64,000 nt of DNA, from positions 183,187 through 247,186 of the forward strand of contig CAVVXW010000003.1 in NCBI GenBank assembly GCA_963752335.1, read 5' to 3'. This stretch comes from an uncultured Acidimicrobiia bacterium. Lineage in GTDB: Bacteria > Actinomycetota > Acidimicrobiia > IMCC26256 > JAENVU01. The position numbers and the translations under genes were made by a program. The notes below the pieces were generated by a model. It was not told the origin of the DNA. It ran no database searches and worked only from the letters and a program-made list of their open reading frames with translations. Every line of letters starts with the position of its first letter. Position 1 is the first letter of the stretch. This document shows positions 1-64,000 of this stretch, piece by piece.

Positions 1-413
1 CAGAACCGCACTCCGTAGGTGTAGCCGTGGCGGTTGGTGCGCACGTGGGGGTCGCCGGCTGCTCCCTGCTGGGCGATCTTGCCGAGGATGATGACGCCGG
101 TCGGGCAGCGGTCGACGCAGAGGGCGCAGCGCGTGCACACGTCCTCGTCGACGATGAACGCGACGTGGTCGCGCGGGTCCTCGCCCGGACGCTCCGTGCC
201 GACGGCGGCGTCGATCGCACCCACCGACACCATGTGGATGCACTTCCACGGGCAGATGTCGACGCAGCCCTCGCACATGATGCACTCGGCCTGGTCGATG
301 TGGAGGAACTGCTTCGGCTTCACCGACTGCGTGAGGAAGGCCGGGTCGACCTCCTGGAGGACGTAGTCGGTCACGAACTCCGGCATCGGCGGGTTCGCGT
401 CGGTCTTGGCCAT
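1..413 (-). CDS. 4Fe-4S dicluster (ferredoxin-type) domain protein; 3' end runs off the window
   Basis: Own minus-strand translation from ATG at 413: MAKTDANPPMPEFVTDYVLQEV... It has two CxxCxxCxxxCP motifs (CIMCEGCVDICP and CTRCALCVDRCP). It is absent from the ORF track because there is no stop inside the window. Its ATG lies 1 nt after the TGA (415-417) of the upstream gene. Confidence 0.7.
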   Translation of the reverse strand, partial: MAKTDANPPMPEFVTDYVLQEVDPAFLTQSVKPKQFLHIDQAECIMCEGCVDICPWKCIHMVSVGAIDAAVGTERPGEDPRDHVAFIVDEDVCTRCALCVDRCPTGVIILGKIAQQGAAGDPHVRTNRHGYTYGVRF

Positions 414-414
414 C

Positions 415-987
415 TCAGGCCTTGGCCTTCAGCGGCCGGCCGAAGCGCGACGTGCCCGCCTCGACGGGGGTGCGCTCCGCGGCTTCGGACACCGTGGGTC
501 GCTTCTGCCAGAGCACGAACATCGCGATGTTGAGTCCGAAGAAGATCAGGTAGATGACCACGACCAGGGGGTCGCGCAGGCCGTGCTGGAGGTCGATCGA
601 GAACGGCCAGTTCCAGGACTTCATGAACGGGATCGGGGTCGTGGACTTGATGATGTACCGGTTCGTCGCGAGACCCCAGTACTTGTCGGACGCACCGATG
701 AACTCGCTCGGGATGATCGCGTAGGTGAGGAGGAACAGCGCGAACACGTACAGCGAGCCGGCCATGGCCTCGGCCCAGGTGGTCGGACGGTCGGGCTTGG
801 GGGTGCGCATGCGCCAGATCGCCAGTCCGATCATGACGAGCGCGATGAGGGTGAACCAGATCAGCCGACCGTTCGGCCGGAAGAAGTGCCAGTCGGGCAG
901 CAGGTTGGGCATGGTGCCGCGAGTCTCCTCCTCGGTCCGAGTCGACATCCCCCTCTTGAGGTCGTCCTCGGCCCTTCCTCCGGGCAT
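415..987 (-). CDS. hypothetical integral membrane protein (about 4 hydrophobic helices)
   Basis: ORF 415..987 with diverse amino-acid composition and hydrophobic segments (LIWFTLIALVMIGLAIW, LYVFALFLLTYAIIP, LVVVIYLIFFGLNIAMFVLW). It is tightly coupled to the downstream 4Fe-4S gene. The start could instead be an internal Met (codon 14 or 26). Confidence 0.55.
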   Translation of the reverse strand: MPGGRAEDDLKRGMSTRTEEETRGTMPNLLPDWHFFRPNGRLIWFTLIALVMIGLAIWRMRTPKPDRPTTWAEAMAGSLYVFALFLLTYAIIPSEFIGASDKYWGLATNRYIIKSTTPIPFMKSWNWPFSIDLQHGLRDPLVVVIYLIFFGLNIAMFVLWQKRPTVSEAAERTPVEAGTSRFGRPLKAKA

Positions 988-1117
988 TTCTCTACCACGC
1001 TAGATCGCGCAGCGACACATTGTGCGATCCGCGCGACCGCCGTGTCCGATCGCGCCGATCGCGACCCGCGACCGGGGTGGTGTGCCGGGTCACGCGTGGA
1101 CGTGGAACGATGCCGGG

Positions 1118-2428
1118 GTGAACGAGCGCGGGCCCGAGCGGGTCGACGTCCTGGTGGTCGGCGCCGGCCCCGCGGGAGCGGCCGCGGCGTACTGGCTCGC
1201 AGAGCGCGGCCACTCGGTCGTGGCCGTCGAGAAGAAGCGCTTCCCCCGGGAGAAGACCTGCGGCGACGGCCTCACCCCGCGTGCCGTGCGCCAGCTCGAC
1301 GACATGGGGCTCGCGGACCAGCTGACCGAGTTCCACCGGTACGACGGCCTGCGCTCGATCGCACACGGGATCACGCTCGAGCTCGCGTGGCCCGAGCACC
1401 CGGATTTCCCTTCCCACGGGTACGTCGTGCGCCGACGGGACCTGGACCGGATGGTCGCGGAGCGGGCGGCGAAGGCCGGTGCCACGATCCGGCAGGGGAC
1501 CGAGGCGCTCGCGCCGATCGTCGAGGCCGGCCTCGTGACGGGCGCGGTGCTGCGTCGGTCCGAGACCGGCACGACCGAGGCGGTGCGGGCGCGCTACGTG
1601 GTGGTGGCCGACGGCGCGAACTCCCGCTTCGGGCGGGCGCTGGGCACCGCGCGGGACCGCTCGTACCCGATGGGCATGGCGATTCGCGGCTACTACACCA
1701 GTCCGTTCCACGACGAGACCTGGATCGAGTCCCATCTCGACCTGCGGGACCGGGACGGGAACCACATGCCCGGCTACGGATGGATCTTCCCGGTCGGCGA
1801 CGGCACGGTGAACGTGGGCGCGGGCCTGCTGGACACCTTCACCGGCTTCACCGCGGTGAACACCACCCGACTGCTCGACGCCTTCGTCGCCACCGCGCCC
1901 GCCCGGTGGGGCCTCTCCCCCGAGTCGGCGTGCGGTGCGCCGACCGGCGGGCGCCTCCCGACCGGCGGCTCGGTGCTCCCCAAGGTCGGCCCGACGTGGA
2001 TCGTCGCGGGGGACGCGGCCGGTTCGATCAACCCCTTCAACGGGGAGGGCATCGCCTACGCCTACGAAACCGGGCGAATGGTGGCGGAAACGGTCAGTGA
2101 GGCGCTCACCACGGGCGACGGGCTGGCGCTCGCCCGCTACCCGGCGCGGCTCGAGGAGACCTACGGGCTCTACTTCAAGGTGGCGCGGACCTTCGTGAAG
2201 CTGATCGGCAATCCCGGCGTCATGCGGGAGCTGACCCGGGTGGGGATGCATTCGCGCCCACTGATGGAGTGGGTGCTGCGGATCATGGCCAATCTCCTGC
2301 GTCCGGACGAGATCGGGCCGGCGGAAGCGGCGTACGCGGCCGTCGAGCGCATCGTCGCCGTCCTCCCCGAGCCGACCGGTCGCGTTTCGGGCTCGAGCGG
2401 ACGACGGATCGATCCGATAGCTGGGTGA
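1118..2428 (+). CDS. geranylgeranyl reductase family FAD-dependent oxidoreductase (MenJ-like)
   Basis: ORF 1022..2428. Motifs: VDVLVVGAGPAGAAAAYWLAERG dinucleotide-binding motif, EKTCGDGLTPRA, AGDAAGSINPFNGEGI. The start is placed at in-frame GTG 1118, which leaves room for divergent promoters; 1022 remains possible. Confidence 0.8.
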   Translation: MNERGPERVDVLVVGAGPAGAAAAYWLAERGHSVVAVEKKRFPREKTCGDGLTPRAVRQLDDMGLADQLTEFHRYDGLRSIAHGITLELAWPEHPDFPSHGYVVRRRDLDRMVAERAAKAGATIRQGTEALAPIVEAGLVTGAVLRRSETGTTEAVRARYVVVADGANSRFGRALGTARDRSYPMGMAIRGYYTSPFHDETWIESHLDLRDRDGNHMPGYGWIFPVGDGTVNVGAGLLDTFTGFTAVNTTRLLDAFVATAPARWGLSPESACGAPTGGRLPTGGSVLPKVGPTWIVAGDAAGSINPFNGEGIAYAYETGRMVAETVSEALTTGDGLALARYPARLEETYGLYFKVARTFVKLIGNPGVMRELTRVGMHSRPLMEWVLRIMANLLRPDEIGPAEAAYAAVERIVAVLPEPTGRVSGSSGRRIDPIAG

Positions 2429-3585
2429 TGGCAGCCATGGACGTGGCCGAGGCGCTGCCCGACGTCGGCCGGCTCCTCATGCTCAACGAGAACCTCGGTG
2501 GGCACGCCACGATGCACCTCAACATCTACCGGGCGCTCGCGGAGCACCCGGAGGTGGATTTCGTCGCGCTCGACGTCCCGCCGCGGTCGCTGGCGCGCCG
2601 GATCGCGGGCCTGCGCCTCCCCGGCCTGTCCCGCCTCGACATGGACCTCGCGTCGGTCCGGGCCCAGCTCGCCATCTCCACGACGGGGCACCGGTTGCTG
2701 CAGGCGGCGATCGCCGACGGCCCGGTCGGCGCCATCCACGCCTACTCGCAGCACGTCGCGCTCCGAGCGGTGGACGAGCTCCGCGCCTACCCGTCGGTGG
2801 TGTCGACGGACGGGTCCGCCGCGCAGAACGCGGTGCAGCTCCCTTTCCGACGGCCGGGCCGGTTCACACCGATGACCGCGCGGGTCGGCGAGCGGTTCGA
2901 GGCCAAGGTGTTCGACGCCGCGACCATCGTGGTCGCGCAGTCCGAGTGGTGTGCGCGCGCGATCCGCGAGCGCTATGCCCTCGACGACGACCGGCTCCGG
3001 GTGATCCCGTTCGGGATCTTCCCGCCCGACCCCGTCGAGGACGGTCCGGAGGATCCCGATGCGCTTCCCGAGGTCACCTTCACCGGGAACTCGATGGACC
3101 GCAAGGGCGGGTGGGCATTGCTCCGGGCCTTCCGGTCGCGTCTGCGCGGCACGTGTGTCCTCAACCTGGTCACCCCCGAGCCGATCCCGCCCGAGCCCGG
3201 CGTCCGGGTGTTCTCCGACGTACGTCCCGGCGATCGTCGACTCGTGACGATGCTCGCGCGCTCGGCGGTGTTCGCCTTCCCGAGCGAGATCGACAAGTCG
3301 CCGTACTCGGTGCTCGAGGCGATGTTCGCGGGCCTGCCCGTGGTGTCCACCCCCGTCGGGGGGATCCCCGAGATGGTCCTGGACGGCGAGACGGGCATCC
3401 TGGTCCCGCCGGGTGACGACACCGCGATCGGTGCTGCGATCGAGCGATTGCTGAGCGACGACGGCCTGCGTCGTCGGATGGGACGCGCCGGGCACGAGCG
3501 CGCACATCGCCATTTCGACGCGCGCACCACGACCGCGACGCTGATCGGCACGATCGCGGAGGCGCGGGAACGGCACGCGTCCTGA
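2428..3585 (+). CDS. glycosyltransferase family 4 (GT-B fold)
   Basis: ORF 2269..3585 trimmed to ATG 2428, which overlaps the upstream TGA by 1 nt. The C-terminal signature is FAFPSEIDKSPYSVLEAMFAGLPVVSTPVGGIPEMV..GETGILV. Confidence 0.8.
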   Translation: MAAMDVAEALPDVGRLLMLNENLGGHATMHLNIYRALAEHPEVDFVALDVPPRSLARRIAGLRLPGLSRLDMDLASVRAQLAISTTGHRLLQAAIADGPVGAIHAYSQHVALRAVDELRAYPSVVSTDGSAAQNAVQLPFRRPGRFTPMTARVGERFEAKVFDAATIVVAQSEWCARAIRERYALDDDRLRVIPFGIFPPDPVEDGPEDPDALPEVTFTGNSMDRKGGWALLRAFRSRLRGTCVLNLVTPEPIPPEPGVRVFSDVRPGDRRLVTMLARSAVFAFPSEIDKSPYSVLEAMFAGLPVVSTPVGGIPEMVLDGETGILVPPGDDTAIGAAIERLLSDDGLRRRMGRAGHERAHRHFDARTTTATLIGTIAEARERHAS

Positions 3586-3609
3586 CGGCGCGGGCTGGGG
3601 ACGGGCGCC

Positions 3610-4398
3610 TCACCACGCTCGTGCGGGCCGGGCCAGCTGGCGCGCGAGTCGGAACCGGTCGTGCGCCGGTCCGATGCAGAATCGCGGGATCGCGTGCGGA
3701 TCGGTCGTGGGCGTCACGCGGCCGAAGGTGAACGTGCATGCCGCGCGGTATCCCTCGGATCGGGCCGCGGCCTCCGAGGCCGGGTCGTGGTGGCCGAAGG
3801 GATACGCGAGCAGGTCCGTGATCCCTCCCGCCGCTCCCAACCATTCCCGCGGTCCTCGGAGCTCGACGATCCGTGTCTCCGAATCCGTGTCCGGCAGCGA
3901 CACGTGGTGCGCGGTGTGCGAGGCCAGCGTGACGAGTCCGGACGCCGAGAGCTCGTGCAGCTCCGCCGCGGTCATCGTGCGGGCCGCTCCCGGCCAGAAC
4001 GGAGGATCGATGCCGAGCACGGCGGTGACCACGAACACCGTGGCCGGAACGCCGTGTTCCTCGAGGACCGGCGCGGCGTCCCGGCCGACACCGACGAGTG
4101 CGTCGTCGAAGGTCACCGCGACCAGGCCGTCGAGATCCCGCCCCCCGAGGAGTCGGTCGACGATCTCACCGAGGGGCACGAACGTCAGACCCCAGGCGCG
4201 GATCCAGGCGATGTGCTGCTCGAGCAGCCGCGGCGAGACGTAGTAGTCGGTCGTGTTGTCGGCGTCGTCGCCCACGTCGTGGTAACAGAGCACCGCCGCG
4301 CCGTGCCCGCGGACCGGGAGCGAACGGCCTGCGGCCGCGCGCACCGGGCCCGACAACCCGCGCAGCTTGGACGGGATCGCGCGCGTCGGCGACATCAC
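3610..4398 (-). CDS. polysaccharide deacetylase (NodB-homology domain) family protein
   Basis: ORF 3610..4398. Motifs VAVTFDDALVGV, PATVFVV and HTAHHVSL are typical of the NodB/CE4 fold. Confidence 0.75.
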   Translation of the reverse strand: MMSPTRAIPSKLRGLSGPVRAAAGRSLPVRGHGAAVLCYHDVGDDADNTTDYYVSPRLLEQHIAWIRAWGLTFVPLGEIVDRLLGGRDLDGLVAVTFDDALVGVGRDAAPVLEEHGVPATVFVVTAVLGIDPPFWPGAARTMTAAELHELSASGLVTLASHTAHHVSLPDTDSETRIVELRGPREWLGAAGGITDLLAYPFGHHDPASEAAARSEGYRAACTFTFGRVTPTTDPHAIPRFCIGPAHDRFRLARQLARPARAW

Positions 4399-4444
4399 CT
4401 CAGGCTAGGGCCGACCCGGTCGAGCTCGGGCACGAGCTCGGCGC

Positions 4445-5266
4445 TCAGGAGGCGACGACGGCCCGGGTCGAGCGCACGACGGCCCGGGTGAGCTCGGCCT
4501 CGGTCGTGGCCTGGAGCGTGACGTCCTCGGTCGCGTTGCCGTACCCGGCGAGGAGGTCGGACGCGTTGGGGAACACCCACACCGTCTCGACGGTCGTGAT
4601 CCAACCGATGTCCGTCCCCCCAACCGCGTCCCCGGACCGGCGGTGCGTGACCACGCGACCGGCGTCGAGCACCCGCTGGTCCTCCAGGGTGGTGGGCACG
4701 TTGGCCGCCACCGCTCCGAACGAGTTCCGAATCTTCTGGACGGTGCGGCTGATCTGGCGGATCTCGGTCCGGAGCGCGGCCGTCGGCGACCACGCGGTCG
4801 CGCGCGCCAGCCATCCGGCGAAGCTCCGGGCGTCGCTCGCGGCCAGCTCCACAACGTTCGGGTGCGGGGCGTGCTCGTCGACGAGCAGTCCCTCCAGCAG
4901 GAACGCGTTCCGCGACAGGATCTCGTAGGGCCGGTACCGCTGGACCGAGCACGTCGTCTCGGCATCGAGCGCCACGGTGAAGAGGGTGACGTGCGGCGGG
5001 CGCGGCGCGCGCGTCTCCGCGTCGACGACACCGCGGGCGATGAGCGATCGCACGAGCGCGTCGTTGACGATCGTGCGCTCGTGATCCGTCCGGGGCCGGG
5101 AGTCGTCCCATGGCACCCCGGGGAACGCGCCGCGGCCCCGCAGACCCGCGACGGCGTGGAGCTCGTCGACGGAATAGCGCTCGCAGGTCGCGAGCAGCAT
5201 CGCGTCGTCCACCGACGACGCGTCGTCGGTTCGTTCGTGTCCGTGGAGCAGGCGCACCGTGACCAC
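4445..5266 (-). CDS. hypothetical protein
   Basis: Of three overlapping minus-strand ORFs here, only the 4445..5506 frame has protein-like composition (N, I, F, K, Q present); the other two are R/P/G/A-rich shadows. The start is uncertain; it is placed at GTG 5266 because the first 80 codons look non-coding. Confidence 0.4.
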   Translation of the reverse strand: MVTVRLLHGHERTDDASSVDDAMLLATCERYSVDELHAVAGLRGRGAFPGVPWDDSRPRTDHERTIVNDALVRSLIARGVVDAETRAPRPPHVTLFTVALDAETTCSVQRYRPYEILSRNAFLLEGLLVDEHAPHPNVVELAASDARSFAGWLARATAWSPTAALRTEIRQISRTVQKIRNSFGAVAANVPTTLEDQRVLDAGRVVTHRRSGDAVGGTDIGWITTVETVWVFPNASDLLAGYGNATEDVTLQATTEAELTRAVVRSTRAVVAS

Positions 5267-5505
5267 CAATCTCGGATCGTTCGGATGTCGAGCTCCGCCA
5301 CCGCGAGGTGCGCCCGGCCGGACGCTACCGGGTGACCCGACGACTCCGCCATGGGCCTTCCGGCGCTCCTCCGGAATGCTGCCGATCGAGCAGAAGCATC
5401 CCGACCGGGCGCCATGGCACGGTTCGCGGCTTCGCCCTCGGCACGCGACACCCGGCGGCGCGTCCGCGGCACACGGTCGCGCCGCGGACTCCATCGCGAG
5501 CCACA

Positions 5506-5536
5506 TTGCCGTCGGTGGACTGCGGTCAGATAGCCT
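5506..5536 (+). promoter_or_regulatory. candidate promoter of nuo operon 1 (TTGCCG-19 nt-TAGCCT)
   Basis: This is the only TANNNT hexamer with a TTG-type -35 in the 300-nt divergent spacer upstream of nuoA. The spacer is longer than optimal. Confidence 0.2.
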
Positions 5537-5576
5537 CGGCGCGAGGGTTCACCGGAGCGACGGAAGGGGAGTGAAC

Positions 5577-6044
5577 ATGGCGCAGTACCTGCCGATCCTG
5601 GCCATGGTCGTCCTCGTCATCCTGTTCGTGCTGGGGTCGTTCGTCGCGTCGATCGTGCTCGGGGTCAAGCGTCCGACTCGCGCCAAGACGATGCCGTACG
5701 AGTGCGGGATCGTTCCCGAGCGCGAGCCGGCCGAGCGCTTCCCCGTCAAGTTCTATCTGGTGGCGATGACCTTCATCGTCCTCGACGTCGAGATCATCTT
5801 CCTCTATCCGTTCGCGACCGTCTTCCGCAGTCTCGGCGGCTACGGCATCGCGGTCATGGGCGTCTTCCTGCTCGTCCTCATCGTCCCCTTCGCCTACCTC
5901 CTCAGCGTGGGAGCGCTCGACTGGGGTCCGGTACGCCAGGTCGCGAGCAGGGTGATCAGGCCGGTGCTGCGTGCGTCGGGTCGTCCCGATGGTGTCGCCC
6001 CGGTCGGGGTGTCCCAGGCCGACGAAGAGTCCGAGGCGGCGTAG
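5577..6044 (+). CDS. nuoA: NADH-quinone oxidoreductase subunit A (operon 1)
   Basis: Frame of ORF 5259..6044 trimmed to ATG 5577, which is preceded by GGAAGGGGAG. Motifs PYECG and [12 protein letters not shown]; three hydrophobic helices. Confidence 0.9.
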
Positions 6045-6046
6045 CC

Positions 6047-6613
6047 ATGGGTCTCGACGCGGTCCCCTACAACGTCCTCACGGGCCGGCTGGAGGACCTC
6101 GTCCGTTGGGCGCGCCGGAACTCGGTGATGCCGGCGACGTTCGGCCTTGCCTGCTGCGCGCTCGAGATGATGGCGACGGGCGCGGCGCACTACGACCTCG
6201 CCCGCTTCGGGATGGAGACCTTCCGGGCCAGCCCGCGTCAGGCCGACCTCATGATCGTCGCGGGACGCGTGAGCCAGAAGATGGCTCCGGTGCTGCGCCA
6301 GGTGTACGACCAGATGGTCGAGCCCAAATGGGTCATCTCGATGGGCGTCTGCGCGAGCAGCGGCGGCATGTTCAACAACTACGCCATCGTGCAGGGCGTC
6401 GATCAGATCGTTCCGGTGGACGTGTACGTGCCGGGCTGTCCCCCGGGGCCCGAGACCCTGCTCCACGGCATCGTCACGCTGCACGAGCTCATCCGCACGG
6501 GTGAGTTGCTCGCGCGGCGTACGGCGTCGCCGTCGGGAGGCGCCGGGATCGAGGTCGCCCAGCGCGACGGGGTTCCGGTCGAGCTCCCGACCCCCGAGCC
6601 GGCGGGCGCCTGA
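6047..6613 (+). CDS. nuoB: NADH-quinone oxidoreductase subunit B (operon 1)
   Basis: ATG 6047 lies 2 nt after the nuoA stop. Cluster N2 cysteine motifs [18 protein letters not shown] and VPGCPP. Confidence 0.93.
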
Positions 6614-6615
6614 CC

Positions 6616-7188
6616 ATGGCCGAGACGCCCGACGCGCCTCCTGCCGCCGACGCTCGTGAAGAACAGCACAAGCCGCCTCGGCCCTGGGACGAGGTGGCGG
6701 CGGCGCTCTGCGACCGCTTCGAGGGCTCGGTGTTCCGCGACTCGCACGGGCAGCCGGTCGTGTACGTCGAACGGCAGTGCTGGTCCGATGCCGCCCTCGC
6801 GCTGCGCGACGACGAGCAGTTCGCGACCTGTCTCGACCTGACCGCCGTCGACCATCTCCTCGACGCCGACCGGGTCGACGTGCCGGGCGTGCCGCTCGAG
6901 CGCTTCGAGGTGGTGGCCAACTTCCTCGCGCACGCGCGCAACCGGCGGATCCGGCTCATCGCCCAGGTGCCGGCCACCGATCCGCACATCGCGAGCCTCA
7001 CGCCGATCTATCCGGGCGTGGACTTCGCCGAACGCGAGGTGTACGACCTCTTCGGCATCGAGTTCCCGGGCCACCCGGAGCTCACACGCATCCTGATGCC
7101 CGACGACTGGGTCGGCCACCCCCTGCGCAAGGACGACGCGCCAGCACGCGTGCCCGTCACGTTCAAAGGCGACCCGAGCCCACGATGA
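6616..7188 (+). CDS. nuoC: NADH-quinone oxidoreductase subunit C (operon 1)
   Basis: ORF 6616..7188. AEREVYDLFGIEFPGHPELTRILMPDDWVGHPLRKD is the NuoC/30-kDa signature. Confidence 0.92.
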   Translation: MAETPDAPPAADAREEQHKPPRPWDEVAAALCDRFEGSVFRDSHGQPVVYVERQCWSDAALALRDDEQFATCLDLTAVDHLLDADRVDVPGVPLERFEVVANFLAHARNRRIRLIAQVPATDPHIASLTPIYPGVDFAEREVYDLFGIEFPGHPELTRILMPDDWVGHPLRKDDAPARVPVTFKGDPSPR

Positions 7189-8561
7189 GCGACATCGACG
7201 ACGAGCTGGAGACGGTCGACGTCGAGACCGACGAGTACCTCGACGACGACGTCGACGACCACGAGCCCGTCACCGAGGAGATGATCGAGCGCGAGCACGA
7301 GCGGCTCGAGCGCCAGACCGACGAGGGCGCGCAGCAGCTCGTGCAGGAGTCCGAGATCGTCGTCACCGGCGGACCGTGGCCCGAGCTCGAGGGCGAGTCC
7401 CAGACCATGGTCATCAACATGGGCCCGCAGCACCCGTCGACCCACGGAGTGCTGCGGATCATGCTGGAGCTCGACGGCGAGACCGTCGTGCGCGCCAAGC
7501 CGGTCATCGGCTACCTCCACACGGGCATGGAGAAGACCGCCGAGCAGCTCACCTATGTCCAGGGCGCCACCAACGTCACGCGTATGGACTACGCGTCCCC
7601 GATCGCGAACGAGATCGTGTTCTCGACGGCGGTCGAGCGCCTTCTCGACATCGAGGTGCCCGAGCGTGCGGTGTGGGCGAGGATGCTGCTCGCCGAGCTG
7701 AGCCGGATGGCATCGCACCTCCTGTTCCAGGCCACCAACGGCATGGACCTCGGGGCCGTCTCGATGATGCTCTACGGCTGGCGCGAGCGCGAGGAGACGC
7801 TGCGGGTCCTCGAGCTCATCACCGGGCTGCGCATGAACCACAACTTCGTCCGACCGGGTGGCGTCGCGGCCGACCTGCCCGACGGCTGGCAGCTCGCGTG
7901 CCTCGAGCTCTGCGAGCTCGTCGAGCGCGGGATCAACGAATACGACGAGCTGCTCACCGGGAACCCGATCTGGCTCGAGCGGATGGTCGGCGTCGGCGTC
8001 ATCACGACCGAGGAGGCGCTGGCGCTCGGGGCCACGGGACCCATCTTGCGCTCGACCGGATTCGCGTGGGACCTCCGCAAGGTGCAGCCGTACCTCGCGT
8101 ACGACCAGGTCGACTTCGACGTCATCTACACCGAGAACGGCGACTGCTTCGACCGGTACCGGATCCGCCTCTACGAGATCGCGGAGTCCGTCAAGATCGT
8201 GCGTCAATGCGTGGATCGCATGCCCGGTGGCGACTACCGGCTCCAGGACAAGAAGGTCACGCCGCCACCGCGGGCGCGCATCGACGAGTCGATGGAGGCG
8301 CTCATCCACCACTTCAAGCTCTTCACGGAAGGGTTCCGGGTCCCCGCCGGCGAGACCTACGTCGCGGTGGAGTCCCCGCGTGGTGAGGTCGGTTGCTACC
8401 TGGTCAGCGACGGGACGGGGAAACCCGTACGGCTCCACATCCGGGGACCGTCCTTCTACAACCTGGGGTCGATGCACCCGATGATCAAGGACCGCATGAT
8501 CGCCGACGGTGTCGCGATCGTGTCGAGCGTCGATCCGATCATGGGCGAGGTGGACCGATGA
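7185..8561 (+). CDS. nuoD: NADH-quinone oxidoreductase subunit D (operon 1), with an acidic N-terminal extension
   Basis: ATG 7185 overlaps the nuoC stop (ATGA). Motifs INMGPQHPSTHGVLRI and GYLHTGMEK; the protein ends ...DPIMGEVDR. Confidence 0.93.
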   Translation: MSDIDDELETVDVETDEYLDDDVDDHEPVTEEMIEREHERLERQTDEGAQQLVQESEIVVTGGPWPELEGESQTMVINMGPQHPSTHGVLRIMLELDGETVVRAKPVIGYLHTGMEKTAEQLTYVQGATNVTRMDYASPIANEIVFSTAVERLLDIEVPERAVWARMLLAELSRMASHLLFQATNGMDLGAVSMMLYGWREREETLRVLELITGLRMNHNFVRPGGVAADLPDGWQLACLELCELVERGINEYDELLTGNPIWLERMVGVGVITTEEALALGATGPILRSTGFAWDLRKVQPYLAYDQVDFDVIYTENGDCFDRYRIRLYEIAESVKIVRQCVDRMPGGDYRLQDKKVTPPPRARIDESMEALIHHFKLFTEGFRVPAGETYVAVESPRGEVGCYLVSDGTGKPVRLHIRGPSFYNLGSMHPMIKDRMIADGVAIVSSVDPIMGEVDR

Positions 8562-8650
8562 GCGGAACGGAGCCAGGGCCGGGAGTGGGGACGATGAGCG
8601 GAGCGGGGCCCGAACGGCCCGGCCCGCAGGGCCAGGAGTGGGGACGATGA
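8558..8650 (+). other. duplicated nuoD/nuoE junction containing a 30-codon ORF (MSGTEPGPGVGTMSGAGPERPGPQGQEWGR)
   Basis: ATG 8558 overlaps the nuoD TGA (ATGA), and TGA 8648-8650 overlaps the nuoE ATG (ATGA). GGAGTGGGGACGATGAGC occurs at 8582-8599 and again at 8635-8652. GATGAGCGGA(A/G)CGG occurs at 8557 and 8593. Confidence 0.3.
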
Positions 8651-9135
8651 GCTTCGATCCGACCAACGCGGCGAAGGCCGCCGAGATCGTCGCGCGGTAT
8701 CCGGACCCGCATTCGGCCATCCTGCCCCTCGCGCATCTCGCCCAGGATCAGGACGGCTACCTGAGCCTCGAGGCCATGCGCGAGATCGCGCGGTTGTGCG
8801 CCACGACGGCCGCCGACGTGCAGGGAGTCTGCAGCTTCTACACGATGTTCAAGCGCACTCCGTGCGGGAAGTACGTCGTCAGCGTGTGCACCAACGTGAC
8901 GTGCCTCGTCGTCGGTGGACCCGAGATCCTGGAGCACCTCGAGGACCGCTACGCGAACGACGACGACGTCTTCGTCGAAGAGGTCGAGTGCCTGGCGGCG
9001 TGCGGGAACGCGCCCGCCATGCAGGTGAACTACGAGTTCCACGAGCATCTGAACCCCGAGTTGGCCGAGGCCGTCGTGGACGACTACAAGTCGGGACGAC
9101 TCGTCGCACGCGGCGTCTCGGGAGGTGTGTCGTGA
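8647..9135 (+). CDS. nuoE: NADH-quinone oxidoreductase subunit E (operon 1)
   Basis: Frame of ORF 8509..9135 trimmed to ATG 8647, which has a GGAGTGGGGAC SD. 2Fe-2S cysteines lie in CGKYVVSVCTNVTC and VECLAACGNAP. Confidence 0.9.
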   Translation: MSFDPTNAAKAAEIVARYPDPHSAILPLAHLAQDQDGYLSLEAMREIARLCATTAADVQGVCSFYTMFKRTPCGKYVVSVCTNVTCLVVGGPEILEHLEDRYANDDDVFVEEVECLAACGNAPAMQVNYEFHEHLNPELAEAVVDDYKSGRLVARGVSGGVS

Positions 9136-10475
9136 GCGCGTCGGGCAAGGAAGTCCGCGAGACGCGCATCCTCACGCGCCGGCTCCGCGAGGTGCGGGAC
9201 TCCTTCACGTACGAATCGGCCCGAGGTGATGGCGCGTACACCGTCTGGGAGCGCGTGCTGCGAGCGAACGATCCCGCGGACGTCCTCGCGCAGGTGAAGG
9301 CCTCGGGGCTCCGTGGTCGGGGCGGCGCGAACTTCCCGACGGCGATCAAGTGGGAGTCCCTGCCCGACGTCTCCCCCCGCTATCTCGTGATCAACGGGGA
9401 CGAGGGCGAGCCGTCCACGTTCAAGGATCGTGAGCTGATCGAGAAGGATCCCCACCAACTGATCGAGGGCATCGCGATCGAGGCGTTCGCGTGCGGGATC
9501 CACACGTGCTTCCTCTACCTCCGCGGCGAGTTCGCGCTCGGCGCCGACCGTCTGACCCAGGCCCTCGCGGACGCGCGCACGAACGGTTGGATCGGCGAGA
9601 ACATCCTCGGGACGGGCTACGACCTCGAGATCGTGCTCCACCGGGGTGCCGGCGCATACATCTGCGGCGAGGAGAGCGCGCTGATCGAGAGCCTCGAGGG
9701 CAAGCGCGGGATGCCGCGTATCAAGCCGCCCCTGCCGATCCACTCCGGCGTGTACGCGAAGCCGACGGTCGTCAACAACGTCGAGACGGCGAGCACGCTC
9801 CCGCACATCATGATGATGGGCGGGGCGAAGTACGCCGAGCTCGGGGTGAACCGCAGCACGGGAACCCGGATCGCGGCGATCTCGGGGCACGTGCGGCGCC
9901 CGGGCATCTACGAGATCGAGTTCGGAATGAACTTCCGCGAGATCATCTTCGAACTCGCGGGCGGGATCCGGGAGGACCGCGCACTCAAGTTCTTCCTGCC
10001 GGGCGGAGCGTCCTTCCAGTGGTTGATGCCGATCGACGAGCACCTCGACCAGAGCTACGACATCGACGACATCTCCGCGAATCTCGGGACCACGCTCGGC
10101 TCGGGGGCGATCATGGTCTACGACGAGACGACCGACCCGTTGCTCGTCGCCTGGCGGCTCGCGAAGTTCTTCGCGCACGAGTCCTGTGGGAAGTGCACGC
10201 CGTGTCGCGAGGGCACCGGCTGGATCGAGAAGGTGCTCTACCGCATGAGCCACGGTCAGGGCCGTCCCGGCGACCTCGACCTGCTCGTCTCCGTGAGCGC
10301 GGACATCTCCCCCGACGTCATGCGCGCGCCGTTCACCCAGACCACGATCTGCCCGCTCGGGCCGTCGCCCGTGAGCGCGGTGGCGAGCATCGCCAAGCAC
10401 TTCCGGGCCGAGGCCGAGGCCGCCTGCGCCGCCGGGCCCACGGCGATCCCCGTGACCGCGGGGGTGAGCGAATGA
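9132..10475 (+). CDS. nuoF: NADH-quinone oxidoreductase subunit F (operon 1)
   Basis: GTG 9132 overlaps the nuoE stop (GTGA). Motifs GLRGRGGANFPT, GAGAYICGEESALIESLEG and ESCGKCTPCREG. Confidence 0.93.
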   Translation: MSASGKEVRETRILTRRLREVRDSFTYESARGDGAYTVWERVLRANDPADVLAQVKASGLRGRGGANFPTAIKWESLPDVSPRYLVINGDEGEPSTFKDRELIEKDPHQLIEGIAIEAFACGIHTCFLYLRGEFALGADRLTQALADARTNGWIGENILGTGYDLEIVLHRGAGAYICGEESALIESLEGKRGMPRIKPPLPIHSGVYAKPTVVNNVETASTLPHIMMMGGAKYAELGVNRSTGTRIAAISGHVRRPGIYEIEFGMNFREIIFELAGGIREDRALKFFLPGGASFQWLMPIDEHLDQSYDIDDISANLGTTLGSGAIMVYDETTDPLLVAWRLAKFFAHESCGKCTPCREGTGWIEKVLYRMSHGQGRPGDLDLLVSVSADISPDVMRAPFTQTTICPLGPSPVSAVASIAKHFRAEAEAACAAGPTAIPVTAGVSE

Positions 10476-13204
10476 CCAGCACGAGCGAGGCGTCGACCCC
10501 CGTGAACCCGCCGGCCAACTCGGCGAGCGGAGCCGGAGCGCCCCGCGCCACGGGCGCGAGAGCGGTCGAGACGGTGTCGATCACCATCGACGGGAAGACC
10601 GTCGAGGTGCCCAAGGGCGAGCTGCTCATCAAGGCCGCTCAGGAGCACGGCACCTACATCCCGCGCTTCTGCTGGCACGAGCGGATGAAGCCGGTCGGCA
10701 TGTGCCGCATGTGCCTCGTCGAGGTCGACGGGATCCGCGGGCTTCCGCCCGCGTGCACCCTTCCCGTCGCCGAGGGCATGGTGGTGAACACCCTCTCCGA
10801 CGCGGTCAAGCAGGCCCAGGACGGCGTGCTCGAGCTGCTGCTCGTGAACCATCCGCTCGACTGTCCGGTGTGCGACCGCGGCGGGGAGTGCCCGCTGCAG
10901 GACACGACGCTCGCGTTCGGACCGGGTGAGTCGCGCTTCACCGAGGAGAAGCGGCATTGGGAGAAGCCGATTCCGGTCTCGGATCTCGTCCTGCTCGACC
11001 GCGAGCGCTGCATCCAGTGCGCGCGCTGCACCCGATTCGCGGACGAGATCGCGGGTGACGCGCTCATCAGCTTCTACGACCGCGGCGGACACACCGAGAT
11101 CGCGACGTTCCCCGACGAGCCGTTCGCGTCGTACTTCTCGGGGAACACGGTCCAGATCTGCCCGGTCGGCGCGCTCACCGCGAAGCCGTACCGGTTCCGG
11201 GCCCGGCCGTGGGACCTCGCGGCGACCGAGACCAGCTGCACCACCTGTGCGCTGCACTGTCGGGGGTCGGTCGAGTCCAGCTCCAACCGCGTCGTGCGGT
11301 TGCTCGGCGTCGACAGCGAGCCGGTCAACCAGGGTTGGCTCTGCGACAAGGGTCGTTACGGCTACGAGGCCATCCATCACGAGAGCCGGGTGCTGCATCC
11401 GATGATCCGGCGCGGCGACGAGCTCGTACGGTGCTCATGGCCCGAGGCGCTCGATGCCGCCGCCGACGCCCTCCGCGACGCTCTCGCCCGGCACGGTGCG
11501 TCCTCGATCGGCGTTCTCGGCGGCGCTCGCGGCACCAACGAGGACGCGTACGTGTGGGCCCGGTTCGCCAAGGGCGTGCTCCGGACCGACAACGTCGACG
11601 CTCAGCCCGGTGACGGACTCCCGGCCGAGATCGCGCTGGGGCTCCCGGGCGCGACCGTCGCGGATCTCGACCGTGCCGGGGCGATCGTCGTCCTCGGCGT
11701 GGACCTCAAGGAGGAGGTCCCGGTCCTCTACCTCCGTGCTCGTCGGGCCGCCGAGGACCTCGGGGTCCCGCTGGTGGAGATCCACCCCACCGCCACCGGA
11801 CTCACCCCCTACGCGACGGGCTCGCTCCGGCCGGCGCCGGGTGAGCTCGCGGCGACCGTCGCCGCGCTCGTGGGTGCCCTCGACGGCACCGCCTCGGGTG
11901 ATGCGGCGGTTGATGCCGCGGCAGCCGCGATCTCCGCCCGCCCGGGCGATCTCGTGGTCGTCGCGGGCCGCGGCAACCTGGCCGCGTCGGTCGACGACAC
12001 CGTCGCGGCTCTGGGAGCGCTTCGTGACCGCTCGGGCACGCGGTTCCTGACGGCGCTGCGGCGGAGCAACGTACGGGGTGCGCTCGACCTCGGCCTCGCG
12101 CCCGGGTTCCTTCCCGGGAGGGTCACGCTCGACGCGGGGCGCGAGTGGTTCGAGGAGGCCTGGGGCGCGGTGCCGAGTGACGCCGGGCTCGACGCTCTCG
12201 GGATGCTGGCGTCGGCGGCTGCCGGTGACATCGACGTGCTCGTGCTGCTCGGTGCCGATCCGCACGACGACTGCCCCGACCGGGAGCGAGCGGTGCGCGG
12301 GCTCGCCGGCGCTCGCTTCACGATCGCAGTGGACATGTTCCTCACCGACAGCACACGCGGTGCCGACGTGTTCCTGCCTGTCACTGCGTGGGGTGAGCAG
12401 GACGGCACCGTCACCAACCTCGAGGGCCGCGTCCAGCGCGTCTCCAGCCGGGTGTCGCCCGAGGGCACCGCGATGCCCGACTGGCGGATCGCCGCGGAGC
12501 TCGCGTTCCGCCTGCGCGAGGATTTCGATCTCGCCACCGCGGCCGAGGTGACCGACGAGATCGCACGCGTCGCGCCGGCCTTCGCCGGGGTGGATGCCGC
12601 GCTCGTCCGGCGGGCGCGCGACGGGGTGGTGCTGCCGCTCGCCGACCACCGGGACGAGCTCGTGCTCGGCCCGCTGTCGATCCCGTTGACGGATGCGTCG
12701 TGGGAGCCGATCGTGCCGGGTCAGGTCGACGCGACGCACGCGGGCGCGCCCGAGGACGGGGACGGCCCCGAGGGCGGCGATGCCCCGACCGCCGACGAGC
12801 TGGGGTCTGATGGCCCGCCCGACGTCCCGACGCTGCACGTGTGGACGAGTCCGGTCCGGGTGGGTGACCGCCCGGGTCGTGACGCCTACGCTCTGCGGCT
12901 CGTGAGCGGCCGGGTCCTGTACGACGGTGGCATCGCAGTCGGCGCGACGCCCGCCTTCGACCCGCTCGTACGCCCCGGGGTGCTGCGCGTCAGCCCCCAC
13001 GACCGTGACCGCATCGGTGTCGCCGATGGCGGGTCGGTGCGGGTGACCTCCGCCCGTGGTCAGCTCGAGATCGCGCTGGAAGCGGATCCGGCGGTCCCGG
13101 TGGGCACCGCCGCGCTGGCCTGGAACCTCCCCGGGCACTCCGCCGCACTGCTCGTGGACACCACCGCGCCGGTCACGGACCTGCGCGTGGAGTCGATCCG
13201 GTGA
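10472..13204 (+). CDS. nuoG: NADH-quinone oxidoreductase subunit G (operon 1)
   Basis: ATG 10472 overlaps the nuoF stop (ATGA). Motifs PRFCWHERMKPVGMCRMCLVEV, HPLDCPVCDRGGECPLQD and CIQCARCTRF; the rest is a molybdopterin-like domain. Confidence 0.93.
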   Translation: MTSTSEASTPVNPPANSASGAGAPRATGARAVETVSITIDGKTVEVPKGELLIKAAQEHGTYIPRFCWHERMKPVGMCRMCLVEVDGIRGLPPACTLPVAEGMVVNTLSDAVKQAQDGVLELLLVNHPLDCPVCDRGGECPLQDTTLAFGPGESRFTEEKRHWEKPIPVSDLVLLDRERCIQCARCTRFADEIAGDALISFYDRGGHTEIATFPDEPFASYFSGNTVQICPVGALTAKPYRFRARPWDLAATETSCTTCALHCRGSVESSSNRVVRLLGVDSEPVNQGWLCDKGRYGYEAIHHESRVLHPMIRRGDELVRCSWPEALDAAADALRDALARHGASSIGVLGGARGTNEDAYVWARFAKGVLRTDNVDAQPGDGLPAEIALGLPGATVADLDRAGAIVVLGVDLKEEVPVLYLRARRAAEDLGVPLVEIHPTATGLTPYATGSLRPAPGELAATVAALVGALDGTASGDAAVDAAAAAISARPGDLVVVAGRGNLAASVDDTVAALGALRDRSGTRFLTALRRSNVRGALDLGLAPGFLPGRVTLDAGREWFEEAWGAVPSDAGLDALGMLASAAAGDIDVLVLLGADPHDDCPDRERAVRGLAGARFTIAVDMFLTDSTRGADVFLPVTAWGEQDGTVTNLEGRVQRVSSRVSPEGTAMPDWRIAAELAFRLREDFDLATAAEVTDEIARVAPAFAGVDAALVRRARDGVVLPLADHRDELVLGPLSIPLTDASWEPIVPGQVDATHAGAPEDGDGPEGGDAPTADELGSDGPPDVPTLHVWTSPVRVGDRPGRDAYALRLVSGRVLYDGGIAVGATPAFDPLVRPGVLRVSPHDRDRIGVADGGSVRVTSARGQLEIALEADPAVPVGTAALAWNLPGHSAALLVDTTAPVTDLRVESIR

Positions 13205-14412
13205 GCGTCCTCGGCGTGCTCGGCGCGGATCCCCTCCTGGAGGGGCCGGTCGATCTCGAGGTCGTGCTGATCGTCATCGGCAAGACGATCGTCGTGTTCG
13301 CGCTCCTGCTCGTCCTCGTCCTCTTCTACATCTGGTTCATGCGCAAGGTCATCGCCGACATGCAGAACCGGATCGGTCCCGACAACGCCGGGCCGTGGGG
13401 CATCCTCCAGACGCTCGCGGACGGCATCAAGCTCTTCTTCAAGGAGCAGTCGATCCCGGACTCCGCGGACCGGTTCGTGTTCCGGCTCGCGCCGTATCTC
13501 TCGGTGTTGCCGGCCTTCCTCGCGTTCTCGATCATCCCGATCGGCGGCAAGGTCTCGATCGCCGGGCACCAGACCTATCTCCAGCTCGCCGACCCCCCGA
13601 TCGGCGTCCTGTTCCTGCTCATGATGTCCGGGATCGGGTTGTACGGCGTGATGCTCGCGGGTTGGTCGAGCGGGTCCAAGTACCCGCTGCTCGGCGCCGT
13701 CCGCGCGTCGGCACAGCTGCTCTCCTACGAGGCCGCGTTCGGGTTGTCGGTGGTCGCGGTGCTGTTGCACGCAGGGACCCTGACCACACGCGGCATCGCC
13801 GACGCCCAGGCGTGGACGAGTTGGCACTCCTTCGTCACCGAGTGGTACTGGAGCATCGCGATCGTGTCGTTCGTGATCTTCCTCATCGCCGCGGTGGCCG
13901 AGACGAACCACCCCCCTTTCGACCTCGTCGAGGCGGAGCAGGAGCTCGTGGGTGGGTTCCACACCGAGTACACGGGCATCCGGTTCGCGATCTTCTTCCT
14001 CGCGGAGTTCATGAACGTCATCACGATGTCGGCCATCGCGGTGACGCTCTTCCTGGGTGGCCCGTCGGGGCCGGCACTCGGGTTCCTCCCGGCGTCGGGA
14101 GTGGTGAACGTCTGGATCATGCCGGTGTTCTGGTTCTTCGCCAAAGTGCTCGCGTTGCTGTTCGCCACCGTGTGGCTGCGGGCCTCGGTCCCGCGCCTGC
14201 GCTATGACCAGCTCATGGACCTCGGGTGGAAGTGGCTGATCGAGCTCTCGTTCCTCGCGGTGATGGTGACCGCGGTGATCGTGGTGGCGCGCGACCAGGC
14301 TTGGGACCGTTGGATCGCGGTCCCTGCCGCCTTCGGCGGAGCCATCCTCGTGCTCGGTGTGCTGCGCCTCTGCATGCCCAAGCGCGACGAGTCCGTCAGC
14401 GAGGTGGTCTAG
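13201..14412 (+). CDS. nuoH: NADH-quinone oxidoreductase subunit H (operon 1)
   Basis: GTG 13201 overlaps the nuoG stop (GTGA). Polytopic protein with [21 protein letters not shown] and RLRYDQLM motifs. Confidence 0.93.
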
Positions 14413-15030
14413 TGGGGTTCGCGAAGGGGTTCGGAGTCACGTTCCGGCAGATGTTCCGGCCGCGCGTGACGACCGAGTACCCACACGAGAAGCGTCCGAA
14501 GCCCGAGCGGTTCCACGGCCGCCACGTCCTCAACCGCTACGAGGACGGGATGGAGAAGTGCATCGGCTGCGAGCTGTGCGCGGGCGTGTGCCCGGCGGAG
14601 TGCATCTACGTGCGCGGCGCCGACAACCCGCCCGACGCCCCGGTCTCTCCCGGCGAGCGGTACGGCTTCGTCTACGAGATCAACTACCTCCGGTGCATCC
14701 ATTGCGACATGTGCGTGGAAGCGTGCCCGACCGAGGCGATCACCGAGACCAAGCTCTTCGAGTTCTCGTTCACGGACCGGGCCGACGCGATCTACACCAA
14801 GTCCGAGCTCCTGGTCGGCGACGACGGGCGGGCCCGGCGCCAGCCGTGGGAGCTGTGGATGGGTGGCGAGGACGACCACACCAGCGCCTGGATGCGCGCG
14901 ACGTCGCCGAGTGGCGATGTCACCCGCGAGGGTCGCGTTCGCGTGGAGCCGAGAGCTCGGGTTCGGCGAACGTCTCCCCGAGGACGGCCAGCGCCCCCCA
15001 CGCGCTGCTCGAGGCGAACCCGATGCCTGA
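14412..15030 (+). CDS. nuoI: NADH-quinone oxidoreductase subunit I (operon 1); 3' end probably frame-shifted as assembled
   Basis: GTG 14412 overlaps the nuoH TAG by 1 nt. Motifs [12 protein letters not shown] and [12 protein letters not shown]. After about 14935 the listed frame (stop at 15068) turns R/S/P-rich. The +1 frame reads [19 protein letters not shown] and stops at 15030, 8 nt into nuoJ. Confidence 0.75.
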
Positions 15031-15578
15031 GCTCCTCCTCTTCCTCGTGTTCGCGGGCCTGGCCCTGATCGCGGCGCTCGGCGTGGTCCTCGCCAAGAAC
15101 CCGGTGCACTCGGCACTCTTCCTGGTGAGCGTGCTGATCTCGATCGCGGTGCTGTTCATCCTCCAGGACGCACAGCTGCTGGCCGCGGTGCAGGTGATCG
15201 TCTACGCCGGCGCGATCGTCGTGCTCTTCCTCTTCGTGATCATGCTGCTCGGCGTCGACCGCAGCGAGTCCACCGCCGAGACCCTCAGACTCCAGCGGCC
15301 GGCCGCGATCCTGATCGGGGTCGCGTCCGCCGCGGCGCTGATCGGGCTCGGGTGGGACCACTGGGCCACCGGGCAGCAGTCCGCTCGTGGGGTCGTCGCG
15401 CCGAGGATCGGCAACGTCCGCGGTGTCGCGGAGAGCCTGTTCACGTCCTTCCTGTGGCCGTTCGAGCTGACCGCCGTCCTGCTCGTTGCCGCGGTGATCG
15501 GTGGCGTGGTGCTCGCCGCGACGCTCGCACATGCGCGCCGACCGGGAGCTGACCGATCTCGAGGAGCAGGGGTCGTGA
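15023..15578 (+). CDS. nuoJ: NADH-quinone oxidoreductase subunit J (operon 1); no in-frame stop as assembled
   Basis: ATG 15023 with GAGG 8 nt upstream; begins [32 protein letters not shown]. From about 15530 the GC3 signal moves to the +1 frame ([18 protein letters not shown] 15576-15578), which gives a GTGA overlap with nuoK. Read uncorrected, the frame runs straight into nuoK. Confidence 0.8.
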
Positions 15579-15894
15579 TCGCGTCCGCGTACGTCACGCC
15601 GACCTACTACCTCGTCTTCGCCGCGGTCCTGTTCGCGATCGGCGCGGTCGGACTGCTCGTGCGCCGCAACGTCCTCGTCATGTTCATGTGCGTCGAGCTG
15701 ATGCTCAACGCGGTCAACCTGACCTTCGTGGCGTTCTCACGCGGCTCGACGACATCGGTGGCCAGGCCATCGTGTTCTTCGTCCTCGTCGTCGCCGCCGC
15801 CGAGGTCGCAGTGGGGCTCGCGATCATCGTGGCCATCTTCCGGGGCCGTCGCAGTGGTGCGACCGCCGACGACGTCGACGTGCTCTCGGGGTAG
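15575..15894 (+). pseudogene. nuoK: NADH-quinone oxidoreductase subunit K (operon 1), frameshifted as assembled
   Basis: The N-terminal half ([56 protein letters not shown]) is in one frame. The C-terminal half ([36 protein letters not shown] 15688..15894) is in the -1 frame. The junction is at about 15743-15745. Confidence 0.85.
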
Positions 15895-15908
15895 GGGACC
15901 CCACTTCC

Positions 15909-17963
15909 ATGGCTCGTGACCTCCTGGACCTCGTGTGGCTCGTCCCACTGCTGCCGCTCAGCGGCGCGGTGATCCTGCTGCTCGCGGGCAGACGCATCGG
16001 TGACCCGAAGGCCGGGTGGCTCGCGACCGGACTCATGGCCCTCGCGTTCGTCTGGTCGGTGGTGATGCTCGCGGCGTTGCTCGCGTTGCCGTCCGACGCG
16101 CGCTCGCACACGAGCGACGTGTACACGTGGCTCTCGATGGGGAACCTGCGCGTGCACCTCGGGTTCCTCGCCGATCCGCTGTCGGTCACGTGGATCCTGC
16201 TGGTCACCGGCGTCGGTTCGCTGATCCACCTGTACGCCATCGGCTACATGCGCGGTGACGAGCGGTACTCGCGCTTCTTCGCCTACTTCAACCTCTTCGC
16301 CACGGCCATGCTCGTGTTGGTGCTCGCGAGCAGCTTCCTGCTCACGTTCCTCGGGTGGGAGGGCGTCGGACTCTGCTCGTACCTCCTGATCGGCTTCTGG
16401 TACGAGCGGCCACGGGCCTCGAGCGCGTCGGTGAAGGCGTTCGTGACCAACCGGGTGGGCGACTTCGGGTTCATGATCGCGATGTTCTTCATCGTCGGGT
16501 CCCTGGGCACCCTCGACTACTCGGCGATGGGTCAGGCGTCGGGCATGGCGAAGTCCACCGCGACGGCGATCGCGTTGTTGCTCTTCCTCGGGTGCATCGG
16601 CAAGAGCGCCCAGATCGGGCTCCACGTGTGGCTGCCGGACGCGATGGAGGGCCCGACCCCGGTGTCGGCGCTGATCCACGCGGCCACCATGGTGACGGCG
16701 GGCGTCTTCCTCGTGTGCCGGGCCCACCCGTTCTTCGAGCGCTCGGGTACCGCGCTCGACGTCGTCGCGATCGTCGGTGCGCTCACCGCGCTGATCGCCG
16801 GCACCGTCGCCCTCGTCCAACCCGACATCAAACGCGTGCTCGCCTACAGCACGATCAGCCAGCTCGGCTACATGTTCCTCGCGGCGGGGGTACGCGCGTA
16901 TTCGATCGCGGTGTTCTTCGTCCTGGTGCACGCCTTCTACAAGGCGACCTTGTTCCTCGGTGCGGGGACCGTGATCCACGGCACCCACGACAACCAGGAC
17001 ATCCGCACGATGGGCGGCCTGCGCCGCTTCCTTCCCGGCACCGCACTCGGGTTCACGGTCGCGACGCTGGCGATCGCGGGTGTACCGCCACTGGCCGGGT
17101 TCTGGGCCAAGGACGACGCCATCAGCAGCGCGTTCTTCGGCCACGACTACGTCATCTACATCGTGGGACTGCTCGCCGCGCTGCTCACCGCGCTGTACAT
17201 GACACGCGAGGTGCTGCTGGTCTTCTACGGCAACGAGCGGTTCCACCCGCCCGTCGAGGTCGCGCGCACCGAGGCGGCCGACGCCGATGCCGCCGCCCCG
17301 GAGCCCGAGCCGGTGGCAGCCGGGCATCACGAGCCCGACCTCACCACCTCACCCACGGTCGACTACGGCGATCAACCCGTGCAACCGACCGCGGGCGATC
17401 CCCACGAGGGCAGCGGCGTCATGGTGGCGCCCGTGATCGCGCTGGCGCTCCTCGCGGTCGTGGGCGGGCTGCTCGACCTCCCGTTCGCCAAGCTCGAGTT
17501 CCTGAACCACTTCCTCGAGCCCGTGTTCGCGGTCGTCGCCTCACCCGAACCCACGAGCTTCTGGTCCGCGTTCGGTCTGGACGTGATCGCGGTCGCGGTC
17601 GCGGTCGCCGGCATCGTCATCTCGTGGCGGATCTACCGCGGGGGGCTGGAAGACCCGGCGATCGATCCCCTCGACCGGAGCCTCGGGCCGCTCGGTCGTC
17701 TGTTCGGCCACGCGTACTACTACGACGAGGGCATCGCGGCCGCGGTCGGCGGGCCGATCCGGCGCGCCGCCGAGTGGACGGCCGACGTGTTCGACCAGAA
17801 GGTGATCGACGGTGGCGTCAACGGCATCGCCCGGGCCTTCGCCGCCGCGGGCAGCGGGCTCCGGCGGGTGCAGACGGGGCTCGTCCGCCAGTACGCGCTC
17901 GGCATCGCGGTGGGCATGGTCGCGTTGCTCGTCTGGGCGGTCTGGCGAGCGGGGATCGCGTGA
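15909..17963 (+). CDS. nuoL: NADH-quinone oxidoreductase subunit L (operon 1)
   Basis: ORF 15909..17963. Motifs [16 protein letters not shown] and [27 protein letters not shown], with a long C-terminal lateral-helix region. Confidence 0.93.
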
Positions 17964-19510
17964 GGTCCTACCCGATCCTCACCGCGATCATCGTGACGCC
18001 GATGCTCGGCGCGCTCCTGATCCTGCTCACCCCGACGCGCCGGCCCGAGACTGCCCGCGCCGTCGGCTACCTGGCGTCGGCGGCCACGCTCGGCCTCGCA
18101 CTGTTGCTCCTCTGGAACTTCCGGACGAACTTCGGCGGCTTCCAGTTCACCGAGCACAACCGGTGGTTCGACTCGCTCGGCGTCGGCTACATCGTCGGCG
18201 TCGACGGCTTCAGCCTGTTCATGATCGTGGCGACCGCGCTGCTCTTCCCGATCGGATTGCTCGGCTCGTCCAAGCTCGACCACCGCGTCAAGGCGTACAC
18301 GTTCTGGTTCCTGGTGCTCGAGTCCGCGATCATGGGGATCTTCCTCTCCCTGGACCTCATCGCGTTCTTCGTGTTCTGGGAGGCGATGCTCGTCCCGATG
18401 TACTTCCTCATCGCGGGCTGGGGGAGCGCGAACCGCAGGTACGCGGCGATGAAGTTCTTCATCTACACGGCGGCCGGATCCGCGTTCCTCCTCGCGGCAC
18501 TGCTCGGGCTCGCCTTCCTGCACCAGTCCGCCACCGGCGTGCTGACGTTCGACTACCGCGTGCTCGCGCACTGGAGCGGACTCTCACAGTCGACCGAGCG
18601 CTGGCTGTTCCTCGGCTTCATGGTGGCGTTCGCGGTGAAGGCACCGCTGGTGCCCTTCCACACGTGGCTCCCCGACGTCCACACCGAGGCACCCACCGCG
18701 GGCTCGGTGGTGCTGGCCGGCGTGATCCTGAAGATGGGCGCCTACGGCGTGCTGCGGTTCGGCTTCGAGCTGTTCCCGCGCGCGTCGGTCGACTTCGCGC
18801 CGCTGTTCCTCACCCTTGCGGTGATCGGCATCGTCTACGGCTCGATCGTCGCGGCGATGCAACGCGACGCCAAGCGCGTCATCGCCTATTCGTCCGTCGC
18901 GCACATGGGCTTCATCCTGCTCGGCATCTTCTCCATCACGGTGTTCGGTCTCGACGGCGCGACCTTCACGATGGTGAGCCATCCGCTGACGACCGGCTCG
19001 CTCTTCCTCGTCATCGGGATGCTGTACGAGCGCCGCCACACTCGCGAGATCGACGCGTTCGGGGGCATCTGGAGATCCGCGCCCAAGCTCACCGCCCTCT
19101 TCCTGATCGCCACGTTCGCCGGGATCGGGTTGCCCGCGTTCTCGGGCTTCGTCGGCGAGTTCTTCTCCCTGCTCGGGACCTTCACCGTCCACCGGTGGTG
19201 GGCCGTCGTCGCGACCGCCGGCGTGATCCTCGGCGCCGTCTACATGTTGTGGATGTTCCAGCGCGTGTTCACCGGCGTCCCGGAGGGTGAGAACGCCACG
19301 ATGGCCGACGCGAACGGCCGCGAGCTCCTCGTGGTCCTTCCGCTCCTCGCCCTGTCGCTCTTCATCGGGCTCTGGCCGACGCCCGTCGTCGAGCGCATCG
19401 AGCCGACGGTGAAGTGCGTGATGCGGACGTTCGAGCGCAAGACCGATGTGAGCCGGCCACCGGTGGACACGTTCACCAGGTCCGCCGACGTGAAGGGCTG
19501 CCGCGGATGA
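17960..19510 (+). CDS. nuoM: NADH-quinone oxidoreductase subunit M (operon 1)
   Basis: GTG 17960 overlaps the nuoL stop (GTGA). Motifs FFVFWEAMLVPMYFLI and PFHTWLPDVHTEAPTAGSVVLAGVILKMG. Confidence 0.92.
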   Translation: MRSYPILTAIIVTPMLGALLILLTPTRRPETARAVGYLASAATLGLALLLLWNFRTNFGGFQFTEHNRWFDSLGVGYIVGVDGFSLFMIVATALLFPIGLLGSSKLDHRVKAYTFWFLVLESAIMGIFLSLDLIAFFVFWEAMLVPMYFLIAGWGSANRRYAAMKFFIYTAAGSAFLLAALLGLAFLHQSATGVLTFDYRVLAHWSGLSQSTERWLFLGFMVAFAVKAPLVPFHTWLPDVHTEAPTAGSVVLAGVILKMGAYGVLRFGFELFPRASVDFAPLFLTLAVIGIVYGSIVAAMQRDAKRVIAYSSVAHMGFILLGIFSITVFGLDGATFTMVSHPLTTGSLFLVIGMLYERRHTREIDAFGGIWRSAPKLTALFLIATFAGIGLPAFSGFVGEFFSLLGTFTVHRWWAVVATAGVILGAVYMLWMFQRVFTGVPEGENATMADANGRELLVVLPLLALSLFIGLWPTPVVERIEPTVKCVMRTFERKTDVSRPPVDTFTRSADVKGCRG

Positions 19511-21006
19511 TCGCGCTCGCAGTTCCCCGCGTCGACTGGTACTCGATCGCGCCGGTCGTCATGCCGGTCGCGGCCGCGGTGCTGATCGTGTTGCTGCGCT
19601 CGATGGGCCGGGAGCGGTTCCGCGCGTACCCGCCGGCGATGCTCATCGGGACGCTGGGGCTCGCGGCATCGGCCTTCTTCCTCGCCAAGCAGTGGAGCGT
19701 GGTCACCGACGACGCGCCCTACGACGCGATGGCGAAGATGGTCGCGGTCGACGGATTCTCCGTGTTCGTCAGCGTCGTCGTGGTCGTTGCCGCCGCGCTC
19801 GTGCTCCTCCTGTCCAGCGGCTACCTGGCGAGGCGCGGCATCGAGTCCCGCCCCGAGTACGTGGTGCTGCTCCTCGTGAGCGTGACCGGCATGCTCGTGA
19901 TGGCCGGTGCGAACGACCTCATCGTCGTGTTCGTGGCGCTCGAGGTGCTCTCGATCCCGCTCTACGTGCTCGCGGCGTACGACGTGCGCCGGAGGCGCTC
20001 GCTCGAGGCCGGCATCAAGTACTTCGTGCTCGGCGCGTTCTCCTCCGCCGTATTCCTGTACGGCGTCGCCCTGCTCTACGGCGCGACGGGCACGACCTCG
20101 CTCGAGGGGATCCAGAACTACCTGGCCAGCAACGCGCTCATCCACGAGGGGACGCTCCTCGCCGGGCTCGCGCTCCTGCTCGTGGGCTTGGGCTTCAAGA
20201 TCGCCGCGGCGCCGTTCCACATGTGGACGCCCGACGTGTACGAGGGCGCGCCCAGCCCCGTGACCGCGTTCATGGCCTCGGCAACGAAGGCCGCGGGCTT
20301 CGCCGCCCTGCTCCGCGTCCTCTACACCGCGCTGCCCTCGTACCGGACCGACTGGCGGCAACTGGTCTTCGTCATGGCGGTCCTCACCCTCCTCGTCGGC
20401 TCGATCGGCGCGCTCCGTCAGACCGACCTGAAGCGACTGCTCGCCTACTCGTCGATCGCGCACGCGGGGTACATCCTCATCGGGGTCCAGGCCGGAACCG
20501 CACGCGGGTTGGAGTCGTCGCTCTTCTACCTGCTCGTGTACGCCTTCATGACGATCGGTGCGTTCGCGATCGTCACGTCGCTCAACGAGGGCGACGACCT
20601 GCACTCGATTTCGGACCTCACGGCCTACGGTCGACGGCGACCGATGGTCGCGGCGCTCCTCGCGTTGTTCCTGCTCGCCCAGGCGGGGATCCCGCCGACC
20701 GCGGGCTTCATCGCCAAGCTCGAGGTGTTCGCGGCCGCGTCGGCGGCGCACTCGTACGCGCTGCTCATCGTCGGAGTCCTGACGTCGGTCATCACCGCGT
20801 ACTTCTATCTGCGGGTGATCCTCACGATGTACGCGTCGGAGGACGAGCAGGAGGAGCCCGACGAGGTCGAGATCGAGCCTGCCCGCCCGCCCGTCGGGGC
20901 GCCCACGGCGACGGTCCTCGTGGTCTGCGTCGCGGCGACGATCTGGATCGGCGTGCTGCCGACGGTGATCCTCGACTTCGCCCACCGGGCGTCACTGCTG
21001 TTCTGA
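19507..21006 (+). CDS. nuoN: NADH-quinone oxidoreductase subunit N (operon 1)
   Basis: ATG 19507 overlaps the nuoM stop (ATGA). Motifs FVALEVLSIPLYVL and PFHMWTPDVYEGAPSPVTAFM. Confidence 0.92.
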   Translation: MIALAVPRVDWYSIAPVVMPVAAAVLIVLLRSMGRERFRAYPPAMLIGTLGLAASAFFLAKQWSVVTDDAPYDAMAKMVAVDGFSVFVSVVVVVAAALVLLLSSGYLARRGIESRPEYVVLLLVSVTGMLVMAGANDLIVVFVALEVLSIPLYVLAAYDVRRRRSLEAGIKYFVLGAFSSAVFLYGVALLYGATGTTSLEGIQNYLASNALIHEGTLLAGLALLLVGLGFKIAAAPFHMWTPDVYEGAPSPVTAFMASATKAAGFAALLRVLYTALPSYRTDWRQLVFVMAVLTLLVGSIGALRQTDLKRLLAYSSIAHAGYILIGVQAGTARGLESSLFYLLVYAFMTIGAFAIVTSLNEGDDLHSISDLTAYGRRRPMVAALLALFLLAQAGIPPTAGFIAKLEVFAAASAAHSYALLIVGVLTSVITAYFYLRVILTMYASEDEQEEPDEVEIEPARPPVGAPTATVLVVCVAATIWIGVLPTVILDFAHRASLLF

Positions 21007-21055
21007 CGCCGGGAAATCCGCGGCGGGGACGGCGCCCTCGGGCCAGACTGAGCGC

Positions 21056-21610
21056 ATGGACCCGGAGCGGCGAACCGTTGCCGAGCTCGAGGCCGGCCTC
21101 GAGGAGATCCGACGGTCCCCGGACACGGCCGGTGTGCTCGCCCTGATCGTGCGTCGCCCGGCGATCGATGCTCGCGAGGTGCTCGAATCGGGCGAACTGG
21201 ACGAATCCCTCGGACTCGTCGGCGACACGTGGAACGTGCGCCCCTCGCGCCGTACCGACGACGGCGGTCCTCACCCGGACATGCAGCTGAACGTGATGAA
21301 CGCGCGCGTCGCGGCCCTGGTCGCCGGCCCGGTCGAGCGCTGGCCGCTCGCGGGGGACCAGCTCTACGTCGACCTCGACCTGTCGGAGACGAATCTCCCG
21401 CCCGGCACCCGGCTCGCCCTCGGCGATGCCGTCATCGAGGTGACGGCGCAGCCGCACACCGGGTGCGCGAAGTTCTCCGGTCGCTTCGGCGCCGACGCGT
21501 TGCGCTTCGTGAACGAGCCCGGCGGCCGCGCGCTGCGGCTGCGGGGCATGAACGCCCGGGTGGTCTCGGGCGGCACCGTCTCCCGAGGTGACCCGGTCAC
21601 CAAGCTCTGA
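21056..21610 (+). CDS. MOSC domain-containing protein
   Basis: ORF 21056..21610. [14 protein letters not shown]...[20 protein letters not shown] resembles the MOSC beta-barrel with its conserved Cys. Confidence 0.7.
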
Positions 21611-21677
21611 CCGGCGCGGCGTCCCGGAAGCCCTTCGACGGTCCTGCCGGGGCGGGCGCGGCTCGCTCCGCCACGGT

Positions 21678-21708
21678 TTGAGGACGGCGAAAAGGCCAGA
21701 CGTATACT
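21678..21708 (+). promoter_or_regulatory. candidate promoter of nuo operon 2 (TTGAGG-19 nt-TATACT)
   Basis: TATACT at 21703-21708 is a striking AT-rich hexamer in GC-rich DNA, 34 nt upstream of the nuoA2 GTG. The -35-like TTGAGG has a long spacer. Confidence 0.3.
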
Positions 21709-21741
21709 CGCCCGGTTCCGGCGTCTGGAGGGGCCGCGCGC

Positions 21742-22104
21742 GTGACGGAGTATTACCGGCAGTATCTCGCGGTCGCAGTGCTGATCGGCGCGGGGCTCGT
21801 CATGGTCGGCGGCATGCTGGGCCTCGGACGGCTCGTGCGCCCGACCCGACCCCAGCCCGAGAAGTACGTGACCTACGAGGCCGGCTCGGATCCCGTGGGG
21901 GGCTGGGGCCAGTCCAACGTGCGCTACTACGTCTACGCGCTCCTCTTCGTCATGTTCGACGTGGAAGCGGTGTTCATCTTCCCGTGGGCGACCCGCGTGG
22001 ACCACCTGGGTGTGACCACTCTCGTCTCGATGATCGTGTTCATCGTCGTGCTCACCCTCGGCCTCGTGTACGCGTGGCGGAAGGGGGTCCTGCGATGGGC
22101 CTAG
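21742..22104 (+). CDS. nuoA: NADH-quinone oxidoreductase subunit A (operon 2)
   Basis: ORF 21742..22104 (GTG start, GGAGGGG SD). Motifs YEAGSDP and [12 protein letters not shown]. Confidence 0.9.
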
Positions 22105-22646
22105 TCGAGAACGGCACCCTCGGGAAGAAGCCGCTCAAGCCCGTCACCTGGCTGCTCAACTACAGCCGCAAGTACAGCCTGTGGATGTTCCAGTGGGGCC
22201 TCGCGTGCTGCGCGATCGAGATGGGCGCCGCGCTCGCGAGTCCGCGCTACGACATGATGCGGCTCGGAGTCATCCCCTTCCCGGCGAGCCCCCGCCAGGC
22301 CGATCTCGTGGTGATCTCCGGCACCGTCACCGACAAGATGGCGCCCGCGATCAAGCGCCTGTACGAGCAGATGCCCGACCCGAAGTACGTGATCTCGATG
22401 GGCTCGTGTGCCAACTGCGGCGGGCCCTACTGGGACTCGTACTCGGTCACCAAGGGCGTGGATCAGATCATCCCGGTCGACATCTACATCCCGGGCTGTC
22501 CGCCCCGTCCGGAGGCGTTGCTCCAGGCCATCGTGATGCTCCAGGAGCGGATCCAGGGCGAGGGCATCGGCAACGACGAGCTCGCAGCGCGCTGGCGCGG
22601 CGAGTACGTCCCCGCGCAGCCCGTCCCCGACCCGGTGAGGGCCTAG
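22095..22646 (+). CDS. nuoB: NADH-quinone oxidoreductase subunit B (operon 2)
   Basis: ATG 22095 overlaps the nuoA2 end by 10 nt. Motifs [20 protein letters not shown] and IPGCPP. Confidence 0.92.
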
Positions 22647-22652
22647 CCCACG

Positions 22653-23423
22653 ATGGCCGACGACACCCCCGACGAGACGCCCGACGAGACCGGCGCGCCG
22701 GAGGCCGCGGACGACTCGCTGCCGGCGCCGACGGCGGACGCGACGCCCGAGCCGGCGGGCGCGACGCCCGAGCCTGCGGCCGAGCCCGAGGTGCCACCCG
22801 CGCTCGATCCCGAGGTGGAGGCGCTGCTCGCACGTCTCGAGCGCGTGCTCGGCGACGGTGTCGTCGAGCACGGCTCCATGCACGGCAACCTCGTCGTGCG
22901 CGTGCGTCCCGGCGCATGGCGGCGTGCCGCCGAGGTCGCGCGCGCCGAGCTCGACTGCGACTACCTCTCGTTCGTCTCCGGCATCGACTGGATGCCCGCT
23001 CCGAAGGCCGAAGGCGACGAGGGCGGCGACACGTCGGCGCCGGTCCAGCCCGACACGATGACCTTCGGCGTCGCCGGGTCCGAGGGCCGGCTGCAGGTGT
23101 TCGGGCACGTGCAGTCCACGTCGCGTCACTGGGGCGTCACGATCAAGACCGACGTCTCCGAGGACGAGCCCGCCGTCGACAGCTGGGTCCCCGTCTACCC
23201 GGGCGCCGACTGGCACGAGCGCGAGTGCTGGGAGATGTACGGCATCGACTTCCGCGGCCACCCGAAGATCCGCCACATCTACCTCCCGGGGGAGTTCGAG
23301 GGCCACCCCCTCCGCAAGGACTTCGCGCTGCTCGCGCGGGAGGTGAAGCCCTGGCCGGGGCTCGTCGACGTCGAGCCGATGCCCGGTGACGACACCGCGG
23401 ACGACGCGGACGCCGCCTCATGA
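22653..23423 (+). CDS. nuoC: NADH-quinone oxidoreductase subunit C (operon 2), with an acidic/Pro-rich N-terminal extension
   Basis: ORF 22653..23423. Motif HERECWEMYGIDFRGHPKIRHIYLPGEFEGHPLRKD. Confidence 0.9.
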   Translation: MADDTPDETPDETGAPEAADDSLPAPTADATPEPAGATPEPAAEPEVPPALDPEVEALLARLERVLGDGVVEHGSMHGNLVVRVRPGAWRRAAEVARAELDCDYLSFVSGIDWMPAPKAEGDEGGDTSAPVQPDTMTFGVAGSEGRLQVFGHVQSTSRHWGVTIKTDVSEDEPAVDSWVPVYPGADWHERECWEMYGIDFRGHPKIRHIYLPGEFEGHPLRKDFALLAREVKPWPGLVDVEPMPGDDTADDADAAS

Positions 23424-24598
23424 GCGCGACCGAGACCCCGGGCTTCCAGATCGACGCGTCCCTCTCCCGCCACCTCGCCGACGCGGCGGTGAACGTCGAG
23501 CTCGACACCGGCGACATGATCCTCAACCTGGGTCCCCAGCACCCGGCGACCCACGGCACGCTGCGGCTCGTGGTCCGCCTCGACGGCGAGCGCGTCGTCG
23601 CGGCCGACCCGGTGATCGGGTACATGCACCGGGGCTACGAGAAGCTGAGTGAGTTCCGTACCTACCCGCAGATCACGACCCTGATCAACCGCATCGACTG
23701 GCTGTCGAGCTTCGCCAACGAGGTGCCGTTCATCCACGGCGCCGAGCAGCTGATGGACATCGAGGCGCCGCCGCGGGCCCAGTGGATCCGCACGATCCTG
23801 ACCGAGCTGAGTCGCATCGCGACGATCTACCTCTTCCTCGGCGAGATGGGGCTCCAGGTCGGTGCGCTCACGCCCGCGTTCTGGGGCTTCCGCGACCGTG
23901 AGCACGTGCTCAATCTGATCGAGGGCGCGACCGGTGGTCGCTTCCACCCCAACTTCAACCGCATCGGGGGCATCAAGGACGACCTGCCGTGGGGCTGGAT
24001 CGTCGATTGCCGGGCCGCGATGAAGCGCATCCTCGACGGTTGCGACGACTTCGAGGACGTGCTCGTCGGCAACGAGATCTTCGTAGCGCGCACGCGCGGC
24101 ATCGGGATCATCCCCGGTGAGCTCGGCGCCGCGTACGGCGTCTCCGGCGCCAACCTGCGGGCCTCGGGCATCGACTGGGACCTGCGCCGCGACGGCAGGC
24201 CCTACCTCGCGTACCCCGAGCTCGACTTCAAGGTCTGGACCCACACCGACGGCGATTCGTTCGCTCGCTACTGGGTGCGGCTCCAGGAGACCCGCGAGTC
24301 GGCGCGCATGGTGCTGGCGCTGCTCGACGGGCTGCCCGCCGGGCCGATCATGGCCAAGGTCCCGCGCATCATCAAGGTGCCCGAGGGCGAGGCATGGGTC
24401 GAGACCGAGAACCCGCTCGGCCAGATGGGCTACTACATCGTGTCCAAGGGGGCGACGGGTCCGTTCCGCGTGAAGATCCGTTCGGCGTCGTTCTCGAACG
24501 TGTCGATCCTGCCGTGGTTGCTGCGGGGCGTCTACGTCCCCGACGTGATCACGATCCTCGGCAGCCTGTACTTCATCCTCGGGGACATCGACCGGTGA
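23420..24598 (+). CDS. nuoD: NADH-quinone oxidoreductase subunit D (operon 2)
   Basis: ATG 23420 overlaps the nuoC2 stop (ATGA). Motifs LNLGPQHPATHGTLRL and GYMHRGYEKL; the protein ends ...FILGDIDR. Confidence 0.93.
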   Translation: MSATETPGFQIDASLSRHLADAAVNVELDTGDMILNLGPQHPATHGTLRLVVRLDGERVVAADPVIGYMHRGYEKLSEFRTYPQITTLINRIDWLSSFANEVPFIHGAEQLMDIEAPPRAQWIRTILTELSRIATIYLFLGEMGLQVGALTPAFWGFRDREHVLNLIEGATGGRFHPNFNRIGGIKDDLPWGWIVDCRAAMKRILDGCDDFEDVLVGNEIFVARTRGIGIIPGELGAAYGVSGANLRASGIDWDLRRDGRPYLAYPELDFKVWTHTDGDSFARYWVRLQETRESARMVLALLDGLPAGPIMAKVPRIIKVPEGEAWVETENPLGQMGYYIVSKGATGPFRVKIRSASFSNVSILPWLLRGVYVPDVITILGSLYFILGDIDR

Positions 24599-24608
24599 GC
24601 GGGACGCG

Positions 24609-25637
24609 ATGACGCTCGCACTCGAGATCGGTTGGGGCACGACGCTCGCCATCAAGACCGTGATCGTGCTCGCGATCATTCCGCTGGGCGCGTTGATCCT
24701 CGGCTACACGTTCCTGCTCAAGATGATGAGCCACATGCAGAGCCGGCTCGGACCGATGGACCCCGGTGGGTTCCACGGCTGGTTCCAGCTCGTGGGCGAC
24801 GGCATCAAGTTCCTCCAGAAGGAGGACGTCATGCCGGCGGAGTCGGACCGCCGCGTGTTCGCCATCGCACCCGCAGTCGTGGTGATCTCGACGTTCCTGA
24901 TCTTCCTCGTCGTGCCCACGGGACCGCGGCTCGTCGTGCGCGATCTCGACGTCGGCGTCTTCTACGCGCTGGCCGTCTCGAGCCTCTCGGTGATCGGCGT
25001 GCTCATGGCCGGCTGGGCGAGCGCCAACAAGTTCGCGCTCATCGGCGCCCTGCGCGCCGCCGCGCAGCTCATCGCCTACGAGCTGCCGCTGCTGCTGGCG
25101 GTCGTCGGTGTGGTCATCCAGGCCGGCACGATGAACCTCCAGCACATCGTGCTCGCCCAGCAGAACGGGTCGATCTTCGGATTCGACGGCATCGGCAACC
25201 CGTTCATCCTCACGCAGTTCGTCGGGTTCCTGCTCTTCCTCGTCGCCGCGCAGGCCGAGCTCACCCAGACCCCGTTCGACATGCCCGTCGCCGAGTCCGA
25301 GCTGGTGGCGGGCTACATGGTCGAGTACACGGGCTTCCGGTTCCTCTTCTTCTTCATCGGCGAGTTCGGCACCGCATTCGCCTTCGCCGCGCTCGCCGCC
25401 ACCATGTTCCTCGGCGGCTGGGCGATCCCGGGGGTTCACGGTGGCATCGCGGACCTGCTCGGACCGATCGTGCTCTTCGTGAAGCTGATGATCGTCGCGT
25501 TCTTGATGTTCTGGGTCCGCTTCACCTACCCGCGCCTGCGCGAGGACCAGCTCCAGGCGCTCGCGTGGAAGTTCCTGATCCCGATCGGGCTCCTGAACAT
25601 CATCGCCACGGCGATCATCAAGGTGGCGGTCAACTGA
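24609..25637 (+). CDS. nuoH: NADH-quinone oxidoreductase subunit H (operon 2)
   Basis: ORF 24609..25637. Motifs PFDMPVAESELVAGYMVEYTG and RLREDQL. It follows nuoD2 directly, with no nuoE, nuoF or nuoG in between. Confidence 0.92.
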   Translation: MTLALEIGWGTTLAIKTVIVLAIIPLGALILGYTFLLKMMSHMQSRLGPMDPGGFHGWFQLVGDGIKFLQKEDVMPAESDRRVFAIAPAVVVISTFLIFLVVPTGPRLVVRDLDVGVFYALAVSSLSVIGVLMAGWASANKFALIGALRAAAQLIAYELPLLLAVVGVVIQAGTMNLQHIVLAQQNGSIFGFDGIGNPFILTQFVGFLLFLVAAQAELTQTPFDMPVAESELVAGYMVEYTGFRFLFFFIGEFGTAFAFAALAATMFLGGWAIPGVHGGIADLLGPIVLFVKLMIVAFLMFWVRFTYPRLREDQLQALAWKFLIPIGLLNIIATAIIKVAVN

Positions 25638-25670
25638 TGAGACCCGAATGCTCGGCGAAGGGCCGGTGAG

Positions 25671-26154
25671 ATGAAGAAGCCGCATCTCCCCGGCGTCATC
25701 AGCGGTCTGGGCGTGACGTTCCGCACGATGATGGAGGGCGCCGTCACCGTGCAGTACCCCCACGAGCGCGAGGATCCGCCCACCCGCGCGCGGCGTCATC
25801 GCGCTCAAGGAGGAGAACTGCACCGCGTGCATGCTCTGCGGTCGCAGCTGCCCCGACTGGTGCATCTACATCGAGGGCCACAAGGAGCTGCGACCGCCCC
25901 GGCGCGAAGGTGGCCGGCCCCGCAGCGTCAACATCCTCGACCGGTTCGACATCGACTACGGCCTCTGCATGTACTGCGGGATCTGCGTCGAGGTCTGTCC
26001 GTTCGACGCCCTCTTCTGGAGCCCCGAGTACGAGTACTCCGAACCCCGCATCGCTGATCTGCTCCACGACAAGGACCGTCTCGGCGAGTGGATGGAGTTC
26101 GTCCCCGAACCCGAGCCGCTCGAGCTCGGGGCCGAAGTCAAGGGCAAGAAGTGA
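25671..26154 (+). pseudogene. nuoI: NADH-quinone oxidoreductase subunit I (operon 2), frameshifted as assembled
   Basis: The N-terminus [37 protein letters not shown] is in the frame of ORF 25671. The rest ([27 protein letters not shown]...[12 protein letters not shown]) is in the +1 frame (ORF 25831..26154). The junction is at about 25783-25792 in cccacccgcgcgcggcg. Confidence 0.85.
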
Positions 26155-26220
26155 CGCCGCGCGTGGCCCACTCGAGGAGCACGACGTCTCCCGTTCCGCG
26201 GCGGAGCGGAGGCACACCGG

Positions 26221-26257
26221 GGAGCGAACGGCCGCCAGGTGGGTATCCCGTCGAGCA
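26221..26257 (+). promoter_or_regulatory. copy of the GGTAYCC-hairpin leader element in the nuoI2-nuoJ2 spacer
   Basis: ggagcgaacggccgccaggtgggtatcccgtcgagca matches the tuf repeat unit at 62206-62242 at 31 of 37 positions (counted by hand). It lies in a 118-nt gap in an otherwise tightly packed operon. Confidence 0.5.
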
Positions 26258-26272
26258 GACAGCGACGCAATC

Positions 26273-26788
26273 GTGATCGTCCAGAACATCTTCTTCTGGG
26301 TCTTCGCGGTCGCGATGATCGGTGCCGCGATCGGCGTGGTGCGCTCGCGCAACGTCGTGCACGCCGCCCTCTACCTGGTCGTCGTCATGGCCGGCGCCGC
26401 CGCGCAGTACATCCTGCTCGCGGCCGAGTTCGTCGCCTGGGTCCAGGTGATCATCTACATCGGCGCGGTGATCATCCTGTTCCTGTTCGGCATCATGCTC
26501 ACGCGCGCGCCGATGCGCGGTGAGACCGATCTCGACAACGACCAGAAGTGGCAGGGAGCGGTCGTCGGCGTGTTCCTCGCCGGCGTGCTCGGCACGCTGT
26601 TGATCCAAGCCTTCGGCGACAAGAAGATCGCGATCGGTGGCACCCAGGGTCAGAAGCTGCTGCACGTCGGGAAGGCCTCGACGGTCGCCGACACGATCTT
26701 CCGAGGCTACGTCGTGCCGTTCGAGCTCGTGTCGATCCTGCTGCTGGCCGCACTGGTCGGCGCGGTCGTGATCGCACGGAGGGACTGA
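26273..26788 (+). CDS. nuoJ: NADH-quinone oxidoreductase subunit J (operon 2)
   Basis: Frame of ORF 25910..26788 trimmed to GTG 26273. Begins [34 protein letters not shown] and ends [22 protein letters not shown]. Confidence 0.88.
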
Positions 26789-26789
26789 C

Positions 26790-27089
26790 GTGATCCTCAA
26801 CCAGTTCCTCGTGCTCGCGGCGATCCTCTTCTGCATCGGCGTCTACGGCGTGCTCGTCCGGCGCAACGGCGTGCTCGTGCTCATGAGCGTCGAGCTGATG
26901 CTGAACGCGGTGAACATCAACCTGGTCGCGTTCTCGGCCTATCTGCGCCAGACCGTGGGCGAGGTGTTCGCGCTGTTCGTCATCACGATCGCCGCCGCCG
27001 AGGTGGGCGTTGGTCTCGCCATCGTCCTGCTGATCTACCGCAACCTGCACAGCCCTGATCTCGACCGCGTCGAACAGCTGAAGGGGTAG
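26790..27089 (+). CDS. nuoK: NADH-quinone oxidoreductase subunit K (operon 2)
   Basis: ORF 26790..27089, intact at 99 aa. Motifs [17 protein letters not shown] and [19 protein letters not shown]. Confidence 0.92.
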
Positions 27090-27099
27090 GGAAGAGCTC

Positions 27100-29166
27100 G
27101 TGCTCGACTACGCGTGGATCATCCCGGCCATCCCGGTCGTGTCGTTCCTGGCGATCCTGTTCTTCGGGAAGAGGATGCCGAGGGGCGGATCCGAGATCGG
27201 CATCGTCGCGGTCGGCTCGACGTTCGTCCTCTCCTGCATCACCGCGGTGCAGTGGTTCGTCCGCGTCGAGGACGCGTCGGGCGGTGCCGCGGCGGCGGTG
27301 CGCGCGTTCGGCAAGGGTCTGATGCTGCGCGCCGGCGAGGAGGCCGTCGTCCGACCGGTCGTGCACACCGTCACCTGGTGGCGCAGCGGCTCGCTCGAGT
27401 TCAGCGTCGGCACCCGCATCGACGGGCTCGCGGTGATGATGCTCTTCGTCGTCACGTTGATCTCGCTGCTCGTGCACATCTACTCCACCGCGTACATGCA
27501 CGACGATGTGCGCTACACGTACTTCTACGCGGCGCTCAGCCTGTTCACGGCGTCGATGCTCACCCTGGTCGTCGCGTCGAACACGCTCGAGCTGCTCGTC
27601 GGCTGGGAGCTCGTCGGGCTCTGCTCGTTCATGCTGATCGGCCACTGGTGGGAGGAGCAGGAGAACAGCAACGCCGCGTTGAAGGCCTTCCTCACCACCC
27701 GCACCGGTGACATCGGCCTGATGATCGGCGTGATCGTCACCTTCTTCGCGGCCGATCAGAGCTTCGACATCGGGCGGATCAACACCGCGGCCCTGGCCGG
27801 GCTGAACGGCCACACCATCTGGGTCGTCGGGGCCGCGTGCCTGCTGATCGGGATCATCGGCAAGAGCGGTCAGTTCCCGCTCCACACCTGGCTGCCGGAC
27901 GCGATGGCCGGACCAACGCCGGTCTCCGCGCTCATCCACGCCGCGACCATGGTCGTCGCGGGGGTGTACCTCGGCGCCCGGGTGTACGGCGTCTTCTGGC
28001 AGGGCTTCTCGATCCAGGCCGGCGGCGTGAACGCCATGGCGCTCATCGGCGGTGTGACGATCATCATCGGTGCCGCGCTGGCCTTCGTGCAGGACGACAT
28101 CAAGAAGGTCCTCGCGTACTCCACGATCAGTCAGCTCGGCTACATGGTCATGGGGCTCGGTGTCGGCGCCTGGGTCGGCGCGGTGTTCCACCTCTTCACC
28201 CACGCCTTCTTCAAGGCGCTGCTCTTCCTCGGCGCCGGATCCATCAGCCACTCGGGATCGCACCACAGCTTCGACATGAAGAAGGACATGGGCGGCCTGC
28301 GCAAGCACATGCCGATCACGTTCTGGACCTTCATCATCGGCTCGCTCGCGCTCGCGGGCGTCGTACCCCTTGCGGGGTTCTGGTCCAAGGACGAGATCCT
28401 CGCCACCGCAGGCCAGGGCGGGTACGAGGTCTTCATGGTCATCGGCGTCGCCGGCGCCGTGCTCACCGCTGCCTACATGACCCGGTGCGTGTACCTCACG
28501 TTCTTCGGCGAGTACCGCGGTCACGGCCATCCGCACGAGTCGCCCAGGGCGATCACCGGGCCGCTCGTGGTGCTCGCCGGGCTGAGCGTCGTCGCCGGCC
28601 TCGCCAACGCGGCACCCATCGGCGTCGAGAAGTTCAAGGACTACGTCGAGCCGCGGATCGCGTTCCCCCCGGTGCACACGCCGAGCTTCGACTACCTGCT
28701 CGCCGGGCTCTCGGTCGGCGTCGTGCTCGCCGCGATCGGCTTCACGCTCTTCTTCTGGCTGGACCGCAAGGAGCTGCGCTCACTCAAGGGTCTGACGGAG
28801 CGGTCGGGCACGGCCAAGGCCGGCCACACCTTCCTCGTCAACAAGTACTACCTCGACCATCTGTACGAGAACGTGATCGTCGCGGGCATCAAGGGTCCGG
28901 TCGCCCGGGCCATGTACTGGGTGAACATGCACGTGATCGACGGGGTCGTGAACGGGGTCGGCCGGGGCACCACGGTGCTCGGTCGAGCGGTGTACCGCTT
29001 CGTGGACCAGGACACGGTCGACGGCGCGGTGAATGGGCTCGCGCGGGAGACGGACCAGGCCGGTGGCCTGCTCCGACCCCTGCAGTCGGGTCGGGTGCAG
29101 CGTTACGCGCTGTTCCTGTTCGGTTCCGTCGGGGTCATTGCCCTCGCGATCGCCATCTTCGGTTAG
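27100..29166 (+). CDS. nuoL: NADH-quinone oxidoreductase subunit L (operon 2)
   Basis: ORF 27100..29166. Motifs GWELVGLCSFMLIGHWW and [27 protein letters not shown]. Confidence 0.92.
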   Translation: MLDYAWIIPAIPVVSFLAILFFGKRMPRGGSEIGIVAVGSTFVLSCITAVQWFVRVEDASGGAAAAVRAFGKGLMLRAGEEAVVRPVVHTVTWWRSGSLEFSVGTRIDGLAVMMLFVVTLISLLVHIYSTAYMHDDVRYTYFYAALSLFTASMLTLVVASNTLELLVGWELVGLCSFMLIGHWWEEQENSNAALKAFLTTRTGDIGLMIGVIVTFFAADQSFDIGRINTAALAGLNGHTIWVVGAACLLIGIIGKSGQFPLHTWLPDAMAGPTPVSALIHAATMVVAGVYLGARVYGVFWQGFSIQAGGVNAMALIGGVTIIIGAALAFVQDDIKKVLAYSTISQLGYMVMGLGVGAWVGAVFHLFTHAFFKALLFLGAGSISHSGSHHSFDMKKDMGGLRKHMPITFWTFIIGSLALAGVVPLAGFWSKDEILATAGQGGYEVFMVIGVAGAVLTAAYMTRCVYLTFFGEYRGHGHPHESPRAITGPLVVLAGLSVVAGLANAAPIGVEKFKDYVEPRIAFPPVHTPSFDYLLAGLSVGVVLAAIGFTLFFWLDRKELRSLKGLTERSGTAKAGHTFLVNKYYLDHLYENVIVAGIKGPVARAMYWVNMHVIDGVVNGVGRGTTVLGRAVYRFVDQDTVDGAVNGLARETDQAGGLLRPLQSGRVQRYALFLFGSVGVIALAIAIFG

Positions 29167-29179
29167 GGGAACACGAAAG

Positions 29180-30700
29180 ATGAACTGGTTCCACGATTGG
29201 GGTCTGACGCTGGCGATCTTCGTGCCGGCCGTCGGTCTGGGCTTGGTGCTGCTCGTGCCGAAGGCCGAGGAGAACACCGCGAAGGTCGTCGCGCTGCTCA
29301 CGAGCCTCGTGACGTTGGCGGTCGGTGTCGGCATCCTCGCCGACTTCGACTACGGCCGCGCCGGGAAGCTGCAGTTCGGCGTCAACGAGAAGTGGATCGA
29401 CGTCATCAGCGCGCGCTACCACCTGGGGCTCGACGGCATCTCGCTCCCGCTGCTGATCCTGTCGATGCTGATGACAGTGCTGTGCATCGTCTACTCGTGG
29501 AACCACTTCCCCGAGCCGCACAACCCGAAGGCGTTCCTGGCGCTGATCCTGGTGCTCGAGGTCGGCATGAACGGCACGTTCCTCGCCCAGGACCTGATCC
29601 TCTTCTTCATCTTCTTCGAGATCGTCCTGCTCCCGATGTTCTTCATGATCGGCGTCTGGGGAGGGCCCAACCGGGAGTACGCGTCGATCAAGTTCTTCCT
29701 CTTCACGCTGTTCGGCTCCGCGCTGATGCTGCTGAGCTTCCTGGCCCTGTTCTTCCTCCAGGGTTCGTTCCAGATCCCCGTGCTCGCGCACATGGGCGAC
29801 GGCAACCTCGCGGAGACCACGCGTCTGCTGATCTTCGGCGGCCTGTTCCTCGGTTTCGCGATCAAGGTCCCGATGTTCCCGTTCCACACCTGGCTCCCCG
29901 ATGCCCACACCGAGGCGCCGACCGTCGGTTCGGTGCTCCTGGCGGCCATCCTCCTGAAGCTCGGGACGTACGGCTTCATCCGCATCGCGCTGCCCACGTT
30001 GCCGCACGCGGCGCAGGCGTGGGCGCCGTGGATCGGCGCGCTCGCGGTGATCGGCATCATCTACGGCGCGCTGTGCTGCCTCGCCCAGACCGACATGAAG
30101 CGGCTGATCGCGTTCTCGTCGGTGGCGCACATGGGGTTCGTGATGCTCGCCATCGCGTCGCTCACCACGTTCGGCCTCAACGCCGCGGTGTTCGGGATGG
30201 TGGCGCACGGCTTGATCACCGGCATGCTCTTCTTCATCGCCGGTTCCATGCAGCACACCTACGGAACCCGGCAGATGAGCCGCCTCGGCGGCCTGCTCAA
30301 ACAGGCGCCCAAGATGGGCTGGATCCTCGGCTTCTGCGCGATGGCCTCACTCGGGCTTCCCGGTCTCGCCGGCTTCTGGGGTGAGTTCCCGGCGGTGCTG
30401 TCTGCGTACAACCCCGGTGGTGACCTGTCTGCCCCGCTCTTCCGCACGTTCATGGTCATCGCCGCGGTCGGCACGGTCCTGGCCGCGGGATACCTGCTGT
30501 GGATGTACCAACGAGTGGCGTTCGGCGAGCCGAAGGCCGAGTTCGCGGACGCGCACATCCACGACGTGAGCACGATCGAGTGGATCGCGTGGACACCGCT
30601 GCTCCTGCTCATCGTGGTGCTCGGCGTGTACCCGGACACCGTCTTCTCGCTGAGCAACGACGCGGTGACCCACATCGCCCGGGCGTTCAAGGTCGGGTGA
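29180..30700 (+). CDS. nuoM: NADH-quinone oxidoreductase subunit M (operon 2)
   Basis: Frame of ORF 29033..30700 trimmed to ATG 29180. Motifs FFIFFEIVLLPMFFMI and PFHTWLPDAHTEAPTVGSVLLAAILLKLG. Confidence 0.92.
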   Translation: MNWFHDWGLTLAIFVPAVGLGLVLLVPKAEENTAKVVALLTSLVTLAVGVGILADFDYGRAGKLQFGVNEKWIDVISARYHLGLDGISLPLLILSMLMTVLCIVYSWNHFPEPHNPKAFLALILVLEVGMNGTFLAQDLILFFIFFEIVLLPMFFMIGVWGGPNREYASIKFFLFTLFGSALMLLSFLALFFLQGSFQIPVLAHMGDGNLAETTRLLIFGGLFLGFAIKVPMFPFHTWLPDAHTEAPTVGSVLLAAILLKLGTYGFIRIALPTLPHAAQAWAPWIGALAVIGIIYGALCCLAQTDMKRLIAFSSVAHMGFVMLAIASLTTFGLNAAVFGMVAHGLITGMLFFIAGSMQHTYGTRQMSRLGGLLKQAPKMGWILGFCAMASLGLPGLAGFWGEFPAVLSAYNPGGDLSAPLFRTFMVIAAVGTVLAAGYLLWMYQRVAFGEPKAEFADAHIHDVSTIEWIAWTPLLLLIVVLGVYPDTVFSLSNDAVTHIARAFKVG

Positions 30701-30704
30701 CATC

Positions 30705-32167
30705 GTGAACCCCGGTTGGGACTTCCATGCGATCGCCCCGATCATCATCGTGTCGGCGACGATCGTCGTGGTGCTGATCGCCGACTTCTTCTTCGAGTAC
30801 CGCGGCCGGTTCCAGACCCAACAGCTCGCGACCTTCGGTGTGCTCGCGGCGATGATCCCGATCATCTCTCTCGCGGTCGACGGAGGGACGCGCGATGTTC
30901 GGAGGCGGATTCGTCGTCGATCCGTACTCGCTGGTGTTCCAGGGGTTCTTCCTCGCGGCGGCGTACGTCTCGATGCTGCTCTCGGTCGACTACATCGGCG
31001 ACGGCGACTACTACCAGGGCGAGTTCTACGTGCTGCTGCTCACGTCGCTGCTCGGCATGATGATCATGGCCAGCGCGCGGGACCTCGTCTCGATCTTCGT
31101 CGCGCTGGAGACGATCTCGATCCCGACGTTCGTGCTGGCCGGCTGGCGCAAGCACGATCCGAAGTCGAACGAAGCCGCGATCAAGTACTACCTCATCGGC
31201 GTCCTCTCGTCGGCGGTGATGCTCTACGGCATGTCGCTCGTGTTCGGGCTCACCGGATCCACGCTGTTGACCGACATCGCCCACAAGGTGGGCCGGATCG
31301 ACGAGCCGCTGCTGCTCGTGGCCGGCTTCCTGACGATCGTCGGGTTCGCCTTCAAGGTGAGCGCCGTGCCGTTCCACTTCTGGGCCCCGGACACGTACGA
31401 GGGGGCGCCCACTCCGGTGACCGCGTTCCTCTCCGTCGCATCCAAGGCCGGTGGATTCGTGGCGCTGCTCTCGGTCGTGGTCTTCGGCTTCTTCCCGAAC
31501 GCCGACATGTGGCAACCCGCGCTGTGGGTGCTCGCGGCCGCGTCGATGATCCTCGGCAACCTCGTCGCGCTGCGCCAGACCAACGTGATCCGCATGCTGG
31601 CCTACTCGTCGATCGCCCAGGGCGGGTTCATCCTCGTGCCGTTCGCAGTGGCGCCCGACGGCAACGCCCTCACCTCCTCGATCGAGGCCGTCGTCGTCTA
31701 CATCCTCATCTACGGCGCCATGAACCTCGGCGCGTTCGCGGTCGTCATCGCGCTCGCCCGGCGGACGCGCAGCGCCGAGATCTCCAGCTTCGCCGGCCTC
31801 GGGCAGTACGCGCCGGTCATGGCGCTGATGATGTCGATGTTCCTGTTCTCGCTCGCCGGTGTCCCGCCGTTCGCGGGGTGGTTCGCCAAGTTCACGATGT
31901 TCCGCGCCGCGCTCGACGCGAACACGCCGGGCGCCACGGTGCTCGGTGCGATCGCGGCGGTCAGCTCGGTGATCGCGTTCTTCTACTACGTGCGGGTCGC
32001 AGCGCGAGATCTGGTTCCACCCGACCGGTGACGGCGCCGACACTGCCCCCATCGCCACCCCCACTGCGCTCAACGCGGCGGTGGTGCTGTGCGCGGCCGT
32101 CGTGCTCGTCGTGGGCGTGTATCCGCAGCTGTTCGCCCGATTGGGCGAGCTCGCCGCCGGCGGCTGA
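30705..32167 (+). pseudogene. nuoN: NADH-quinone oxidoreductase subunit N (operon 2), two frame disruptions as assembled
   Basis: The gene lies in three consecutive frames. (1) GTG 30705 to about 30893: VNPGWDFHAIAPIIIVSATIVVVLIADFF...AVDGGTRD. (2) 30895 to about 32001: MFGGGFVVDPYSLV...FHFWAPDTYEGAPTPVTAF...FFYYVRV. (3) About 32003 to TGA 32165-32167: REIWFHPTGDGADTAPIATPTALNAAVVLCAAVVLVVGVYPQLFARLGELAAGG. Confidence 0.85.
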
Positions 32168-32176
32168 TCCGGCGCC

Positions 32177-33331
32177 GTGGACGACGCGGGCCCACCGACG
32201 CCGCGGACCCCGATCGTCGAGCACATCCATCGACTCGGACCCATGCGGTTCGGCGACTTCGTCGAGCTCGCGTTGTACGGCCCCGGGGGCTTCTTCACCC
32301 GCGGCGGCGGGGCCGGCCGTGCCGGCCGCGACTTCCTGACCAGTCCCGAGATCGGGCCGCTCTTCGGCGTCTGCGTGGCGCGGGCGCTCGACCGGGAGTG
32401 GGCGCGCCAGGGTCGGCCGGATCCGTTCGTCGTTGTGGAGGCCGGCGCCGGGAACGGGCGGCTGTGCCGAGAGGTGCTCCGCGCCGGTCCGGAGTGCGCC
32501 CCCGCGTTGCACTACGTGCTCGTCGAGCGCAGTCCCGTCCTGCGTGCGCACCAGGCGGAGCACCTCCCGCTCGAGCCCCTCGCGGACGTCCTCGGCCCGG
32601 CGCGGCCGGGCGCACCCGACGACGCCGCGGTTCCCGTCGCCGGGCTCGGTCCGATCGTCAGCGCGCTCGCCGAGCTCCCGGCGCGCCCCGTCGACGGTGT
32701 CGTGCTCGCCAACGAGCTGCTCGACAACCTGCCCTTCGAGGTCGTGGTCCGGGAACCCGCCGGGTGGTCGGAGATCCGGGTCGGCATGACGGGGGACGAT
32801 CTCGTCGAGATCCTCGTCCCGGCCGCGCCCGACCTCCTCGAGTGGGTCGGGGAGCTCGACGTGGCGCCAGGAACGCGGCTCCCCGTCCCGACGCGTGCCG
32901 TCGACTGGATCGTCGCCGCGGCGCACGAGCTCCGACGCGGCTCCGTGTGGATCGTCGACTACGCCGCGCCGTGGGTCGAGCTGGCGGCGCGCGACGGCGG
33001 TTGGCTCCGGACCTACGCGTCACACGAGCGCGCCGACGGACCGCTCGCCGCGCCCGGGTCGTGTGATGTCACCATCGACGTGCCCGTGGAGATGGTCGAG
33101 CGCGCCGCGCGTCGCGCCGGCCTCGCCGTCGCCACCTCCACCCAGGCGGCGTGGCTGCGCGACCTCGGGATCGACGGCCTCGTCGCCGAAGGCGCCGCCC
33201 GTTGGGAGGCCGGCGCCGCGGCGCCCGACCTGGAGGCGCTCGCCGGGCGGAGCCGCGGCGTCGAAGCCGCGGCGCTGACGGACCCCGGGGGTCTCGGGGC
33301 GCACACCGTCTTCGTCCTCACCACGTCCTGA
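32177..33331 (+). CDS. MidA/NDUFAF7-family (DUF185) SAM-dependent methyltransferase
   Basis: ORF 32177..33331 (GTG start). MRFGDFVELALYGPGGFFTRGGGAGRAGRDFLTSPEIGPLFG, VVEAGAGNGRL and VVLANELLDNLPF match the MidA family pattern as I recall it. It starts 9 nt after the corrected nuoN2 stop. Confidence 0.75.
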   Translation: MDDAGPPTPRTPIVEHIHRLGPMRFGDFVELALYGPGGFFTRGGGAGRAGRDFLTSPEIGPLFGVCVARALDREWARQGRPDPFVVVEAGAGNGRLCREVLRAGPECAPALHYVLVERSPVLRAHQAEHLPLEPLADVLGPARPGAPDDAAVPVAGLGPIVSALAELPARPVDGVVLANELLDNLPFEVVVREPAGWSEIRVGMTGDDLVEILVPAAPDLLEWVGELDVAPGTRLPVPTRAVDWIVAAAHELRRGSVWIVDYAAPWVELAARDGGWLRTYASHERADGPLAAPGSCDVTIDVPVEMVERAARRAGLAVATSTQAAWLRDLGIDGLVAEGAARWEAGAAAPDLEALAGRSRGVEAAALTDPGGLGAHTVFVLTTS

Positions 33332-33379
33332 CGCCCTCCGGATAGCCTCCGGATCCCGGTCGCGAGAAGGGGAACGCGC

Positions 33380-35341
33380 ATGGCGGACGTGACGCTCGAG
33401 GCACTGCTGGAGGAAGGCCGGACGTTCCCGGCGTCAGCCGAGTTCCGCGAGCGCGCCCTGGTGACGGACGCGGCGATGGCGGAGCGGGCCGCCGGGAACC
33501 CGGAGGGGTTCTGGGCCGAGCAGGCCCGCGAGCTGCTCGACTGGGAGACGGACTTCACCAGCGTCTGCGACTGGCAGCTTCCTTTCGCCACCTGGTTCGC
33601 GGACGGCCGACTCAACGTCTCCGCCAACTGCCTCGACCGCCACGTGGCGGCCGGCCACGGGGATCAGGTCGCGATCCTGTGGGAGGGCGAGCCCGGCGAC
33701 ACCCGCGCGATCAGCTACCGCGAGCTGCTCGACGAGGTCGCGCGCACCGCGAATGCGCTCAAGCGCATGGGGGTCGAGAAGGGCGACCGGGTCGCGGTCT
33801 ACATGGGGATGGTCCCGGAGTTGGCCGTCGCGATGCTCGCGTGCGCCCGGATCGGCGCCGCCCACTCGGTGGTCTTCGGTGGCTTCACGGCCGACTCCCT
33901 GCGGGATCGCATCAACGACGCCGAGGCCCGGGTCCTCATCACCGCCGACGGTGCGTGGCGTCGTGGCGGCATCGTTCCCCTGAAGGACATCGCGGACGAC
34001 ACGCTGACCGGGACTCCGTCGATCGAGCGGTGCCTCGTCCTGCGCCGGACCGAGCAGGACGTCGCCATGACCGAGGGCCGCGACGTCTGGTGGCACGACG
34101 TCGTCCCGACCGAGTCCACCGAGTGCCGGCCCGAGCCGATGGGCGCCGAGGACCTCCTCTTCATCCTGTACACCAGCGGGACGACCGGTCGACCCAAGGG
34201 CATCATGCACACCACGGGCGGGTACCTGACCCAGGTCGCGTTCACGTTCAAGTACGTGTTCGACATCCACCCCGACACGGACGTGTACTGGTGCACCGCC
34301 GACTGCGGTTGGGTGACGGGTCACTCGTACATCGTCTACGGGCCCCTCGCGAACCGCGCGACGACCCTCATGTACGAGGGGACCCCGGACCACCCGGGCA
34401 AGGATCGTTTCTGGTCGATCGTGGAGCGCTACGGCGTGACGATCCTCTACACCGCTCCGACGGCCATCAGGACCTTCATGAAGTGGGGCGCCGAGTTCCC
34501 CGACGCCCACGACCTGTCCTCGCTCCGCCTGCTCGGCTCGGTCGGGGAGCCGATCAACCCCGAGGCCTGGGTCTGGTACTGGCAGCAGATCGGTGGCGGT
34601 CGGTGCCCCGTGGTGGACACGTGGTGGCAGACCGAGACCGGCGCCATCATGATCAGCCCCCTCCCGGGCGCGACCGTGGCCAAGCCCGGGAGCGCGACGT
34701 TCCCCCTCCCGGGGATCGGCGCGGAGATCGTGAACGACGACGGCCGGCCCGTGGGGATCCCGGGTGGCGGCTACCTCACGCTGACCCGTCCGTGGCCCTC
34801 GATGCTGCGCGGGATCTGGGGTGACCCGGACCGCTACCGCACGACCTACTGGTCGCGCTTCGAGGGCCGGTATTTCGCCGGCGACGGTGCCAAGCAGGAC
34901 GCCGACGGCTACTACTGGCTGCTCGGCCGGGTCGACGACATCATGCTCGTCGCCGGCCACAACATCTCGACCACCGAGGTGGAGTCCGCGCTGGTGTCCC
35001 ATCCGGGCGTCGCCGAGGCCGCCGTGGTGGGCAAGACCGACGCCACCACCGGTCAGGCCATCGCCGCCTTCGTGATCCTGCGGGCGGGCAACGAGCCCTC
35101 CGACGCGCTCGCCACGGAGCTGCGCGACCACGTCGGCCGGCACATCGGCCCCATCGCGAAGCCGAAGTCCATCCTGTTCACGGAGGAGCTTCCGAAGACC
35201 CGCTCGGGCAAGATCATGCGCCGGCTCCTCCGCGACGTCGCCGAGGACCACGCCCTCGGGGACGTCACGACGCTGGCCGACCCGGCGGTGGTCGACGGGA
35301 TCAAGGCGCGCTACCTCGCGACGGCGACGGACGAGGACTGA
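33380..35341 (+). CDS. acs: acetyl-CoA synthetase (AMP-forming)
   Basis: ORF 33380..35341, 653 aa. Motifs YTSGTTGRPKGIMHTTGGYL, WWQTETG and LPKTRSGKIMRRLLR. Confidence 0.93.
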   Translation: MADVTLEALLEEGRTFPASAEFRERALVTDAAMAERAAGNPEGFWAEQARELLDWETDFTSVCDWQLPFATWFADGRLNVSANCLDRHVAAGHGDQVAILWEGEPGDTRAISYRELLDEVARTANALKRMGVEKGDRVAVYMGMVPELAVAMLACARIGAAHSVVFGGFTADSLRDRINDAEARVLITADGAWRRGGIVPLKDIADDTLTGTPSIERCLVLRRTEQDVAMTEGRDVWWHDVVPTESTECRPEPMGAEDLLFILYTSGTTGRPKGIMHTTGGYLTQVAFTFKYVFDIHPDTDVYWCTADCGWVTGHSYIVYGPLANRATTLMYEGTPDHPGKDRFWSIVERYGVTILYTAPTAIRTFMKWGAEFPDAHDLSSLRLLGSVGEPINPEAWVWYWQQIGGGRCPVVDTWWQTETGAIMISPLPGATVAKPGSATFPLPGIGAEIVNDDGRPVGIPGGGYLTLTRPWPSMLRGIWGDPDRYRTTYWSRFEGRYFAGDGAKQDADGYYWLLGRVDDIMLVAGHNISTTEVESALVSHPGVAEAAVVGKTDATTGQAIAAFVILRAGNEPSDALATELRDHVGRHIGPIAKPKSILFTEELPKTRSGKIMRRLLRDVAEDHALGDVTTLADPAVVDGIKARYLATATDED

Positions 35342-35343
35342 TC

Positions 35344-35841
35344 TTGGCCCGCCCGTTCGTGGCCCCGGAGCACTGGACCTGGCGGGACGGGCCCGTGGAC
35401 CCCGGCCGCTCCGTCGTGGTCGACATCGACGGCGTGCTCTCCGAAGCGGCCACCCGTCAGCACTACCTGGAGGCGCCGCGCCGGGATTGGCGAGCGTTCT
35501 TCGACGCGTGCGGTGAGGATCCGGTGATCGAGGAGGTCCGCGTGATGCTCGACCTCCTCGACCGCGGGATCCAGGTGATCCTGCTCACCGCACGCCCGCA
35601 ACGCGTGCACGAGCTCACCGAGGCGTGGCTGCGCCGCTACCAGATCCGGTGGGAGCTGCTCATCATGCGCCCGTGGGGCGACTACGAGCTGTCGCGTGAC
35701 TTCAAGCAGCTCTCGTTGTGGGACCTGCGCCAGTACGGCTTCGAGGTCCTGCTCGGCATCGAGGACGACCGGCGCAACGTCGAGATGCTGCGCGCCGAAG
35801 GGGTGCCGACCCTCTACCGCCACTCCGGCTACTACGACTGA
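35344..35841 (+). CDS. HAD-superfamily phosphatase-like protein
   Basis: ORF 35344..35841 (TTG start, 2 nt after the acs stop). DxDG motif VVVDIDGVL, LLTARP, and IEDD near the C-terminus. Confidence 0.6.
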   Translation: MARPFVAPEHWTWRDGPVDPGRSVVVDIDGVLSEAATRQHYLEAPRRDWRAFFDACGEDPVIEEVRVMLDLLDRGIQVILLTARPQRVHELTEAWLRRYQIRWELLIMRPWGDYELSRDFKQLSLWDLRQYGFEVLLGIEDDRRNVEMLRAEGVPTLYRHSGYYD

Positions 35842-37964
35842 TCGGTCGCGCCGCGTCGGCCGGGCCACCACATGTGGTCGCCGCCGATGCGCATCACGGC
35901 GGGGAGCGCGGTCATGCGGGTGACGAGCGCGTCGATCAGGATCGCGACGGTCATCCCGAATCCGAACTGCTTCACCGGCGCGCCCGGCTGGAAGACGTAG
36001 GACACGAACACGAAGATCATGATGAACGCGGCGGCGATGACCACGTGACCGCCTTCGGCGAGACCCCGCCGCACGGCCTCGGGCGCGCCGTAGGTCTCGC
36101 GCTCCTCGCGCATCCGTGACACGAGGTACACCTCGTAGTCGTTCGAGAGACCGAACAGCACGGCGAAGAAGACCGGCGCGAGCAGCGACAGGATCGGGAT
36201 GTTGGCGGGGATGCCGATCCAGCTGCGACCCCAGCCGAAGGTGAGGAACGCGACCAGCACTCCGTACGTCGCGAGGATCGTCACGATGTTGAAGAGCGCG
36301 GCCTTGAGCGGGATCCACACCGAGCGGAACACGCTCCCGAGGATGACGAGCGCGACGAGCACCACCAGTGCGATGAACAGGGGCAGCCGCTGGGCGACCC
36401 GGTCGTCGAGATCCACGAACACCGCGTTCCGTCCCGTGACGAGCGCGGTGAGCGGCGTTCCCGCGGTGGCCTGGGGCAGGGTGGTGTCGCGCAGGTGCGT
36501 CACCAGGCTGGCGGTCGCACCCGACTGCGCGCCGGAGGACGGGATGACCTGCAGCACCGCGGTCGTCCCCGACGGGTTGAGCTGGGGTGGGGTGACGGCG
36601 GCGACGTCCGGCGCCTGCGCCAGGTCCTGGAACAGCGCCGTGAGCTGCGCCTGGACGCCGGCGTCCCCGGTCGGGATCTCGACCACGACGAGGAACGGAT
36701 CGGTCGAGCCCGACCCGAACGCCTGGGTCTGGACGTCCCACGCCCGGTACTGGGTCGAGTCGGTGGGGAACAGGGAGTTGTCGAGTGGCCCGAGGCGCAG
36801 GTCCCCCTTGAACACCGGGATCGCGAGCACCAGGAGGACGACCATGGCTGCCGTGAGCATGAAGGGCGCGGTCCGGTCGACCAGCGCCGCCCACCGTCCC
36901 ATGCGTGTGCGTTCGGGGTCGGCGACGGCTTCGCGTGCCCACGGCACCCGGGCCGTGGCCAGGCGCGTCCCCACGATCCCGACGATCGCGGGCAACAGGG
37001 TGAGCGCGGCCAGGACCACCGCGGCCACGACCAGCACCACCGCGTACACGATCGCGGTCACCGACGGGACCTGGAACACGAGGAGGGCGACGAGCGCGAC
37101 CACGACGGTCGCCCCGGCCGTCAGCACCGCATGACCGATGGTGGCCAGCGCGCGACCGGACGCGATGTCGGGCGTCTCGCCGGCCTCGATGTGATCCTTG
37201 GTCCGGCTGATGACGAAGAGGCCGTAGTCGATGCCCACCCCGAGCCCGATCATGACCGCGGTGGTCTCCGAGATCGTGGGCACATCGATGAAGTTCTCCA
37301 GGATCCGGACGAGCCCGACGCCGAGCCCGACCCCCACGAGTGCGCCGACCACCGGCCACGCGAAGGACCACCAGGTCGACAGCGCCACCAGGAGGATGAT
37401 CAGAGCGATGATCAAGCCGTAGAGCACGAGCACCGGCTTGACGTCGATCGGTTGTGAGCCGGGGAGCGAGCCGCCGAGCTCGATCTGCAGGCTCGGAGTG
37501 CGGTACTTCGCGACCGATGCGGAGAGCGCATCGAACGCGGCGTGTCCGTTGTCCGGCAGGTCCTGGAAGGGTTGCTGGTACGCGACGTTGACCAGCGCGG
37601 TCGCGCCCGACTTCGAGAGCAACGCCGCGTTCGAGAACGGGCCGGTGACGGATCCGACGCCGCTCAGGCCCCGCAGCGCCGTGATGCTGTTCTCGAGCGC
37701 GAGCCGGAGGGTCGGGTCGGTCGTCAGGTTGGTGCCGTCGGGGCTGTGGTACACGACCGTCGCGCTCGTCCCGGCCGCCGCCGGGAAGCTCTGGCCGAGC
37801 AGGTCCAGTGCCTCCTGGGACGAGGCACCGGGAAGCGTGAAGTTGTTGTTGGGCTTCGCGCCGAGACCGATCCCGACGGCCCAGACCGCGACCATGACGA
37901 CGAGCCACGCGCCGAAGACCCACCAGTGCCGGCGAGCCGCGAACCCGCCCCATCGTTGCAGCAT
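35832..37964 (-). CDS. MMPL-family (RND superfamily) membrane transporter
   Basis: ORF 35832..37964, 710 aa. Two six-helix hydrophobic bundles flank soluble loops. MMPL-like N-terminus [20 protein letters not shown]. The 3' end overlaps the HAD gene by 10 nt (convergent). Confidence 0.85.
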
Positions 37965-38092
37965 GATTCCCCCACTTCCCGAAGGTCCGACGTCGCTACC
38001 ACACGCCGGCGTGCCGGGTCACCCCCGACGATGACGGTTGCGCCCGTCAGGGTGCCTGGCCGGCGCGATTGGGACAGATCGTTGCCTTCACC

Positions 38093-38842
38093 TCAGTCGG
38101 TCGATGACGTGCCGAGCGCGGCACCGACGATGCCGGCGTCGTTGTGGAGCTGCGCCGCGACGATCTCGGTGCGCAGGTCGATCCGGGGCAGGAACTTGTC
38201 GGCCTTCTTGCTGACCCCGCCGCCGATGATGATGAGGTCCGGCCAGAGCAGGCGCTCGACGAGCTCGAGGTAGCGCTGCAGGCGGTGGGCCCAGTGCTTC
38301 CACGAGAGGTCCTCGCGTTCGCGGACGGCCTCCGCCGCGAACTCCTCGGCGGCGCCGCCTTCGAGCGGGAGGTGTCCCAGCTCCGTGTTCGGGATCAAGA
38401 CGCCACCGGAGAACACCGCGCTCCCGATCCCGGTCCCGAGCGTCACCATCACGACGCTCCCCGTGTGCCCGCGACCGGCTCCGAAGCGGACCTCGGCCAC
38501 GCCCGCGGCATCGGCGTCGTTCATCACCGTGATCTTGCGGCCGATGGTGCGGCCGAAGTGCTCGACCGCGTCGACGCCGATCCAGGCCCGGTCGATGTTC
38601 GCCGCGGTCTCGACGACCCCGTTGCGCACGACGGCAGGGAGGGTCAACCCGATCGGGCCGGGAGCGTCGAGCTGGGTCAGCACCTCGCCGACGGCATCGG
38701 CGACACGATCGGGCGTCGGTGGGGTCGGCGTGAGCACGCGGACTCGCTCGGCCGCGAGCTCACCCACGCGGACGTCGACCGGAGCACCCTTGATCCCCGT
38801 ACCGCCGATGTCGACGCCGATCGCGTGCGTGCTGTCCTGCAT
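38093..38842 (-). CDS. ppgK: polyphosphate glucokinase (ROK family)
   Basis: ORF 38093..38842. Motifs [39 protein letters not shown] and ELGHL. GGAGG SD upstream. Confidence 0.85.
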
Positions 38843-38864
38843 CCGTGGCCCTCCGGTGACGAGG

Positions 38865-40116
38865 TTACGGCTCCATCGATGTCGGTGGTGCGACCGGATC
38901 GTCGGGACCGGCCGCGGGACCTTCGGCCTCGAGCCCGAGCATCCGCTTGGCGGGAACCGCGATCAGCCCCGACAGGGTGACGGTCCCGACGATGATCAGG
39001 AATGTCACCGGGAAGGAGCACCCGCGCGCCGTCGACGCCCACTTCCTGGAGCGGCACCGCGAACGTCGCGGCGGTCGACGCGGCCACGATCCCGCGCGGA
39101 TCCATCAGCCCGATGAACACGCGCTCCTCGCGCGAAAGGTCGGTCCCGATCGTCGCGACCATCGTCACGAGTGGCCGTACCACCAGCACGAGCACCGCGA
39201 GCAGACCGAGGCTGGGCCACAGCACGCTACGGAGCTCGTTCCCGGTCACGGTGGCCGAGATGGAGATGAACAACAAGCCGATGATCAGCTCGACGAGGGT
39301 GCGGAAGAACGGCGGGTCCTCGGGGGAGTGCAGCGTCGGGAGGTTCGCGACCGCGATTCCCATGGTGATGGCGGCGATGAGCCCGGTGTCGTCGCGCACC
39401 GCGTTGGCCACCGCGGCGATCGCGACGACGAGCGCGATCGTGACCTCCGTCGCGAGGACGCCGCGAACGTGCAGGCGCTCGATGAGCAACCACAGGAGCA
39501 CCATGCCGACGATCCCGGCGGCGACACCGACCGCGAGGCTGGCGCCGAACTGCAGCACCTCGCGCCCGAGCCGCAGCCCGACGCCGTGACGCAGTGCCTG
39601 GAACGTGACCGCGCCGAGGATGGCGCCGATCGGGTCGATCGTCGTGCTCTCCCACTCGAGGATCGCGGTGAGTCGCCGGCCCGGTCGGGACAGGCGCAGG
39701 AGTGGTGCCACGACCGTCGGCCCCGAGACCACGAGGATGGCCCCGAGCATCACCGCGGTGCCGGTGGAGACCGGGAGGAGCAGCCGTGCGGTGACCGCGG
39801 CGCCCACCCAGGTGATCGCCACGCCGCGGAACACGAGCCTGCGGACGACGCGCTGGCTGTGGCCCTCGAGGTCGCGCAGCCGCAGGTGGAGCCCGCCCTC
39901 GAAGAGGATGACGGCGACCGCGAGGCTCACCATCGGCGTGAAGGCGTCGCCGAAGAGTGCGGTGGGATCGACCGTCCGGGTGAAACGACCCGCGGCGAAC
40001 CCGACGGGGAGCAGGAGCACGATCGCGGGCAGCCGCACGCGATCGGCCAGGACCTGGCATCCGACGGCGAGGGCCAGGAGCAGGCCGAGCCCGACGAAGA
40101 TCTCCGACTCGGTCAT
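38865..40116 (-). pseudogene. cation:proton (Na+/H+) antiporter, CPA1-like, frameshifted near the 3' end as assembled
   Basis: ATG 40116 (MTESEIFVGLGLLLALAVGCQVLADRVRLPAIVLLLPVGF). At about 39006-39012 (caccggg) the listed frame turns R-rich. The +1 frame continues [47 protein letters not shown] and stops at TAA 38865-38867. Confidence 0.8.
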
Positions 40117-40249
40117 CGGTCGCGCGGGTGGCGACGGAGCGGGTCCTGGCATCGGGAGACGTTGCCACCGGGTGTGATCCGGCTGCAACCGGCGCGACCA
40201 CAGAACCCGCTCCGGGAACGCGGCCGGGTGCCGGTACGTTGTCCGGAGC

Positions 40250-41095
40250 ATGAGTCGGAACACCATCAAGACCTATGTCCTCCTCGCCGCCTTCGGCGGG
40301 CTGTTGATGGCGATCGGATCCTTCTGGGGCCGAACCGGCCTGTTCATCGGCCTCGGCCTCGGCCTCGTCATGGTGGGAGGCTCGTACTGGTTCAGCGACA
40401 AGCTCGCGGTCGCCTCGGCCAAGGCCCGGCCGGTGTCCGAGCAGGAGGCACCGGAGCTCTACGCCATCGTGACGGACCTCGCCCGGCGCGCCGGCGAGCC
40501 GATGCCGCGGGTCTTCCTCTCCCCCGAGGCCCAGCCGAACGCCTTCGCGACGGGCCGGAACCCCTCGAACGCCGTGGTCTGCGTGACCCAGGGCCTGATG
40601 CAGGTCCTGGACACCGAGCAGATCCGTGGTGTCCTCGCCCACGAGATGAGCCACGTGAAGAACCGGGACATCCTGATCGGTTCGGTCGCGGCGGCGCTCG
40701 CGATGGCGATCACGCTGGTCGCGCGCCTCGCGATGTGGGGAGCGATGTTCGGCGGTGGCGGCGGTGACCGCGACAACGGCAACGTCGTCGGCGCTCTCCT
40801 CCTCGCGATCCTCGCCCCGCTCGCGGCCGCCGTGATCCAGATGGCGATCAGCCGGTCGCGCGAGTACGAGGCGGACCGCTCGGCCGCTGAGCTCATCGGC
40901 ACCGGTGAGCCGCTGGCTCAGGCGCTCGAGAAGATCGAGGCGTACGCGAGACGCGTCCCGATGCAGGTGACGCCGGCGCAGGCGACGGCCTACATCGTCA
41001 ACCCGCTGACCGGCCGTCGGGTGCAGTTCGCCAACCTGTTCTCGACGCACCCGTCCACCGCCGACCGGATCGCGCGACTGCGTCACGCGGCCTGA
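40250..41095 (+). CDS. htpX: zinc metalloprotease HtpX (M48 family)
   Basis: ORF 40250..41095. Motifs HEMSHVKNRD, EYEADR and FSTHPSTADRI. Confidence 0.92.
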   Translation: MSRNTIKTYVLLAAFGGLLMAIGSFWGRTGLFIGLGLGLVMVGGSYWFSDKLAVASAKARPVSEQEAPELYAIVTDLARRAGEPMPRVFLSPEAQPNAFATGRNPSNAVVCVTQGLMQVLDTEQIRGVLAHEMSHVKNRDILIGSVAAALAMAITLVARLAMWGAMFGGGGGDRDNGNVVGALLLAILAPLAAAVIQMAISRSREYEADRSAAELIGTGEPLAQALEKIEAYARRVPMQVTPAQATAYIVNPLTGRRVQFANLFSTHPSTADRIARLRHAA

Positions 41096-41219
41096 CGAAC
41101 CCAGCGTTTGCAGCCTGAACGAGCACCGGCGCCGCCGGGTGCGACGCGTCGGCGCGCAGCCCCAGCGCTACGATCGGCCGTCCGACCGGCCCTGATCGCG
41201 GCCTTCCCGGGGAGAGTGC

Positions 41220-43691
41220 GTGCAGACATCCGAGGATTCGGTCACCGGCCTGCGCGCACGGCACACCGTCGTCATCTTCCTGGTGAGTCTGGCCGGACTG
41301 CTGCTCGAAGTGGGCTACACGCGGGTCGTCTCGTACAAGCTCTGGTACTACTACACCTACCTCGTTCTCGGACTGGCGCTGCTCGGCATCGGGTCGGGCG
41401 GAATCTTCGTCGTGATCTGGCCGCGCCTGCGCCGCGCCTCGACCGATGTCGTCATCGGGATCTGCTCGCTCGTCTCGGCCGTCGCGATCGCGGGGGGTTA
41501 CTTCCTCGTCGCCCGGCTCCCGATCGACACGGTGCAGATCTGGGACTACGGCACTTCTGCATCGTTCAAGAGCCTCGCCAAGCTCGGCCTGATCTGCTTC
41601 GTGCTCTTCGCGTCGTTCGTGCCTCTGGGCATCATCGTGTCGACGATTCTCGGCCGCGGCGGGAAGCGCGTCGGGCGCCTCTACTTCGCAGACCTCGTGG
41701 GCGCCGGCCTGGGCTGCGCGCTCGCGATCCCCTTGATCACCCGTCTCAGCCCGCCTCAGGTGATCGTGCTGGCCGCCACGATCTTCGCGGTCGTGGCCGT
41801 CTCCGTCTCCACGTCGCCGTGGCGCGCCGCGATCCTCGTGCCCGGCGTCGTGCTGGTGCTCGTGCTCGCGACCGTCACGACCGGGTCGGGCCTGGTCGAT
41901 GTCCTGCCCGAGCTCCGCAAGGCCGACCCGTCTCATGCCGCCTACTCGGAATGGGGTCCCGTCTTCCGGGTGGACGTCGCCGAGATCCGGCCCGGTCTGA
42001 AGTCGCTCTTCCACGACGGCAGCTTCGGGTCGGCCATCTACCGGTACGACGGCAACGCCGGGGCGGTGACGCGATTCGACAAGGACCCGCGGTCACTGCC
42101 GTTCGCCACGATGGGCCGTAAGCCCGGCAACACGCTCATCATCGGTTCCGCCGGCGGGAACGAGATCGTCGCCGCCCTGCACTACGGCGCGAAGCGGATC
42201 GACGGCGTCGAGCTCAACCCGGTGACGGTGGATCTGGTGACCCAGCGCTACCGGAAATTCGCAGGGGATCTCCAGGACCAGCCGGGTGTCGCGATCCATC
42301 AGGGCGACGGTCGCACCTACCTCGCACGGAGCGACGACCGCTACGACGTGATCTGGTTCGTCGCGCCGGACAGCTACGCCGCGAACAACGCCGCGTCGTC
42401 CGGAGCGTTCGTCCTGTCGGAGAGCTATCTGTACACGACCGACATGATCAAGGAGAGCCTGCGCCACCTCACGCCCGACGGCATGCTGGTCGTGCAGTTC
42501 GGCGAGTTGAACTTCCACGACGCACCGAATCGAACCGCGCGCTACGTCATGACGGCGAGGAAGGCGCTCGAGGAGACCGGGATCCGGAATCCGGGTGATC
42601 ACCTCGTCGTCGCGCCGTTCGTCACCAACGCCTCGGGGGATCTCTCGACCATCATGGTCAAGCGGACCCCGTTCACGCCGTCGGAGGTTCGGCGGTTCCA
42701 GCAGGGCATCGCCGCGATCCCGGAGGAGGAGTTGTCCTGGGCACCCGGCGTCGCACCCGGTCCGGGAATCGTGCCCACGCTCGCCGGTGGGACCGACGCC
42801 CAGGCATCGGCCGCCGCCGCCTCGTACGACCGCCAGGTCGGCCCGATCAGCGACGACGGACCGTTCTTCTGGCACTTCGCGAGCTTCTCGCAGGTCGCGC
42901 GCAACTTCTTCACGCCCATCCGCGCGACGGATCCGGAGGATTCGATCGGTGAGCGCGTGCTCCTCCTGCTCCTCGGGATCGCGGTGCTCTACGCCGCCGT
43001 GTTCCTCCTCGTGCCGTTCGTCTTCGTCCGCCGCGAATGGCGCGCGTTGCCGCTCAAGGGAGTCTCGGCGGTGTTCTTCTCCGCCCTCGGGCTCGGCTTC
43101 ATCCTGTTCGAGATCACGATGATCCAGCGGCTGGTGCTCTTCCTGGGGTACCCGACGTACTCGCTCACCGTCACGTTGGCGTCCCTCCTCGTCTTCACCG
43201 GGCTGGGCGCGCTGCTCAGCAACCGTGTGGGGGTGCGTGCCCGGCCCGCGATGGTGGCGGTGTTCGCCGTGCTCTGTGGCCTGACGGTCTTCTACGAGTT
43301 CGGGCTCGACAGCGTGACGAACGGCTTGTTGGACCAGTCGCTCACGGTCCGCGTCGTGGTGGCGCTCGCGATGCTCGCGCCGCTCGGCTTGTGCCTCGGC
43401 ATGTTCATGCCGCTCGGGCTCGGCGTCGTCAACGGCCTCTCGGCCCATCCCGACGAGTACGTGGCGTGGGCCTGGGCGGTGAACGGGTTCTTCTCGGTGA
43501 TCGGATCCGTGCTCTCCACGATCCTCGCGATGTCGATCGGGTTCCGGTCGGTGCAGCTCATCGCACTGGGCGTGTACGCCGTGGCCGTCCTCGCCTTCGC
43601 CCGGTTGTCGTCCCAGGCGGCCAGGCTGGAACCGATCCCTGTCCTCGACGGCGTGCTCCCCGAGCGCATTCCCGACGCCGTGCTGGACTGA
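41220..43691 (+). CDS. spermidine synthase-like (class I methyltransferase fold) polytopic membrane protein
   Basis: ORF 41220..43691, 823 aa. N- and C-terminal multi-helix membrane blocks flank LIIGSAGGNEIVAALHYGAKRIDGVELNP...HQGDGRTYL...YDVIWFVAPDS. Confidence 0.7.
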   Translation: MQTSEDSVTGLRARHTVVIFLVSLAGLLLEVGYTRVVSYKLWYYYTYLVLGLALLGIGSGGIFVVIWPRLRRASTDVVIGICSLVSAVAIAGGYFLVARLPIDTVQIWDYGTSASFKSLAKLGLICFVLFASFVPLGIIVSTILGRGGKRVGRLYFADLVGAGLGCALAIPLITRLSPPQVIVLAATIFAVVAVSVSTSPWRAAILVPGVVLVLVLATVTTGSGLVDVLPELRKADPSHAAYSEWGPVFRVDVAEIRPGLKSLFHDGSFGSAIYRYDGNAGAVTRFDKDPRSLPFATMGRKPGNTLIIGSAGGNEIVAALHYGAKRIDGVELNPVTVDLVTQRYRKFAGDLQDQPGVAIHQGDGRTYLARSDDRYDVIWFVAPDSYAANNAASSGAFVLSESYLYTTDMIKESLRHLTPDGMLVVQFGELNFHDAPNRTARYVMTARKALEETGIRNPGDHLVVAPFVTNASGDLSTIMVKRTPFTPSEVRRFQQGIAAIPEEELSWAPGVAPGPGIVPTLAGGTDAQASAAAASYDRQVGPISDDGPFFWHFASFSQVARNFFTPIRATDPEDSIGERVLLLLLGIAVLYAAVFLLVPFVFVRREWRALPLKGVSAVFFSALGLGFILFEITMIQRLVLFLGYPTYSLTVTLASLLVFTGLGALLSNRVGVRARPAMVAVFAVLCGLTVFYEFGLDSVTNGLLDQSLTVRVVVALAMLAPLGLCLGMFMPLGLGVVNGLSAHPDEYVAWAWAVNGFFSVIGSVLSTILAMSIGFRSVQLIALGVYAVAVLAFARLSSQAARLEPIPVLDGVLPERIPDAVLD

Positions 43692-43734
43692 GCCGCGTTC
43701 CGAGCCGCGGCCGTGGCGGCCGGCAGAGGCCACG
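43692..43734. terminator. two adjacent GC-rich hairpins between convergent genes (candidate bidirectional terminator)
   Basis: GCCGCG (43692-43697) pairs with CGCGGC (43706-43711). CGTGGC (43712-43717) pairs with GCCACG (43729-43734). There is no U-tract. Confidence 0.25.
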
Positions 43735-43787
43735 AGCGTCCGCCCGACACGACGACCGCGGCTGCGCCGTCCGTCCGCCCCGAGTAA

Positions 43788-44276
43788 CCAGTCGCGGAAG
43801 TTCGTGTACTGGAGTGGCAGGTCGAAGTCCTCGTCCTTCAGGGCCGCGATCACGGCCTGGAGGTCGTCGCGCTTCTTGGCGGTGACCCGGATCTGTTCTC
43901 CCTGGATCTGGTGCTGAACGCCCTTCTTGCCGAGACCCTTGATGAACTTGCCCACCTGCCGGGCCTTCTCGTCGGTGATGCCCATGCGCAAGGTCACCGT
44001 CTGGCGCACCGTGGTCTTGGCCGCCTCCTCGACACCGCCGTAGTCGAGCGCCTTCAGCGACACGTGGCGCTTGACCATCTTCTCCTCGAGGACCTGACGC
44101 AACGCCTGCAGCCGCGGCTCGGACTCGGTGTGCAGCTCGATGGTCTTCTCCTTCAGCGCGACCGAGCTGTCGGTTCCCTTGAAGTCGAAGCGCTGCGAGA
44201 TCTCGCGTGCGGCCTGGTCGACGGCGTTGCGGACCTCCTGCATGTCGAGCTCGGACACGACGTCGAAACTGGGCAT
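43788..44276 (-). CDS. yajQ: YajQ-family (UPF0234) nucleotide-binding protein; expected stop codon replaced by TGG
   Basis: The N-terminal 162 aa of ORF 42093..44276 (MPSFDVVSELDMQEVRNAVDQA...LQYTNFRD) align end to end with YajQ, which ends ...NFRD in E. coli (from memory). The next codon here is TGG (43788-43790), and the frame stays open for 1.7 kb antisense to the neighbouring gene. Confidence 0.8.
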
Positions 44277-44329
44277 GACGAGGACAACTCCGTGAAAGAG
44301 GGTCTGGAGGGCCTTGCTACTCTACGCCC

Positions 44330-44413
44330 GGGTCCGTACCCGAGAGGCCAAAGGGAACTGGCTGTAAACCAGTTGCGCAAGCTACGGGGGTTCGAATCCC
44401 TCCGGGCCCACCA
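44330..44413 (+). tRNA. tRNA-Tyr (anticodon GTA), long variable arm, CCA encoded
   Basis: Hand-folded. Acceptor GGGTCCG/CGGGCCC, anticodon stem ACTGG/CCAGT with loop CTGTAAA, T-loop GGTTCGAATCC, 3' ACCA. Confidence 0.9.
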
Positions 44414-44475
44414 CCCCGTCCCGCTGAGTTCGACCGCTTCGGCAGTCGAGGGACGACTCTCGATCCCGACTCGGG

Positions 44476-44970
44476 TCAGATCATCCTCTGCATCACCACG
44501 ACGTCGAGCCAGCGGCCGAGCTTGCGACCAACCTCGTGCTCGGTGCCCACGATCTCGAACCCGCAGCGCCGGTGCAGCGAGATCGACGCCCCGTGACCGC
44601 CCACGATCCTCGCGATCACGGAGTGGTAGCCGTAGGTCTGGGCCAGCCGGAGCAGCTCGGCCAGGATCTGGTGACCGACGCCGGTGCCCCGTTGGTCGGT
44701 CCGGACGTACACCGAGTCCTCGACCGTCGTCCGGTACGCAGGCCGTTCCTTGTACGGCGAGAGGGAGCCGAATCCGATGACCGCGCCGGTCTCGTCGACG
44801 GCGACCACGGCCGGGTGGCCGCCGCTGTGCGCCGCGATCCAGGCTTGTTGGTCCTCGAGGCTCCGGGGGACGAGATCGAAGGTGACGGTCGACCCGGCGA
44901 CCTCGACGTTGTAGATCGCGAGGAGGGCATCCGCGTCGGCGAGGGTGGCGGAGCGAAGGCTGGTCGGCAC
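44476..44970 (-). CDS. GNAT N-acetyltransferase, phosphinothricin-acetyltransferase-like
   Basis: ORF 44476..45039. Motifs VYVRTDQRGTGVGHQILAELL and HRRCGFEIVG. The start was moved to GTG 44970 because the ORF start at 45039 abuts tRNA-Thr; the start remains uncertain. Confidence 0.75.
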   Translation of the reverse strand: MPTSLRSATLADADALLAIYNVEVAGSTVTFDLVPRSLEDQQAWIAAHSGGHPAVVAVDETGAVIGFGSLSPYKERPAYRTTVEDSVYVRTDQRGTGVGHQILAELLRLAQTYGYHSVIARIVGGHGASISLHRRCGFEIVGTEHEVGRKLGRWLDVVVMQRMI

Positions 44971-45042
44971 GACCCGGACGGTATCGGACCACGCCCGGGT
45001 TGCTAACCTCTCCGGGTTCGGTCCGGATCGGGCCGGCACGAC

Positions 45043-45115
45043 GCCCCCTTAGCTCAGTCGGCAGAGCACTTCCATGGTAAGGAAGGGGTCTACGGTTCAA
45101 GTCCGTAAGGGGGCT
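45043..45115 (+). tRNA. tRNA-Thr (anticodon GGT)
   Basis: Hand-folded. Acceptor GCCCCCT/AGGGGGC, D-arm GCTCAGTCGGCAGAGC, anticodon stem CTTCC/GGAAG with loop ATGGTAA, T-arm TACGGTTCAAGTCCGTA. Confidence 0.9.
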
Positions 45116-45183
45116 CCGACGCGGTGTCGGGGTCGGTGGCCTCGGCGACGTGTGGACCGCGGTCCAGCCCTGGTGCCGCACCC

Positions 45184-45257
45184 GGCGGGATAGCTCAGCT
45201 GGTCAGAGCGCACGGCTCATAATCGTGAGGTCGAGGGTTCGATCCCCTCTCCCGCTA
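45184..45257 (+). tRNA. tRNA-Met (anticodon CAT), elongator type
   Basis: Hand-folded. Acceptor GGCGGGA/TCCCGCT, D-arm GCTCAGCTGGTCAGAGC, anticodon loop CTCATAA, T-arm GAGGGTTCGATCCCCTC. The anticodon stem lacks the three consecutive G-C pairs of initiator tRNA. Confidence 0.88.
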
Positions 45258-45335
45258 CTCGAAGACGACGACTCGGCGGAGGTCGGGGCTCACGGATCCC
45301 CGGGGATACCAGACACTTCCGCGATCGTGCCGCCC

Positions 45336-45442
45336 CGAGCACGAAGCACCGGCGGAGTGCGAGCAGCCTCGGAGCGTCCCGACCGGGCGCTCGCAGGTAC
45401 CCTGCGAGCGAGCGAAGAGGCCGAGAAGACGGAGCAACGGAG
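45336..45442 (+). promoter_or_regulatory. structured leader element (family copy) upstream of rpmG
   Basis: GAGCACGAAGCACCGGCGGAGTGCGAGCAGCCTCGGAGCGTCCCG, then a 10-bp hairpin CGCTCGCAGG-TAC-CCTGCGAGCG (45388-45410), then AGCGAAGAGGC..GACGGAGCAA and the ATG. Long identical blocks are shared with the rplK leader. Confidence 0.55.
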
Positions 45443-45604
45443 ATGGCGTCGGACAAGCGGCTCAAGGTGACCCTTGCCTGCGAGGAGTGCAAGCGCAGGA
45501 ACTACATCACCAAGAAGAACAAGAACAACGACCGCGAGCGGATCGAGATGAAGAAATACTGCCGCTTCGACCGTCGGCACACGCTCCACAAGGAGACCCG
45601 TTGA
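45443..45604 (+). CDS. rpmG: 50S ribosomal protein L33
   Basis: Own translation (too short for the ORF track): [53 protein letters not shown], 53 aa, with CxxC...C zinc-ribbon-like motifs and a GGAG SD. Confidence 0.9.
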
Positions 45605-45671
45605 ACGGTGGCGTTCGCCGCCGGTTCGCTCCGCCGGCTCGCCCGGTCGCCCGCCCGACCGCCCGGCCGAC

Positions 45672-45700
45672 GTAACCTCGCCCCGCTCCCACAGGTCTGA
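45672..45700 (+). promoter_or_regulatory. candidate ECF-type autoregulatory promoter (GTAACC-17 nt-GTCTGA)
   Basis: Resembles the ECF consensus GGAAC-N16/17-(C)GTCT as I recall it. It lies 25 nt upstream of the sigma-factor ATG. Confidence 0.3.
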
Positions 45701-45724
45701 TCCCCGCTTCGGAACGGAGCATCC

Positions 45725-46288
45725 ATGGTGGACGAGACCGAGCTGATCCGCGCTGCCCAGGCCGGCGACCGCACCGCGTTCGACGAGCTGGTCCGGGCGA
45801 CCTACACCGACCTCTTCACCCTGGCCGTCCGATTGACCGGGAACGAGGAGGACGCACGCGACGTGGTCCAGGACGCTTACCTGCGGGCGTGGAAGGGCAT
45901 CGGCGGATTCCGTGGAGACGCTGCGCTCTCGACCTGGCTCTACCGCATCACCGCGAACTGTGCGTCCACGCACCTCTCGCGGCGGCGTCGCACGCGCACC
46001 GAGCCCTTCGCCCCCGGCTTCGACCCCGCCGAGCTCCGTTCGGACCTCCAACCCGAGTCGATGACCGAGTCGACGCTCGACCTCGAGCGCATCGGGCGCG
46101 CGGTCGACGAGCTCCCGCCGAAGCTGCGGGCGGTGGTCGTGCTCCGGGACGTGTACGGCCTCGCTCACGAAGCGATCGCCGAGGAGCTCGGGATCTCCGT
46201 GTCCGCGGCCAAGGTCCGATTGCACCGCGCTCGGAAGCGTCTGCGCGACGAAGTGTTCGAGGAGAAGGGAGCGGCCCGTGCGATATGA
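45725..46288 (+). CDS. ECF (sigma-70 family, group 4) RNA polymerase sigma factor
   Basis: ORF 45725..46288. Region 2 DVVQDAYLRAWKGIGGFRGDAALSTWLYRITAN; region 4 LPPKLRAVVVLRDVYGLAHEAIAEELGISVSAAKVRLHRARKRL. Confidence 0.88.
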   Translation: MVDETELIRAAQAGDRTAFDELVRATYTDLFTLAVRLTGNEEDARDVVQDAYLRAWKGIGGFRGDAALSTWLYRITANCASTHLSRRRRTRTEPFAPGFDPAELRSDLQPESMTESTLDLERIGRAVDELPPKLRAVVVLRDVYGLAHEAIAEELGISVSAAKVRLHRARKRLRDEVFEEKGAARAI

Positions 46289-46640
46289 GGACGTCGCGGA
46301 CGTGTTGCCGGGCCTGGTCGACGGCACCGCCGAGGTCGACGAGCGCACCCGTGCATTCATCGAATCCGATCTGCGCTGCCAGGCCGAGCTCGCCCGGTAC
46401 CGCCGGCTGCTCCGAGGGTTGGGGACGCTGCGCACCACCTACCTCGAGCCCGCGCCCGGTGGGCTGGCCCAGACGCTGAACGCGCTCGCCGCGGAAGGCG
46501 AGCGCCGCATGGCGCGTTCGATCCTGACCGGCAGGCGCATGGTGGTGGCCGGTGCTGCGCTCGGTGGCGCGGCGGTCGCCGGCGCCGCGACCGCGGCGGT
46601 GTTCGCGGCCCGCTCGCGCCGCCGCCTCCTCGCCGGCTGA
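46278..46640 (+). CDS. putative anti-sigma factor (single C-terminal TM helix)
   Basis: ORF 46278..46640 overlaps the sigma gene by 11 nt. It is a short protein with a helical N-terminal domain and the hydrophobic segment MVVAGAALGGAAVAGAATAAVFAA. The call rests on context, and no zinc motif was seen. Confidence 0.55.
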   Translation: MRYEDVADVLPGLVDGTAEVDERTRAFIESDLRCQAELARYRRLLRGLGTLRTTYLEPAPGGLAQTLNALAAEGERRMARSILTGRRMVVAGAALGGAAVAGAATAAVFAARSRRRLLAG

Positions 46641-46805
46641 ACCCCGCACTCGCGGCACGAGGCCGACCGCGGTTCCCGTGTCCACGCCACGACCGGACAC
46701 CGCGACGTCACCGACGTGGTTCCCCGCGTCCGAGGGGCCAGATCCGGGCATGAGATGCCGGAGGCGCCTGGGCTAGGCTCGGCCGTCCGGCCCCCGCGCG
46801 CCCGG

Positions 46806-46880
46806 AGGGCAGTAGCTCGAATTTGGCAGAGCTCCGGTCTCCAAAACCGGCGGTTGGGGGTTCGAGTCCCTCCTGCCCTG
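46806..46880 (+). tRNA. tRNA-Trp (anticodon CCA)
   Basis: Hand-folded. Acceptor AGGGCAG/CTGCCCT, anticodon stem CCGGT/ACCGG with loop CTCCAAA, T-arm GGGGGTTCGAGTCCCTC. Confidence 0.9.
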
Positions 46881-46926
46881 CTCCGAAGACGACCAACCCG
46901 GGACCCGTCCCAGGAAGGCCCCAGCG

Positions 46927-47211
46927 GTGACACAACAGAACCGACAGATGCGGCGGATGGCGCAGAAGCAGGGCGCCGACAAGCCGCGCGCGCCCGAACG
47001 CCGGCCGACGAATCCCACACGTACCGAGCGCACCGGACCCCGTCAGTTCTTCGCCGAGGTCCAGGGTGAGCTGCGCAAGGTCGCCTGGCCGACTCGCAGT
47101 GAGGTCATCAACTCCACCATCATCGTGTTGATCGCGGTGGTCGTCATGACCTCACTGATCTTCGGCGCCGACTACCTCTTCGCCAAGGGCGTCCTCTTCC
47201 TCTACGACTGA
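46927..47211 (+). CDS. secE: preprotein translocase subunit SecE
   Basis: ORF 46927..47211 (GTG start). [34 protein letters not shown] is the SecE TM and hinge signature. It holds the canonical position between tRNA-Trp and nusG. Confidence 0.9.
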
Positions 47212-47215
47212 GCCA

Positions 47216-48034
47216 ATGACTGACGACGACTTCACGGATCCCGCCGCGCCCGCAGCCGACGACGACGCTGGTTCGCGTGCCGACATCCCCGGTTCCGATC
47301 CGGACCCCGACCCCGACCCGTCACCCGGTCCGGACGCGCCCGCGGACGCGTCCCGCGACTCGATCGAGTCCACCGAGGACGAGACGGTGGTGGTGGAGGA
47401 GGTCGTGCTCCCCGCCGATGCGGAGATGGTCGAGGTCGATGCGGACGAGGACGACGACGAACCCGTCGTCGCCGAGCCGAGCCCGTACGACCGCCCCGGC
47501 CGGTGGTACGTGGTGCACACCTACGCGGGCTACGAGAACAAGGTGAAGCAGAACCTGGCCAGCCGGGTCCGCTCGATGAATGTCGAGGAGCGGATCTTCG
47601 AGGTCGTCATCCCGATGGAAGACGTCATCGAGTTCAAGAACGGCCGCAAGGTCGTGGTCCAGAAGAAGGTCTGGCCGGGGTATCTCCTGATCCGCATGGG
47701 CCTCGACGACGACTCGTGGTACGTCGTGCGCAACACCCCCGGTGTCACCGGATTCGTGGGCAGTGGCGCGAAGCCGACCCCGCTGACCCGGCGTGAGGTC
47801 GAGGAGTGGCTGGGCAAGGGTGAGACACCCGAGGGCGTGCAGGAGAAGAAGGTCCGGCCGCGGCTCGAGTACGAGATCAGCGAACAGGTTCGGGTCACCT
47901 CGGGTCCGTTCGCCGACTTCAACGGTGCGATCAGCGAGATCGACGTCGACCGCTCGAAGCTCAAGGTGCTCGTCAACATCTTCGGCCGCGAGACCCCGGT
48001 CGAGCTCGAGTTCGGCCAGGTGGCCAAGCTGTAG
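47216..48034 (+). CDS. nusG: transcription termination/antitermination factor NusG, with a long acidic N-terminal extension
   Basis: ORF 47216..48034. NGN domain [14 protein letters not shown]; KOW domain [19 protein letters not shown]. Confidence 0.93.
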
Positions 48035-48153
48035 CAAGCGTCACGGGCGCCCGGGTGTTCCCGGGGGTCCGGGGACCGGGTCGTCCGCACGATGGTCGGA
48101 CCGAGCCCGAACCAAGTCAGATGTCCCGAGACGCGGCCGCGTTCGTCGGGACT

Positions 48154-48260
48154 CGAGCCCGAAGCGTGAGCGGAGGGCGAGCAGCCTCGTAGCGTCCCGG
48201 AGGGCGGCCGCAGGTACCCTGCGGCCGAAGCGAAGAGGCAGAAGAGACGGAGCAATCAAG
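48154..48260 (+). promoter_or_regulatory. structured leader element (family copy) upstream of rplK
   Basis: CGAGCCCGAAGCGTGAGCGGAGGGCGAGCAGCCTCGTAGCGTCCCG, then a 9-bp hairpin GGCCGCAGG-TAC-CCTGCGGCC (48206-48226), then AAGCGAAGAGGC..GACGGAGCAA and the ATG. Confidence 0.55.
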
Positions 48261-48686
48261 ATGGCGAAGAAGAAGCTCGCCGCGGTGGTGAAGATCCAGA
48301 TCCAGGCCGGGGCCGCGACGCCCGCGCCGCCGGTCGGGACGGCACTCGGCCCGCACGGCATCAACATCATGGACTTCTGCAAGGCGTACAACGCCGCGAC
48401 GGAGAACCAGCGGGGTCAGATCATCCCCGTCGACATCTCGATCTACGAGGACCGGACGTTCACCTTCGTCACCAAGACGCCGCCCACGCCGTTCCTGCTC
48501 CGCCAGGCGGCCGGCATCGAGAAGGGCAGCGGCGTCACGCCCCGCGAGAAGGCCGGCAAGGTGACCCGCGCTCAGGTCCAGGCCATCGCCGAGCAGAAGA
48601 TGCCCGACCTCAACGCGATCGACCTCGAAGGTGCCATGGCCCAGGTCGAGGGAACCGCCCGGTCGATGGGCATCGACGTCGTCTGA
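48261..48686 (+). CDS. rplK: 50S ribosomal protein L11
   Basis: Frame of ORF 47793..48686 trimmed to ATG 48261. Begins [44 protein letters not shown]. Confidence 0.93.
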
Positions 48687-48819
48687 AGGACCGACGACCC
48701 GAAGCAGTACTGCACCACCTGCCCGTGGAGGACCTCGCCGCGGGAGCCCAGGAACCCGGAGGGACCGTGACAATCGGCGTCGTAGCGGAGCGGAGACGCC
48801 ACCGAGCTCCGCACGACCC

Positions 48820-48866
48820 GAAGGCAGCGCCGGTATCCCGGCGCCGAGCAAGGAGCGACCGAGAAG
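48820..48866 (+). promoter_or_regulatory. partial leader element (hairpin plus GAGCAA/SD module) upstream of rplA
   Basis: A 7-bp hairpin GCGCCGG-TATC-CCGGCGC (48827-48844) is followed by CGAGCAAGGAGCGACCGAGAAG and the ATG. It has the same apex (GGTATCC) and the same downstream GAGCAA as the tuf unit. Confidence 0.45.
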
Positions 48867-49586
48867 ATGAAGCACGGCAAGAAGTACGCGGATGCCAGCA
48901 AGCGGTTCGACCGCGAGCGGCTGCACGAGCCGGCCGAGGCCATCGACCTGGTCAAGAACCTGGCGCCGGCCAAATTCGACGAGACGGTGGAGGCGGCGTT
49001 CCGTCTCGGCGTCGACCCCCGCAAGGCCGACCAGATGCTGCGGGGCACCGTGTCGCTGCCTCAGGGCACCGGCAAGAGCGTGCGGGTCGCGGTGTTCGCC
49101 AAGGGTGACGCTGCTCGCGCGGCCGAGGAGGCCGGCGCCGACATCGTCGGGGCCGAGGACCTCGTGACCCGGGTCGAGGGCGGCTTCATGGACTTCGACG
49201 TGGCGATCGCGACCCCGGACCTCATGGGCCAGGTGGGCAAGCTCGGGCGCTCGCTCGGTCCCCGCGGGCTGATGCCGAATCCCAAGACCGGCACCGTGAC
49301 CCCCGATGTCGCCAAGGCCGTGGGCGAGTTCAAGGCCGGCAAGGTCGAATACCGCACCGACCGGTACGGCAACGTCCATGTGCCGCTCGGCAAGGTCAGC
49401 TTCGGCGCGGACGCGCTGGTCGACAACTACGTCGCGGTGCACGACGAGCTGATGCGGGCCAAGCCCGCGTCGGCGAAGGGTCGCTACGTGAGGGGCATCA
49501 GCGTCTCGTCGACGATGGGCCCGGGTGTCCGGATCGATCCCGCGCGGAGCCGCCCCGAGGAGCACGCCGGCGGCGCGACCAGCTAG
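48867..49586 (+). CDS. rplA: 50S ribosomal protein L1
   Basis: ORF 48867..49586. Motifs [34 protein letters not shown] and [10 protein letters not shown]. Confidence 0.93.
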
Positions 49587-49745
49587 GGTCCTGCCCGGAA
49601 ACAGATCTTCTGCCGCAGACCTTCGGTCGCCCTCCGGGGCGGTAATGGGCTCCTGGCCCGCCGGACGAGGCGAACCTGACCGACCCCGCTCGGGTCCGTC
49701 GGCGTCGCATGCGGCCCCGGACCGAGTGAGAGGACGGAAGGACTC
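49587..49745 (+). promoter_or_regulatory. rplJ 5' leader (possible L10-type autoregulatory leader)
   Basis: A 159-nt spacer with short hairpins (CGCCC-TCCG-GGGCG and GACCC-CGCTC-GGGTC) in the position where L10(L12)4-binding leaders occur in other bacteria. No covariance-model search was possible. Confidence 0.3.
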
Positions 49746-50399
49746 GTGGCCAGACCCGAGAAGGTGGCGGTCGTCACCGAGATCCGCGAGCGGCTCGCCG
49801 ACGCCGACGCGACCGTGTTGACCGAGTACCGGGGTCTCAAGGTGAGCGAGCTCGCGACGCTGCGCGGCTCTCTGCGTCCGGCCGGCACGGACTTCAAGAT
49901 CTACAAGAACAGTCTCGCCCGGCGCGCGGTGGAGGAGGCCGGGCTCGGCGATCTCATCCCGTTGCTCCAGGGCCCGACCGCGATCGCGTTCGTCAGGGGC
50001 GACGCCGTCATCGCGGCCAAGGCGCTGCGGGACTTCGGCCGGACCAACCAGGCGCTGGTGGTCAAGGGAGGCCTGCTCGGCACCAAGGTTCTCGTCGCGT
50101 CCGATGTCGCCGCGCTCGCCGACATCGCCCCGCGCGACGAGCTCCTCGCCCGGCTGGCCGGGGGATTCCAGGCACCGATGGTCAAGGCGGCGGGCCTGTT
50201 CCAGGCGTTCACCCGGAACATGGCCTACGGCCTCAAGGCCCTGATCGACGAGCGGATCAGCGCCGGGGAACCAGCACCGGGACCCGAGGCCGAGCCGGCC
50301 GCGGAATCCGAGGCCGAGACCGACACCGAGTCCGACTCCGAGACGGCGGCCGAGACCGAGACCGACACCGAATCCGACGCTCCCGCGTCGGACGACTGA
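49746..50399 (+). CDS. rplJ: 50S ribosomal protein L10, with an acidic low-complexity C-terminal tail
   Basis: ORF 49746..50399 (GTG start). Motif LTEYRGLKVSELATLRGSLR. The tail reads EPAPGPEAEPAAESEAETDTESDSETAAETETDTESDAPASDD. Confidence 0.92.
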   Translation: MARPEKVAVVTEIRERLADADATVLTEYRGLKVSELATLRGSLRPAGTDFKIYKNSLARRAVEEAGLGDLIPLLQGPTAIAFVRGDAVIAAKALRDFGRTNQALVVKGGLLGTKVLVASDVAALADIAPRDELLARLAGGFQAPMVKAAGLFQAFTRNMAYGLKALIDERISAGEPAPGPEAEPAAESEAETDTESDSETAAETETDTESDAPASDD

Positions 50400-50426
50400 T
50401 CTGACCAAGAGAAAAGGGACACCGAA

Positions 50427-50816
50427 ATGGCGATGAGCACCGACGAGCTCCTGGACGTCTTCAAGAACATGACCGTCCTCGAGCTGAACGAGTTCCTCAA
50501 GGCGTTCGAGGACGAGTTCGGCGTGACCGCAGCCGCCCCCGTGGCGGTCGCAGCGGTCGGAGCCGCTCCGGCGGCCGGCGGCGAGGCAGCCGCAGCCGAG
50601 GAGAAGGACGAGTTCGACGTGGTCCTGGCCGCGGCCGGGGACAAGAAGATCCAGGTCATCAAGGAGGTCCGCGCGCTCACGAGCCTCGGGCTGAAGGAGG
50701 CCAAGGAGCTGGTCGACAACGCACCGAAGCCCGTGCTCGAGAAGGCGTCCAAGGAGGACGCCGAGAAGGCCAAGTCGGCGCTCGAAGGCGCCGGCGCCAC
50801 CGTCGAGCTCAAGTAA
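50427..50816 (+). CDS. rplL: 50S ribosomal protein L7/L12
   Basis: ORF 50427..50816. An Ala-rich hinge is followed by [24 protein letters not shown]...[15 protein letters not shown]. Confidence 0.95.
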
Positions 50817-50865
50817 TCCAGCACGACTTGCCAGGGGTTCTCGCCCCTTCGGGCAATCGAGATCC

Positions 50866-50901
50866 TTGACCTGCCGGGGGAGGATTTGTATCCTCCCCCG
50901 G
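50866..50901 (+). promoter_or_regulatory. candidate rpoB promoter (TTGACC-17 nt-TATCCT) overlapping a perfect 12-bp-stem palindrome
   Basis: TTGACC at 50866-50871 and TATCCT at 50889-50894. The inverted repeat CCGGGGGAGGAT-ttgt-ATCCTCCCCCGG spans 50874-50901. This is the rplL-rpoB spacer, where attenuators and promoters are known in other bacteria. Confidence 0.35.
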
Positions 50902-51067
50902 TCTGGCGGCACCCTCCGGGTGACCGCCTGGACTGGTGTGCTTGAAGACTCGTGCGCGCGGCGGTTATGATCCGCCGAGCCGTGTCGATCTGCCCGTTCC
51001 ACCCCTGGTTCTCCCTGGTGTCGGTTCGCGCGCGCCCGCACACGCCCTTCAACCTCGAGGAGTTGCG

Positions 51068-54000
51068 TTGACTCGTCTCGCGTCCCGGGAGCGTTACTCG
51101 TTCGGTCAGCTCCGTGAGGTGCTGGCCCTTCCCGACCTCATCGCCGTCCAGCGTGAGTCCTTCCAGTGGTTCCTCGAGCAGGGGGTCGCGGAGGTGCTGC
51201 GCGACATCTCGCCGATCGAGGACTTCACCGGTCAGCTCAAGCTCGAGCTGTCCGACCACGTCTTCGACCCGCCCAAGCACTCCGAGGACGAGTGCCGCGA
51301 GCGCGACATGACGTTCGCGCGGCCGCTCTTCGTGACCGCCCGGTTCATGAACGCGGGCACGGGCGAGATCAAGGAGCAGACGGTCTTCATGGGCGACTTC
51401 CCCATGATGACGGCGCGGGGCACGTTCATCATCAACGGCACCGAGCGGATCGTCGTCAGCCAGCTCGTGCGGTCACCCGGTGTGTACTTCGACGTGACGC
51501 CGGACAAGACCTCGCCGGAGAAGGACATCGTCAGCGCCAAGATGATCCCCGGCCGTGGTGCCTGGCTCGAGTTCGAGGTCGACAAGAAGAACGTCGTCTA
51601 CGTCCGCATCGACCGCAAGCGCAAGCAGCCGGTGACGGTGCTCCTGAAGGCGCTGGGGCTGGGCGAGACCGAGGAGGAGCTGCTCAACCTCATCGTCGAT
51701 CCCCAGGGTCGCCCGTACGACTCGATGCGCAACACGCTCGACAAGGACTCGACCGAGGACGCCGACGCGGCGTTCATCGACATCTACCGGAAGCTGCGTC
51801 CCGGCGAGCCGCCCACTCCCGACAGCGCGCGGAGCCTCATCGAGAACCTCTTCTTCAACCCGAAGCGCTACGACATGGCCAAGGTCGGACGCCACAAGGT
51901 CACGAAGAAGCTGGGCGACGAGTACCCGAAGGTCGCGGCGACCTTGAAGCGTCTCGACATCCCGGTGCCCAACGCCGATCCGGACGCCGGTCCCGTCGAG
52001 TACACGATGAGTCGGGCCGACATCCTCTCGACCGTCAGCTACCTCGTGAAGCTGCACGCCAACGACCAGCCCAACGACTACTTCCCCGACGACATCGACC
52101 ACTTCGGCAACCGGCGCGTGCGCTCGGTCGGTGAGTTGATCATGAACCAGGTCCGGGTCGGCCTCTCGCGGATGGAGCGCGTCGTGCGGGAGCGCATGAC
52201 GACCCAGGACGTCGAGGCGATCACGCCCCAGACGCTGATCAACATCCGCCCGGTCGTCGCCGCGATCAAGGAGTTCTTCGGCTCGAGCCAGCTCAGCCAG
52301 TTCATGGACCAGACCAACCCGCTCGCGGGGCTGACGCACAAGCGTCGCCTCTCGGCGCTGGGCCCGGGTGGGCTCTCCCGTGAGCGTGCGGGCTTCGAGG
52401 TCCGTGACGTGCACCCGAGCCACTACGGCCGGATGTGCCCCATCGAGACGCCCGAGGGTCCGAACATCGGCCTGATCGGCTACCTCTCGTGCTACGCGCG
52501 CATCAACCGCTTCGGGTTCATCGAGACGCCGTACCGGCTGGTGCGGAAGGGAGTGGTCACCGACACGATCCACTACCTCGCGGCCGACGACGAGGACCGC
52601 AACGTCATCGCCCAGGCCAACGCCGTGATCGACGAGAACGGCCGGTTCGTGAACGAGAAGGTGCTCGTGCGCGCCGGGCGCGGCGAGGTCGCGTACGTCA
52701 CACCGGACGAGGTCGACTACATGGACGTCTCGCCGAAGCAGATGGTGTCGGTCGCCACCGCGCTCATCCCGTTCCTCGAGCACGACGATGCCAACCGTGC
52801 CCTCATGGGTGCGAACATGCAGCGCCAGGCCGTCCCGACCCTGCGACCGGAGGCCCCGTACATCGGGACCGGAGTGGAGGCCCGGGCCGCGCGGGACGCC
52901 GGTGAGCTGGTCATCGCCGAGGGCGAGGGCACGGTCACCGAGGTCAACGGCTCCGCGATCACGGTCGCATACGACCACGCCGCCAAGCCGGTGACGTACC
53001 GCCTGTCGAAGTTCCGCCGCTCGAACCAGGGCACCTGCATCAATCAGAAGGCTCTGGTGAAGGCGGGCGATCCCGTCGCCGAGGGAGACGTCCTCGCCGA
53101 CGGCCCCTCGACCCATCAGGGCGAGCTCGCCCTCGGGAAGAACCTGTTGGTCGCGTTCATCCCCTGGAAGGGCCACAACTTCGAGGACGCGATCGTCCTC
53201 TCGCAGCGACTCGTGCGCGACGACGTCCTCACGTCGATCCACATCGAGGAGCACGAGATCGACGCCCGCGACACCAAGCTCGGCGCCGAGGAGATCACCC
53301 GGGACATCCCGAACCTCTCCGAGGACATCCTGAAGGACCTCGACGAGCGCGGCATCATCCGCATCGGGGCCGAGGTCGGGGCCGGCGACGTGCTGGTCGG
53401 CAAGGTCACGCCGAAGGGCGAGACCGAGCTCACGCCGGAGGAGCGCCTCCTGCGCGCGATCTTCGGTGAGAAGGCGCGCGAGGTCCGTGACACGTCGCTC
53501 AAGGTCCCCCACGGGGAGAACGGCAAGGTCATCGACGTCCGCGTGTTCAGCCGTGACGACGGCGACGAGCTGCCGCCGGGCGTGAACCAGCTGGTGCGCG
53601 TCTACGTCGGCCAGAAGCGCAAGATCAGCGAGGGCGACAAGCTCGCCGGTCGCCACGGCAACAAGGGTGTGATCTCCAAGATCCTGCCGGTCGAGGACAT
53701 GCCCCACCTCGCCGACGGCACGCCCGTCGACATCGTGCTGAATCCCCTCGGTGTGCCGAGCCGCATGAACGTGGGTCAGGTCCTCGAGGCCCACCTCGGC
53801 TACGCCGCCCGGCACGGGTGGGAGGGCCAGGGCACCGCGCCCGCGAACCCCCGCAAGACCCGGCCCATCACGGAACCGGCGGTGTGGGTGAACACCCCTG
53901 TCTTCGACGGTGCCCACTGGGACGAGAGCGAGGACGCCGGCCAGCACGGCACGATCCGGGACCTCTTCGCGAACCTCCACGCGGACGGCGCGAACGGCGC

Positions 54001-54559
54001 CCACCTCGTGAACACCGAGGGCAAGGCCACCCTCTACGACGGTCGCACGGGTGAGCCCTACGACAGCCCGGTCACCGTCGGGTACATGTACATCCTGAAG
54101 CTCAGCCACCTCGTGGACGACAAGATCCACGCCCGGTCCACCGGCCCGTACTCGATGATCACCCAGCAGCCGCTGGGTGGGAAGGCGCAGTTCGGCGGTC
54201 AGCGGTTCGGCGAGATGGAGGTGTGGGCGCTCGAGGCCTACGGGGCCAGCTACGCCCTCCAGGAGATTCTCACGATCAAGTCCGACGACGTGCTCGGGCG
54301 GGTCAAGGTCTACGAGGCGATCGTCAAGGGCGAGAACATCCCCGAGCCGGGAATCCCCGAGAGCTTCAAGGTGCTCATCAAGGAGATGCAGGCGCTCTGC
54401 CTCAACGTCAAGGTCATCGACGAGGAGGGTGCCGAGATCGTGATCCGCGAGCTCGACGAGGACGCCTTCCGCACCACCGAGGCGCTCGGCATCGACCTGA
54501 GTCGGCCCGAGCGCGGCACCGACGAGGAAGACGAGGCCCGTCGGAACTCGATGCCGTGA
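51068..54559 (+). CDS. rpoB: DNA-directed RNA polymerase subunit beta
   Basis: Frame of ORF 50936..54559. The start is placed at TTG 51068, 5 nt after GAGGAG. Motifs [29 protein letters not shown] and [16 protein letters not shown]. Confidence 0.93.
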
Positions 54560-54606
54560 CCCGAACCACCCCCGCGCAGATCCGAACCACAGAGAAGAGG
54601 CACTAG

Positions 54607-58782
<4,176 letters not shown>

Positions 58783-58847
58783 CCCGGACGCGGCGTTCCG
58801 ATCGGGGAGCTGCCCCGCTCGGGACGCCAGTTCCGGTCGAGAAGAGT

Positions 58848-58877
58848 TTGTCCGAAGGCCCGGCGAGCGCCTAGCCT
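58848..58877 (+). promoter_or_regulatory. candidate rpsL (str operon) promoter (TTGTCC-18 nt-TAGCCT)
   Basis: Hexamers found by eye in the 195-nt rpoC-rpsL spacer. The -10 fits TANNNT. Confidence 0.25.
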
Positions 58878-58977
58878 TCGACGGTTTGCGCGGTCGATCG
58901 GCCGCGCAGGCCGGTGTCGCCTCGCGGCGCCGACGTTCACGAGGGCCGTCTCGGGGCCCCCAACCAGCAGGAGAGCT

Positions 58978-59346
58978 GTGCCCACGATCGCCCAGCTGGT
59001 CCGCAAGGGCCGCGAGAGCAAGACGGACAAGTCGAAGACACCGGCGCTGAAGGGCTCGCCCCAGCGGCGTGGTGTCTGCACGCGCGTCTTCACCACCACC
59101 CCGAAGAAGCCGAACTCGGCGCTGCGGAAGGTGGCGAGGGTCCGGCTCACCACCGGCGTCGAGGTCACCGCGTACATTCCCGGCATCGGCCACAACCTCC
59201 AGGAACACTCGATCGTGCTCGTACGCGGCGGCCGGGTGAAGGACCTGCCGGGCGTCCGTTACAAGATCATCCGCGGCGCGCTCGACGCGAGCGGCGTCGC
59301 CAACCGCAAGCAGGCCCGTAGTCGCTACGGCGCCAAGAAGGGTTAG
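58978..59346 (+). CDS. rpsL: 30S ribosomal protein S12
   Basis: ORF 58978..59346 (GTG start). Begins [12 protein letters not shown] and contains [17 protein letters not shown]. Confidence 0.95.
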
Positions 59347-59348
59347 TC

Positions 59349-59819
59349 GTGCCTCGCAAGGGACCTGCCCCCCGGCGGGAGCTGCTGCCCGATCCCGTGC
59401 ACCGCTCGGTGGTCGTGACCCAGCTCGTCAACAAGGTGCTCCAGGAGGGCAAGCGGTCGACGGCCGAGCGGATCGTCTACGACGCGCTCACCGAGATCGA
59501 GCGCAAGACCGGCGGCGACCCGATCCCGACGTTGAAGCGAGCGGTCGAGAACGTCCGCCCCGTGCTCGAGGTGAAGTCGCGGCGTGTCGGTGGCGCCACC
59601 TATCAGGTCCCGGTCGAGGTCCGCCCGCGGCGGGCCACCACCCTGGCCATCCGTTGGTTGGTCGGGTACTCGCGTCAGCGGCGGGAGAAGTCGATGGCGG
59701 GGCGACTCGCCGCCGAGCTGATGGACGCGAGCAACGGGCTCGGTGCCGCGATCAAGCGCAAGGACGACCTGCAGAAGATGGCGGAATCGAACAAGGCGTT
59801 CGCGCACTACCGCTGGTGA
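59349..59819 (+). CDS. rpsG: 30S ribosomal protein S7
   Basis: ORF 59349..59819 (GTG start). Begins [16 protein letters not shown] and contains [16 protein letters not shown]. Confidence 0.95.
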
Positions 59820-59828
59820 TTGCTCCGG

Positions 59829-59950
59829 GTGTGGGTGCCCGACGCCGGCATCCGCCCAGTCGCTCGGTCATGCGCTCGCTGCGCTCGCGAGCTCGCTTGG
59901 TGGACGGATGCCGACGCCGGCCTTGGGCCGGACGCGACATCGCGGGCACC
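59829..59950 (+). promoter_or_regulatory. long nested-stem structure in the rpsG-fusA spacer
   Basis: GGTGCCCG (59834-59841) pairs with CGGGCACC (59943-59950). GGCATCCG (59847-59854) pairs with CGGATGCC (59905-59912). The central palindrome is GCTCGCGAGC (59883-59892). The direct repeat CCGACGCCGGC occurs twice. Confidence 0.4.
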
Positions 59951-59977
59951 TCGTAGGTAGAGGAAGAGAAGAAGGAC

Positions 59978-62077
<2,100 letters not shown>

Positions 62078-62124
62078 TCCGGCGCCCGGTCCCCCAGAGA
62101 TCAGTTGGTCGGCCACTTCGCGTG

Positions 62125-62469
62125 CCGAGCAACGAAGGCAACAACAAGACAGCACGATGCGGTCGGTGTGACCCGAGCCCGAAGCGAAGGCGGAGGGCGA
62201 GCCGCGGAGTGAGTGGCCGCGAGGCGGGTATCCCGCCGAGCAACGAAGGCAACAACAAGACAGCACGATGCGGTCGGTGTGACCCGAGCCCGAAGCGAAG
62301 GCGGAGGGCGAGCCGCGGAGTGAGTGGCCGCGAGGCGGGTATCCCGCCGAGCAACGAAGGCAACAACAAGACAGCACGATGCGGTCGGTGTGACCCGAGC
62401 CCGAAGCGAAGGCGGAGGGCGAGCCGCGGAGTGAGTGGCCGCGAGGCGGGTATCCCGCCGAGCAACGAA
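62125..62469. repeat. perfect tandem repeat, 3 x 111 bp plus 12 nt of a fourth copy (tuf leader)
   Basis: The units 62125-62235, 62236-62346 and 62347-62457 read identically when compared base by base. Unit sequence: ccgagcaacgaaggcaacaacaagacagcacgatgcggtcggtgtgacccgagcccgaagcgaaggcggagggcgagccgcggagtgagtggccgcgaggcgggtatcccg. Confidence 0.9.
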
Positions 62470-62482
62470 CGGAGCAAGAGGG

Positions 62483-63670
62483 ATGGCGAAGGAGAAGTTC
62501 GAGCGGACGAAGCCGCACCTGAACATCGGGACCATGGGTCACATCGACCATGGCAAGACCACGCTGACCGCGGCGATCACCCGGGTGCTGGCCGAGAAGA
62601 ACCCGAACGTCACGGCCACCGCGTTCGACATGATCGACAAGGCGCCGGAAGAGAAGGCGCGAGGGATCACGATCAACATCGCGCACGTCGAGTACGAGAC
62701 GGACAACCGTCACTACGCGCACGTCGACATGCCCGGCCACGCCGACTACATCAAGAACATGATCACCGGTGCGGCCCAGGTCGACGGTGCGATCCTCGTG
62801 GTGGCCGCCACCGACGGCCCGATGCCCCAGACTCGTGAGCACGTCCTGCTCGCCCGCCAGGTCGGTGTGCCGTCCATCGTGGTGGCCCTGAACAAGTGCG
62901 ACGCGGTCGAGGACGAGGAGCTGCTCGAGCTGGTCGAGATGGAGGTCCGGGAGCTGCTCAACGAGTACGAGTTCCCGGGCGACGACACCCCGGTGGTGCG
63001 GGTCTCCGCGCTCAAGGCGCTCGAGGGCGACGCAGCCGCCGCCGAGGGAATTGTCGAGTTGATGAACCAGGTCGACTCGTTCATCCCCGAGCCCGTCCGT
63101 GAGCTCGACAAGCCCTTCATGATGGCGATCGAGGACGTGTTCACCATCACGGGTCGCGGGACCGTCGTCACCGGGAAGGTCGAGCAGGGTGTGCTCCACA
63201 CCGGCGACGAGATCGAGATCGTCGGCCTGCGCGACACGCAGAAGACCACCTGCACGGGCGTCGAGATGTTCCGCAAGATCCTCGACCAGGGGCAGGCGGG
63301 CGACAACATCGGTGCCCTGCTCCGCGGTACGAAGAAGGAGGAGGTCGAGCGCGGCCAGGTGCTCGCCAAGCCCGGTTCGATCACCCCGCACACCGACTTC
63401 GAGGCGCAGGTCTACGTGCTCACGAAGGAGGAGGGTGGTCGGCACACCCCGTTCTTCGCCAACTACCACCCGCAGTTCTACTTCCGCACCACCGACGTGA
63501 CGGGCACGATCAACCTGCCCGAAGGGACCGAGATGGTGATGCCGGGCGACAACACCGAGATGACGGTGCAGCTCCAGAAGCCCATCGCCATGGAAGAGGG
63601 TCTGCGGTTCGCCATTCGTGAAGGTGGTCGCACCGTCGGCGCCGGTCGCGTGACCAAGATCCTCAAGTAG
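62483..63670 (+). CDS. tuf: translation elongation factor Tu
   Basis: Frame of ORF 62435..63670 trimmed to ATG 62483 (GGAGCAAGAGGG SD). Begins [32 protein letters not shown]; also DMPGHADY and NKCD. Confidence 0.96.
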
Positions 63671-63676
63671 GGACCC

Positions 63677-63994
63677 GTGGCCTCACAGAAGATCCGCATC
63701 CGGCTCAAGGCGTACGACCACGAGATCATCGATCAGTCGACGAAGAAGATCGTCGAGACGGTGGTGCGTACGGGGGCGCGGGTGCGGGGTCCCGTCCCGC
63801 TCCCGACCGAGATCCACCGGTACTGCGTGGTACGAGGGCCCCACGTGGACAAGGATTCACGTGAGCACTTCGAGATGAGGATCCACAAGCGCCTGCTCGA
63901 CATCGTCGAGCCTGCGGGCAAGACGGTCGAATCCCTCCAGCGGCTCGATCTCCCCGCCGGGGTCGACATCGAGATCAAGATCCAAGGCGTGTAG
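63677..63994 (+). CDS. rpsJ: 30S ribosomal protein S10
   Basis: ORF 63677..63994 (GTG start). Begins [26 protein letters not shown] and contains RGPVPLPT. Confidence 0.95.
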
Positions 63995-64000
63995 CCGGGG

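What the first reader, a model, noticed from the sequence alone, without database searches (positions are those of the whole stretch)
32177..33331. An NDUFAF7/MidA-family methyltransferase is linked to the nuo operon whose NuoD keeps the methyl-acceptor arginine
What the sequence shows:
- A MidA/DUF185-type SAM methyltransferase starts 9 nt after the corrected nuoN2 stop. Its motifs are FVELALYGPGGFF...GDFLTSPEIGPLFG, VEAGAGNGRL and LANELLDNLPF.
- NuoD2 reads GYMHRGYEKL, with the Arg codon CGG at 23630-23632.
- NuoD1, from the canonical 14-gene operon, reads GYLHTGMEKT, with Thr ACG at 7521-7523.

Established knowledge: eukaryotic NDUFAF7 (MidA) is a complex I assembly factor. It symmetrically dimethylates Arg85 (precursor Arg118) of NDUFS2, the NuoD homolog. 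Counting the human sequence from memory, that residue is the R of the LLHRGTEK motif.

Inference: this bacterial MidA homolog may methylate NuoD2 and act as a dedicated maturation factor of the EFG-less complex. As far as I know, the bacterial role of this family is uncharacterised.
Basis: partly seen in the sequence, partly recalled or inferred. Interest (0 to 1): 0.6.

Follow-up and report, generated by a model that had tools for sequence, protein, structure and literature searches.

The report
MidA methyltransferase ending second complex-I operon
The last gene of a second, 11-gene complex-I operon in this Acidimicrobiia genome encodes a relative of the mitochondrial enzyme NDUFAF7/MidA, and it probably methylates an arginine found only in that operon's NuoD; the case is well supported by comparison, unproven by experiment, and already glimpsed in the literature.

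Summary
ORF 32177-33331 is a true MidA/NDUFAF7-family methyltransferase: Pfam PF02636 at E 2.6e-40, and an AF2 model whose best PDB matches are MidA/COG1565 structures. It starts 9 nt after nuoN2 of an 11-gene nuo operon that lacks nuoEFG.

NuoD2 Arg71 aligns with NDUFS2 Arg85; NuoD1 has Thr there. NuoB shows the reverse pattern: NuoB1 carries the Thermus Nqo6-R83 arginine and NuoB2 has Thr.

Comparative support:
- nuoN2 lies upstream of MidA in 80 of 80 related loci.
- In 251 Acidimicrobiia genomes, 223 have both MidA and NuoD2-type NuoD, 18 have neither and 10 are discordant.
- In other Actinomycetota, MidA sits beside a solitary nuoD2 that is detached from its operon.

Limits:
- Methylation is untested.
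- Four Actinomycetota genomes have a complete nuo2 operon and no MidA, so the enzyme is not obligatory.
- The window's nuoI2 and nuoN2 carry frameshifts, probably assembly errors.

The gene order was already listed for Ca. Actinomarina (bioRxiv 10.1101/2021.02.01.429150), and this scan has noted the same thing in at least 92 other genomes. Verdict: a new member of a known kind, of moderate interest.

The parts
32177..33331 (+). midA: MidA/NDUFAF7-family (PF02636, COG1565) SAM-dependent methyltransferase, 384 aa, GTG start
   Evidence: Pfam E 2.6e-40. PDB sequence hits to 1zkd, 4f3n and 5ztz. AF2 model pLDDT 91; Foldseek top hits 4g67, 5ztz, 5zu0, 4f3n and 1zkd at TM 0.71-0.79.
21742..22104 (+). 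nuoA2
   Evidence: Pfam Oxidored_q4, E 3.8e-34
22095..22646 (+). nuoB2. All four N2 cysteine positions are present. Thr (ACC 22323-22325) stands where T. thermophilus Nqo6 has R83.
   Evidence: Pfam Oxidored_q6; alignment to mammalian PSST; motif scan
22653..23423 (+). nuoC2
   Evidence: Pfam Complex1_30kDa, E 6.2e-33
23420..24598 (+). nuoD2. The proposed substrate residue is Arg71 (CGG 23630-23632) in the HRGxE motif. Trp94 (TGG 23699-23701) stands where T. thermophilus Nqo4 has the quinone-ligating Tyr87.
   Evidence: Pfam Complex1_49kDa, E 2.2e-77; alignments to Nqo4 and NDUFS2; coordinates
24609..25637 (+). nuoH2
   Evidence: Pfam NADHdh, E 4.2e-97
25671..26154 (+). nuoI2, with an apparent 2-base deletion near 25784 that splits the frame
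   Evidence: N-terminus in the frame of 25671; two CxxCxxCxxxCP motifs in the frame of 25732; indel relative to G015
26273..26788 (+). nuoJ2 (start uncertain: GTG 26273 or ATG 26315)
   Evidence: Pfam Oxidored_q3, E 1.1e-36; start candidates
26790..27089 (+). nuoK2
   Evidence: Pfam Oxidored_q2, E 5.4e-30
27100..29166 (+). nuoL2
   Evidence: Pfam Proton_antipo_M and Proton_antipo_N
29180..30700 (+). nuoM2 (ATG 29180 is the likely start within ORF 29033-30700)
   Evidence: Pfam Proton_antipo_M, E 9.3e-77; start candidates
30705..32167 (+). nuoN2, read through two apparent frameshifts (2 bases missing near 30894, 1 base extra at 32001); stop TGA 32165-32167
   Evidence: Pfam Proton_antipo_M on 30895-32031; sequence; indels relative to G015; N-terminal frame
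7191..8561 (+). nuoD1 of the 14-gene operon. Thr (ACG 7521-7523) stands at the position of the methyl-acceptor arginine, and the quinone Tyr is kept.
6050..6613 (+). nuoB1 (conserved part). Arg (CGC 6266-6268) is equivalent to T. thermophilus Nqo6 R83.
   Evidence: alignment to 2fug_6 and 8e9g_B

Best explanation
The ORF encodes a MidA/NDUFAF7-type SAM-dependent protein arginine methyltransferase. It is transcribed as the twelfth and last gene of the nuo2 operon.

Its most likely job is to methylate Arg71 of NuoD2, probably by symmetric dimethylation. [quoted passage not shown] The modification would happen during or before the joining of NuoD2 with NuoB2, as NDUFAF7 does for NDUFS2 Arg85 in mitochondria.

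The co-resident 14-subunit complex would not need the enzyme, because it places the equivalent arginine on NuoB1 (the Thermus Nqo6-R83 solution) and has Thr in NuoD1.

Shown: family membership, fold, operon position, conservation of the linkage, co-occurrence, and residue equivalence.

Inferred: the enzymatic activity, the substrate residue, and the timing in assembly.
For: 1. Family and fold. PF02636 at 138.9 bits. PDB sequence hits include Dictyostelium MidA 5ztz. The AF2 model has pLDDT 91, and its six best Foldseek matches are all COG1565/MidA structures at TM 0.71-0.79, against about 0.3 for other methyltransferases. The glycine-rich motif VEAGAGNG and the family motif ANELLDNLP are invariant or nearly so across 24 homologues.

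2. Operon position. There are 9 nt between the nuoN2 stop and the start codon. No terminator-like site lies between the nuoN2 stop and midA; the one such site in the scanned stretch lies inside nuoN2. In 80 of 80 related loci nuoN2 lies directly upstream on the same strand. The gaps that could be measured are mostly -4 to about 135 nt, a few reach 179-210 nt, and two are longer.

3. Co-occurrence. Of 251 Acidimicrobiia genomes at least 85% complete, 223 have both MidA and NuoD2-type NuoD, 18 have neither, and 10 are discordant. The family f22 genomes keep both genes although the two lie far apart. Five MidA-less genomes, one of them closed (G082), have only HTG-type NuoD.

4. A second, different architecture. 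In seven other Actinomycetota genomes MidA lies 0.25-7.6 kb from a solitary nuoD2, with no other nuo gene within about 8 kb, while a NuoB2-type gene lies elsewhere.

5. Substrate residue. NuoD2 R71 aligns with NDUFS2 R85. Arg is present in 47 of 47 NuoD2 sequences, and Thr in every NuoD1 examined.

6. Reciprocal NuoB pattern. NuoB1 has Arg at Nqo6-R83 and NuoB2 has Thr, as does mitochondrial PSST. PMC8042128 states that Nqo6-R83 and NDUFS2-R121 occupy the same space.

7. Precedent. The arginine is dimethylated in Paracoccus Nqo4 and not in E. coli (PMC3750175). The MidA family search also found nothing in most of the tool's 14 control genomes.
Against: - No biochemical or mass-spectrometric data exist for any actinobacterial MidA or NuoD2.
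- Identity to characterised MidA proteins is only 20-27%, and orthology with the mitochondrial enzyme was not tested by phylogeny.
- MidA is dispensable for nuo2-type complexes in some lineages. G272, G275, G276 and G277 have complete 11-gene nuo2 operons and no PF02636 match. Of 10 MidA-less Actinomycetota genomes examined, 7 still have an Arg-type NuoD.
- Within Acidimicrobiia both genes are nearly universal, and where they are adjacent a single missing contig removes both. Much of the co-occurrence is therefore shared ancestry. The G026 'co-loss' is explained by a contig that ends in nuoL1.
- The conserved downstream acs gene shows that general synteny is also high.
- In this window nuoI2 and nuoN2 are frameshifted. 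If the frameshifts are real, the partner complex is decaying.
Confidence: 0.65

Rival explanations
1. MidA serves the nuo2 complex in a way other than methylating NuoD2 Arg71. It could methylate another residue or another subunit, or act mainly as a binding or assembly chaperone for NuoD2, with catalysis secondary.
For: The linkage evidence ties MidA to NuoD2 or nuo2, not to a particular residue. Some NuoD2-type proteins read HRA rather than HRG, including one in a MidA-positive genome (G365), although methylated arginines are usually followed by Gly (PMC3750175). MidA-less genomes keep the Arg.
Against: The SAM-binding motif and the family motifs are strictly conserved, which argues for catalysis. 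The only known substrate of the family is exactly this arginine (PMC3829151). MidA stays beside nuoD2 specifically when nuoD2 leaves the operon. The Arg/Thr difference between NuoD2 and NuoD1 fits the target.
Confidence: 0.2
2. The adjacency is inherited synteny with no functional tie. MidA would then methylate an unrelated cellular protein, and it lies after nuoN2 simply because the ancestor of the class had it there.
For: acs is also conserved downstream in most loci, so gene order in this region is generally stable. MidA and NuoD2 are both nearly universal in the class. MidA-less nuo2 operons exist.
Against: A second, different arrangement (solitary nuoD2 next to MidA, usually convergent) occurs in other classes. 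The family f22 genomes keep both genes when they are unlinked. Whole families, and a closed genome, lack both together. All 15 MidA-positive genomes examined outside the class carry an Arg-type NuoD. The nuoN2-midA junction is tighter and more constant than the midA-acs junction.
Confidence: 0.1
3. In this particular genome the nuo2 operon is a decaying pseudogene cluster, and midA is a surviving remnant without a partner.
For: Relative to G015 there are three frame-breaking indels in nuoI2 and nuoN2, and one further uncompensated 1-base difference near the 3' end of nuoC2.
Against: Frame-breaking differences between the two assemblies occur at a similar rate in the nuo1 region and in downstream regions. 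The indels lie in GC-rich CG-repeat contexts. The genome is a 6-contig, 55%-complete assembly, and other few-contig relatives also show split NuoD2 hits (G002, G003). GC3 periodicity stays strong through nuo2. All of this fits assembly error.
Confidence: 0.05

Closest known systems
Mitochondrial NDUFAF7 (human) / MidA (Dictyostelium; PDB 5ztz, 5zu0) acting on NDUFS2 Arg85
   Same: Same Pfam family and same fold. The putative substrate is the homologous subunit with the homologous arginine in the HRGxE motif. It is presumed to be needed when the NuoD and NuoB modules join.
   Different: Only about 20% identity. The gene lies inside the operon of its presumed substrate. It would serve an 11-subunit complex that lacks NuoEFG, and whose NuoD has Trp at the quinone-ligating Tyr position. 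The activity is untested.
Paracoccus denitrificans Nqo4 with symmetric dimethyl-arginine, and alpha-proteobacterial MidA homologues (1zkd; Shahul Hameed et al. 2018)
   Same: This is a bacterial complex I whose NuoD arginine is methylated (PMC3750175), in an organism with a MidA homologue. The window's protein matches 1zkd at E 1.3e-20.
   Different: There the complex is the canonical 14-subunit enzyme. To my knowledge (not tested here) midA is not part of that nuo operon. Here a 14-subunit complex co-exists and lacks the arginine.
Thermus thermophilus (and Mycobacterium smegmatis) complex I, with Thr in Nqo4 and Arg83 in Nqo6
   Same: The window's NuoD1/NuoB1 pair has exactly this arrangement.
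   Different: It describes complex 1 of this organism, not the MidA-linked complex 2. It is the internal control that explains why only NuoD2 would need MidA.
E. coli NuoCD (HRG arginine present, unmethylated, no MidA)
   Same: It shows that an Arg-type NuoD can work without MidA. The same is seen here in four Actinomycetota genomes with nuo2 and no MidA.
   Different: This genome does encode MidA, inside the operon.
Ca. Actinomarina gene cluster described by Bulzu et al. (bioRxiv 10.1101/2021.02.01.429150)
   Same: The same gene order, an 11-subunit nuoABCDHIJKLMN followed by NDUFAF7 (K18164/PF02636), in an Acidimicrobiia lineage that also has a 14-subunit complex nearby.
   Different: That paper lists the gene as an accessory factor in passing. 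In the passages I read, it does not mention the Arg/Thr difference between the two NuoD copies, the NuoB swap or the phylogenetic spread. Here there is no heliorhodopsin context; a MOSC-domain gene lies upstream and acs downstream.

Membership tests
MidA / NDUFAF7 (Pfam Methyltransf_28, PF02636; COG1565) | Scores above the curated Pfam gathering threshold over the whole domain | tested here: met
   138.9 bits against a cut-off of 23.3, covering profile positions 1-246 of 249. It is the only PF02636 match in the genome.
MidA / NDUFAF7 (Pfam Methyltransf_28, PF02636; COG1565) | Family-specific fold: a class I methyltransferase core plus the MidA-type additional domains | tested here: met
   AF2 model with pLDDT 91 and pTM 0.90. 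Foldseek ranks 1-6 are 4g67, 5ztz, 5zu0, 4f3n and 1zkd at TM 0.71-0.79. The next hits are generic methyltransferases at TM about 0.3.
MidA / NDUFAF7 (Pfam Methyltransf_28, PF02636; COG1565) | SAM-binding glycine-rich motif I and the conserved ANE(L/F)xD motif | tested here: met
   VEAGAGNGRL and LANELLDNLPF are present. G92, N179, E180, D183 and N184 are invariant, and G90, A91 and G94 nearly so, across 24 homologues.
MidA / NDUFAF7 (Pfam Methyltransf_28, PF02636; COG1565) | Symmetric dimethylation of the HRGxE arginine of NuoD/NDUFS2 | not testable with these tools
   Needs mass spectrometry or an in vitro assay. Only the presence and equivalence of the arginine were shown.
MidA / NDUFAF7 (Pfam Methyltransf_28, PF02636; COG1565) | Orthology with the mitochondrial and alpha-proteobacterial enzyme, as opposed to a paralogous subfamily | not tested
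   No family tree was built. Identity to 1zkd, 4f3n and 5ztz is 20-27%, and there is no NCBIfam model.
11-subunit complex I-like enzyme lacking the NADH module (nuoABCDHIJKLMN) | Eleven contiguous co-directional genes A, B, C, D, H, I, J, K, L, M, N with no nuoE, nuoF or nuoG | tested here: met
   Pfam assignments for all eleven genes. nuoE, nuoF and nuoG are found only in the first operon.
11-subunit complex I-like enzyme lacking the NADH module (nuoABCDHIJKLMN) | Intact reading frames for all subunits in this genome | tested here: not met
   nuoI2 and nuoN2 are frameshifted in the window. They are intact in the close relative G015/L029, so assembly error is likely, though not proven.
11-subunit complex I-like enzyme lacking the NADH module (nuoABCDHIJKLMN) | Canonical quinone-site residues of NuoD (His38 and Tyr87 in T. 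thermophilus numbering) | tested here: not met
   The His is kept (residue 45), but Tyr87 is replaced by Trp94. The Trp is present in 47 of 47 NuoD2 orthologues.

The most novel reading that the evidence does not exclude
Acidimicrobiia, and with a detached nuoD2 many other Actinomycetota, run two complex I isoforms that solve the 'arginine next to cluster N2' problem in two ways. One is an unmodified Arg on NuoB (complex 1, Thermus type). The other is an Arg on NuoD that is methylated by an operon-encoded MidA (complex 2, mitochondrial type).

In complex 2 the methylation, together with the Tyr-to-Trp change in the quinone pocket, would tune N2 and the acceptor site of an enzyme with no NADH module. 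That would give a natural bacterial system in which the assembly role and the redox-tuning role of arginine dimethylation can be separated. It would be genetically tractable in Streptomyces-like relatives.
Probability: 0.3. Interest if true: 0.6.

Novelty: new member of a known kind. Interest (0 to 1): 0.4.

Why it matters
It is still unsettled what the symmetric dimethylation of the complex I arginine does: whether it serves assembly, tunes the N2 potential, or both (PMC8042128). Every functional test so far has been in mitochondria.

A bacterial lineage that encodes the methyltransferase inside the operon of one complex I isoform, next to a second isoform that carries the arginine on the other subunit, offers a built-in control. 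The related solitary nuoD2-midA pair in other Actinomycetota points to organisms that may be cultivable.

The finding also gives one of the clearest genomic arguments for the function of the bacterial PF02636 family, which NCBI's naming models leave unnamed. It extends known biology and does not overturn it. The gene order has been printed before.

Tried and rejected
Co-transcription and the reality of the frameshifts therefore remain untested.
- G026 as a clean co-loss within a genus. Rejected: its nuo1 contig ends inside nuoL1, so nuo2 and midA may simply be unassembled.
- A strict rule 'MidA if and only if Arg-type NuoD' across the phylum. Rejected: 7 of 10 MidA-less genomes have an Arg-type NuoD, and 4 have complete nuo2 operons. 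Only the one-way rule held (15 of 15 MidA-positive genomes have an Arg-type NuoD).
- The search for related loci with a 24-sequence alignment returned only Acidimicrobiia-like loci. Other phyla were therefore not surveyed, apart from the tool's control hits in Caulobacter, Synechococcus and Haloferax.
- The Cell Reports 2018 MidA paper could not be read. Its content is cited second-hand from PMC9006661 and PMC12455994.
- NCBIfam has no model for the protein.
- Script slip: some of my tblastn queries were cut in the wrong frame (NuoM2 from 29197; NuoF1 and NuoG1). Their hits mark the right loci, but their identities are not meaningful. No conclusion rests on them.
- Unpublished genomes: G255 is one of the 251 in the class tallies. 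G270, G314, G352 and G381 are in the phylum tally. G270 is one of the 15 MidA-positive genomes with an Arg-type NuoD.
Full report
**Observation.** The window is 69% G+C. It is contig 3 of a 2.46-Mb, 6-contig, 55%-complete genome of the class Acidimicrobiia, judging from the names carried by close homologues and related loci.

It matches Pfam Methyltransf_28 (PF02636) at E 2.6e-40, 138.9 bits against a cut-off of 23.3, and it is the only such gene in the genome. By sequence it hits the three solved members of the family: 1zkd (DUF185, Rhodopseudomonas), 4f3n (COG1565, Burkholderia) and 5ztz (Dictyostelium MidA).

An AlphaFold2 model built on a 24-sequence alignment has mean pLDDT 91. Its six best Foldseek matches in the PDB are exactly these proteins at TM 0.71-0.79, with a large drop to generic methyltransferases. 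Family membership is therefore secure.

The GTG at 32177 is the first start after the in-frame nuoN2 stop (TGA 32165-32167) and lies 9 nt downstream of it. The N-terminal 30 residues are conserved and confidently folded. The shorter public gene call that starts at ATG 32243 is therefore probably truncated.

**The operon.** Upstream lie eleven co-directional genes, nuoA2, B2, C2, D2, H2, I2, J2, K2, L2, M2 and N2, spanning 21742-32167. There is no nuoE, F or G among them. The canonical 14-gene operon, with nuoE, F and G, ends at 21006, and a small MOSC-domain gene sits between the two operons.

NuoD2 reads GYMHRGYEKL, with Arg71 encoded by CGG at 23630-23632. NuoD1 reads GYLHTGMEKT, with ACG at 7521-7523. 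Alignment to mammalian NDUFS2 places NuoD2 R71 on R85 of the mature protein, which is R118 of the precursor. Alignment to T. thermophilus Nqo4 shows that Thermus, like NuoD1, has Thr at this position.

**What is known.**
- The arginine of the HRGxE motif is symmetrically dimethylated in bovine, human, Pichia, Yarrowia and Paracoccus complex I, but not in E. coli (PMC3750175, PMC8042128).
- NDUFAF7 is the responsible enzyme in human cells (PMC3829151).
- In T. thermophilus the residue is Thr, and Arg83 of Nqo6 fills the same space next to cluster N2 (PMC8042128).

**A reciprocal pattern in NuoB.** I checked the partner subunit.
- NuoB1 has Arg (CGC 6266-6268) exactly at Nqo6-R83, as does M. smegmatis NuoB.
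- NuoB2 has Thr (ACC 22323-22325), as does mitochondrial PSST.
- The pattern holds in every NuoB1-type and NuoB2-type sequence I examined, including 24 NuoB2 sequences from related loci.

The organism thus encodes a Thermus-type complex (Arg on NuoB, Thr on NuoD) and a mitochondrial-type complex (Thr on NuoB, Arg on NuoD). The methyltransferase is attached to the second.

**Linkage.**
- In 40 relatives spanning 17 families of the same order, MidA lies 8.4-9 kb downstream of NuoD2 on the same strand wherever the contigs allow it to be seen.
- In 80 loci retrieved from species-representative genomes, whose MidA identity to the window falls as low as 43%, a nuoN2 homologue lies directly upstream in all 80.
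- The intergenic gaps that could be measured are mostly -4 to about 135 nt. A few reach 179-210 nt, and two are longer, at 1.07 and 3.5 kb.
- acs is also usually downstream, but at more variable distance.

**Co-occurrence.** I sampled 251 Acidimicrobiia genomes at least 85% complete.
- 227 have MidA and 229 have a NuoD2-type NuoD.
- By intersecting the two tables, 223 have both, 18 have neither, 6 have only NuoD2 and 4 have only MidA.
- At least two of the six NuoD2-only cases have NuoD2 at a contig end.
- The 'neither' genomes include all 12 of family f32 and both of family f33, one of which (G082) is closed.
- Five 'neither' genomes that I checked carry only an HTG-type NuoD.
- Family f22 and allied families keep both MidA and a GYMHRGYEK-type NuoD2 even though the two genes lie hundreds of kilobases apart or on different contigs. 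This is the more informative kind of co-presence.
- One apparent co-loss within a genus (G026) is unsafe, because its contig ends inside nuoL1.

**Outside the class.** In a sample of 131 Actinomycetota genomes, 48 have MidA.
- All 15 MidA-positive genomes examined outside Acidimicrobiia have an Arg-type NuoD.
- In seven of them MidA lies 0.25-7.6 kb from a NuoD2-type gene that stands alone, with no other nuo gene within about 8 kb. A NuoB2-type gene lies elsewhere in the genome.
- When nuoD2 leaves its operon, MidA therefore stays with nuoD2. This second architecture is the strongest argument that the tie is to NuoD2 specifically.
- Against an obligatory role, four MidA-less genomes have complete 11-gene nuo2 operons, and 7 of 10 MidA-less genomes have an Arg-type NuoD. 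Like E. coli, some lineages run an Arg-type NuoD without the enzyme.

**Most likely mechanism.** MidA is co-expressed with nuo2. It methylates Arg71 of NuoD2 before or while NuoD2 docks onto NuoB2, next to cluster N2, whose four cysteine positions NuoB2 retains. I put about 0.65 on this.

The remaining probability is divided among three readings:
- a role for MidA in nuo2 other than methylating this residue;
- mere inherited synteny;
- decay of nuo2 in this particular genome.

**Frameshifts.** Relative to the close relative G015 (88-94% nucleotide identity):
- nuoI2 lacks 2 bases near 25784;
- nuoN2 lacks 2 bases near 30894 and has 1 extra base at 32001;
- midA and acs show only compensated indels.

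Net frame-breaking differences occur at a comparable rate in the nuo1 region and further downstream, and they lie in GC-rich CG-repeat contexts. Assembly error is therefore the likelier cause. I could not check reads.

**Novelty.** The gene order is already in print. Bulzu et al. list an 11-subunit nuo operon followed by NDUFAF7 (PF02636) in Ca. Actinomarina, alongside a 14-subunit complex.

Earlier reports of this scan describe the same arrangement, or the solitary nuoD2-midA pair, in at least 92 other genomes. I treated these as leads only. One of them prompted the check that NuoD2 has Trp at the quinone-ligating Tyr87 position; that holds here and in 47 of 47 orthologues.

I found no paper that notes the Arg/Thr difference between the two NuoD copies, the reciprocal NuoB pattern, or the phylogenetic spread. 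That is limited to the library held.

I class the finding as a new member of a known kind, with moderate interest. Its value is as a natural bacterial system for testing what this arginine methylation does.

Noticed in passing
window 23699-23701 (NuoD2 Trp94): NuoD2 has Trp where T. thermophilus Nqo4 has the quinone-ligating Tyr87; NuoD1 keeps Tyr. The Trp is present in 47 of 47 NuoD2 orthologues and in the solitary NuoD2-type genes of other Actinomycetota. The acceptor site of complex 2 therefore differs from canonical complex I.
   Followed up: partly
window 6266-6268 (NuoB1 Arg) and 22323-22325 (NuoB2 Thr): There is a reciprocal swap of the arginine next to cluster N2. NuoB1 carries the Thermus Nqo6-R83 arginine, and NuoB2 has Thr as mitochondrial PSST does. 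This mirrors the Thr in NuoD1 and the Arg in NuoD2, and it is consistent in all NuoB sequences examined.
   Followed up: yes
window 25784, 30894, 32001 (also 23336): There are frame-breaking indels in nuoI2 and nuoN2 relative to the close relative G015, and one uncompensated 1-base difference near the end of nuoC2. All lie in GC-rich CG-repeat contexts. Similar differences occur elsewhere in the window, so assembly error is likely but unproven.
   Followed up: partly
L144-L150 (G292, G291, G325, G311, G283, G360, G365): In other Actinomycetota a solitary nuoD2-type gene, with no other nuo gene within about 8 kb, lies 0.25-7.6 kb from a MidA gene, usually in convergent orientation. A NuoB2-type gene lies elsewhere in the genome.
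   Followed up: partly
L164-L167 (G272, G275, G276, G277): These Actinomycetota genomes have a complete 11-gene nuo2 operon directly after nuo1 but no PF02636 gene anywhere. Two of them (G275, G277) read HRA instead of HRG in NuoD2.
   Followed up: partly
window 21056-21610 (+): A small MOSC-domain gene (Pfam E 2.1e-06) sits between nuoN1 and nuoA2. Its relation to either complex is unknown.
   Followed up: no
window 33380-35341 (+): An acetyl-CoA synthetase gene follows midA. It is conserved downstream in most of the 80 related loci, though at variable distance (0.05 to about 6 kb).
   Followed up: partly
G224:C2:17182-18201, G162:C124:7227-8258, G031:C7:256652-257653, G020:C14:7505-8506: A third, distant NuoD-like gene (28-30% identity to NuoD2 over nearly its full length) occurs in some Acidimicrobiia. 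It may be a [NiFe]-hydrogenase or Mbh-type large subunit.
   Followed up: no
L120-L123, L128, L129, L135 (small Actinomycetota genomes of 1.4-2.8 Mb): A third NuoD type combines Arg in HRG with Tyr at the quinone site (the mitochondrial/Paracoccus pattern). It is found as the only NuoD in several small genomes, most of which also have MidA.
   Followed up: no
window 32243 versus 32177: The public gene call for midA starts at ATG 32243 (362 aa). It omits a conserved and confidently folded N-terminal helix; GTG 32177 fits the homologues better.
   Followed up: yes

Follow-up and report, generated by a model that had tools for sequence, protein, structure and literature searches.

A dispersed, structured element upstream of translation genes in an uncultured Acidimicrobiia bacterium and its possible role as a copied leader RNA

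What is the structured sequence of about 110 nt that stands between nusG and rplK in this bacterium, and what does its recurrence before other genes say about its function? For the window, by which we mean the whole 64,000-nt stretch of DNA analysed here, the original prediction described four modules shared by the leaders of rpmG, rplK and tuf, and all four are present in the sequence where it had placed them. Together they form an element of ~95–115 nt that consists of a hairpin (P1), a purine linker, a second hairpin (P3) and a purine tail with a Shine-Dalgarno (SD) sequence. P1 is short; its stem varies, and its purine loop, G(R)AGC..GCGGA, is conserved. The linker between the hairpins is conserved and purine-rich (GAGYGARYG-NCC) and is taken as single-stranded. 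P3 is a 10-bp GC-rich helix, mostly with a UAY triloop, and its 3' foot lies ~18–33 nt before the start codon. The tail, rich in purines and poor in C and U, carries a strong SD, ACGGAGCAAU-N3-G-AUG.

Copies of the element in the window

The window holds seven copies, all on the (+) strand: one each at rpmG, rplK, rplA and nuoJ, and three tandem units at tuf. The rplK copy (48148–48260) lies in the nusG–rplK spacer, with the ATG at 48261. Its P1 spans 48157–48178 (GCCC at 48157–48160, a 14-nt loop, GGGC at 48175–48178), and its P3 spans 48205–48227 with the sequence CGGCCGCAGG-TAC-CCTGCGGCCG, or CGGCCGCAGG UAC CCUGCGGCCG as RNA; the SD, GGAG, is at 48249–48252. The rpmG copy (45330–45442; ATG at 45443) lies in the spacer between tRNA-Met and rpmG and is 80% identical to the rplK copy over its full length. 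It has P1 at 45339–45360 (GCAC at 45339–45342, a 14-nt loop, GTGC at 45357–45360) and P3 at 45388–45410 (CGCTCGCAGG-TAC-CCTGCGAGCG, 10 bp, loop UAC), and its 3' part is a purine tail with GGAG. The two copies share a block (48177–48199 in rplK) that is identical at 22 of 23 positions, as had been claimed. The 4-bp P1 stems with 14-nt loops were also described correctly, GCCC/GGGC in rplK and tuf and GCAC/GTGC in rpmG, but the spacing within this module, given as N8, is in fact N6 (CGAGCNCGAAGC-N6-GGAGNGCGAGC). Exact CGAGCNCGAAGC occurs five times in the window, every time within a copy of the element. The predicted tail GGAGCAA stands 5 nt before ATGGCG in rpmG, rplK and tuf alike. With our covariance model (CM), the rpmG copy scored 67.3 bits (CM R1, E 1e-19) and the rplK copy 66.3 bits, both copies being seeds of the model.

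The three tuf copies occupy 62124–62482 in the fusA–tuf spacer, with the ATG at 62483. The original prediction placed a single unit at 62125–62457; the element is indeed there, but the stretch is really a tandem repeat with a 111-bp unit, 3.1 copies and 100% identity, at 62124–62469 (Tandem Repeats Finder). CM matches of 90–108 bits fall at 62168–62263, 62279–62374 and 62390–62485. Each unit has P1 GCCC/GGGC and P3 GCGA-GGCGGG UAU CCCGCC-GAGC, with P3 cores at 62223–62237, 62334–62348 and 62445–62459. The closest relative has one copy in its tuf leader, flanked by a 13-nt direct repeat, GCCGA(C/G)CAACGAA, and the fusA–tuf spacer of L003/L210 (L numbers denote loci of related genomes) holds a single copy, compared with 3.1 in the window. 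An EF-Tu leader peptide or N-terminal extension from the in-frame GTG at 62435 was considered and discarded as implausible.

The copy before rplA (48769–48866; ATG at 48867) is weaker, with a CM score of 17.5 bits and an E-value of 0.009, and the same arrangement recurs in a relative (L200, 13223–13321). The original prediction credited this site with the second hairpin only (P3, 48827–48844, GCGCCGG UAUC CCGGCGC), but P1 is present too, at 48776–48800 (GGCGUC at 48776–48781, GUAGCGGAGCGGA, GACGCC at 48795–48800). A motif resembling an L1 site lies upstream of the rplA copy. A further copy, absent from the earlier description, was found in the nuoI–nuoJ spacer at 26186–26278 (GTG start at 26275; repeat family D9). 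Its P3 (26238–26252, GGUGGG UAU CCCGUC) contains two G-U pairs, its linker is GGAGCGAACGGCC and its tail GAGCAGACAGCGACGCAAUC, and P1 is degraded; it was not a seed of the CM, which matched it at 33 bits (E 5e-8).

Conservation of structure among related genomes

The search of related Acidimicrobiia with a covariance model, as the original prediction had proposed, used a threshold of E<5e-4 and returned 35 copies, which fall in 26 loci. The contexts of the sense copies are tRNA-Met>rpmG, nusG>rplK, rplK>rplA, rplJ>rplL, fusA>tuf, tRNA-Thr>tRNA-Met and nuoI>nuoJ; loci were retrieved around nusG, rpmG, rpsL and nuoJ, so the apparent enrichment for translation genes carries a sampling bias. Recognition of the window copies did not depend on the CM alone. 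An nhmmer model built from two leaders of other genomes recovered tuf (E=1e-18), rplK (5e-5), rpmG (7e-5) and nuoJ (4e-4), and the rplK leader as a single query recovered the rpmG leader at E=2e-10. A scan of public genomes with the module-1 pattern, which proved too permissive, matched at least 119 stretches, nearly all of them chance or coding matches, and among the matches listed the sole true homologue was L003, from an Acidimicrobiia MAG. The matches also included a conserved coding motif of Gaiellales. With Rfam 15, the whole window gave only tRNAs at gathering scores, and at E<=10 no match in 44300–51000 or 58700–62600 overlapped any copy, in keeping with the original statement that this is no named ribosomal-protein leader.

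In the covariance-model alignment, both partners have changed in 14 of 17 base pairs, a count that comes from an alignment fitted to the model, with P1 and P3 nonetheless visible in the raw sequences. Paired cells amount to 92.6%, versus 75% in shuffles, and pairing drops to 32–52% when the partners are slid by 1–3 columns. In nearly every copy the P3 helix extends over 10 bp, and at least six distinct stem sequences occur. For P1, six stems occur on one loop consensus: GCCC/GGGC, GCAC/GUGC, GCGCAC/GUGCGC, ACCC/GGGU, GGCGUC/GACGCC and GUACC/GGUAC. Within P1 and P3 together, G-U outnumbers A-C by 7 to 1; this bias points to the sense strand as the one that folds. In close relatives, the orthologous leaders of tuf and rplK retain a hairpin where P3 lies; its stem shows compensatory changes, and its loops are unrelated (GAA, CAAG, CGAG, GAGA). 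The apex, predicted to be GGTAYCC always, is so within the window, but relatives show GAT, TGC, TAA, TCT, GAA, CAAG and CGAG loops. In the rplK leaders of seven close relatives, the P1 loop and linker are nearly invariant and the neighbouring spacer varies, and in distant copies P1 is unclear or different.

Compensatory base-pair changes of the kind expected from a structured cis-acting RNA are thus found in this model-fitted alignment. Covariation of P1 and P3 among the 35 copies supports the original view that the element is a selected single-strand structure, more than a shared promoter. The fold energies of single copies are unremarkable (z −1.0 to −2.3; +0.5 for nuoJ). A further candidate helix, P2 (CGCGG..CCGCG), shares sequence with the base of P3, shows next to no covariation and contains many mismatches, and we treat its sequence as conserved linker. 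A kissing interaction of the loops of P1 (GCUUGC) and P3 (GCAAGC) was seen in L120 and L203 only and is not kept in L200, L205 or L209. Long-range partners predicted by folding shifted with the points at which the sequence was cut. The idea that the element insulates the ribosome-binding site was rejected, as the in silico probability that the SD-to-AUG interval is unpaired showed no gain over shuffled upstream sequence except at rplA.

Spread of copies and comparison with known repeats

Relative to the flanking genes, 33 of the 35 copies are in sense orientation, and each sense copy is preceded by a gene or tRNA on the same strand. The two antisense copies are in L150 (4868–4940) and L145 (89–165), and in L190 and L192 one copy is contained in the 3' end of the rplJ reading frame; these copies cannot be leaders. 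Given the copies at nuoJ, before tRNA-Met, in antisense and within the rplJ frame, the element is not simply a leader of translation genes.

Presence and absence among close relatives is clear at rpmG, rplK, tuf and nuoJ, and relatives may have or lack the element even where their RpmG or RpsL is identical to the window protein. The rpmG copy of the window is 80% identical to the rplK copy versus 62–65% to orthologous leaders, and the rpmG leader of L200 matches the tuf leader of the same genome at 85%. The same 23-nt P3 (GCGGCGCAGG-TAY-CCTGCGCCGC) occurs in five genomes and three gene contexts. Two tandem copies occur in L124, and likewise in L160. In L222–L226, nuoI and nuoJ overlap by GTGA and have no spacer, and judged by these relatives the nuoJ copy of the window splits an ancestral overlap; in L220, a P3 at this junction is decaying. 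By this pattern of copies, the element behaves as a duplicating insertion. Relatives that lack it have spacers of 0–80 nt at the corresponding sites, so co-transcription of the flanking genes is probably ancestral. We infer that the element is transcribed from its position between same-strand genes and from these short or missing spacers.

The direct repeats at the flanks (GAGYGARCG and AGMGAGMGA) belong to the consensus of the element and are no copy-specific target-site duplications; the flanks match at 5.41 of 9 positions within a copy versus 5.42 between copies (permutation p=0.58). There was no transposase domain among the called genes in 20-kb stretches of related genomes, and REPIN-type inverted pairs were not seen.

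Several known repeat families resemble the element in part. ERIC/IRU of enterobacteria and Correia/NEMIS of Neisseria are short, structured repeats of intergenic DNA that are transcribed together with genes; depending on orientation, their RNA hairpins can alter how neighbouring cistrons are processed or how stable they are, and some bear promoter-like hexamers. Compared by description, with no sequence relationship expected, they share with the element a size of ~100–150 nt, dispersal in transcribed spacers and presence or absence between related strains. They are, however, one long imperfect palindrome each, whereas the element has two short separate hairpins with conserved purine linkers and neither long terminal inverted repeats nor copy-specific target duplication. 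The element also differs in ending with a ribosome-binding site at the downstream start codon and in its strong bias to sense orientation and translation genes. REP hairpins, known as mRNA stabilisers, are likewise short GC-rich palindromes in extragenic transcribed DNA, and REP/BIME sequences too fall into discrete classes reused across sites, with stems covarying between classes. REPs, however, are typically found 3' of genes, in either orientation and frequently in inverted pairs, whereas this element is a cassette of ~100 nt with extra conserved parts that in 33 of 35 cases is in sense and lies just 5' of a start codon. A defining feature of mycobacterial MIRUs is a short reading frame that overlaps the stop and start codons of the flanking genes. 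Like them, the element is actinobacterial, lies within operons co-oriented with the genes and forms tandem arrays of variable copy number, as the co-oriented repeats of the fusA–tuf operon exemplify. Unlike them, it is mostly single-copy and is defined by covarying hairpins, and a coupling frame of the MIRU type is not evident in the 111-bp tuf unit: two of its three frames carry TGA, and the open one (ORF 62122–62838) neither shares the tuf frame nor begins at the stop codon of fusA.

Explanations for the element

These resemblances raise an explanation in which the element itself regulates nothing: it would be a small intergenic repeat, selfish or neutral and of the REP, MITE, ERIC or MIRU-like kind, that spreads at the DNA level, its hairpins recognised as single-stranded DNA, and that survives only where it is harmless, in sense orientation and bringing its own ribosome-binding site. 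Presence and absence beside identical RpmG or RpsL, the greater likeness of copies within a genome than between orthologous sites, and the tandem arrays of the window, L124 and L160 all fit such a repeat, as do the two antisense copies, the copy inside the rplJ frame, the split nuoI/nuoJ overlap with its decaying P3 in L220, and the identical 23-nt P3 across five genomes and three contexts. Harmlessness alone sits poorly, however, with an orientation bias of 33 sense to 2 antisense, with fixed spacing to the downstream start codon, and with a P1 loop and linker that stay conserved in relatives whose surrounding spacer has diverged; the lack of copy-specific target-site duplication (5.41 vs 5.42 of 9, p=0.58), of REPIN-type inverted pairs and of a linked transposase also counts against it. 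We regard a purely selfish or neutral repeat as unlikely. The constant parts of the element would be explained if it were an operator common to all copies, at which a single regulator, be it a protein or a small molecule like (p)ppGpp, binds the P1 loop and linker and co-regulates translation genes as an RNA regulon. G(R)AGC..GCGGA and GAGYGARYG-NCC are indeed conserved while the stems vary, they hardly vary among the rplK leaders of seven close relatives, beside a variable spacer, and the motif is common to the genes for L33, L11, L1, L7/L12 and EF-Tu. On the other hand, copies also precede nuoJ and tRNA-Met, many close relatives have the same genes without the element, as would not be expected of an essential regulon, and P1 is unclear or different in more distant copies. 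There is no match to an Rfam riboswitch or r-protein leader and no evident expression platform, the SD not being sequestered in leader-only folds. The r-protein leaders, such as those for L10, L1 and L20, are autoregulatory RNAs that imitate rRNA. They are similar in being covarying, lineage-specific RNAs directly upstream of r-protein genes, but each serves one operon and one protein ligand, whereas this element stands before at least five translation genes plus a tRNA and nuoJ, moves between loci and is missing before these genes in close relatives. It is thus not confined to one operon that encodes its own ligand, as an autoregulatory r-protein leader would be, and a catalogue of known and candidate r-protein leaders (PMC7247131) does not mention L33, L11 or tuf. 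We consider a shared operator improbable.

The original prediction had also offered the P3 apex as a −10 element and the hairpin as an attenuator without a U-tract. As a promoter module, the apex and 3' arm of P3 (GG-TAYCCT-GCGCCGC) would provide the −10, a G at −14 and a GC-rich discriminator, making each copy a stringently controlled promoter of its own for the downstream translation gene or tRNA. This draws on the conserved rpoB promoter of the lineage, TTGACC-N17-(G)TATCCT (50866–50894 in the window), which in several relatives reads TATCCTGCG, the same string as in class-A copies, and whose −10 likewise sits inside a covarying inverted repeat (window, L152, L149, L125). Class-A copies (TACCCT, TATCCT, TAACCT) also lie 25–40 nt before start codons and ~25 nt before tRNA-Met. 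However, TAYCCT or TAACCT occurs in only about a third of copies, and most read TATCCC, TACCCC, GATCCC, TGCCCT or GATCTT, with the T at −7 or the A at −11 missing, whereas the T at −7 is kept in rpoB P1 promoters (12 of 12 loci) and in the rpsL promoters examined. The class can even change at the same site between near-identical flanks, from TATCCC in L143 to TACCCT in L148 and L153, and orthologous P3 hairpins have GAA, CAAG or CGAG loops. No copy has a TTGACA-like hexamer 16–19 nt upstream; by eye, the −35 position holds GAGCGA-type linker sequence, and a consensus promoter scan found sites at rpoB only (50866–50894, 50942–50971) and none at the elements. A transcript from such a promoter would start at or after the 3' arm of P3, so the RNA hairpin could not form, and the covarying stems would be left unexplained. 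Because most copies lack the T at −7 and TATCCC and TACCCT swap at one site, we reject the apex as a −10 for the family, and the promoter module as a whole has little likelihood. A partial terminator or attenuator that ends transcription of the upstream gene is an extremely improbable alternative. The very stable GC-rich P3 does lie downstream of another gene in every case, but we found no positive support for this role: P3 is followed by AGCGA, AACGA or GAGCA, no U-run follows any copy and a terminator scan found nothing at the copies, so the missing U-tracts rule out an intrinsic terminator. P3 is anchored to the downstream start codon at a fixed distance and not to the upstream stop, from which its distance varies (~145–170 nt for rplK and tuf), and a separate hairpin directly follows the nusG stop. 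Attenuation would moreover starve the essential genes after the tuf, rplK, rplL and nuoJ sites, where no internal promoter is visible.

The explanation that we favour, with modest confidence, is a copied intercistronic leader RNA that supplies the downstream gene with a stable hairpin and a ribosome-binding site of its own, a mechanism that we read from the arrangement of sequence features. The copies would be a lineage-specific cassette family of ~95–115 nt, read on the sense RNA strand, each placed in a transcribed spacer between co-directional genes and ending at the downstream start codon. New copies would arise at the DNA level through duplication or ectopic conversion and be retained nearly only in sense, for the most part ahead of translation genes whose products are in high demand (L33, L11, L1, L7/L12, EF-Tu, tRNA-Met). 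There, the cassette would make the downstream cistron of a polycistronic transcript autonomous: P3 may form a nuclease-resistant 5' boundary of the mRNA after processing in the linker, and the tail would act as an independent ribosome-binding site, so that the downstream gene could be expressed independently of the upstream gene and at a higher level. The mode proposed here is that of 5' stabilisers such as the E. coli ompA 5' stem-loop and those of Bacillus with a strong SD, which stand at the 5' end of the primary transcript. The element resembles them in placing a stable hairpin shortly upstream of a strong SD before highly expressed genes, but it is internal to a probable polycistronic RNA, and a putative processing cut at the foot of P3 would be needed. 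The only cytidines of the linker are the invariant CC at this foot. In actinobacteria, RNase E cleaves at the 5' side of cytidines in single-stranded RNA, and its sites are over-represented in 5' UTRs and in the intervals that separate genes of the same strand (PMC10641625).

Against this copied-leader account, the UAY loop is almost constant and whole P3 sequences recur exactly across genomes, which suggests sequence-specific recognition that a stable hairpin alone does not account for. The unremarkable fold energies, the poorly covarying P2, the SD-to-AUG interval that gains no accessibility except at rplA, and the copies in antisense or inside rplJ also count against it. In the same account, the P1 loop and linker may additionally bind a common factor. 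A stronger version, in which the element is a self-propagating, RNA-level 'expression cassette' that re-programs the downstream cistron and also answers to a shared trans-acting factor through the P1 loop and linker, seems distinctly unlikely to us. In that case, structured leader and ribosome-binding site would be portable together, even into an overlapping stop and start such as nuoI/nuoJ, and the family would be a bacterial counterpart of a translation regulon defined by a 5' motif, one that grows by transposition-like copying.

Known r-protein leaders are each tied to one operon, whereas this leader has been copied before at least five translation genes and into the interior of a respiratory operon. 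As such it would illustrate, in nature, how expression within an operon can be re-tuned when a preformed RNA module is inserted. Even if it were merely a tolerated repeat, it would be the first REP/ERIC-like family of Acidimicrobiia, as to our knowledge none has been described there, and the varying copy number of the tuf array makes the element useful as a marker. Should the hairpin define a 5' end that is processed and protected, EF-Tu, L7/L12 or L11 could be raised above their operon partners without internal promoters, which would apply to high-GC Actinomycetota; and if the P1 loop binds a factor, the copies would constitute a new post-transcriptional regulon in a widespread, uncultured soil lineage.

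Leader copies in the window and their shared fold

The window has a G+C content of 68.9%, and its closest public relatives are uncultured Acidimicrobiia MAGs. Two nuo operons are followed by tRNA-Tyr, tRNA-Thr, tRNA-Met, rpmG, an ECF sigma/putative anti-sigma pair, tRNA-Trp, secE, nusG, rplK, rplA, rplJ, rplL, rpoB, rpoC, rpsL, rpsG, fusA, tuf and the start of rpsJ. The nuo (NADH dehydrogenase I) gene sets stand in tandem (~6000-21000 and 21700-32000) and share paralogous stretches of 70-77% identity (repeat families D5 and D10-D15). Between rpmG and tRNA-Trp/secE (45725-46640), the ECF sigma factor gene is followed by a 120-aa ORF with no Pfam match, possibly an anti-sigma factor, and this arrangement is kept in most of the close relatives fetched.

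Leader copies precede rpmG (45330-45442) and rplK (48148-48260). The original prediction described four modules upstream of rpmG, rplK and tuf, and all four were found in the sequence. The first, a hairpin, has a 4-bp stem and a 14-nt loop and reads GCCC...GGGC in rplK and tuf versus GCAC...GUGC in rpmG; its inner spacing is N6, not N8 as proposed. In the second, a conserved block, rpmG and rplK agree at 22 of 23 positions, the arms of the third, a GC-rich hairpin, differ among copies and remain complementary, and the purine tail GGAGCAA lies 5 nt upstream of ATGGCG. What had been taken for a single tuf unit is a 111-bp tandem repeat present in 3.1 copies at 100% identity (62124-62469). The rplA leader, described as the GC-rich hairpin alone, does contain that hairpin (P3, 48827-48844) and has a P1-type hairpin as well (48776-48800). 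We also found a copy missed earlier, upstream of nuoJ at 26186-26278. A profile whose sole input was two rpmG leaders from other genomes recovered the window copies at tuf (E=1e-18), rplK (5e-5), rpmG (7e-5) and nuoJ (4e-4), and the rplK leader as a single query recovered the rpmG leader at E=2e-10. The likeness among leader copies far exceeds chance.

A consensus was drawn from 35 aligned copies recovered by a covariance model. P1 is a short stem of variable sequence around a purine loop, G(R)AGC-N2-6-GC(R)(S)A, and is followed by a conserved linker, GAGYGARYG-NCC. P3 is a 10-base-pair helix, mostly with a UAY triloop and a closing G-C pair; one class has a tandem G-A/A-G mismatch at helix positions 7-8 (e.g. 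GCGA-GGCGGG...CCCGCC-GAGC). The string CGCA-RCGA lies 3' of P3, and the ribosome-binding site reads ACGGAGCAAU-N3-G-AUG. Unpaired parts are purine-rich, C-poor and nearly U-free. A third helix, P2 (CGCGG...CCGCG), was rejected: because it overlaps the base of the 10-bp P3, barely covaries and has many mismatches, its stretch was treated as conserved single-stranded linker.

In the 35-copy alignment, standard pairs occupied 92.6% of cells versus 75.1% in column shuffles, 14 of 17 pairs had both-sided changes, and sliding the 3' partners by 1-3 columns dropped pairing to 32-52%. This alignment was fitted to the covariance model, and we therefore also listed the stems directly. P3 5' arms include CGCUCGCAGG, CGGCCGCAGG, GCGGCGCAGG, GCGCCGCAGG, GCGGGCCGGG, GCGAGCCGGG and GCGAGGCGGG, each with a matching 3' arm, and at the fourth P3 pair, counted from the loop, 22 cells are G-C, 10 are A-U and none is unpaired. 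P1 stems (GCCC/GGGC, GCAC/GUGC, GCGCAC/GUGCGC, ACCC/GGGU, GGCGUC/GACGCC in rplA and GUACC/GGUAC in L220, a related locus) all enclose one common loop consensus. These comparisons support the stem covariation first proposed. Wobble pairs in P1 and P3 (G-U in 7 cells, A-C in 1) weakly indicate that the sense strand is the one that folds. Single-copy fold energies were unremarkable (z -1.0 to -2.3; nuoJ +0.5), and the case for the predicted structure is founded on comparison between copies, not on thermodynamics. At the level of sequence, the element is established as a folded, strand-specific, copied cassette.

Insertion and copying at operon junctions

To date the element has been found solely in a clade of uncultured Acidimicrobiia. 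We searched ~570 kb of loci from relatives, all fetched around nusG, rpmG, rpsL and nuoJ, and 33 of the 35 significant copies were sense to the flanking genes. The gene immediately downstream of each sense copy is itself preceded by a same-strand gene or tRNA: tRNA-Met > rpmG, nusG > rplK, rplK > rplA, fusA > tuf and nuoI > nuoJ, together with rplJ > rplL (loci L190 and L192) and tRNA-Thr > tRNA-Met (L146, L154). The two antisense copies are after rplL in L150 and at 89-165 in L145. Enrichment at translation genes is only suggestive, since the loci were chosen around such genes. At two loci, L190 and L192, the reading frame of rplJ extends through the leader copy, which is read as part of the rplJ acidic tail. 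This low-complexity tail, encoded at the rplJ 3' end (window 50284-50371; L190 3210-3297), consists of tandem repeats with units of 6, 18 and 24 bp.

Comparison with relatives shows the element to be a duplicating insertion. Ten relatives have an RpmG identical to that of the window, and of these only L200 and L201 have the element before rpmG; in the remainder the tRNA-Met to rpmG gap is 28-80 nt. The nusG to rplK gap is merely ~20-40 nt in many relatives, and those with RpsL identical to the window's have a fusA-tuf gap of 35-81 nt with a P3-like hairpin alone. At nuoJ, the relatives L222-L226 have nuoI and nuoJ overlapping as GTGA, and the window, L221 (NuoJ 99% identical) and L220 (87%) have a 118-160-nt insert between the TGA stop and a new GTG start; the L220 copy retains P1 with a new compensated stem, and its P3 has decayed. 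Judged from these relatives, the element sits within ancestrally tight operon junctions.

Copies within a genome are more alike than orthologous copies. The window rpmG leader is 80% identical to the window rplK leader over its full length versus 62-65% to the orthologous L200 leaders, and the L200 rpmG leader is 85% identical to the tuf leader of its own genome. The tuf copy is triplicated in the window and single in the closest relative (L003/L210); there, a 13-nt direct repeat, GCCGA(C/G)CAACGAA, flanks it and could mediate slippage. The perfect 3.1 x 111-bp array reflects either VNTR-like amplification or an assembly artefact; L124 and L160 each have two tandem copies. A test across copies for copy-specific target-site duplication was negative, and copying may have proceeded by ectopic conversion or by slippage between purine-rich ribosome-binding regions that resemble each other.

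In its behaviour the element is like the small co-transcribed intergenic repeats ERIC, Correia/NEMIS and REP, but it is without target duplication or long terminal inverted repeats. The tuf array is like MIRU-type intercistronic repeats, but without their coupling reading frame. By its placement the element recalls ribosomal-protein leaders and 5' stabiliser hairpins; unlike the former, it is not bound to a single operon and matches no Rfam family, at gathering scores or at E<=10, in keeping with the original prediction, which recognised no named ribosomal-protein leader. A catalogue of known and candidate ribosomal-protein leaders does not mention L33, L11 or tuf (PMC7247131). By their defining tests the element belongs to none of the systems compared, and we place it among the structured intergenic repeats, specialised here as an intercistronic leader with a ribosome-binding site.

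Other spacer elements of the region

The rplK-rplA spacer (48715-48768) has a motif, GGAGGACCUCGCC...GAGGGA, that many relatives share ahead of rplA and that resembles an autoregulatory site for L1 binding; it had no Rfam match at E<=10. The rpsG-fusA spacer (59820-59977) has a long imperfect hairpin, ..GCCGGCAUCCGCCCAGUCGCUCGG..CGCUUGGUGGACGGAUGCCG.., conserved in all relatives examined, with a second copy between tuf and rpsJ (L211/L212 14537-14680); here too, a structured spacer element has been copied to a second location. Just past the window end, the conserved 210-250-nt rpsJ-rplC spacer (L210 14783-15030, L211, L213, L214) shares the blocks ..CACUAGUGUUCGCAAGCUCUC..CGACGUCCGUG..ACGGCACAACCGAACCAGCGCUCCGCCGGGA.. 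and is possibly an S10-operon leader; it did not match the leader element studied here. An insert of ~115 nt between rpsC and rplP (L211 19568-19681, L212 19576-19689, L213 12431-12548), absent in L210 and L214, is a third spacer-insertion family with presence/absence among genomes.

Candidate roles of the hairpin

P3 was rejected as an intrinsic terminator: no U-run follows it, its spacing is constant to the downstream start and not to the upstream stop, and a separate hairpin lies directly after the nusG stop. That GC hairpin (CCCGGG UGUU CCCGGG, 48040-48080), conserved in position among relatives and adjoined by a second hairpin (GAGAC..GUCUC), could be the actual 3' structure of the secE-nusG unit.

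That the P3 apex serves as a -10 element (TANNNT), as originally suggested, is improbable. The conserved rpoB promoter of the lineage, TTGACC-N17-(G)TATCCT, does have a complementary spacer and discriminator that covary between genomes too, and the TAYCCT minority of leaders, including the window rpmG and rplK copies, might have some promoter activity. However, about two-thirds of copies have TATCCC, TACCCC, GATCCC, TGCCCT or GATCTT at the apex, and none has a -35 box, whereas T at -7 and a -35 box are kept in all rpoB and rpsL promoters of the lineage. Hexamers are swapped between copies that occupy one site with almost identical flanks (TATCCC in L143, TACCCT in L148 and L153), and orthologous P3 hairpins of close relatives have GAA, CAAG, CGAG or GAGA loops. 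The conserved feature is the hairpin, not the hexamer. The rplL-rpoB spacer itself has two promoter-like sites, TTGACC-N17-TATCCT (50866-50894) and TTGAAG-N18-TATGAT (50942-50971); the former is conserved in ~12 related genomes, and its -10 box lies within an inverted repeat of 11 bp, CCGGGGGAGGA ... TCCTCCCCCGG, with covariation in L152, L149 and L125. The rpoC-rpsL spacer (58830-58977) has a promoter-like TTTGTC-N18-TAGCCT (TTGAAT-N18-TAGCCT in relatives) and then a conserved leader before rpsL.

The element terminates in a strong ribosome-binding site, and P3 lies 18-33 nt upstream of the start codon. As the most likely mode of action, we propose that the cassette acts within polycistronic RNA, where P3 and its C-poor unpaired flanks would provide the downstream cistron with a protected 5' boundary and an initiation site of its own, thereby raising its output relative to the upstream gene. 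Junctions that may need such a boost are those setting EF-Tu above EF-G, L7/L12 above L10 and L11/L1 above NusG. RNase E of Actinobacteria cleaves single-stranded RNA 5' of cytidines, at sites that are over-represented in 5' UTRs and between co-oriented genes (PMC10641625). The only linker cytidines are the invariant CC at the P3 foot, and a cut there would leave the hairpin almost flush with the 5' end. This protected-boundary model is offered only as a hypothesis; an in-silico accessibility test did not support a simple 'insulator' effect. Conservation of the P1 loop and linker, together with a UAY loop that is nearly constant, suggests that a protein or enzyme may recognise the element. We consider it very unlikely that this factor is a regulator; that it is the machinery copying the element, which would make the cassette a selfish repeat, is doubtful.

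Follow-up and report, generated by a model that had tools for sequence, protein, structure and literature searches.

The spacer between fusA and tuf, the genes for EF-G and EF-Tu, holds, in the assembled sequence of this genome, a short sequence repeated three times over without a single difference. This raises the question of whether the array is real and how it arose, what kind of element the repeated unit is, and whether the number of its copies matters for the expression of tuf. We addressed it within the window, i.e., the whole 64-kb stretch of DNA that was analysed, and by comparison with related genomes. Searches with EF-G, NusG and RpoC assigned the source to an uncultured lineage of Acidimicrobiia, a soil-type actinobacterium. 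The nearest genome found was the MAG MFD05684.bin.2.64 (L001/L111), with 95% identity in EF-G and 91.4% nucleotide identity in fusA; it comes as a contig of 3.83 Mb from the Nanopore data of the Microflora Danica project (PMC12313526).

The 111-bp array between fusA and tuf

The ORF coordinates confirmed the gap described in an earlier note made from the letters of the sequence: fusA stops at 62077 and tuf starts at 62483, leaving a spacer of 405 nt that is occupied by the array. Tandem Repeats Finder reported the array at 62124-62469 with a period of 111, 3.1 copies, 100% matches, no indels and a score of 692, and direct comparison of the units, which start at 62124, 62235 and 62346, gave 0 mismatches between them. 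The three identical 111-bp units claimed in the earlier note are thus borne out, its phase of 62125-62457 being the same array rotated by one base. The start of a fourth unit, put there at 12 nt, actually extends over 13 nt (62457-62469) before the sequences diverge, and a perfect direct repeat of 13 nt, GCCGAGCAACGAA, lies at either end of the array. The imperfect hairpin that had been noticed ahead of the first unit is present as well. The features of the locus are as follows:

59978-62077, + strand: fusA (EF-G), the upstream gene; a 699-aa ORF; its product shares 100% identity with P0001 and 95% with EF-G from the nearest relative
62078-62123, + strand: ancestral 5′ part of the spacer, with 42 of 46 nt identical to L001 and a hairpin at its end, the 3′ arm of which enters the left direct repeat
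62111-62128, + strand: imperfect hairpin CGGCCAC-ttcgc-GTGCCG ahead of unit 1, as read in the sequence
62124-62136, + strand: left 13-nt direct repeat GCCGAGCAACGAA, identical to 62457-62469
62124-62234, + strand: unit 1 (111 nt), with 0 mismatches to units 2 and 3
62235-62345, + strand: unit 2 (111 nt), from Tandem Repeats Finder and direct comparison
62346-62456, + strand: unit 3 (111 nt), which together with 62457-62482 is the copy adjoining tuf, in the place of the single unit of the relatives
62457-62469, + strand: right 13-nt direct repeat GCCGAGCAACGAA, the start of a fourth unit, followed by CGGAGCAAGAGGG-ATG
62470-62482, + strand: Shine-Dalgarno region of tuf, CGGAGCAAGAGGG; ACGGAGCAA-N4-6-ATG is common to the tuf, rpmG and rplK leaders
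62483-63670, + strand: tuf (EF-Tu), the downstream gene, with its ATG at 62483 and the Pfam domains GTP_EFTU, GTP_EFTU_D2 and GTP_EFTU_D3

A perfect periodicity over 346 nt cannot be attributed to chance. The array is the only high-identity repeat within the window; the other repeat families in the 64 kb are stretches of 60-79% similarity, mostly belonging to paralogous genes. No tRNA or tmRNA was found in the fusA-tuf spacer. Three ORFs run through the array, one on the + strand (62122-62838) and two on the - strand (62055-62477 and 62101-62535), and none of them matched Pfam at the curated cut-off of any family, so that the array was rejected as a protein-coding sequence. The ORFs cross it on both strands because 111 is divisible by 3, just as had been proposed when they were first called spurious.

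The repeated unit and its family

When the window is compared with L001, the unit diverges by 4.5%, versus 21% at the third codon positions of fusA. Since the unit diverges less than these positions, it is a constrained sequence and not junk spacer. In it, three hairpins, H1, H2 and H3, come after an A/C-rich stretch of about 35 nt:

62177-62198, + strand: H1 of unit 1, GCCC-GAA-GC-GAAG-GC-GGA-GGGC, with a 3x3 purine internal loop; also at 62288-62309 and 62399-62420
62203-62221, + strand: H2 of unit 1, CGCGG-AGTGAGTGG-CCGCG, from predicted folds; recurring at +111 and +222
62219-62241, + strand: H3 of unit 1, GC-GA-GGCGGG-TAT-CCCGCC-GA-GC, straddling the unit boundary; recurring at +111 and +222
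62223-62237, 62334-62348 and 62445-62459, + strand: the GGCGGG-TAT-CCCGCC core of H3, a motif in each unit

The GCCC..GGGC stem and the GGCGGG-TAT-CCCGCC hairpin, the two motifs that the earlier note had assigned to every unit, are indeed present three times. A search with the H1 motif gave 5 matches in the window against 0 expected, one in each unit and the others before rplK and, with mismatches, rpmG. The sets available for covariation were small (6 to 9 sequences, some of them paralogues), and in the six modules compared for H1 pairing was kept in 92.7% of cells versus 29-53% when the partners were slid. One C:G pair is replaced by A:U in a compensatory change found in two independent leaders, and the inner stem has an extra C:G pair in L002. 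The GAA/GGA loop is identical in 5 of the 6 modules, the rpmG leader of L111 having AGA on one side. The stem of H2 is invariant in all modules of the type found before tuf (type A, see below) and therefore provides no covariation evidence. H3, centred on GGTAYCC with GA/GA flanks, was compared in nine instances taken from the tuf, rpmG, rplK, rplA and nuoJ leaders of the window and its relatives. Here 7 of the 10 pairs change on both sides, pairing was kept in 80% of cells versus 34-46% for the slid controls, and the covariation score was reached by 0 of 500 shuffles. The G.U pairs of H3, which would be C.A on the opposite strand, and its constant sense orientation favour an RNA structure over one in DNA. 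The folding z-scores of the single unit were not significant (-0.1 to -1.3), so the case for structure comes from covariation and not from energy.

Rfam gave no match at gathering thresholds across the window and none at E <= 5 in the 44-64 kb part. The sole match in the spacer at E <= 10, a Plant_SRP helix-8 fragment on H3 with 9 bits and E = 2.6 against a gathering threshold of 105, was rejected as chance. Dual hexaloop targets of the ANTAR type were also rejected, the loops here being of 3, 4 and 7-9 nt. Judged from sequence comparison, the 111-nt unit is an undescribed leader RNA module, real and constrained.

The unit had been taken for a member of a leader family, and both the motif search and nhmmer agree with this, as related modules precede two further genes of the window:

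45333-45442, + strand: type B module upstream of rpmG (L33 according to Pfam), with H1 at 45337 bearing 3 mismatches, including two that compensate each other as a pair; nhmmer E = 5e-18
48151-48260, + strand: type B module upstream of rplK, with the exact H1 motif at 48155; nhmmer E = 5e-21, 81% identical to the rpmG module

Type A modules occur in the tuf leaders and in the rpmG leader of the relative, while type B modules, with a longer H3 plus AGCGAAGAGGC, precede rplK and rpmG in the window. Pairwise identities between the modules were as follows:

rpmG versus rplK within the window (paralogous, same genome): 81%
rpmG versus tuf within L111 (paralogous, same genome): 86%
rpmG, window versus L111 (orthologous): 66%
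rplK, window versus L111 (orthologous): 65%
tuf, window versus L111 (orthologous): 97%

In the rplK leader of L111, H1 is lost and only rearranged pieces of the module are kept (nhmmer E = 2e-7). The paralogous modules (81% and 86%) are thus more alike than the rpmG and rplK orthologues (65-66%), which indicates that, after the split of the two lineages, modules at one locus were replaced or converted by those of another. The shared ribosome-binding context GAACGGAGCAA probably helped this replacement.

Within the 64 kb, the module loci are those of rpmG, rplK and tuf only, constantly in the sense orientation. We also scanned 185,579 species genomes with the H1 motif CGAAGC-N4-6-GCGGAG-N-GCGRGCMGC, which returned 98 stretches, in which the flanking stem was then required; the 3.83-Mb contig of the relative was matched once. 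The other stretches came from unrelated taxa without the remaining parts of the module and were judged to be chance. In the JGI metagenomes, the most conserved 22-mer of the unit gave 6 chance matches, 0 of them between fusA and tuf. By these searches, the module family is low-copy.

Among known leader RNAs, the L1-interacting RNA found before rplA in Actinobacteria has a stem of 6-12 bp and a bulge where an unpaired A comes after a potential G-A pair (PMC3616713), and H3, with its 6-bp stem, GA/GA internal loop, 2 bp and AAC, resembles this consensus by description. An H3-type hairpin also lies in the rplK-rplA spacer (48827-48844), where an L1 operator is expected, and is conserved in the relative. 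The likeness to the L1 leader comprises a short hairpin (6-10 bp), G-A internal loops, unpaired adenosines and a site just ahead of the start of a translation gene. In the archaeal L1 operator, the motif GAGGC...GCCGAGAAAC occurs, which is close to GAGGCGGG...CCCGCCGAGCAAC of H3. Unlike in the L1 leader, however, hairpins of this type also stand before tuf, rpmG, rplK and nuoJ, H1 and H2 are without an L1 counterpart, and the units of the array precede tuf and not rplA or rplK. To our knowledge, no known L1 regulon covers tuf, rpmG, rplK and nuoJ. H3 resembles the L1 operator, and we regard this as a lead only.

Copy number in relatives and the origin of the array

The fusA-tuf spacers of the relatives, listed with the identity of their EF-G to that of the window, were as follows:

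MFD05684.bin.2.64 (L001/L111): EF-G 95%, spacer 183 nt, 1 unit
L002, L003 and L108 (three independent assemblies): EF-G 91-92%, spacer 199 nt, 1 more diverged unit
L109: EF-G 91%, spacer 63 nt, 0 units, GCAACGAACGGAGCAAG kept directly before the ATG
L110: EF-G 89%, spacer 60 nt, 0 units, GGAGCAA kept before the ATG
JGI relative P0003: EF-G 92%, spacer 224 nt, length from gene coordinates only
JGI relative P0006: EF-G 92%, spacer 79 nt, length from gene coordinates only
JGI relative P0013: EF-G 94% over 97% of the query, spacer 81 nt, length from gene coordinates only

The statement in the earlier note that this gap is usually far shorter proved sound: the relatives have 60, 63, 79, 81, 183, 199 and 224 nt, and the spacer of the window is the longest seen. 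The comparison of copy number among related genomes that it had called for showed 3 units in the window and 1 or 0 in the relatives for which DNA was available, these being species-level relatives. The motif ACGGAGCAA-N4-6-ATG is kept in all of them, the unit-less ones included. The spacer of L001 (183 nt) equals exactly 405 minus 2 x 111, and its alignment with the window gave 42/46 identical nucleotides in the 5′ flank, 106/111 in the unit and the same Shine-Dalgarno region. In a neighbour-joining tree of EF-G, the unit-bearing genomes group together; one short-spacer sequence is nested among them, which suggests a loss of the unit.

A second genome of the same species was not found, an exact-protein look-up of EF-Tu and EF-G returning no record. 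A closer NusG match (98% over 79% of the query) lies on a 250-kb contig, and neither RpoC nor EF-G from this contig was among the matches of the RpoC and EF-G searches.

The copies of the array have 0 differences among themselves, against 5 in 111 sites between the unit and its orthologue in L001. This means that either the expansion is far younger than the split of the two genomes or the copies have been homogenised, and it supports the view that perfect identity marks a recent event. The perfect triplet in the population consensus could also reflect selection for more copies.

The direct repeats of L001 match in 12 of 13 positions (GCCGACCAACGAA vs. GCCGAGCAACGAA). The C in the L001 repeat completes a perfect 10-bp hairpin, GTTGGTCGGC/GCCGACCAAC; the G found in the window breaks that hairpin pair, yet it perfects the direct repeat. 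A 13-nt direct repeat of this kind is the substrate expected for slippage or unequal recombination. We suggest that a single unit was already present in the common ancestor of the window genome and its nearest relatives, that slippage or unequal recombination between the 13-nt repeats GCCGAGCAACGAA led to a duplication, and that unequal exchange between the resulting 111-nt repeats would then have given the third copy. The expansion would be so recent that the copies have not yet diverged.

By structure and behaviour, as far as its defining features can be tested in the sequence, the array is a VNTR, or minisatellite. VNTRs are built of head-to-tail, high-identity units of about 10 to more than 100 bp, as seen here (3.1 x 111 bp, 100%), and differ in copy number at one locus between related genomes, as also seen here (3 vs. 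1 vs. 0); the locus would thus behave as a minisatellite with 0, 1 or 3 copies across related genomes. In M. tuberculosis, perfect tandem repeats of 54-58 bp lie upstream of genes and change their copy number at 1e-2 to 1e-3 per chromosome (PMC12817950). Like these promoter-proximal repeats, the array is actinobacterial, head-to-tail and (near-)perfect, has a unit length on the order of tens to about 100 bases and lies directly upstream of a gene; the likeness extends to variable copy number, to slippage or unequal recombination as the mechanism, here a proposed one, and to the ease with which short reads mis-assemble such repeats. Unlike them, its unit is longer (111 nt), is located inside an operon between fusA and tuf and not at a mapped promoter, and contains no detected promoter, and the variation seen here is between species-level relatives only.

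Possible roles of the unit and of its copy number

No sigma-70 consensus promoter was detected on the + strand of 61500-62700 by a scan that is blind to divergent actinobacterial and alternative-sigma promoters, and no intrinsic terminator was found on the + strand of the fusA-tuf spacer. A conserved TANNNT hexamer is absent across the units, and the sole T-containing candidate -10 is not conserved (TATCCC in the window, GATCCC in L001, TACCCC in L002). The SD-like sequence ascribed to each unit is present (GAGCAACGAAGG), but the GAAGG of the internal units lies 18 nt from the nearest ATG, which makes it implausible as a ribosome-binding site. The ORF that begins at this ATG has only 4 codons, and some 90 nt separate its end from the next unit. 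In the tuf frame, each unit is interrupted by a TGA (62432-62434 in the case of unit 3), the frame-1 ORF 62122-62838 extends past the tuf ATG, and no ORF coupled to the tuf start was found.

Constructs with 0 to 5 units were folded with a partition function. About -49.6 kcal/mol were gained per unit, so each unit is predicted to fold independently. The predicted accessibility of the tuf SD was 0.72, equal for 1 to 5 units, and that of the wider start region rose from 0.58 with 0 units to 0.70 with 1 or more. The single unit would work in the mRNA, where it would insulate or stabilise the region between the two cistrons or serve as a protein site. In doing so, it would keep fusA apart from the ribosome-binding site of tuf, and if the tuf mRNA is processed, its 5′ end could be protected or defined by the unit. 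An insulating or stabilising role of this kind appears most likely, and the second and third copies most likely have little or no effect on translation initiation. Known stabiliser or processing elements between cistrons include REP/BIME in malEFG and the hairpins of the puf operon, which are mostly 3′ barriers for the upstream cistron or high-copy. Like them, the unit forms stable sense hairpins between cistrons whose products differ in the required amount; unlike them, its low-copy hairpins lie right against the ribosome-binding site of the downstream gene and have specific conserved loops.

Near-neutrality of the extra copies has to be weighed against an adaptive expansion, in which a promoter, an RNase site, a 5′ stabiliser or a standby site would come with every unit, and three units would raise or otherwise set the expression of tuf versus fusA. 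This idea of tuning goes back to the earlier note and has its analogue in the promoter tandem repeats of M. tuberculosis. The array does lie directly upstream of a gene that needs expression well above that of fusA, the unit is constrained and structured, each copy brings its unpaired A/C-rich stretch of about 35 nt, and in the assembled population the consensus shows a perfect triplet. Changes in the copy number of upstream repeats alter expression in another actinobacterium (PMC12817950). However, the spacer has neither a sigma-70-like promoter nor a terminator and its candidate -10 is not conserved, the ribosome-binding site of tuf is predicted to be identically accessible with 1 to 5 units, the internal GAAGG stands 18 nt before the ATG of a mere 4-codon ORF, and no relative with DNA exceeds one unit; we consider such an expansion unlikely, though still worth some weight. 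In a related and speculative scheme, the modules would be an undescribed class of portable leader cassettes in a clade of Acidimicrobiia, with a protein-binding H1 and an L1-operator-like H3, copied among the leaders of highly expressed translation genes (tuf, rplK and rpmG) through recombination at the ribosome-binding region GAACGGAGCAA that they share, and their dosage before tuf would set the EF-Tu:EF-G ratio or couple EF-Tu to the free ribosomal-protein pool. We hold this to be rather unlikely.

The copy number might instead be an assembly artefact, the true count being one or some other number and the assembler or polisher having mis-resolved the repeat or merged strain variants. The perfect identity of the copies is compatible with such an error, as was said from the start, and all relatives with DNA show 0 or 1 unit. 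Nevertheless, the length of the source contig (703,713 bp) suggests long reads, which would span 346 nt many times; the array has clean boundaries at the 13-nt direct repeat with intact flanks, and there is no other such repeat in the 64 kb. Moreover, errors in the assembly of tandem repeats usually collapse copies and do not add them (PMC12817950). All this makes an artefact improbable. The reading as a small mobile or selfish repeat of the MIRU/MITE kind, inserted before tuf with target duplication and multiplied in place, draws on the presence or absence of the unit in relatives, on direct repeats of the CAACGAA type at its flanks and on the related modules in other leaders and their exchange between loci. 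MIRUs are found dispersed over many loci and contain a short ORF that is translationally coupled to the downstream gene with a -4 overlap (PMC12548453). Like them, the units are in tandem in an operon intergenic spacer near a start codon, in Actinobacteria, with variable copy number; unlike them, they have no coupled ORF, occupy three loci in 64 kb and have conserved hairpins with maintained pairing. MIRU was rejected on the lack of a stop-overlap ORF and of dispersal, and MITE on the lack of inverted repeats at the unit ends, the only palindrome being the internal H3. The direct repeats at the array ends belong to the hairpin and the SD context. A plasmid or phage origin was likewise rejected, the plasmid and phage collections having given no match. 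As further points against a selfish repeat, its genome copy number is very low, with one H1 match in the 3.83-Mb relative, all copies in the 64 kb precede rpmG, rplK or tuf in sense, no ORF is coupled to the tuf start, and the unit is better conserved than synonymous sites. We regard this origin as very improbable.

The explanation that we favour as a whole, and consider probable, is a recent minisatellite-type expansion of a structured leader module that has a role on the RNA level and the extra copies of which are near-neutral. The triplication itself is a textbook minisatellite event, useful as a marker of the rate at which the spacer changes and as a caution for assemblies. The more valuable result is the repeated element: a constrained sense-strand RNA module without an Rfam counterpart that stands before tuf, rplK and rpmG and has been swapped between leaders within about 9% nucleotide divergence. 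The uncoupling of EF-Tu from EF-G is solved differently among bacteria. Should the module turn out to bind a protein or to direct the processing of the mRNA, the states with 0, 1 and 3 copies would provide a natural dosage series for EF-Tu/EF-G uncoupling in the str operon.

Leader modules of rpmG and rplK

Modules of the leader family precede both rpmG and rplK in the window and in the nearest relative (MAG MFD05684.bin.2.64, contig L111), as follows:

45333-45442, window, rpmG leader module, type B (longer H3)
48151-48260, window, rplK leader module, type B
828-917, L111, rpmG leader module, type A (the type of the tuf leaders)
3548-3657, L111, rplK leader module, H1 lost

The two window leaders are 81% alike, and the rpmG leader of the relative is 86% alike to the tuf leader of the same genome. 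The orthologous rpmG and rplK leaders of the two genomes are only 65-66% alike, which points to cassette exchange or gene conversion among leaders. Orthology between the window and L111 is not mirrored by the modules preceding these two genes. The tRNA-rpmG-secE-nusG-rplKA arrangement is conserved except that, between rpmG and tRNA-Trp, it is interrupted by a gene for an ECF sigma factor and, downstream of that gene, a small ORF (window ~45725-46640; L111 1203-2118).

Mini-ORF and possible pairing in the tuf leader

Each 111-nt unit of the fusA-tuf spacer carries one mini-ORF (ATG CGG TCG GTG TGA):

62157-62171, unit 1
62268-62282, unit 2
62379-62393, unit 3

It falls in the best-conserved stretch of the unit, CAAGACAGCACGATGCGG, which is identical in the nearest relative and in a relative with one diverged unit (L002); the mini-ORF of the nearest relative bears a synonymous change at the valine codon (GTA). 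No SD precedes the mini-ORF. Furthermore, a perfect 8-nt complement, CGGCCACT (62110-62117) and AGTGGCCG (62212-62219), joins the ancestral 5′ hairpin to H2 of unit 1 and likewise to H2 of the other units; it could reflect either chance or an alternative pairing.

In L110, a relative devoid of units (ERZ25039539 contig_4156), rpoB and rpoC are broken into several called genes at 800-8800, most likely by frameshift errors of the assembly, so its sequence needs cautious use.

Hairpins and repeats at other loci

Further structures and repeats were found at the following positions:

26238-26252, H3-like hairpin GGTGGG-TAT-CCCGTC, then GAGCAGA; nuoI-nuoJ spacer (26155-26274)
48827-48844, hairpin GCGCCGG-TATC-CCGGCGC, then CGAGCAAGGAG; rplK-rplA spacer
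50284-50378, imperfect 6-, 18- and 24-nt repeats (CCGAGA/CCGAGG...); 3′ end of rplJ
50866-50900, long perfect hairpin CCGGGGGAGGAT-TTGT-ATCCTCCCCCGG; rplL-rpoB spacer

In Actinobacteria, an L1 autoregulatory site is expected before rplA (PMC3616713). The hairpin at 48827-48844 occupies this position, and the final ~90 nt of the rplK-rplA spacer are nearly identical between the window and L111 (4084-4241). The rplJ repeats encode an acidic low-complexity tail of protein L10. An attenuator-type structure is known between rplL and rpoB in other bacteria, and the hairpin at 50866-50900 is possibly of this kind.

The nuo (NADH dehydrogenase) genes form two paralogous sets (~15.6-20.5 kb and ~26.8-31.6 kb), ~11.2 kb apart, with 70-77% nucleotide identity (repeat families D3-D8). 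The H3-like hairpin in the nuoI-nuoJ spacer immediately precedes the GTG start codon of nuoJ, and its G.U pairs are compatible with the + strand only. This hairpin type is thus not confined to translation genes.
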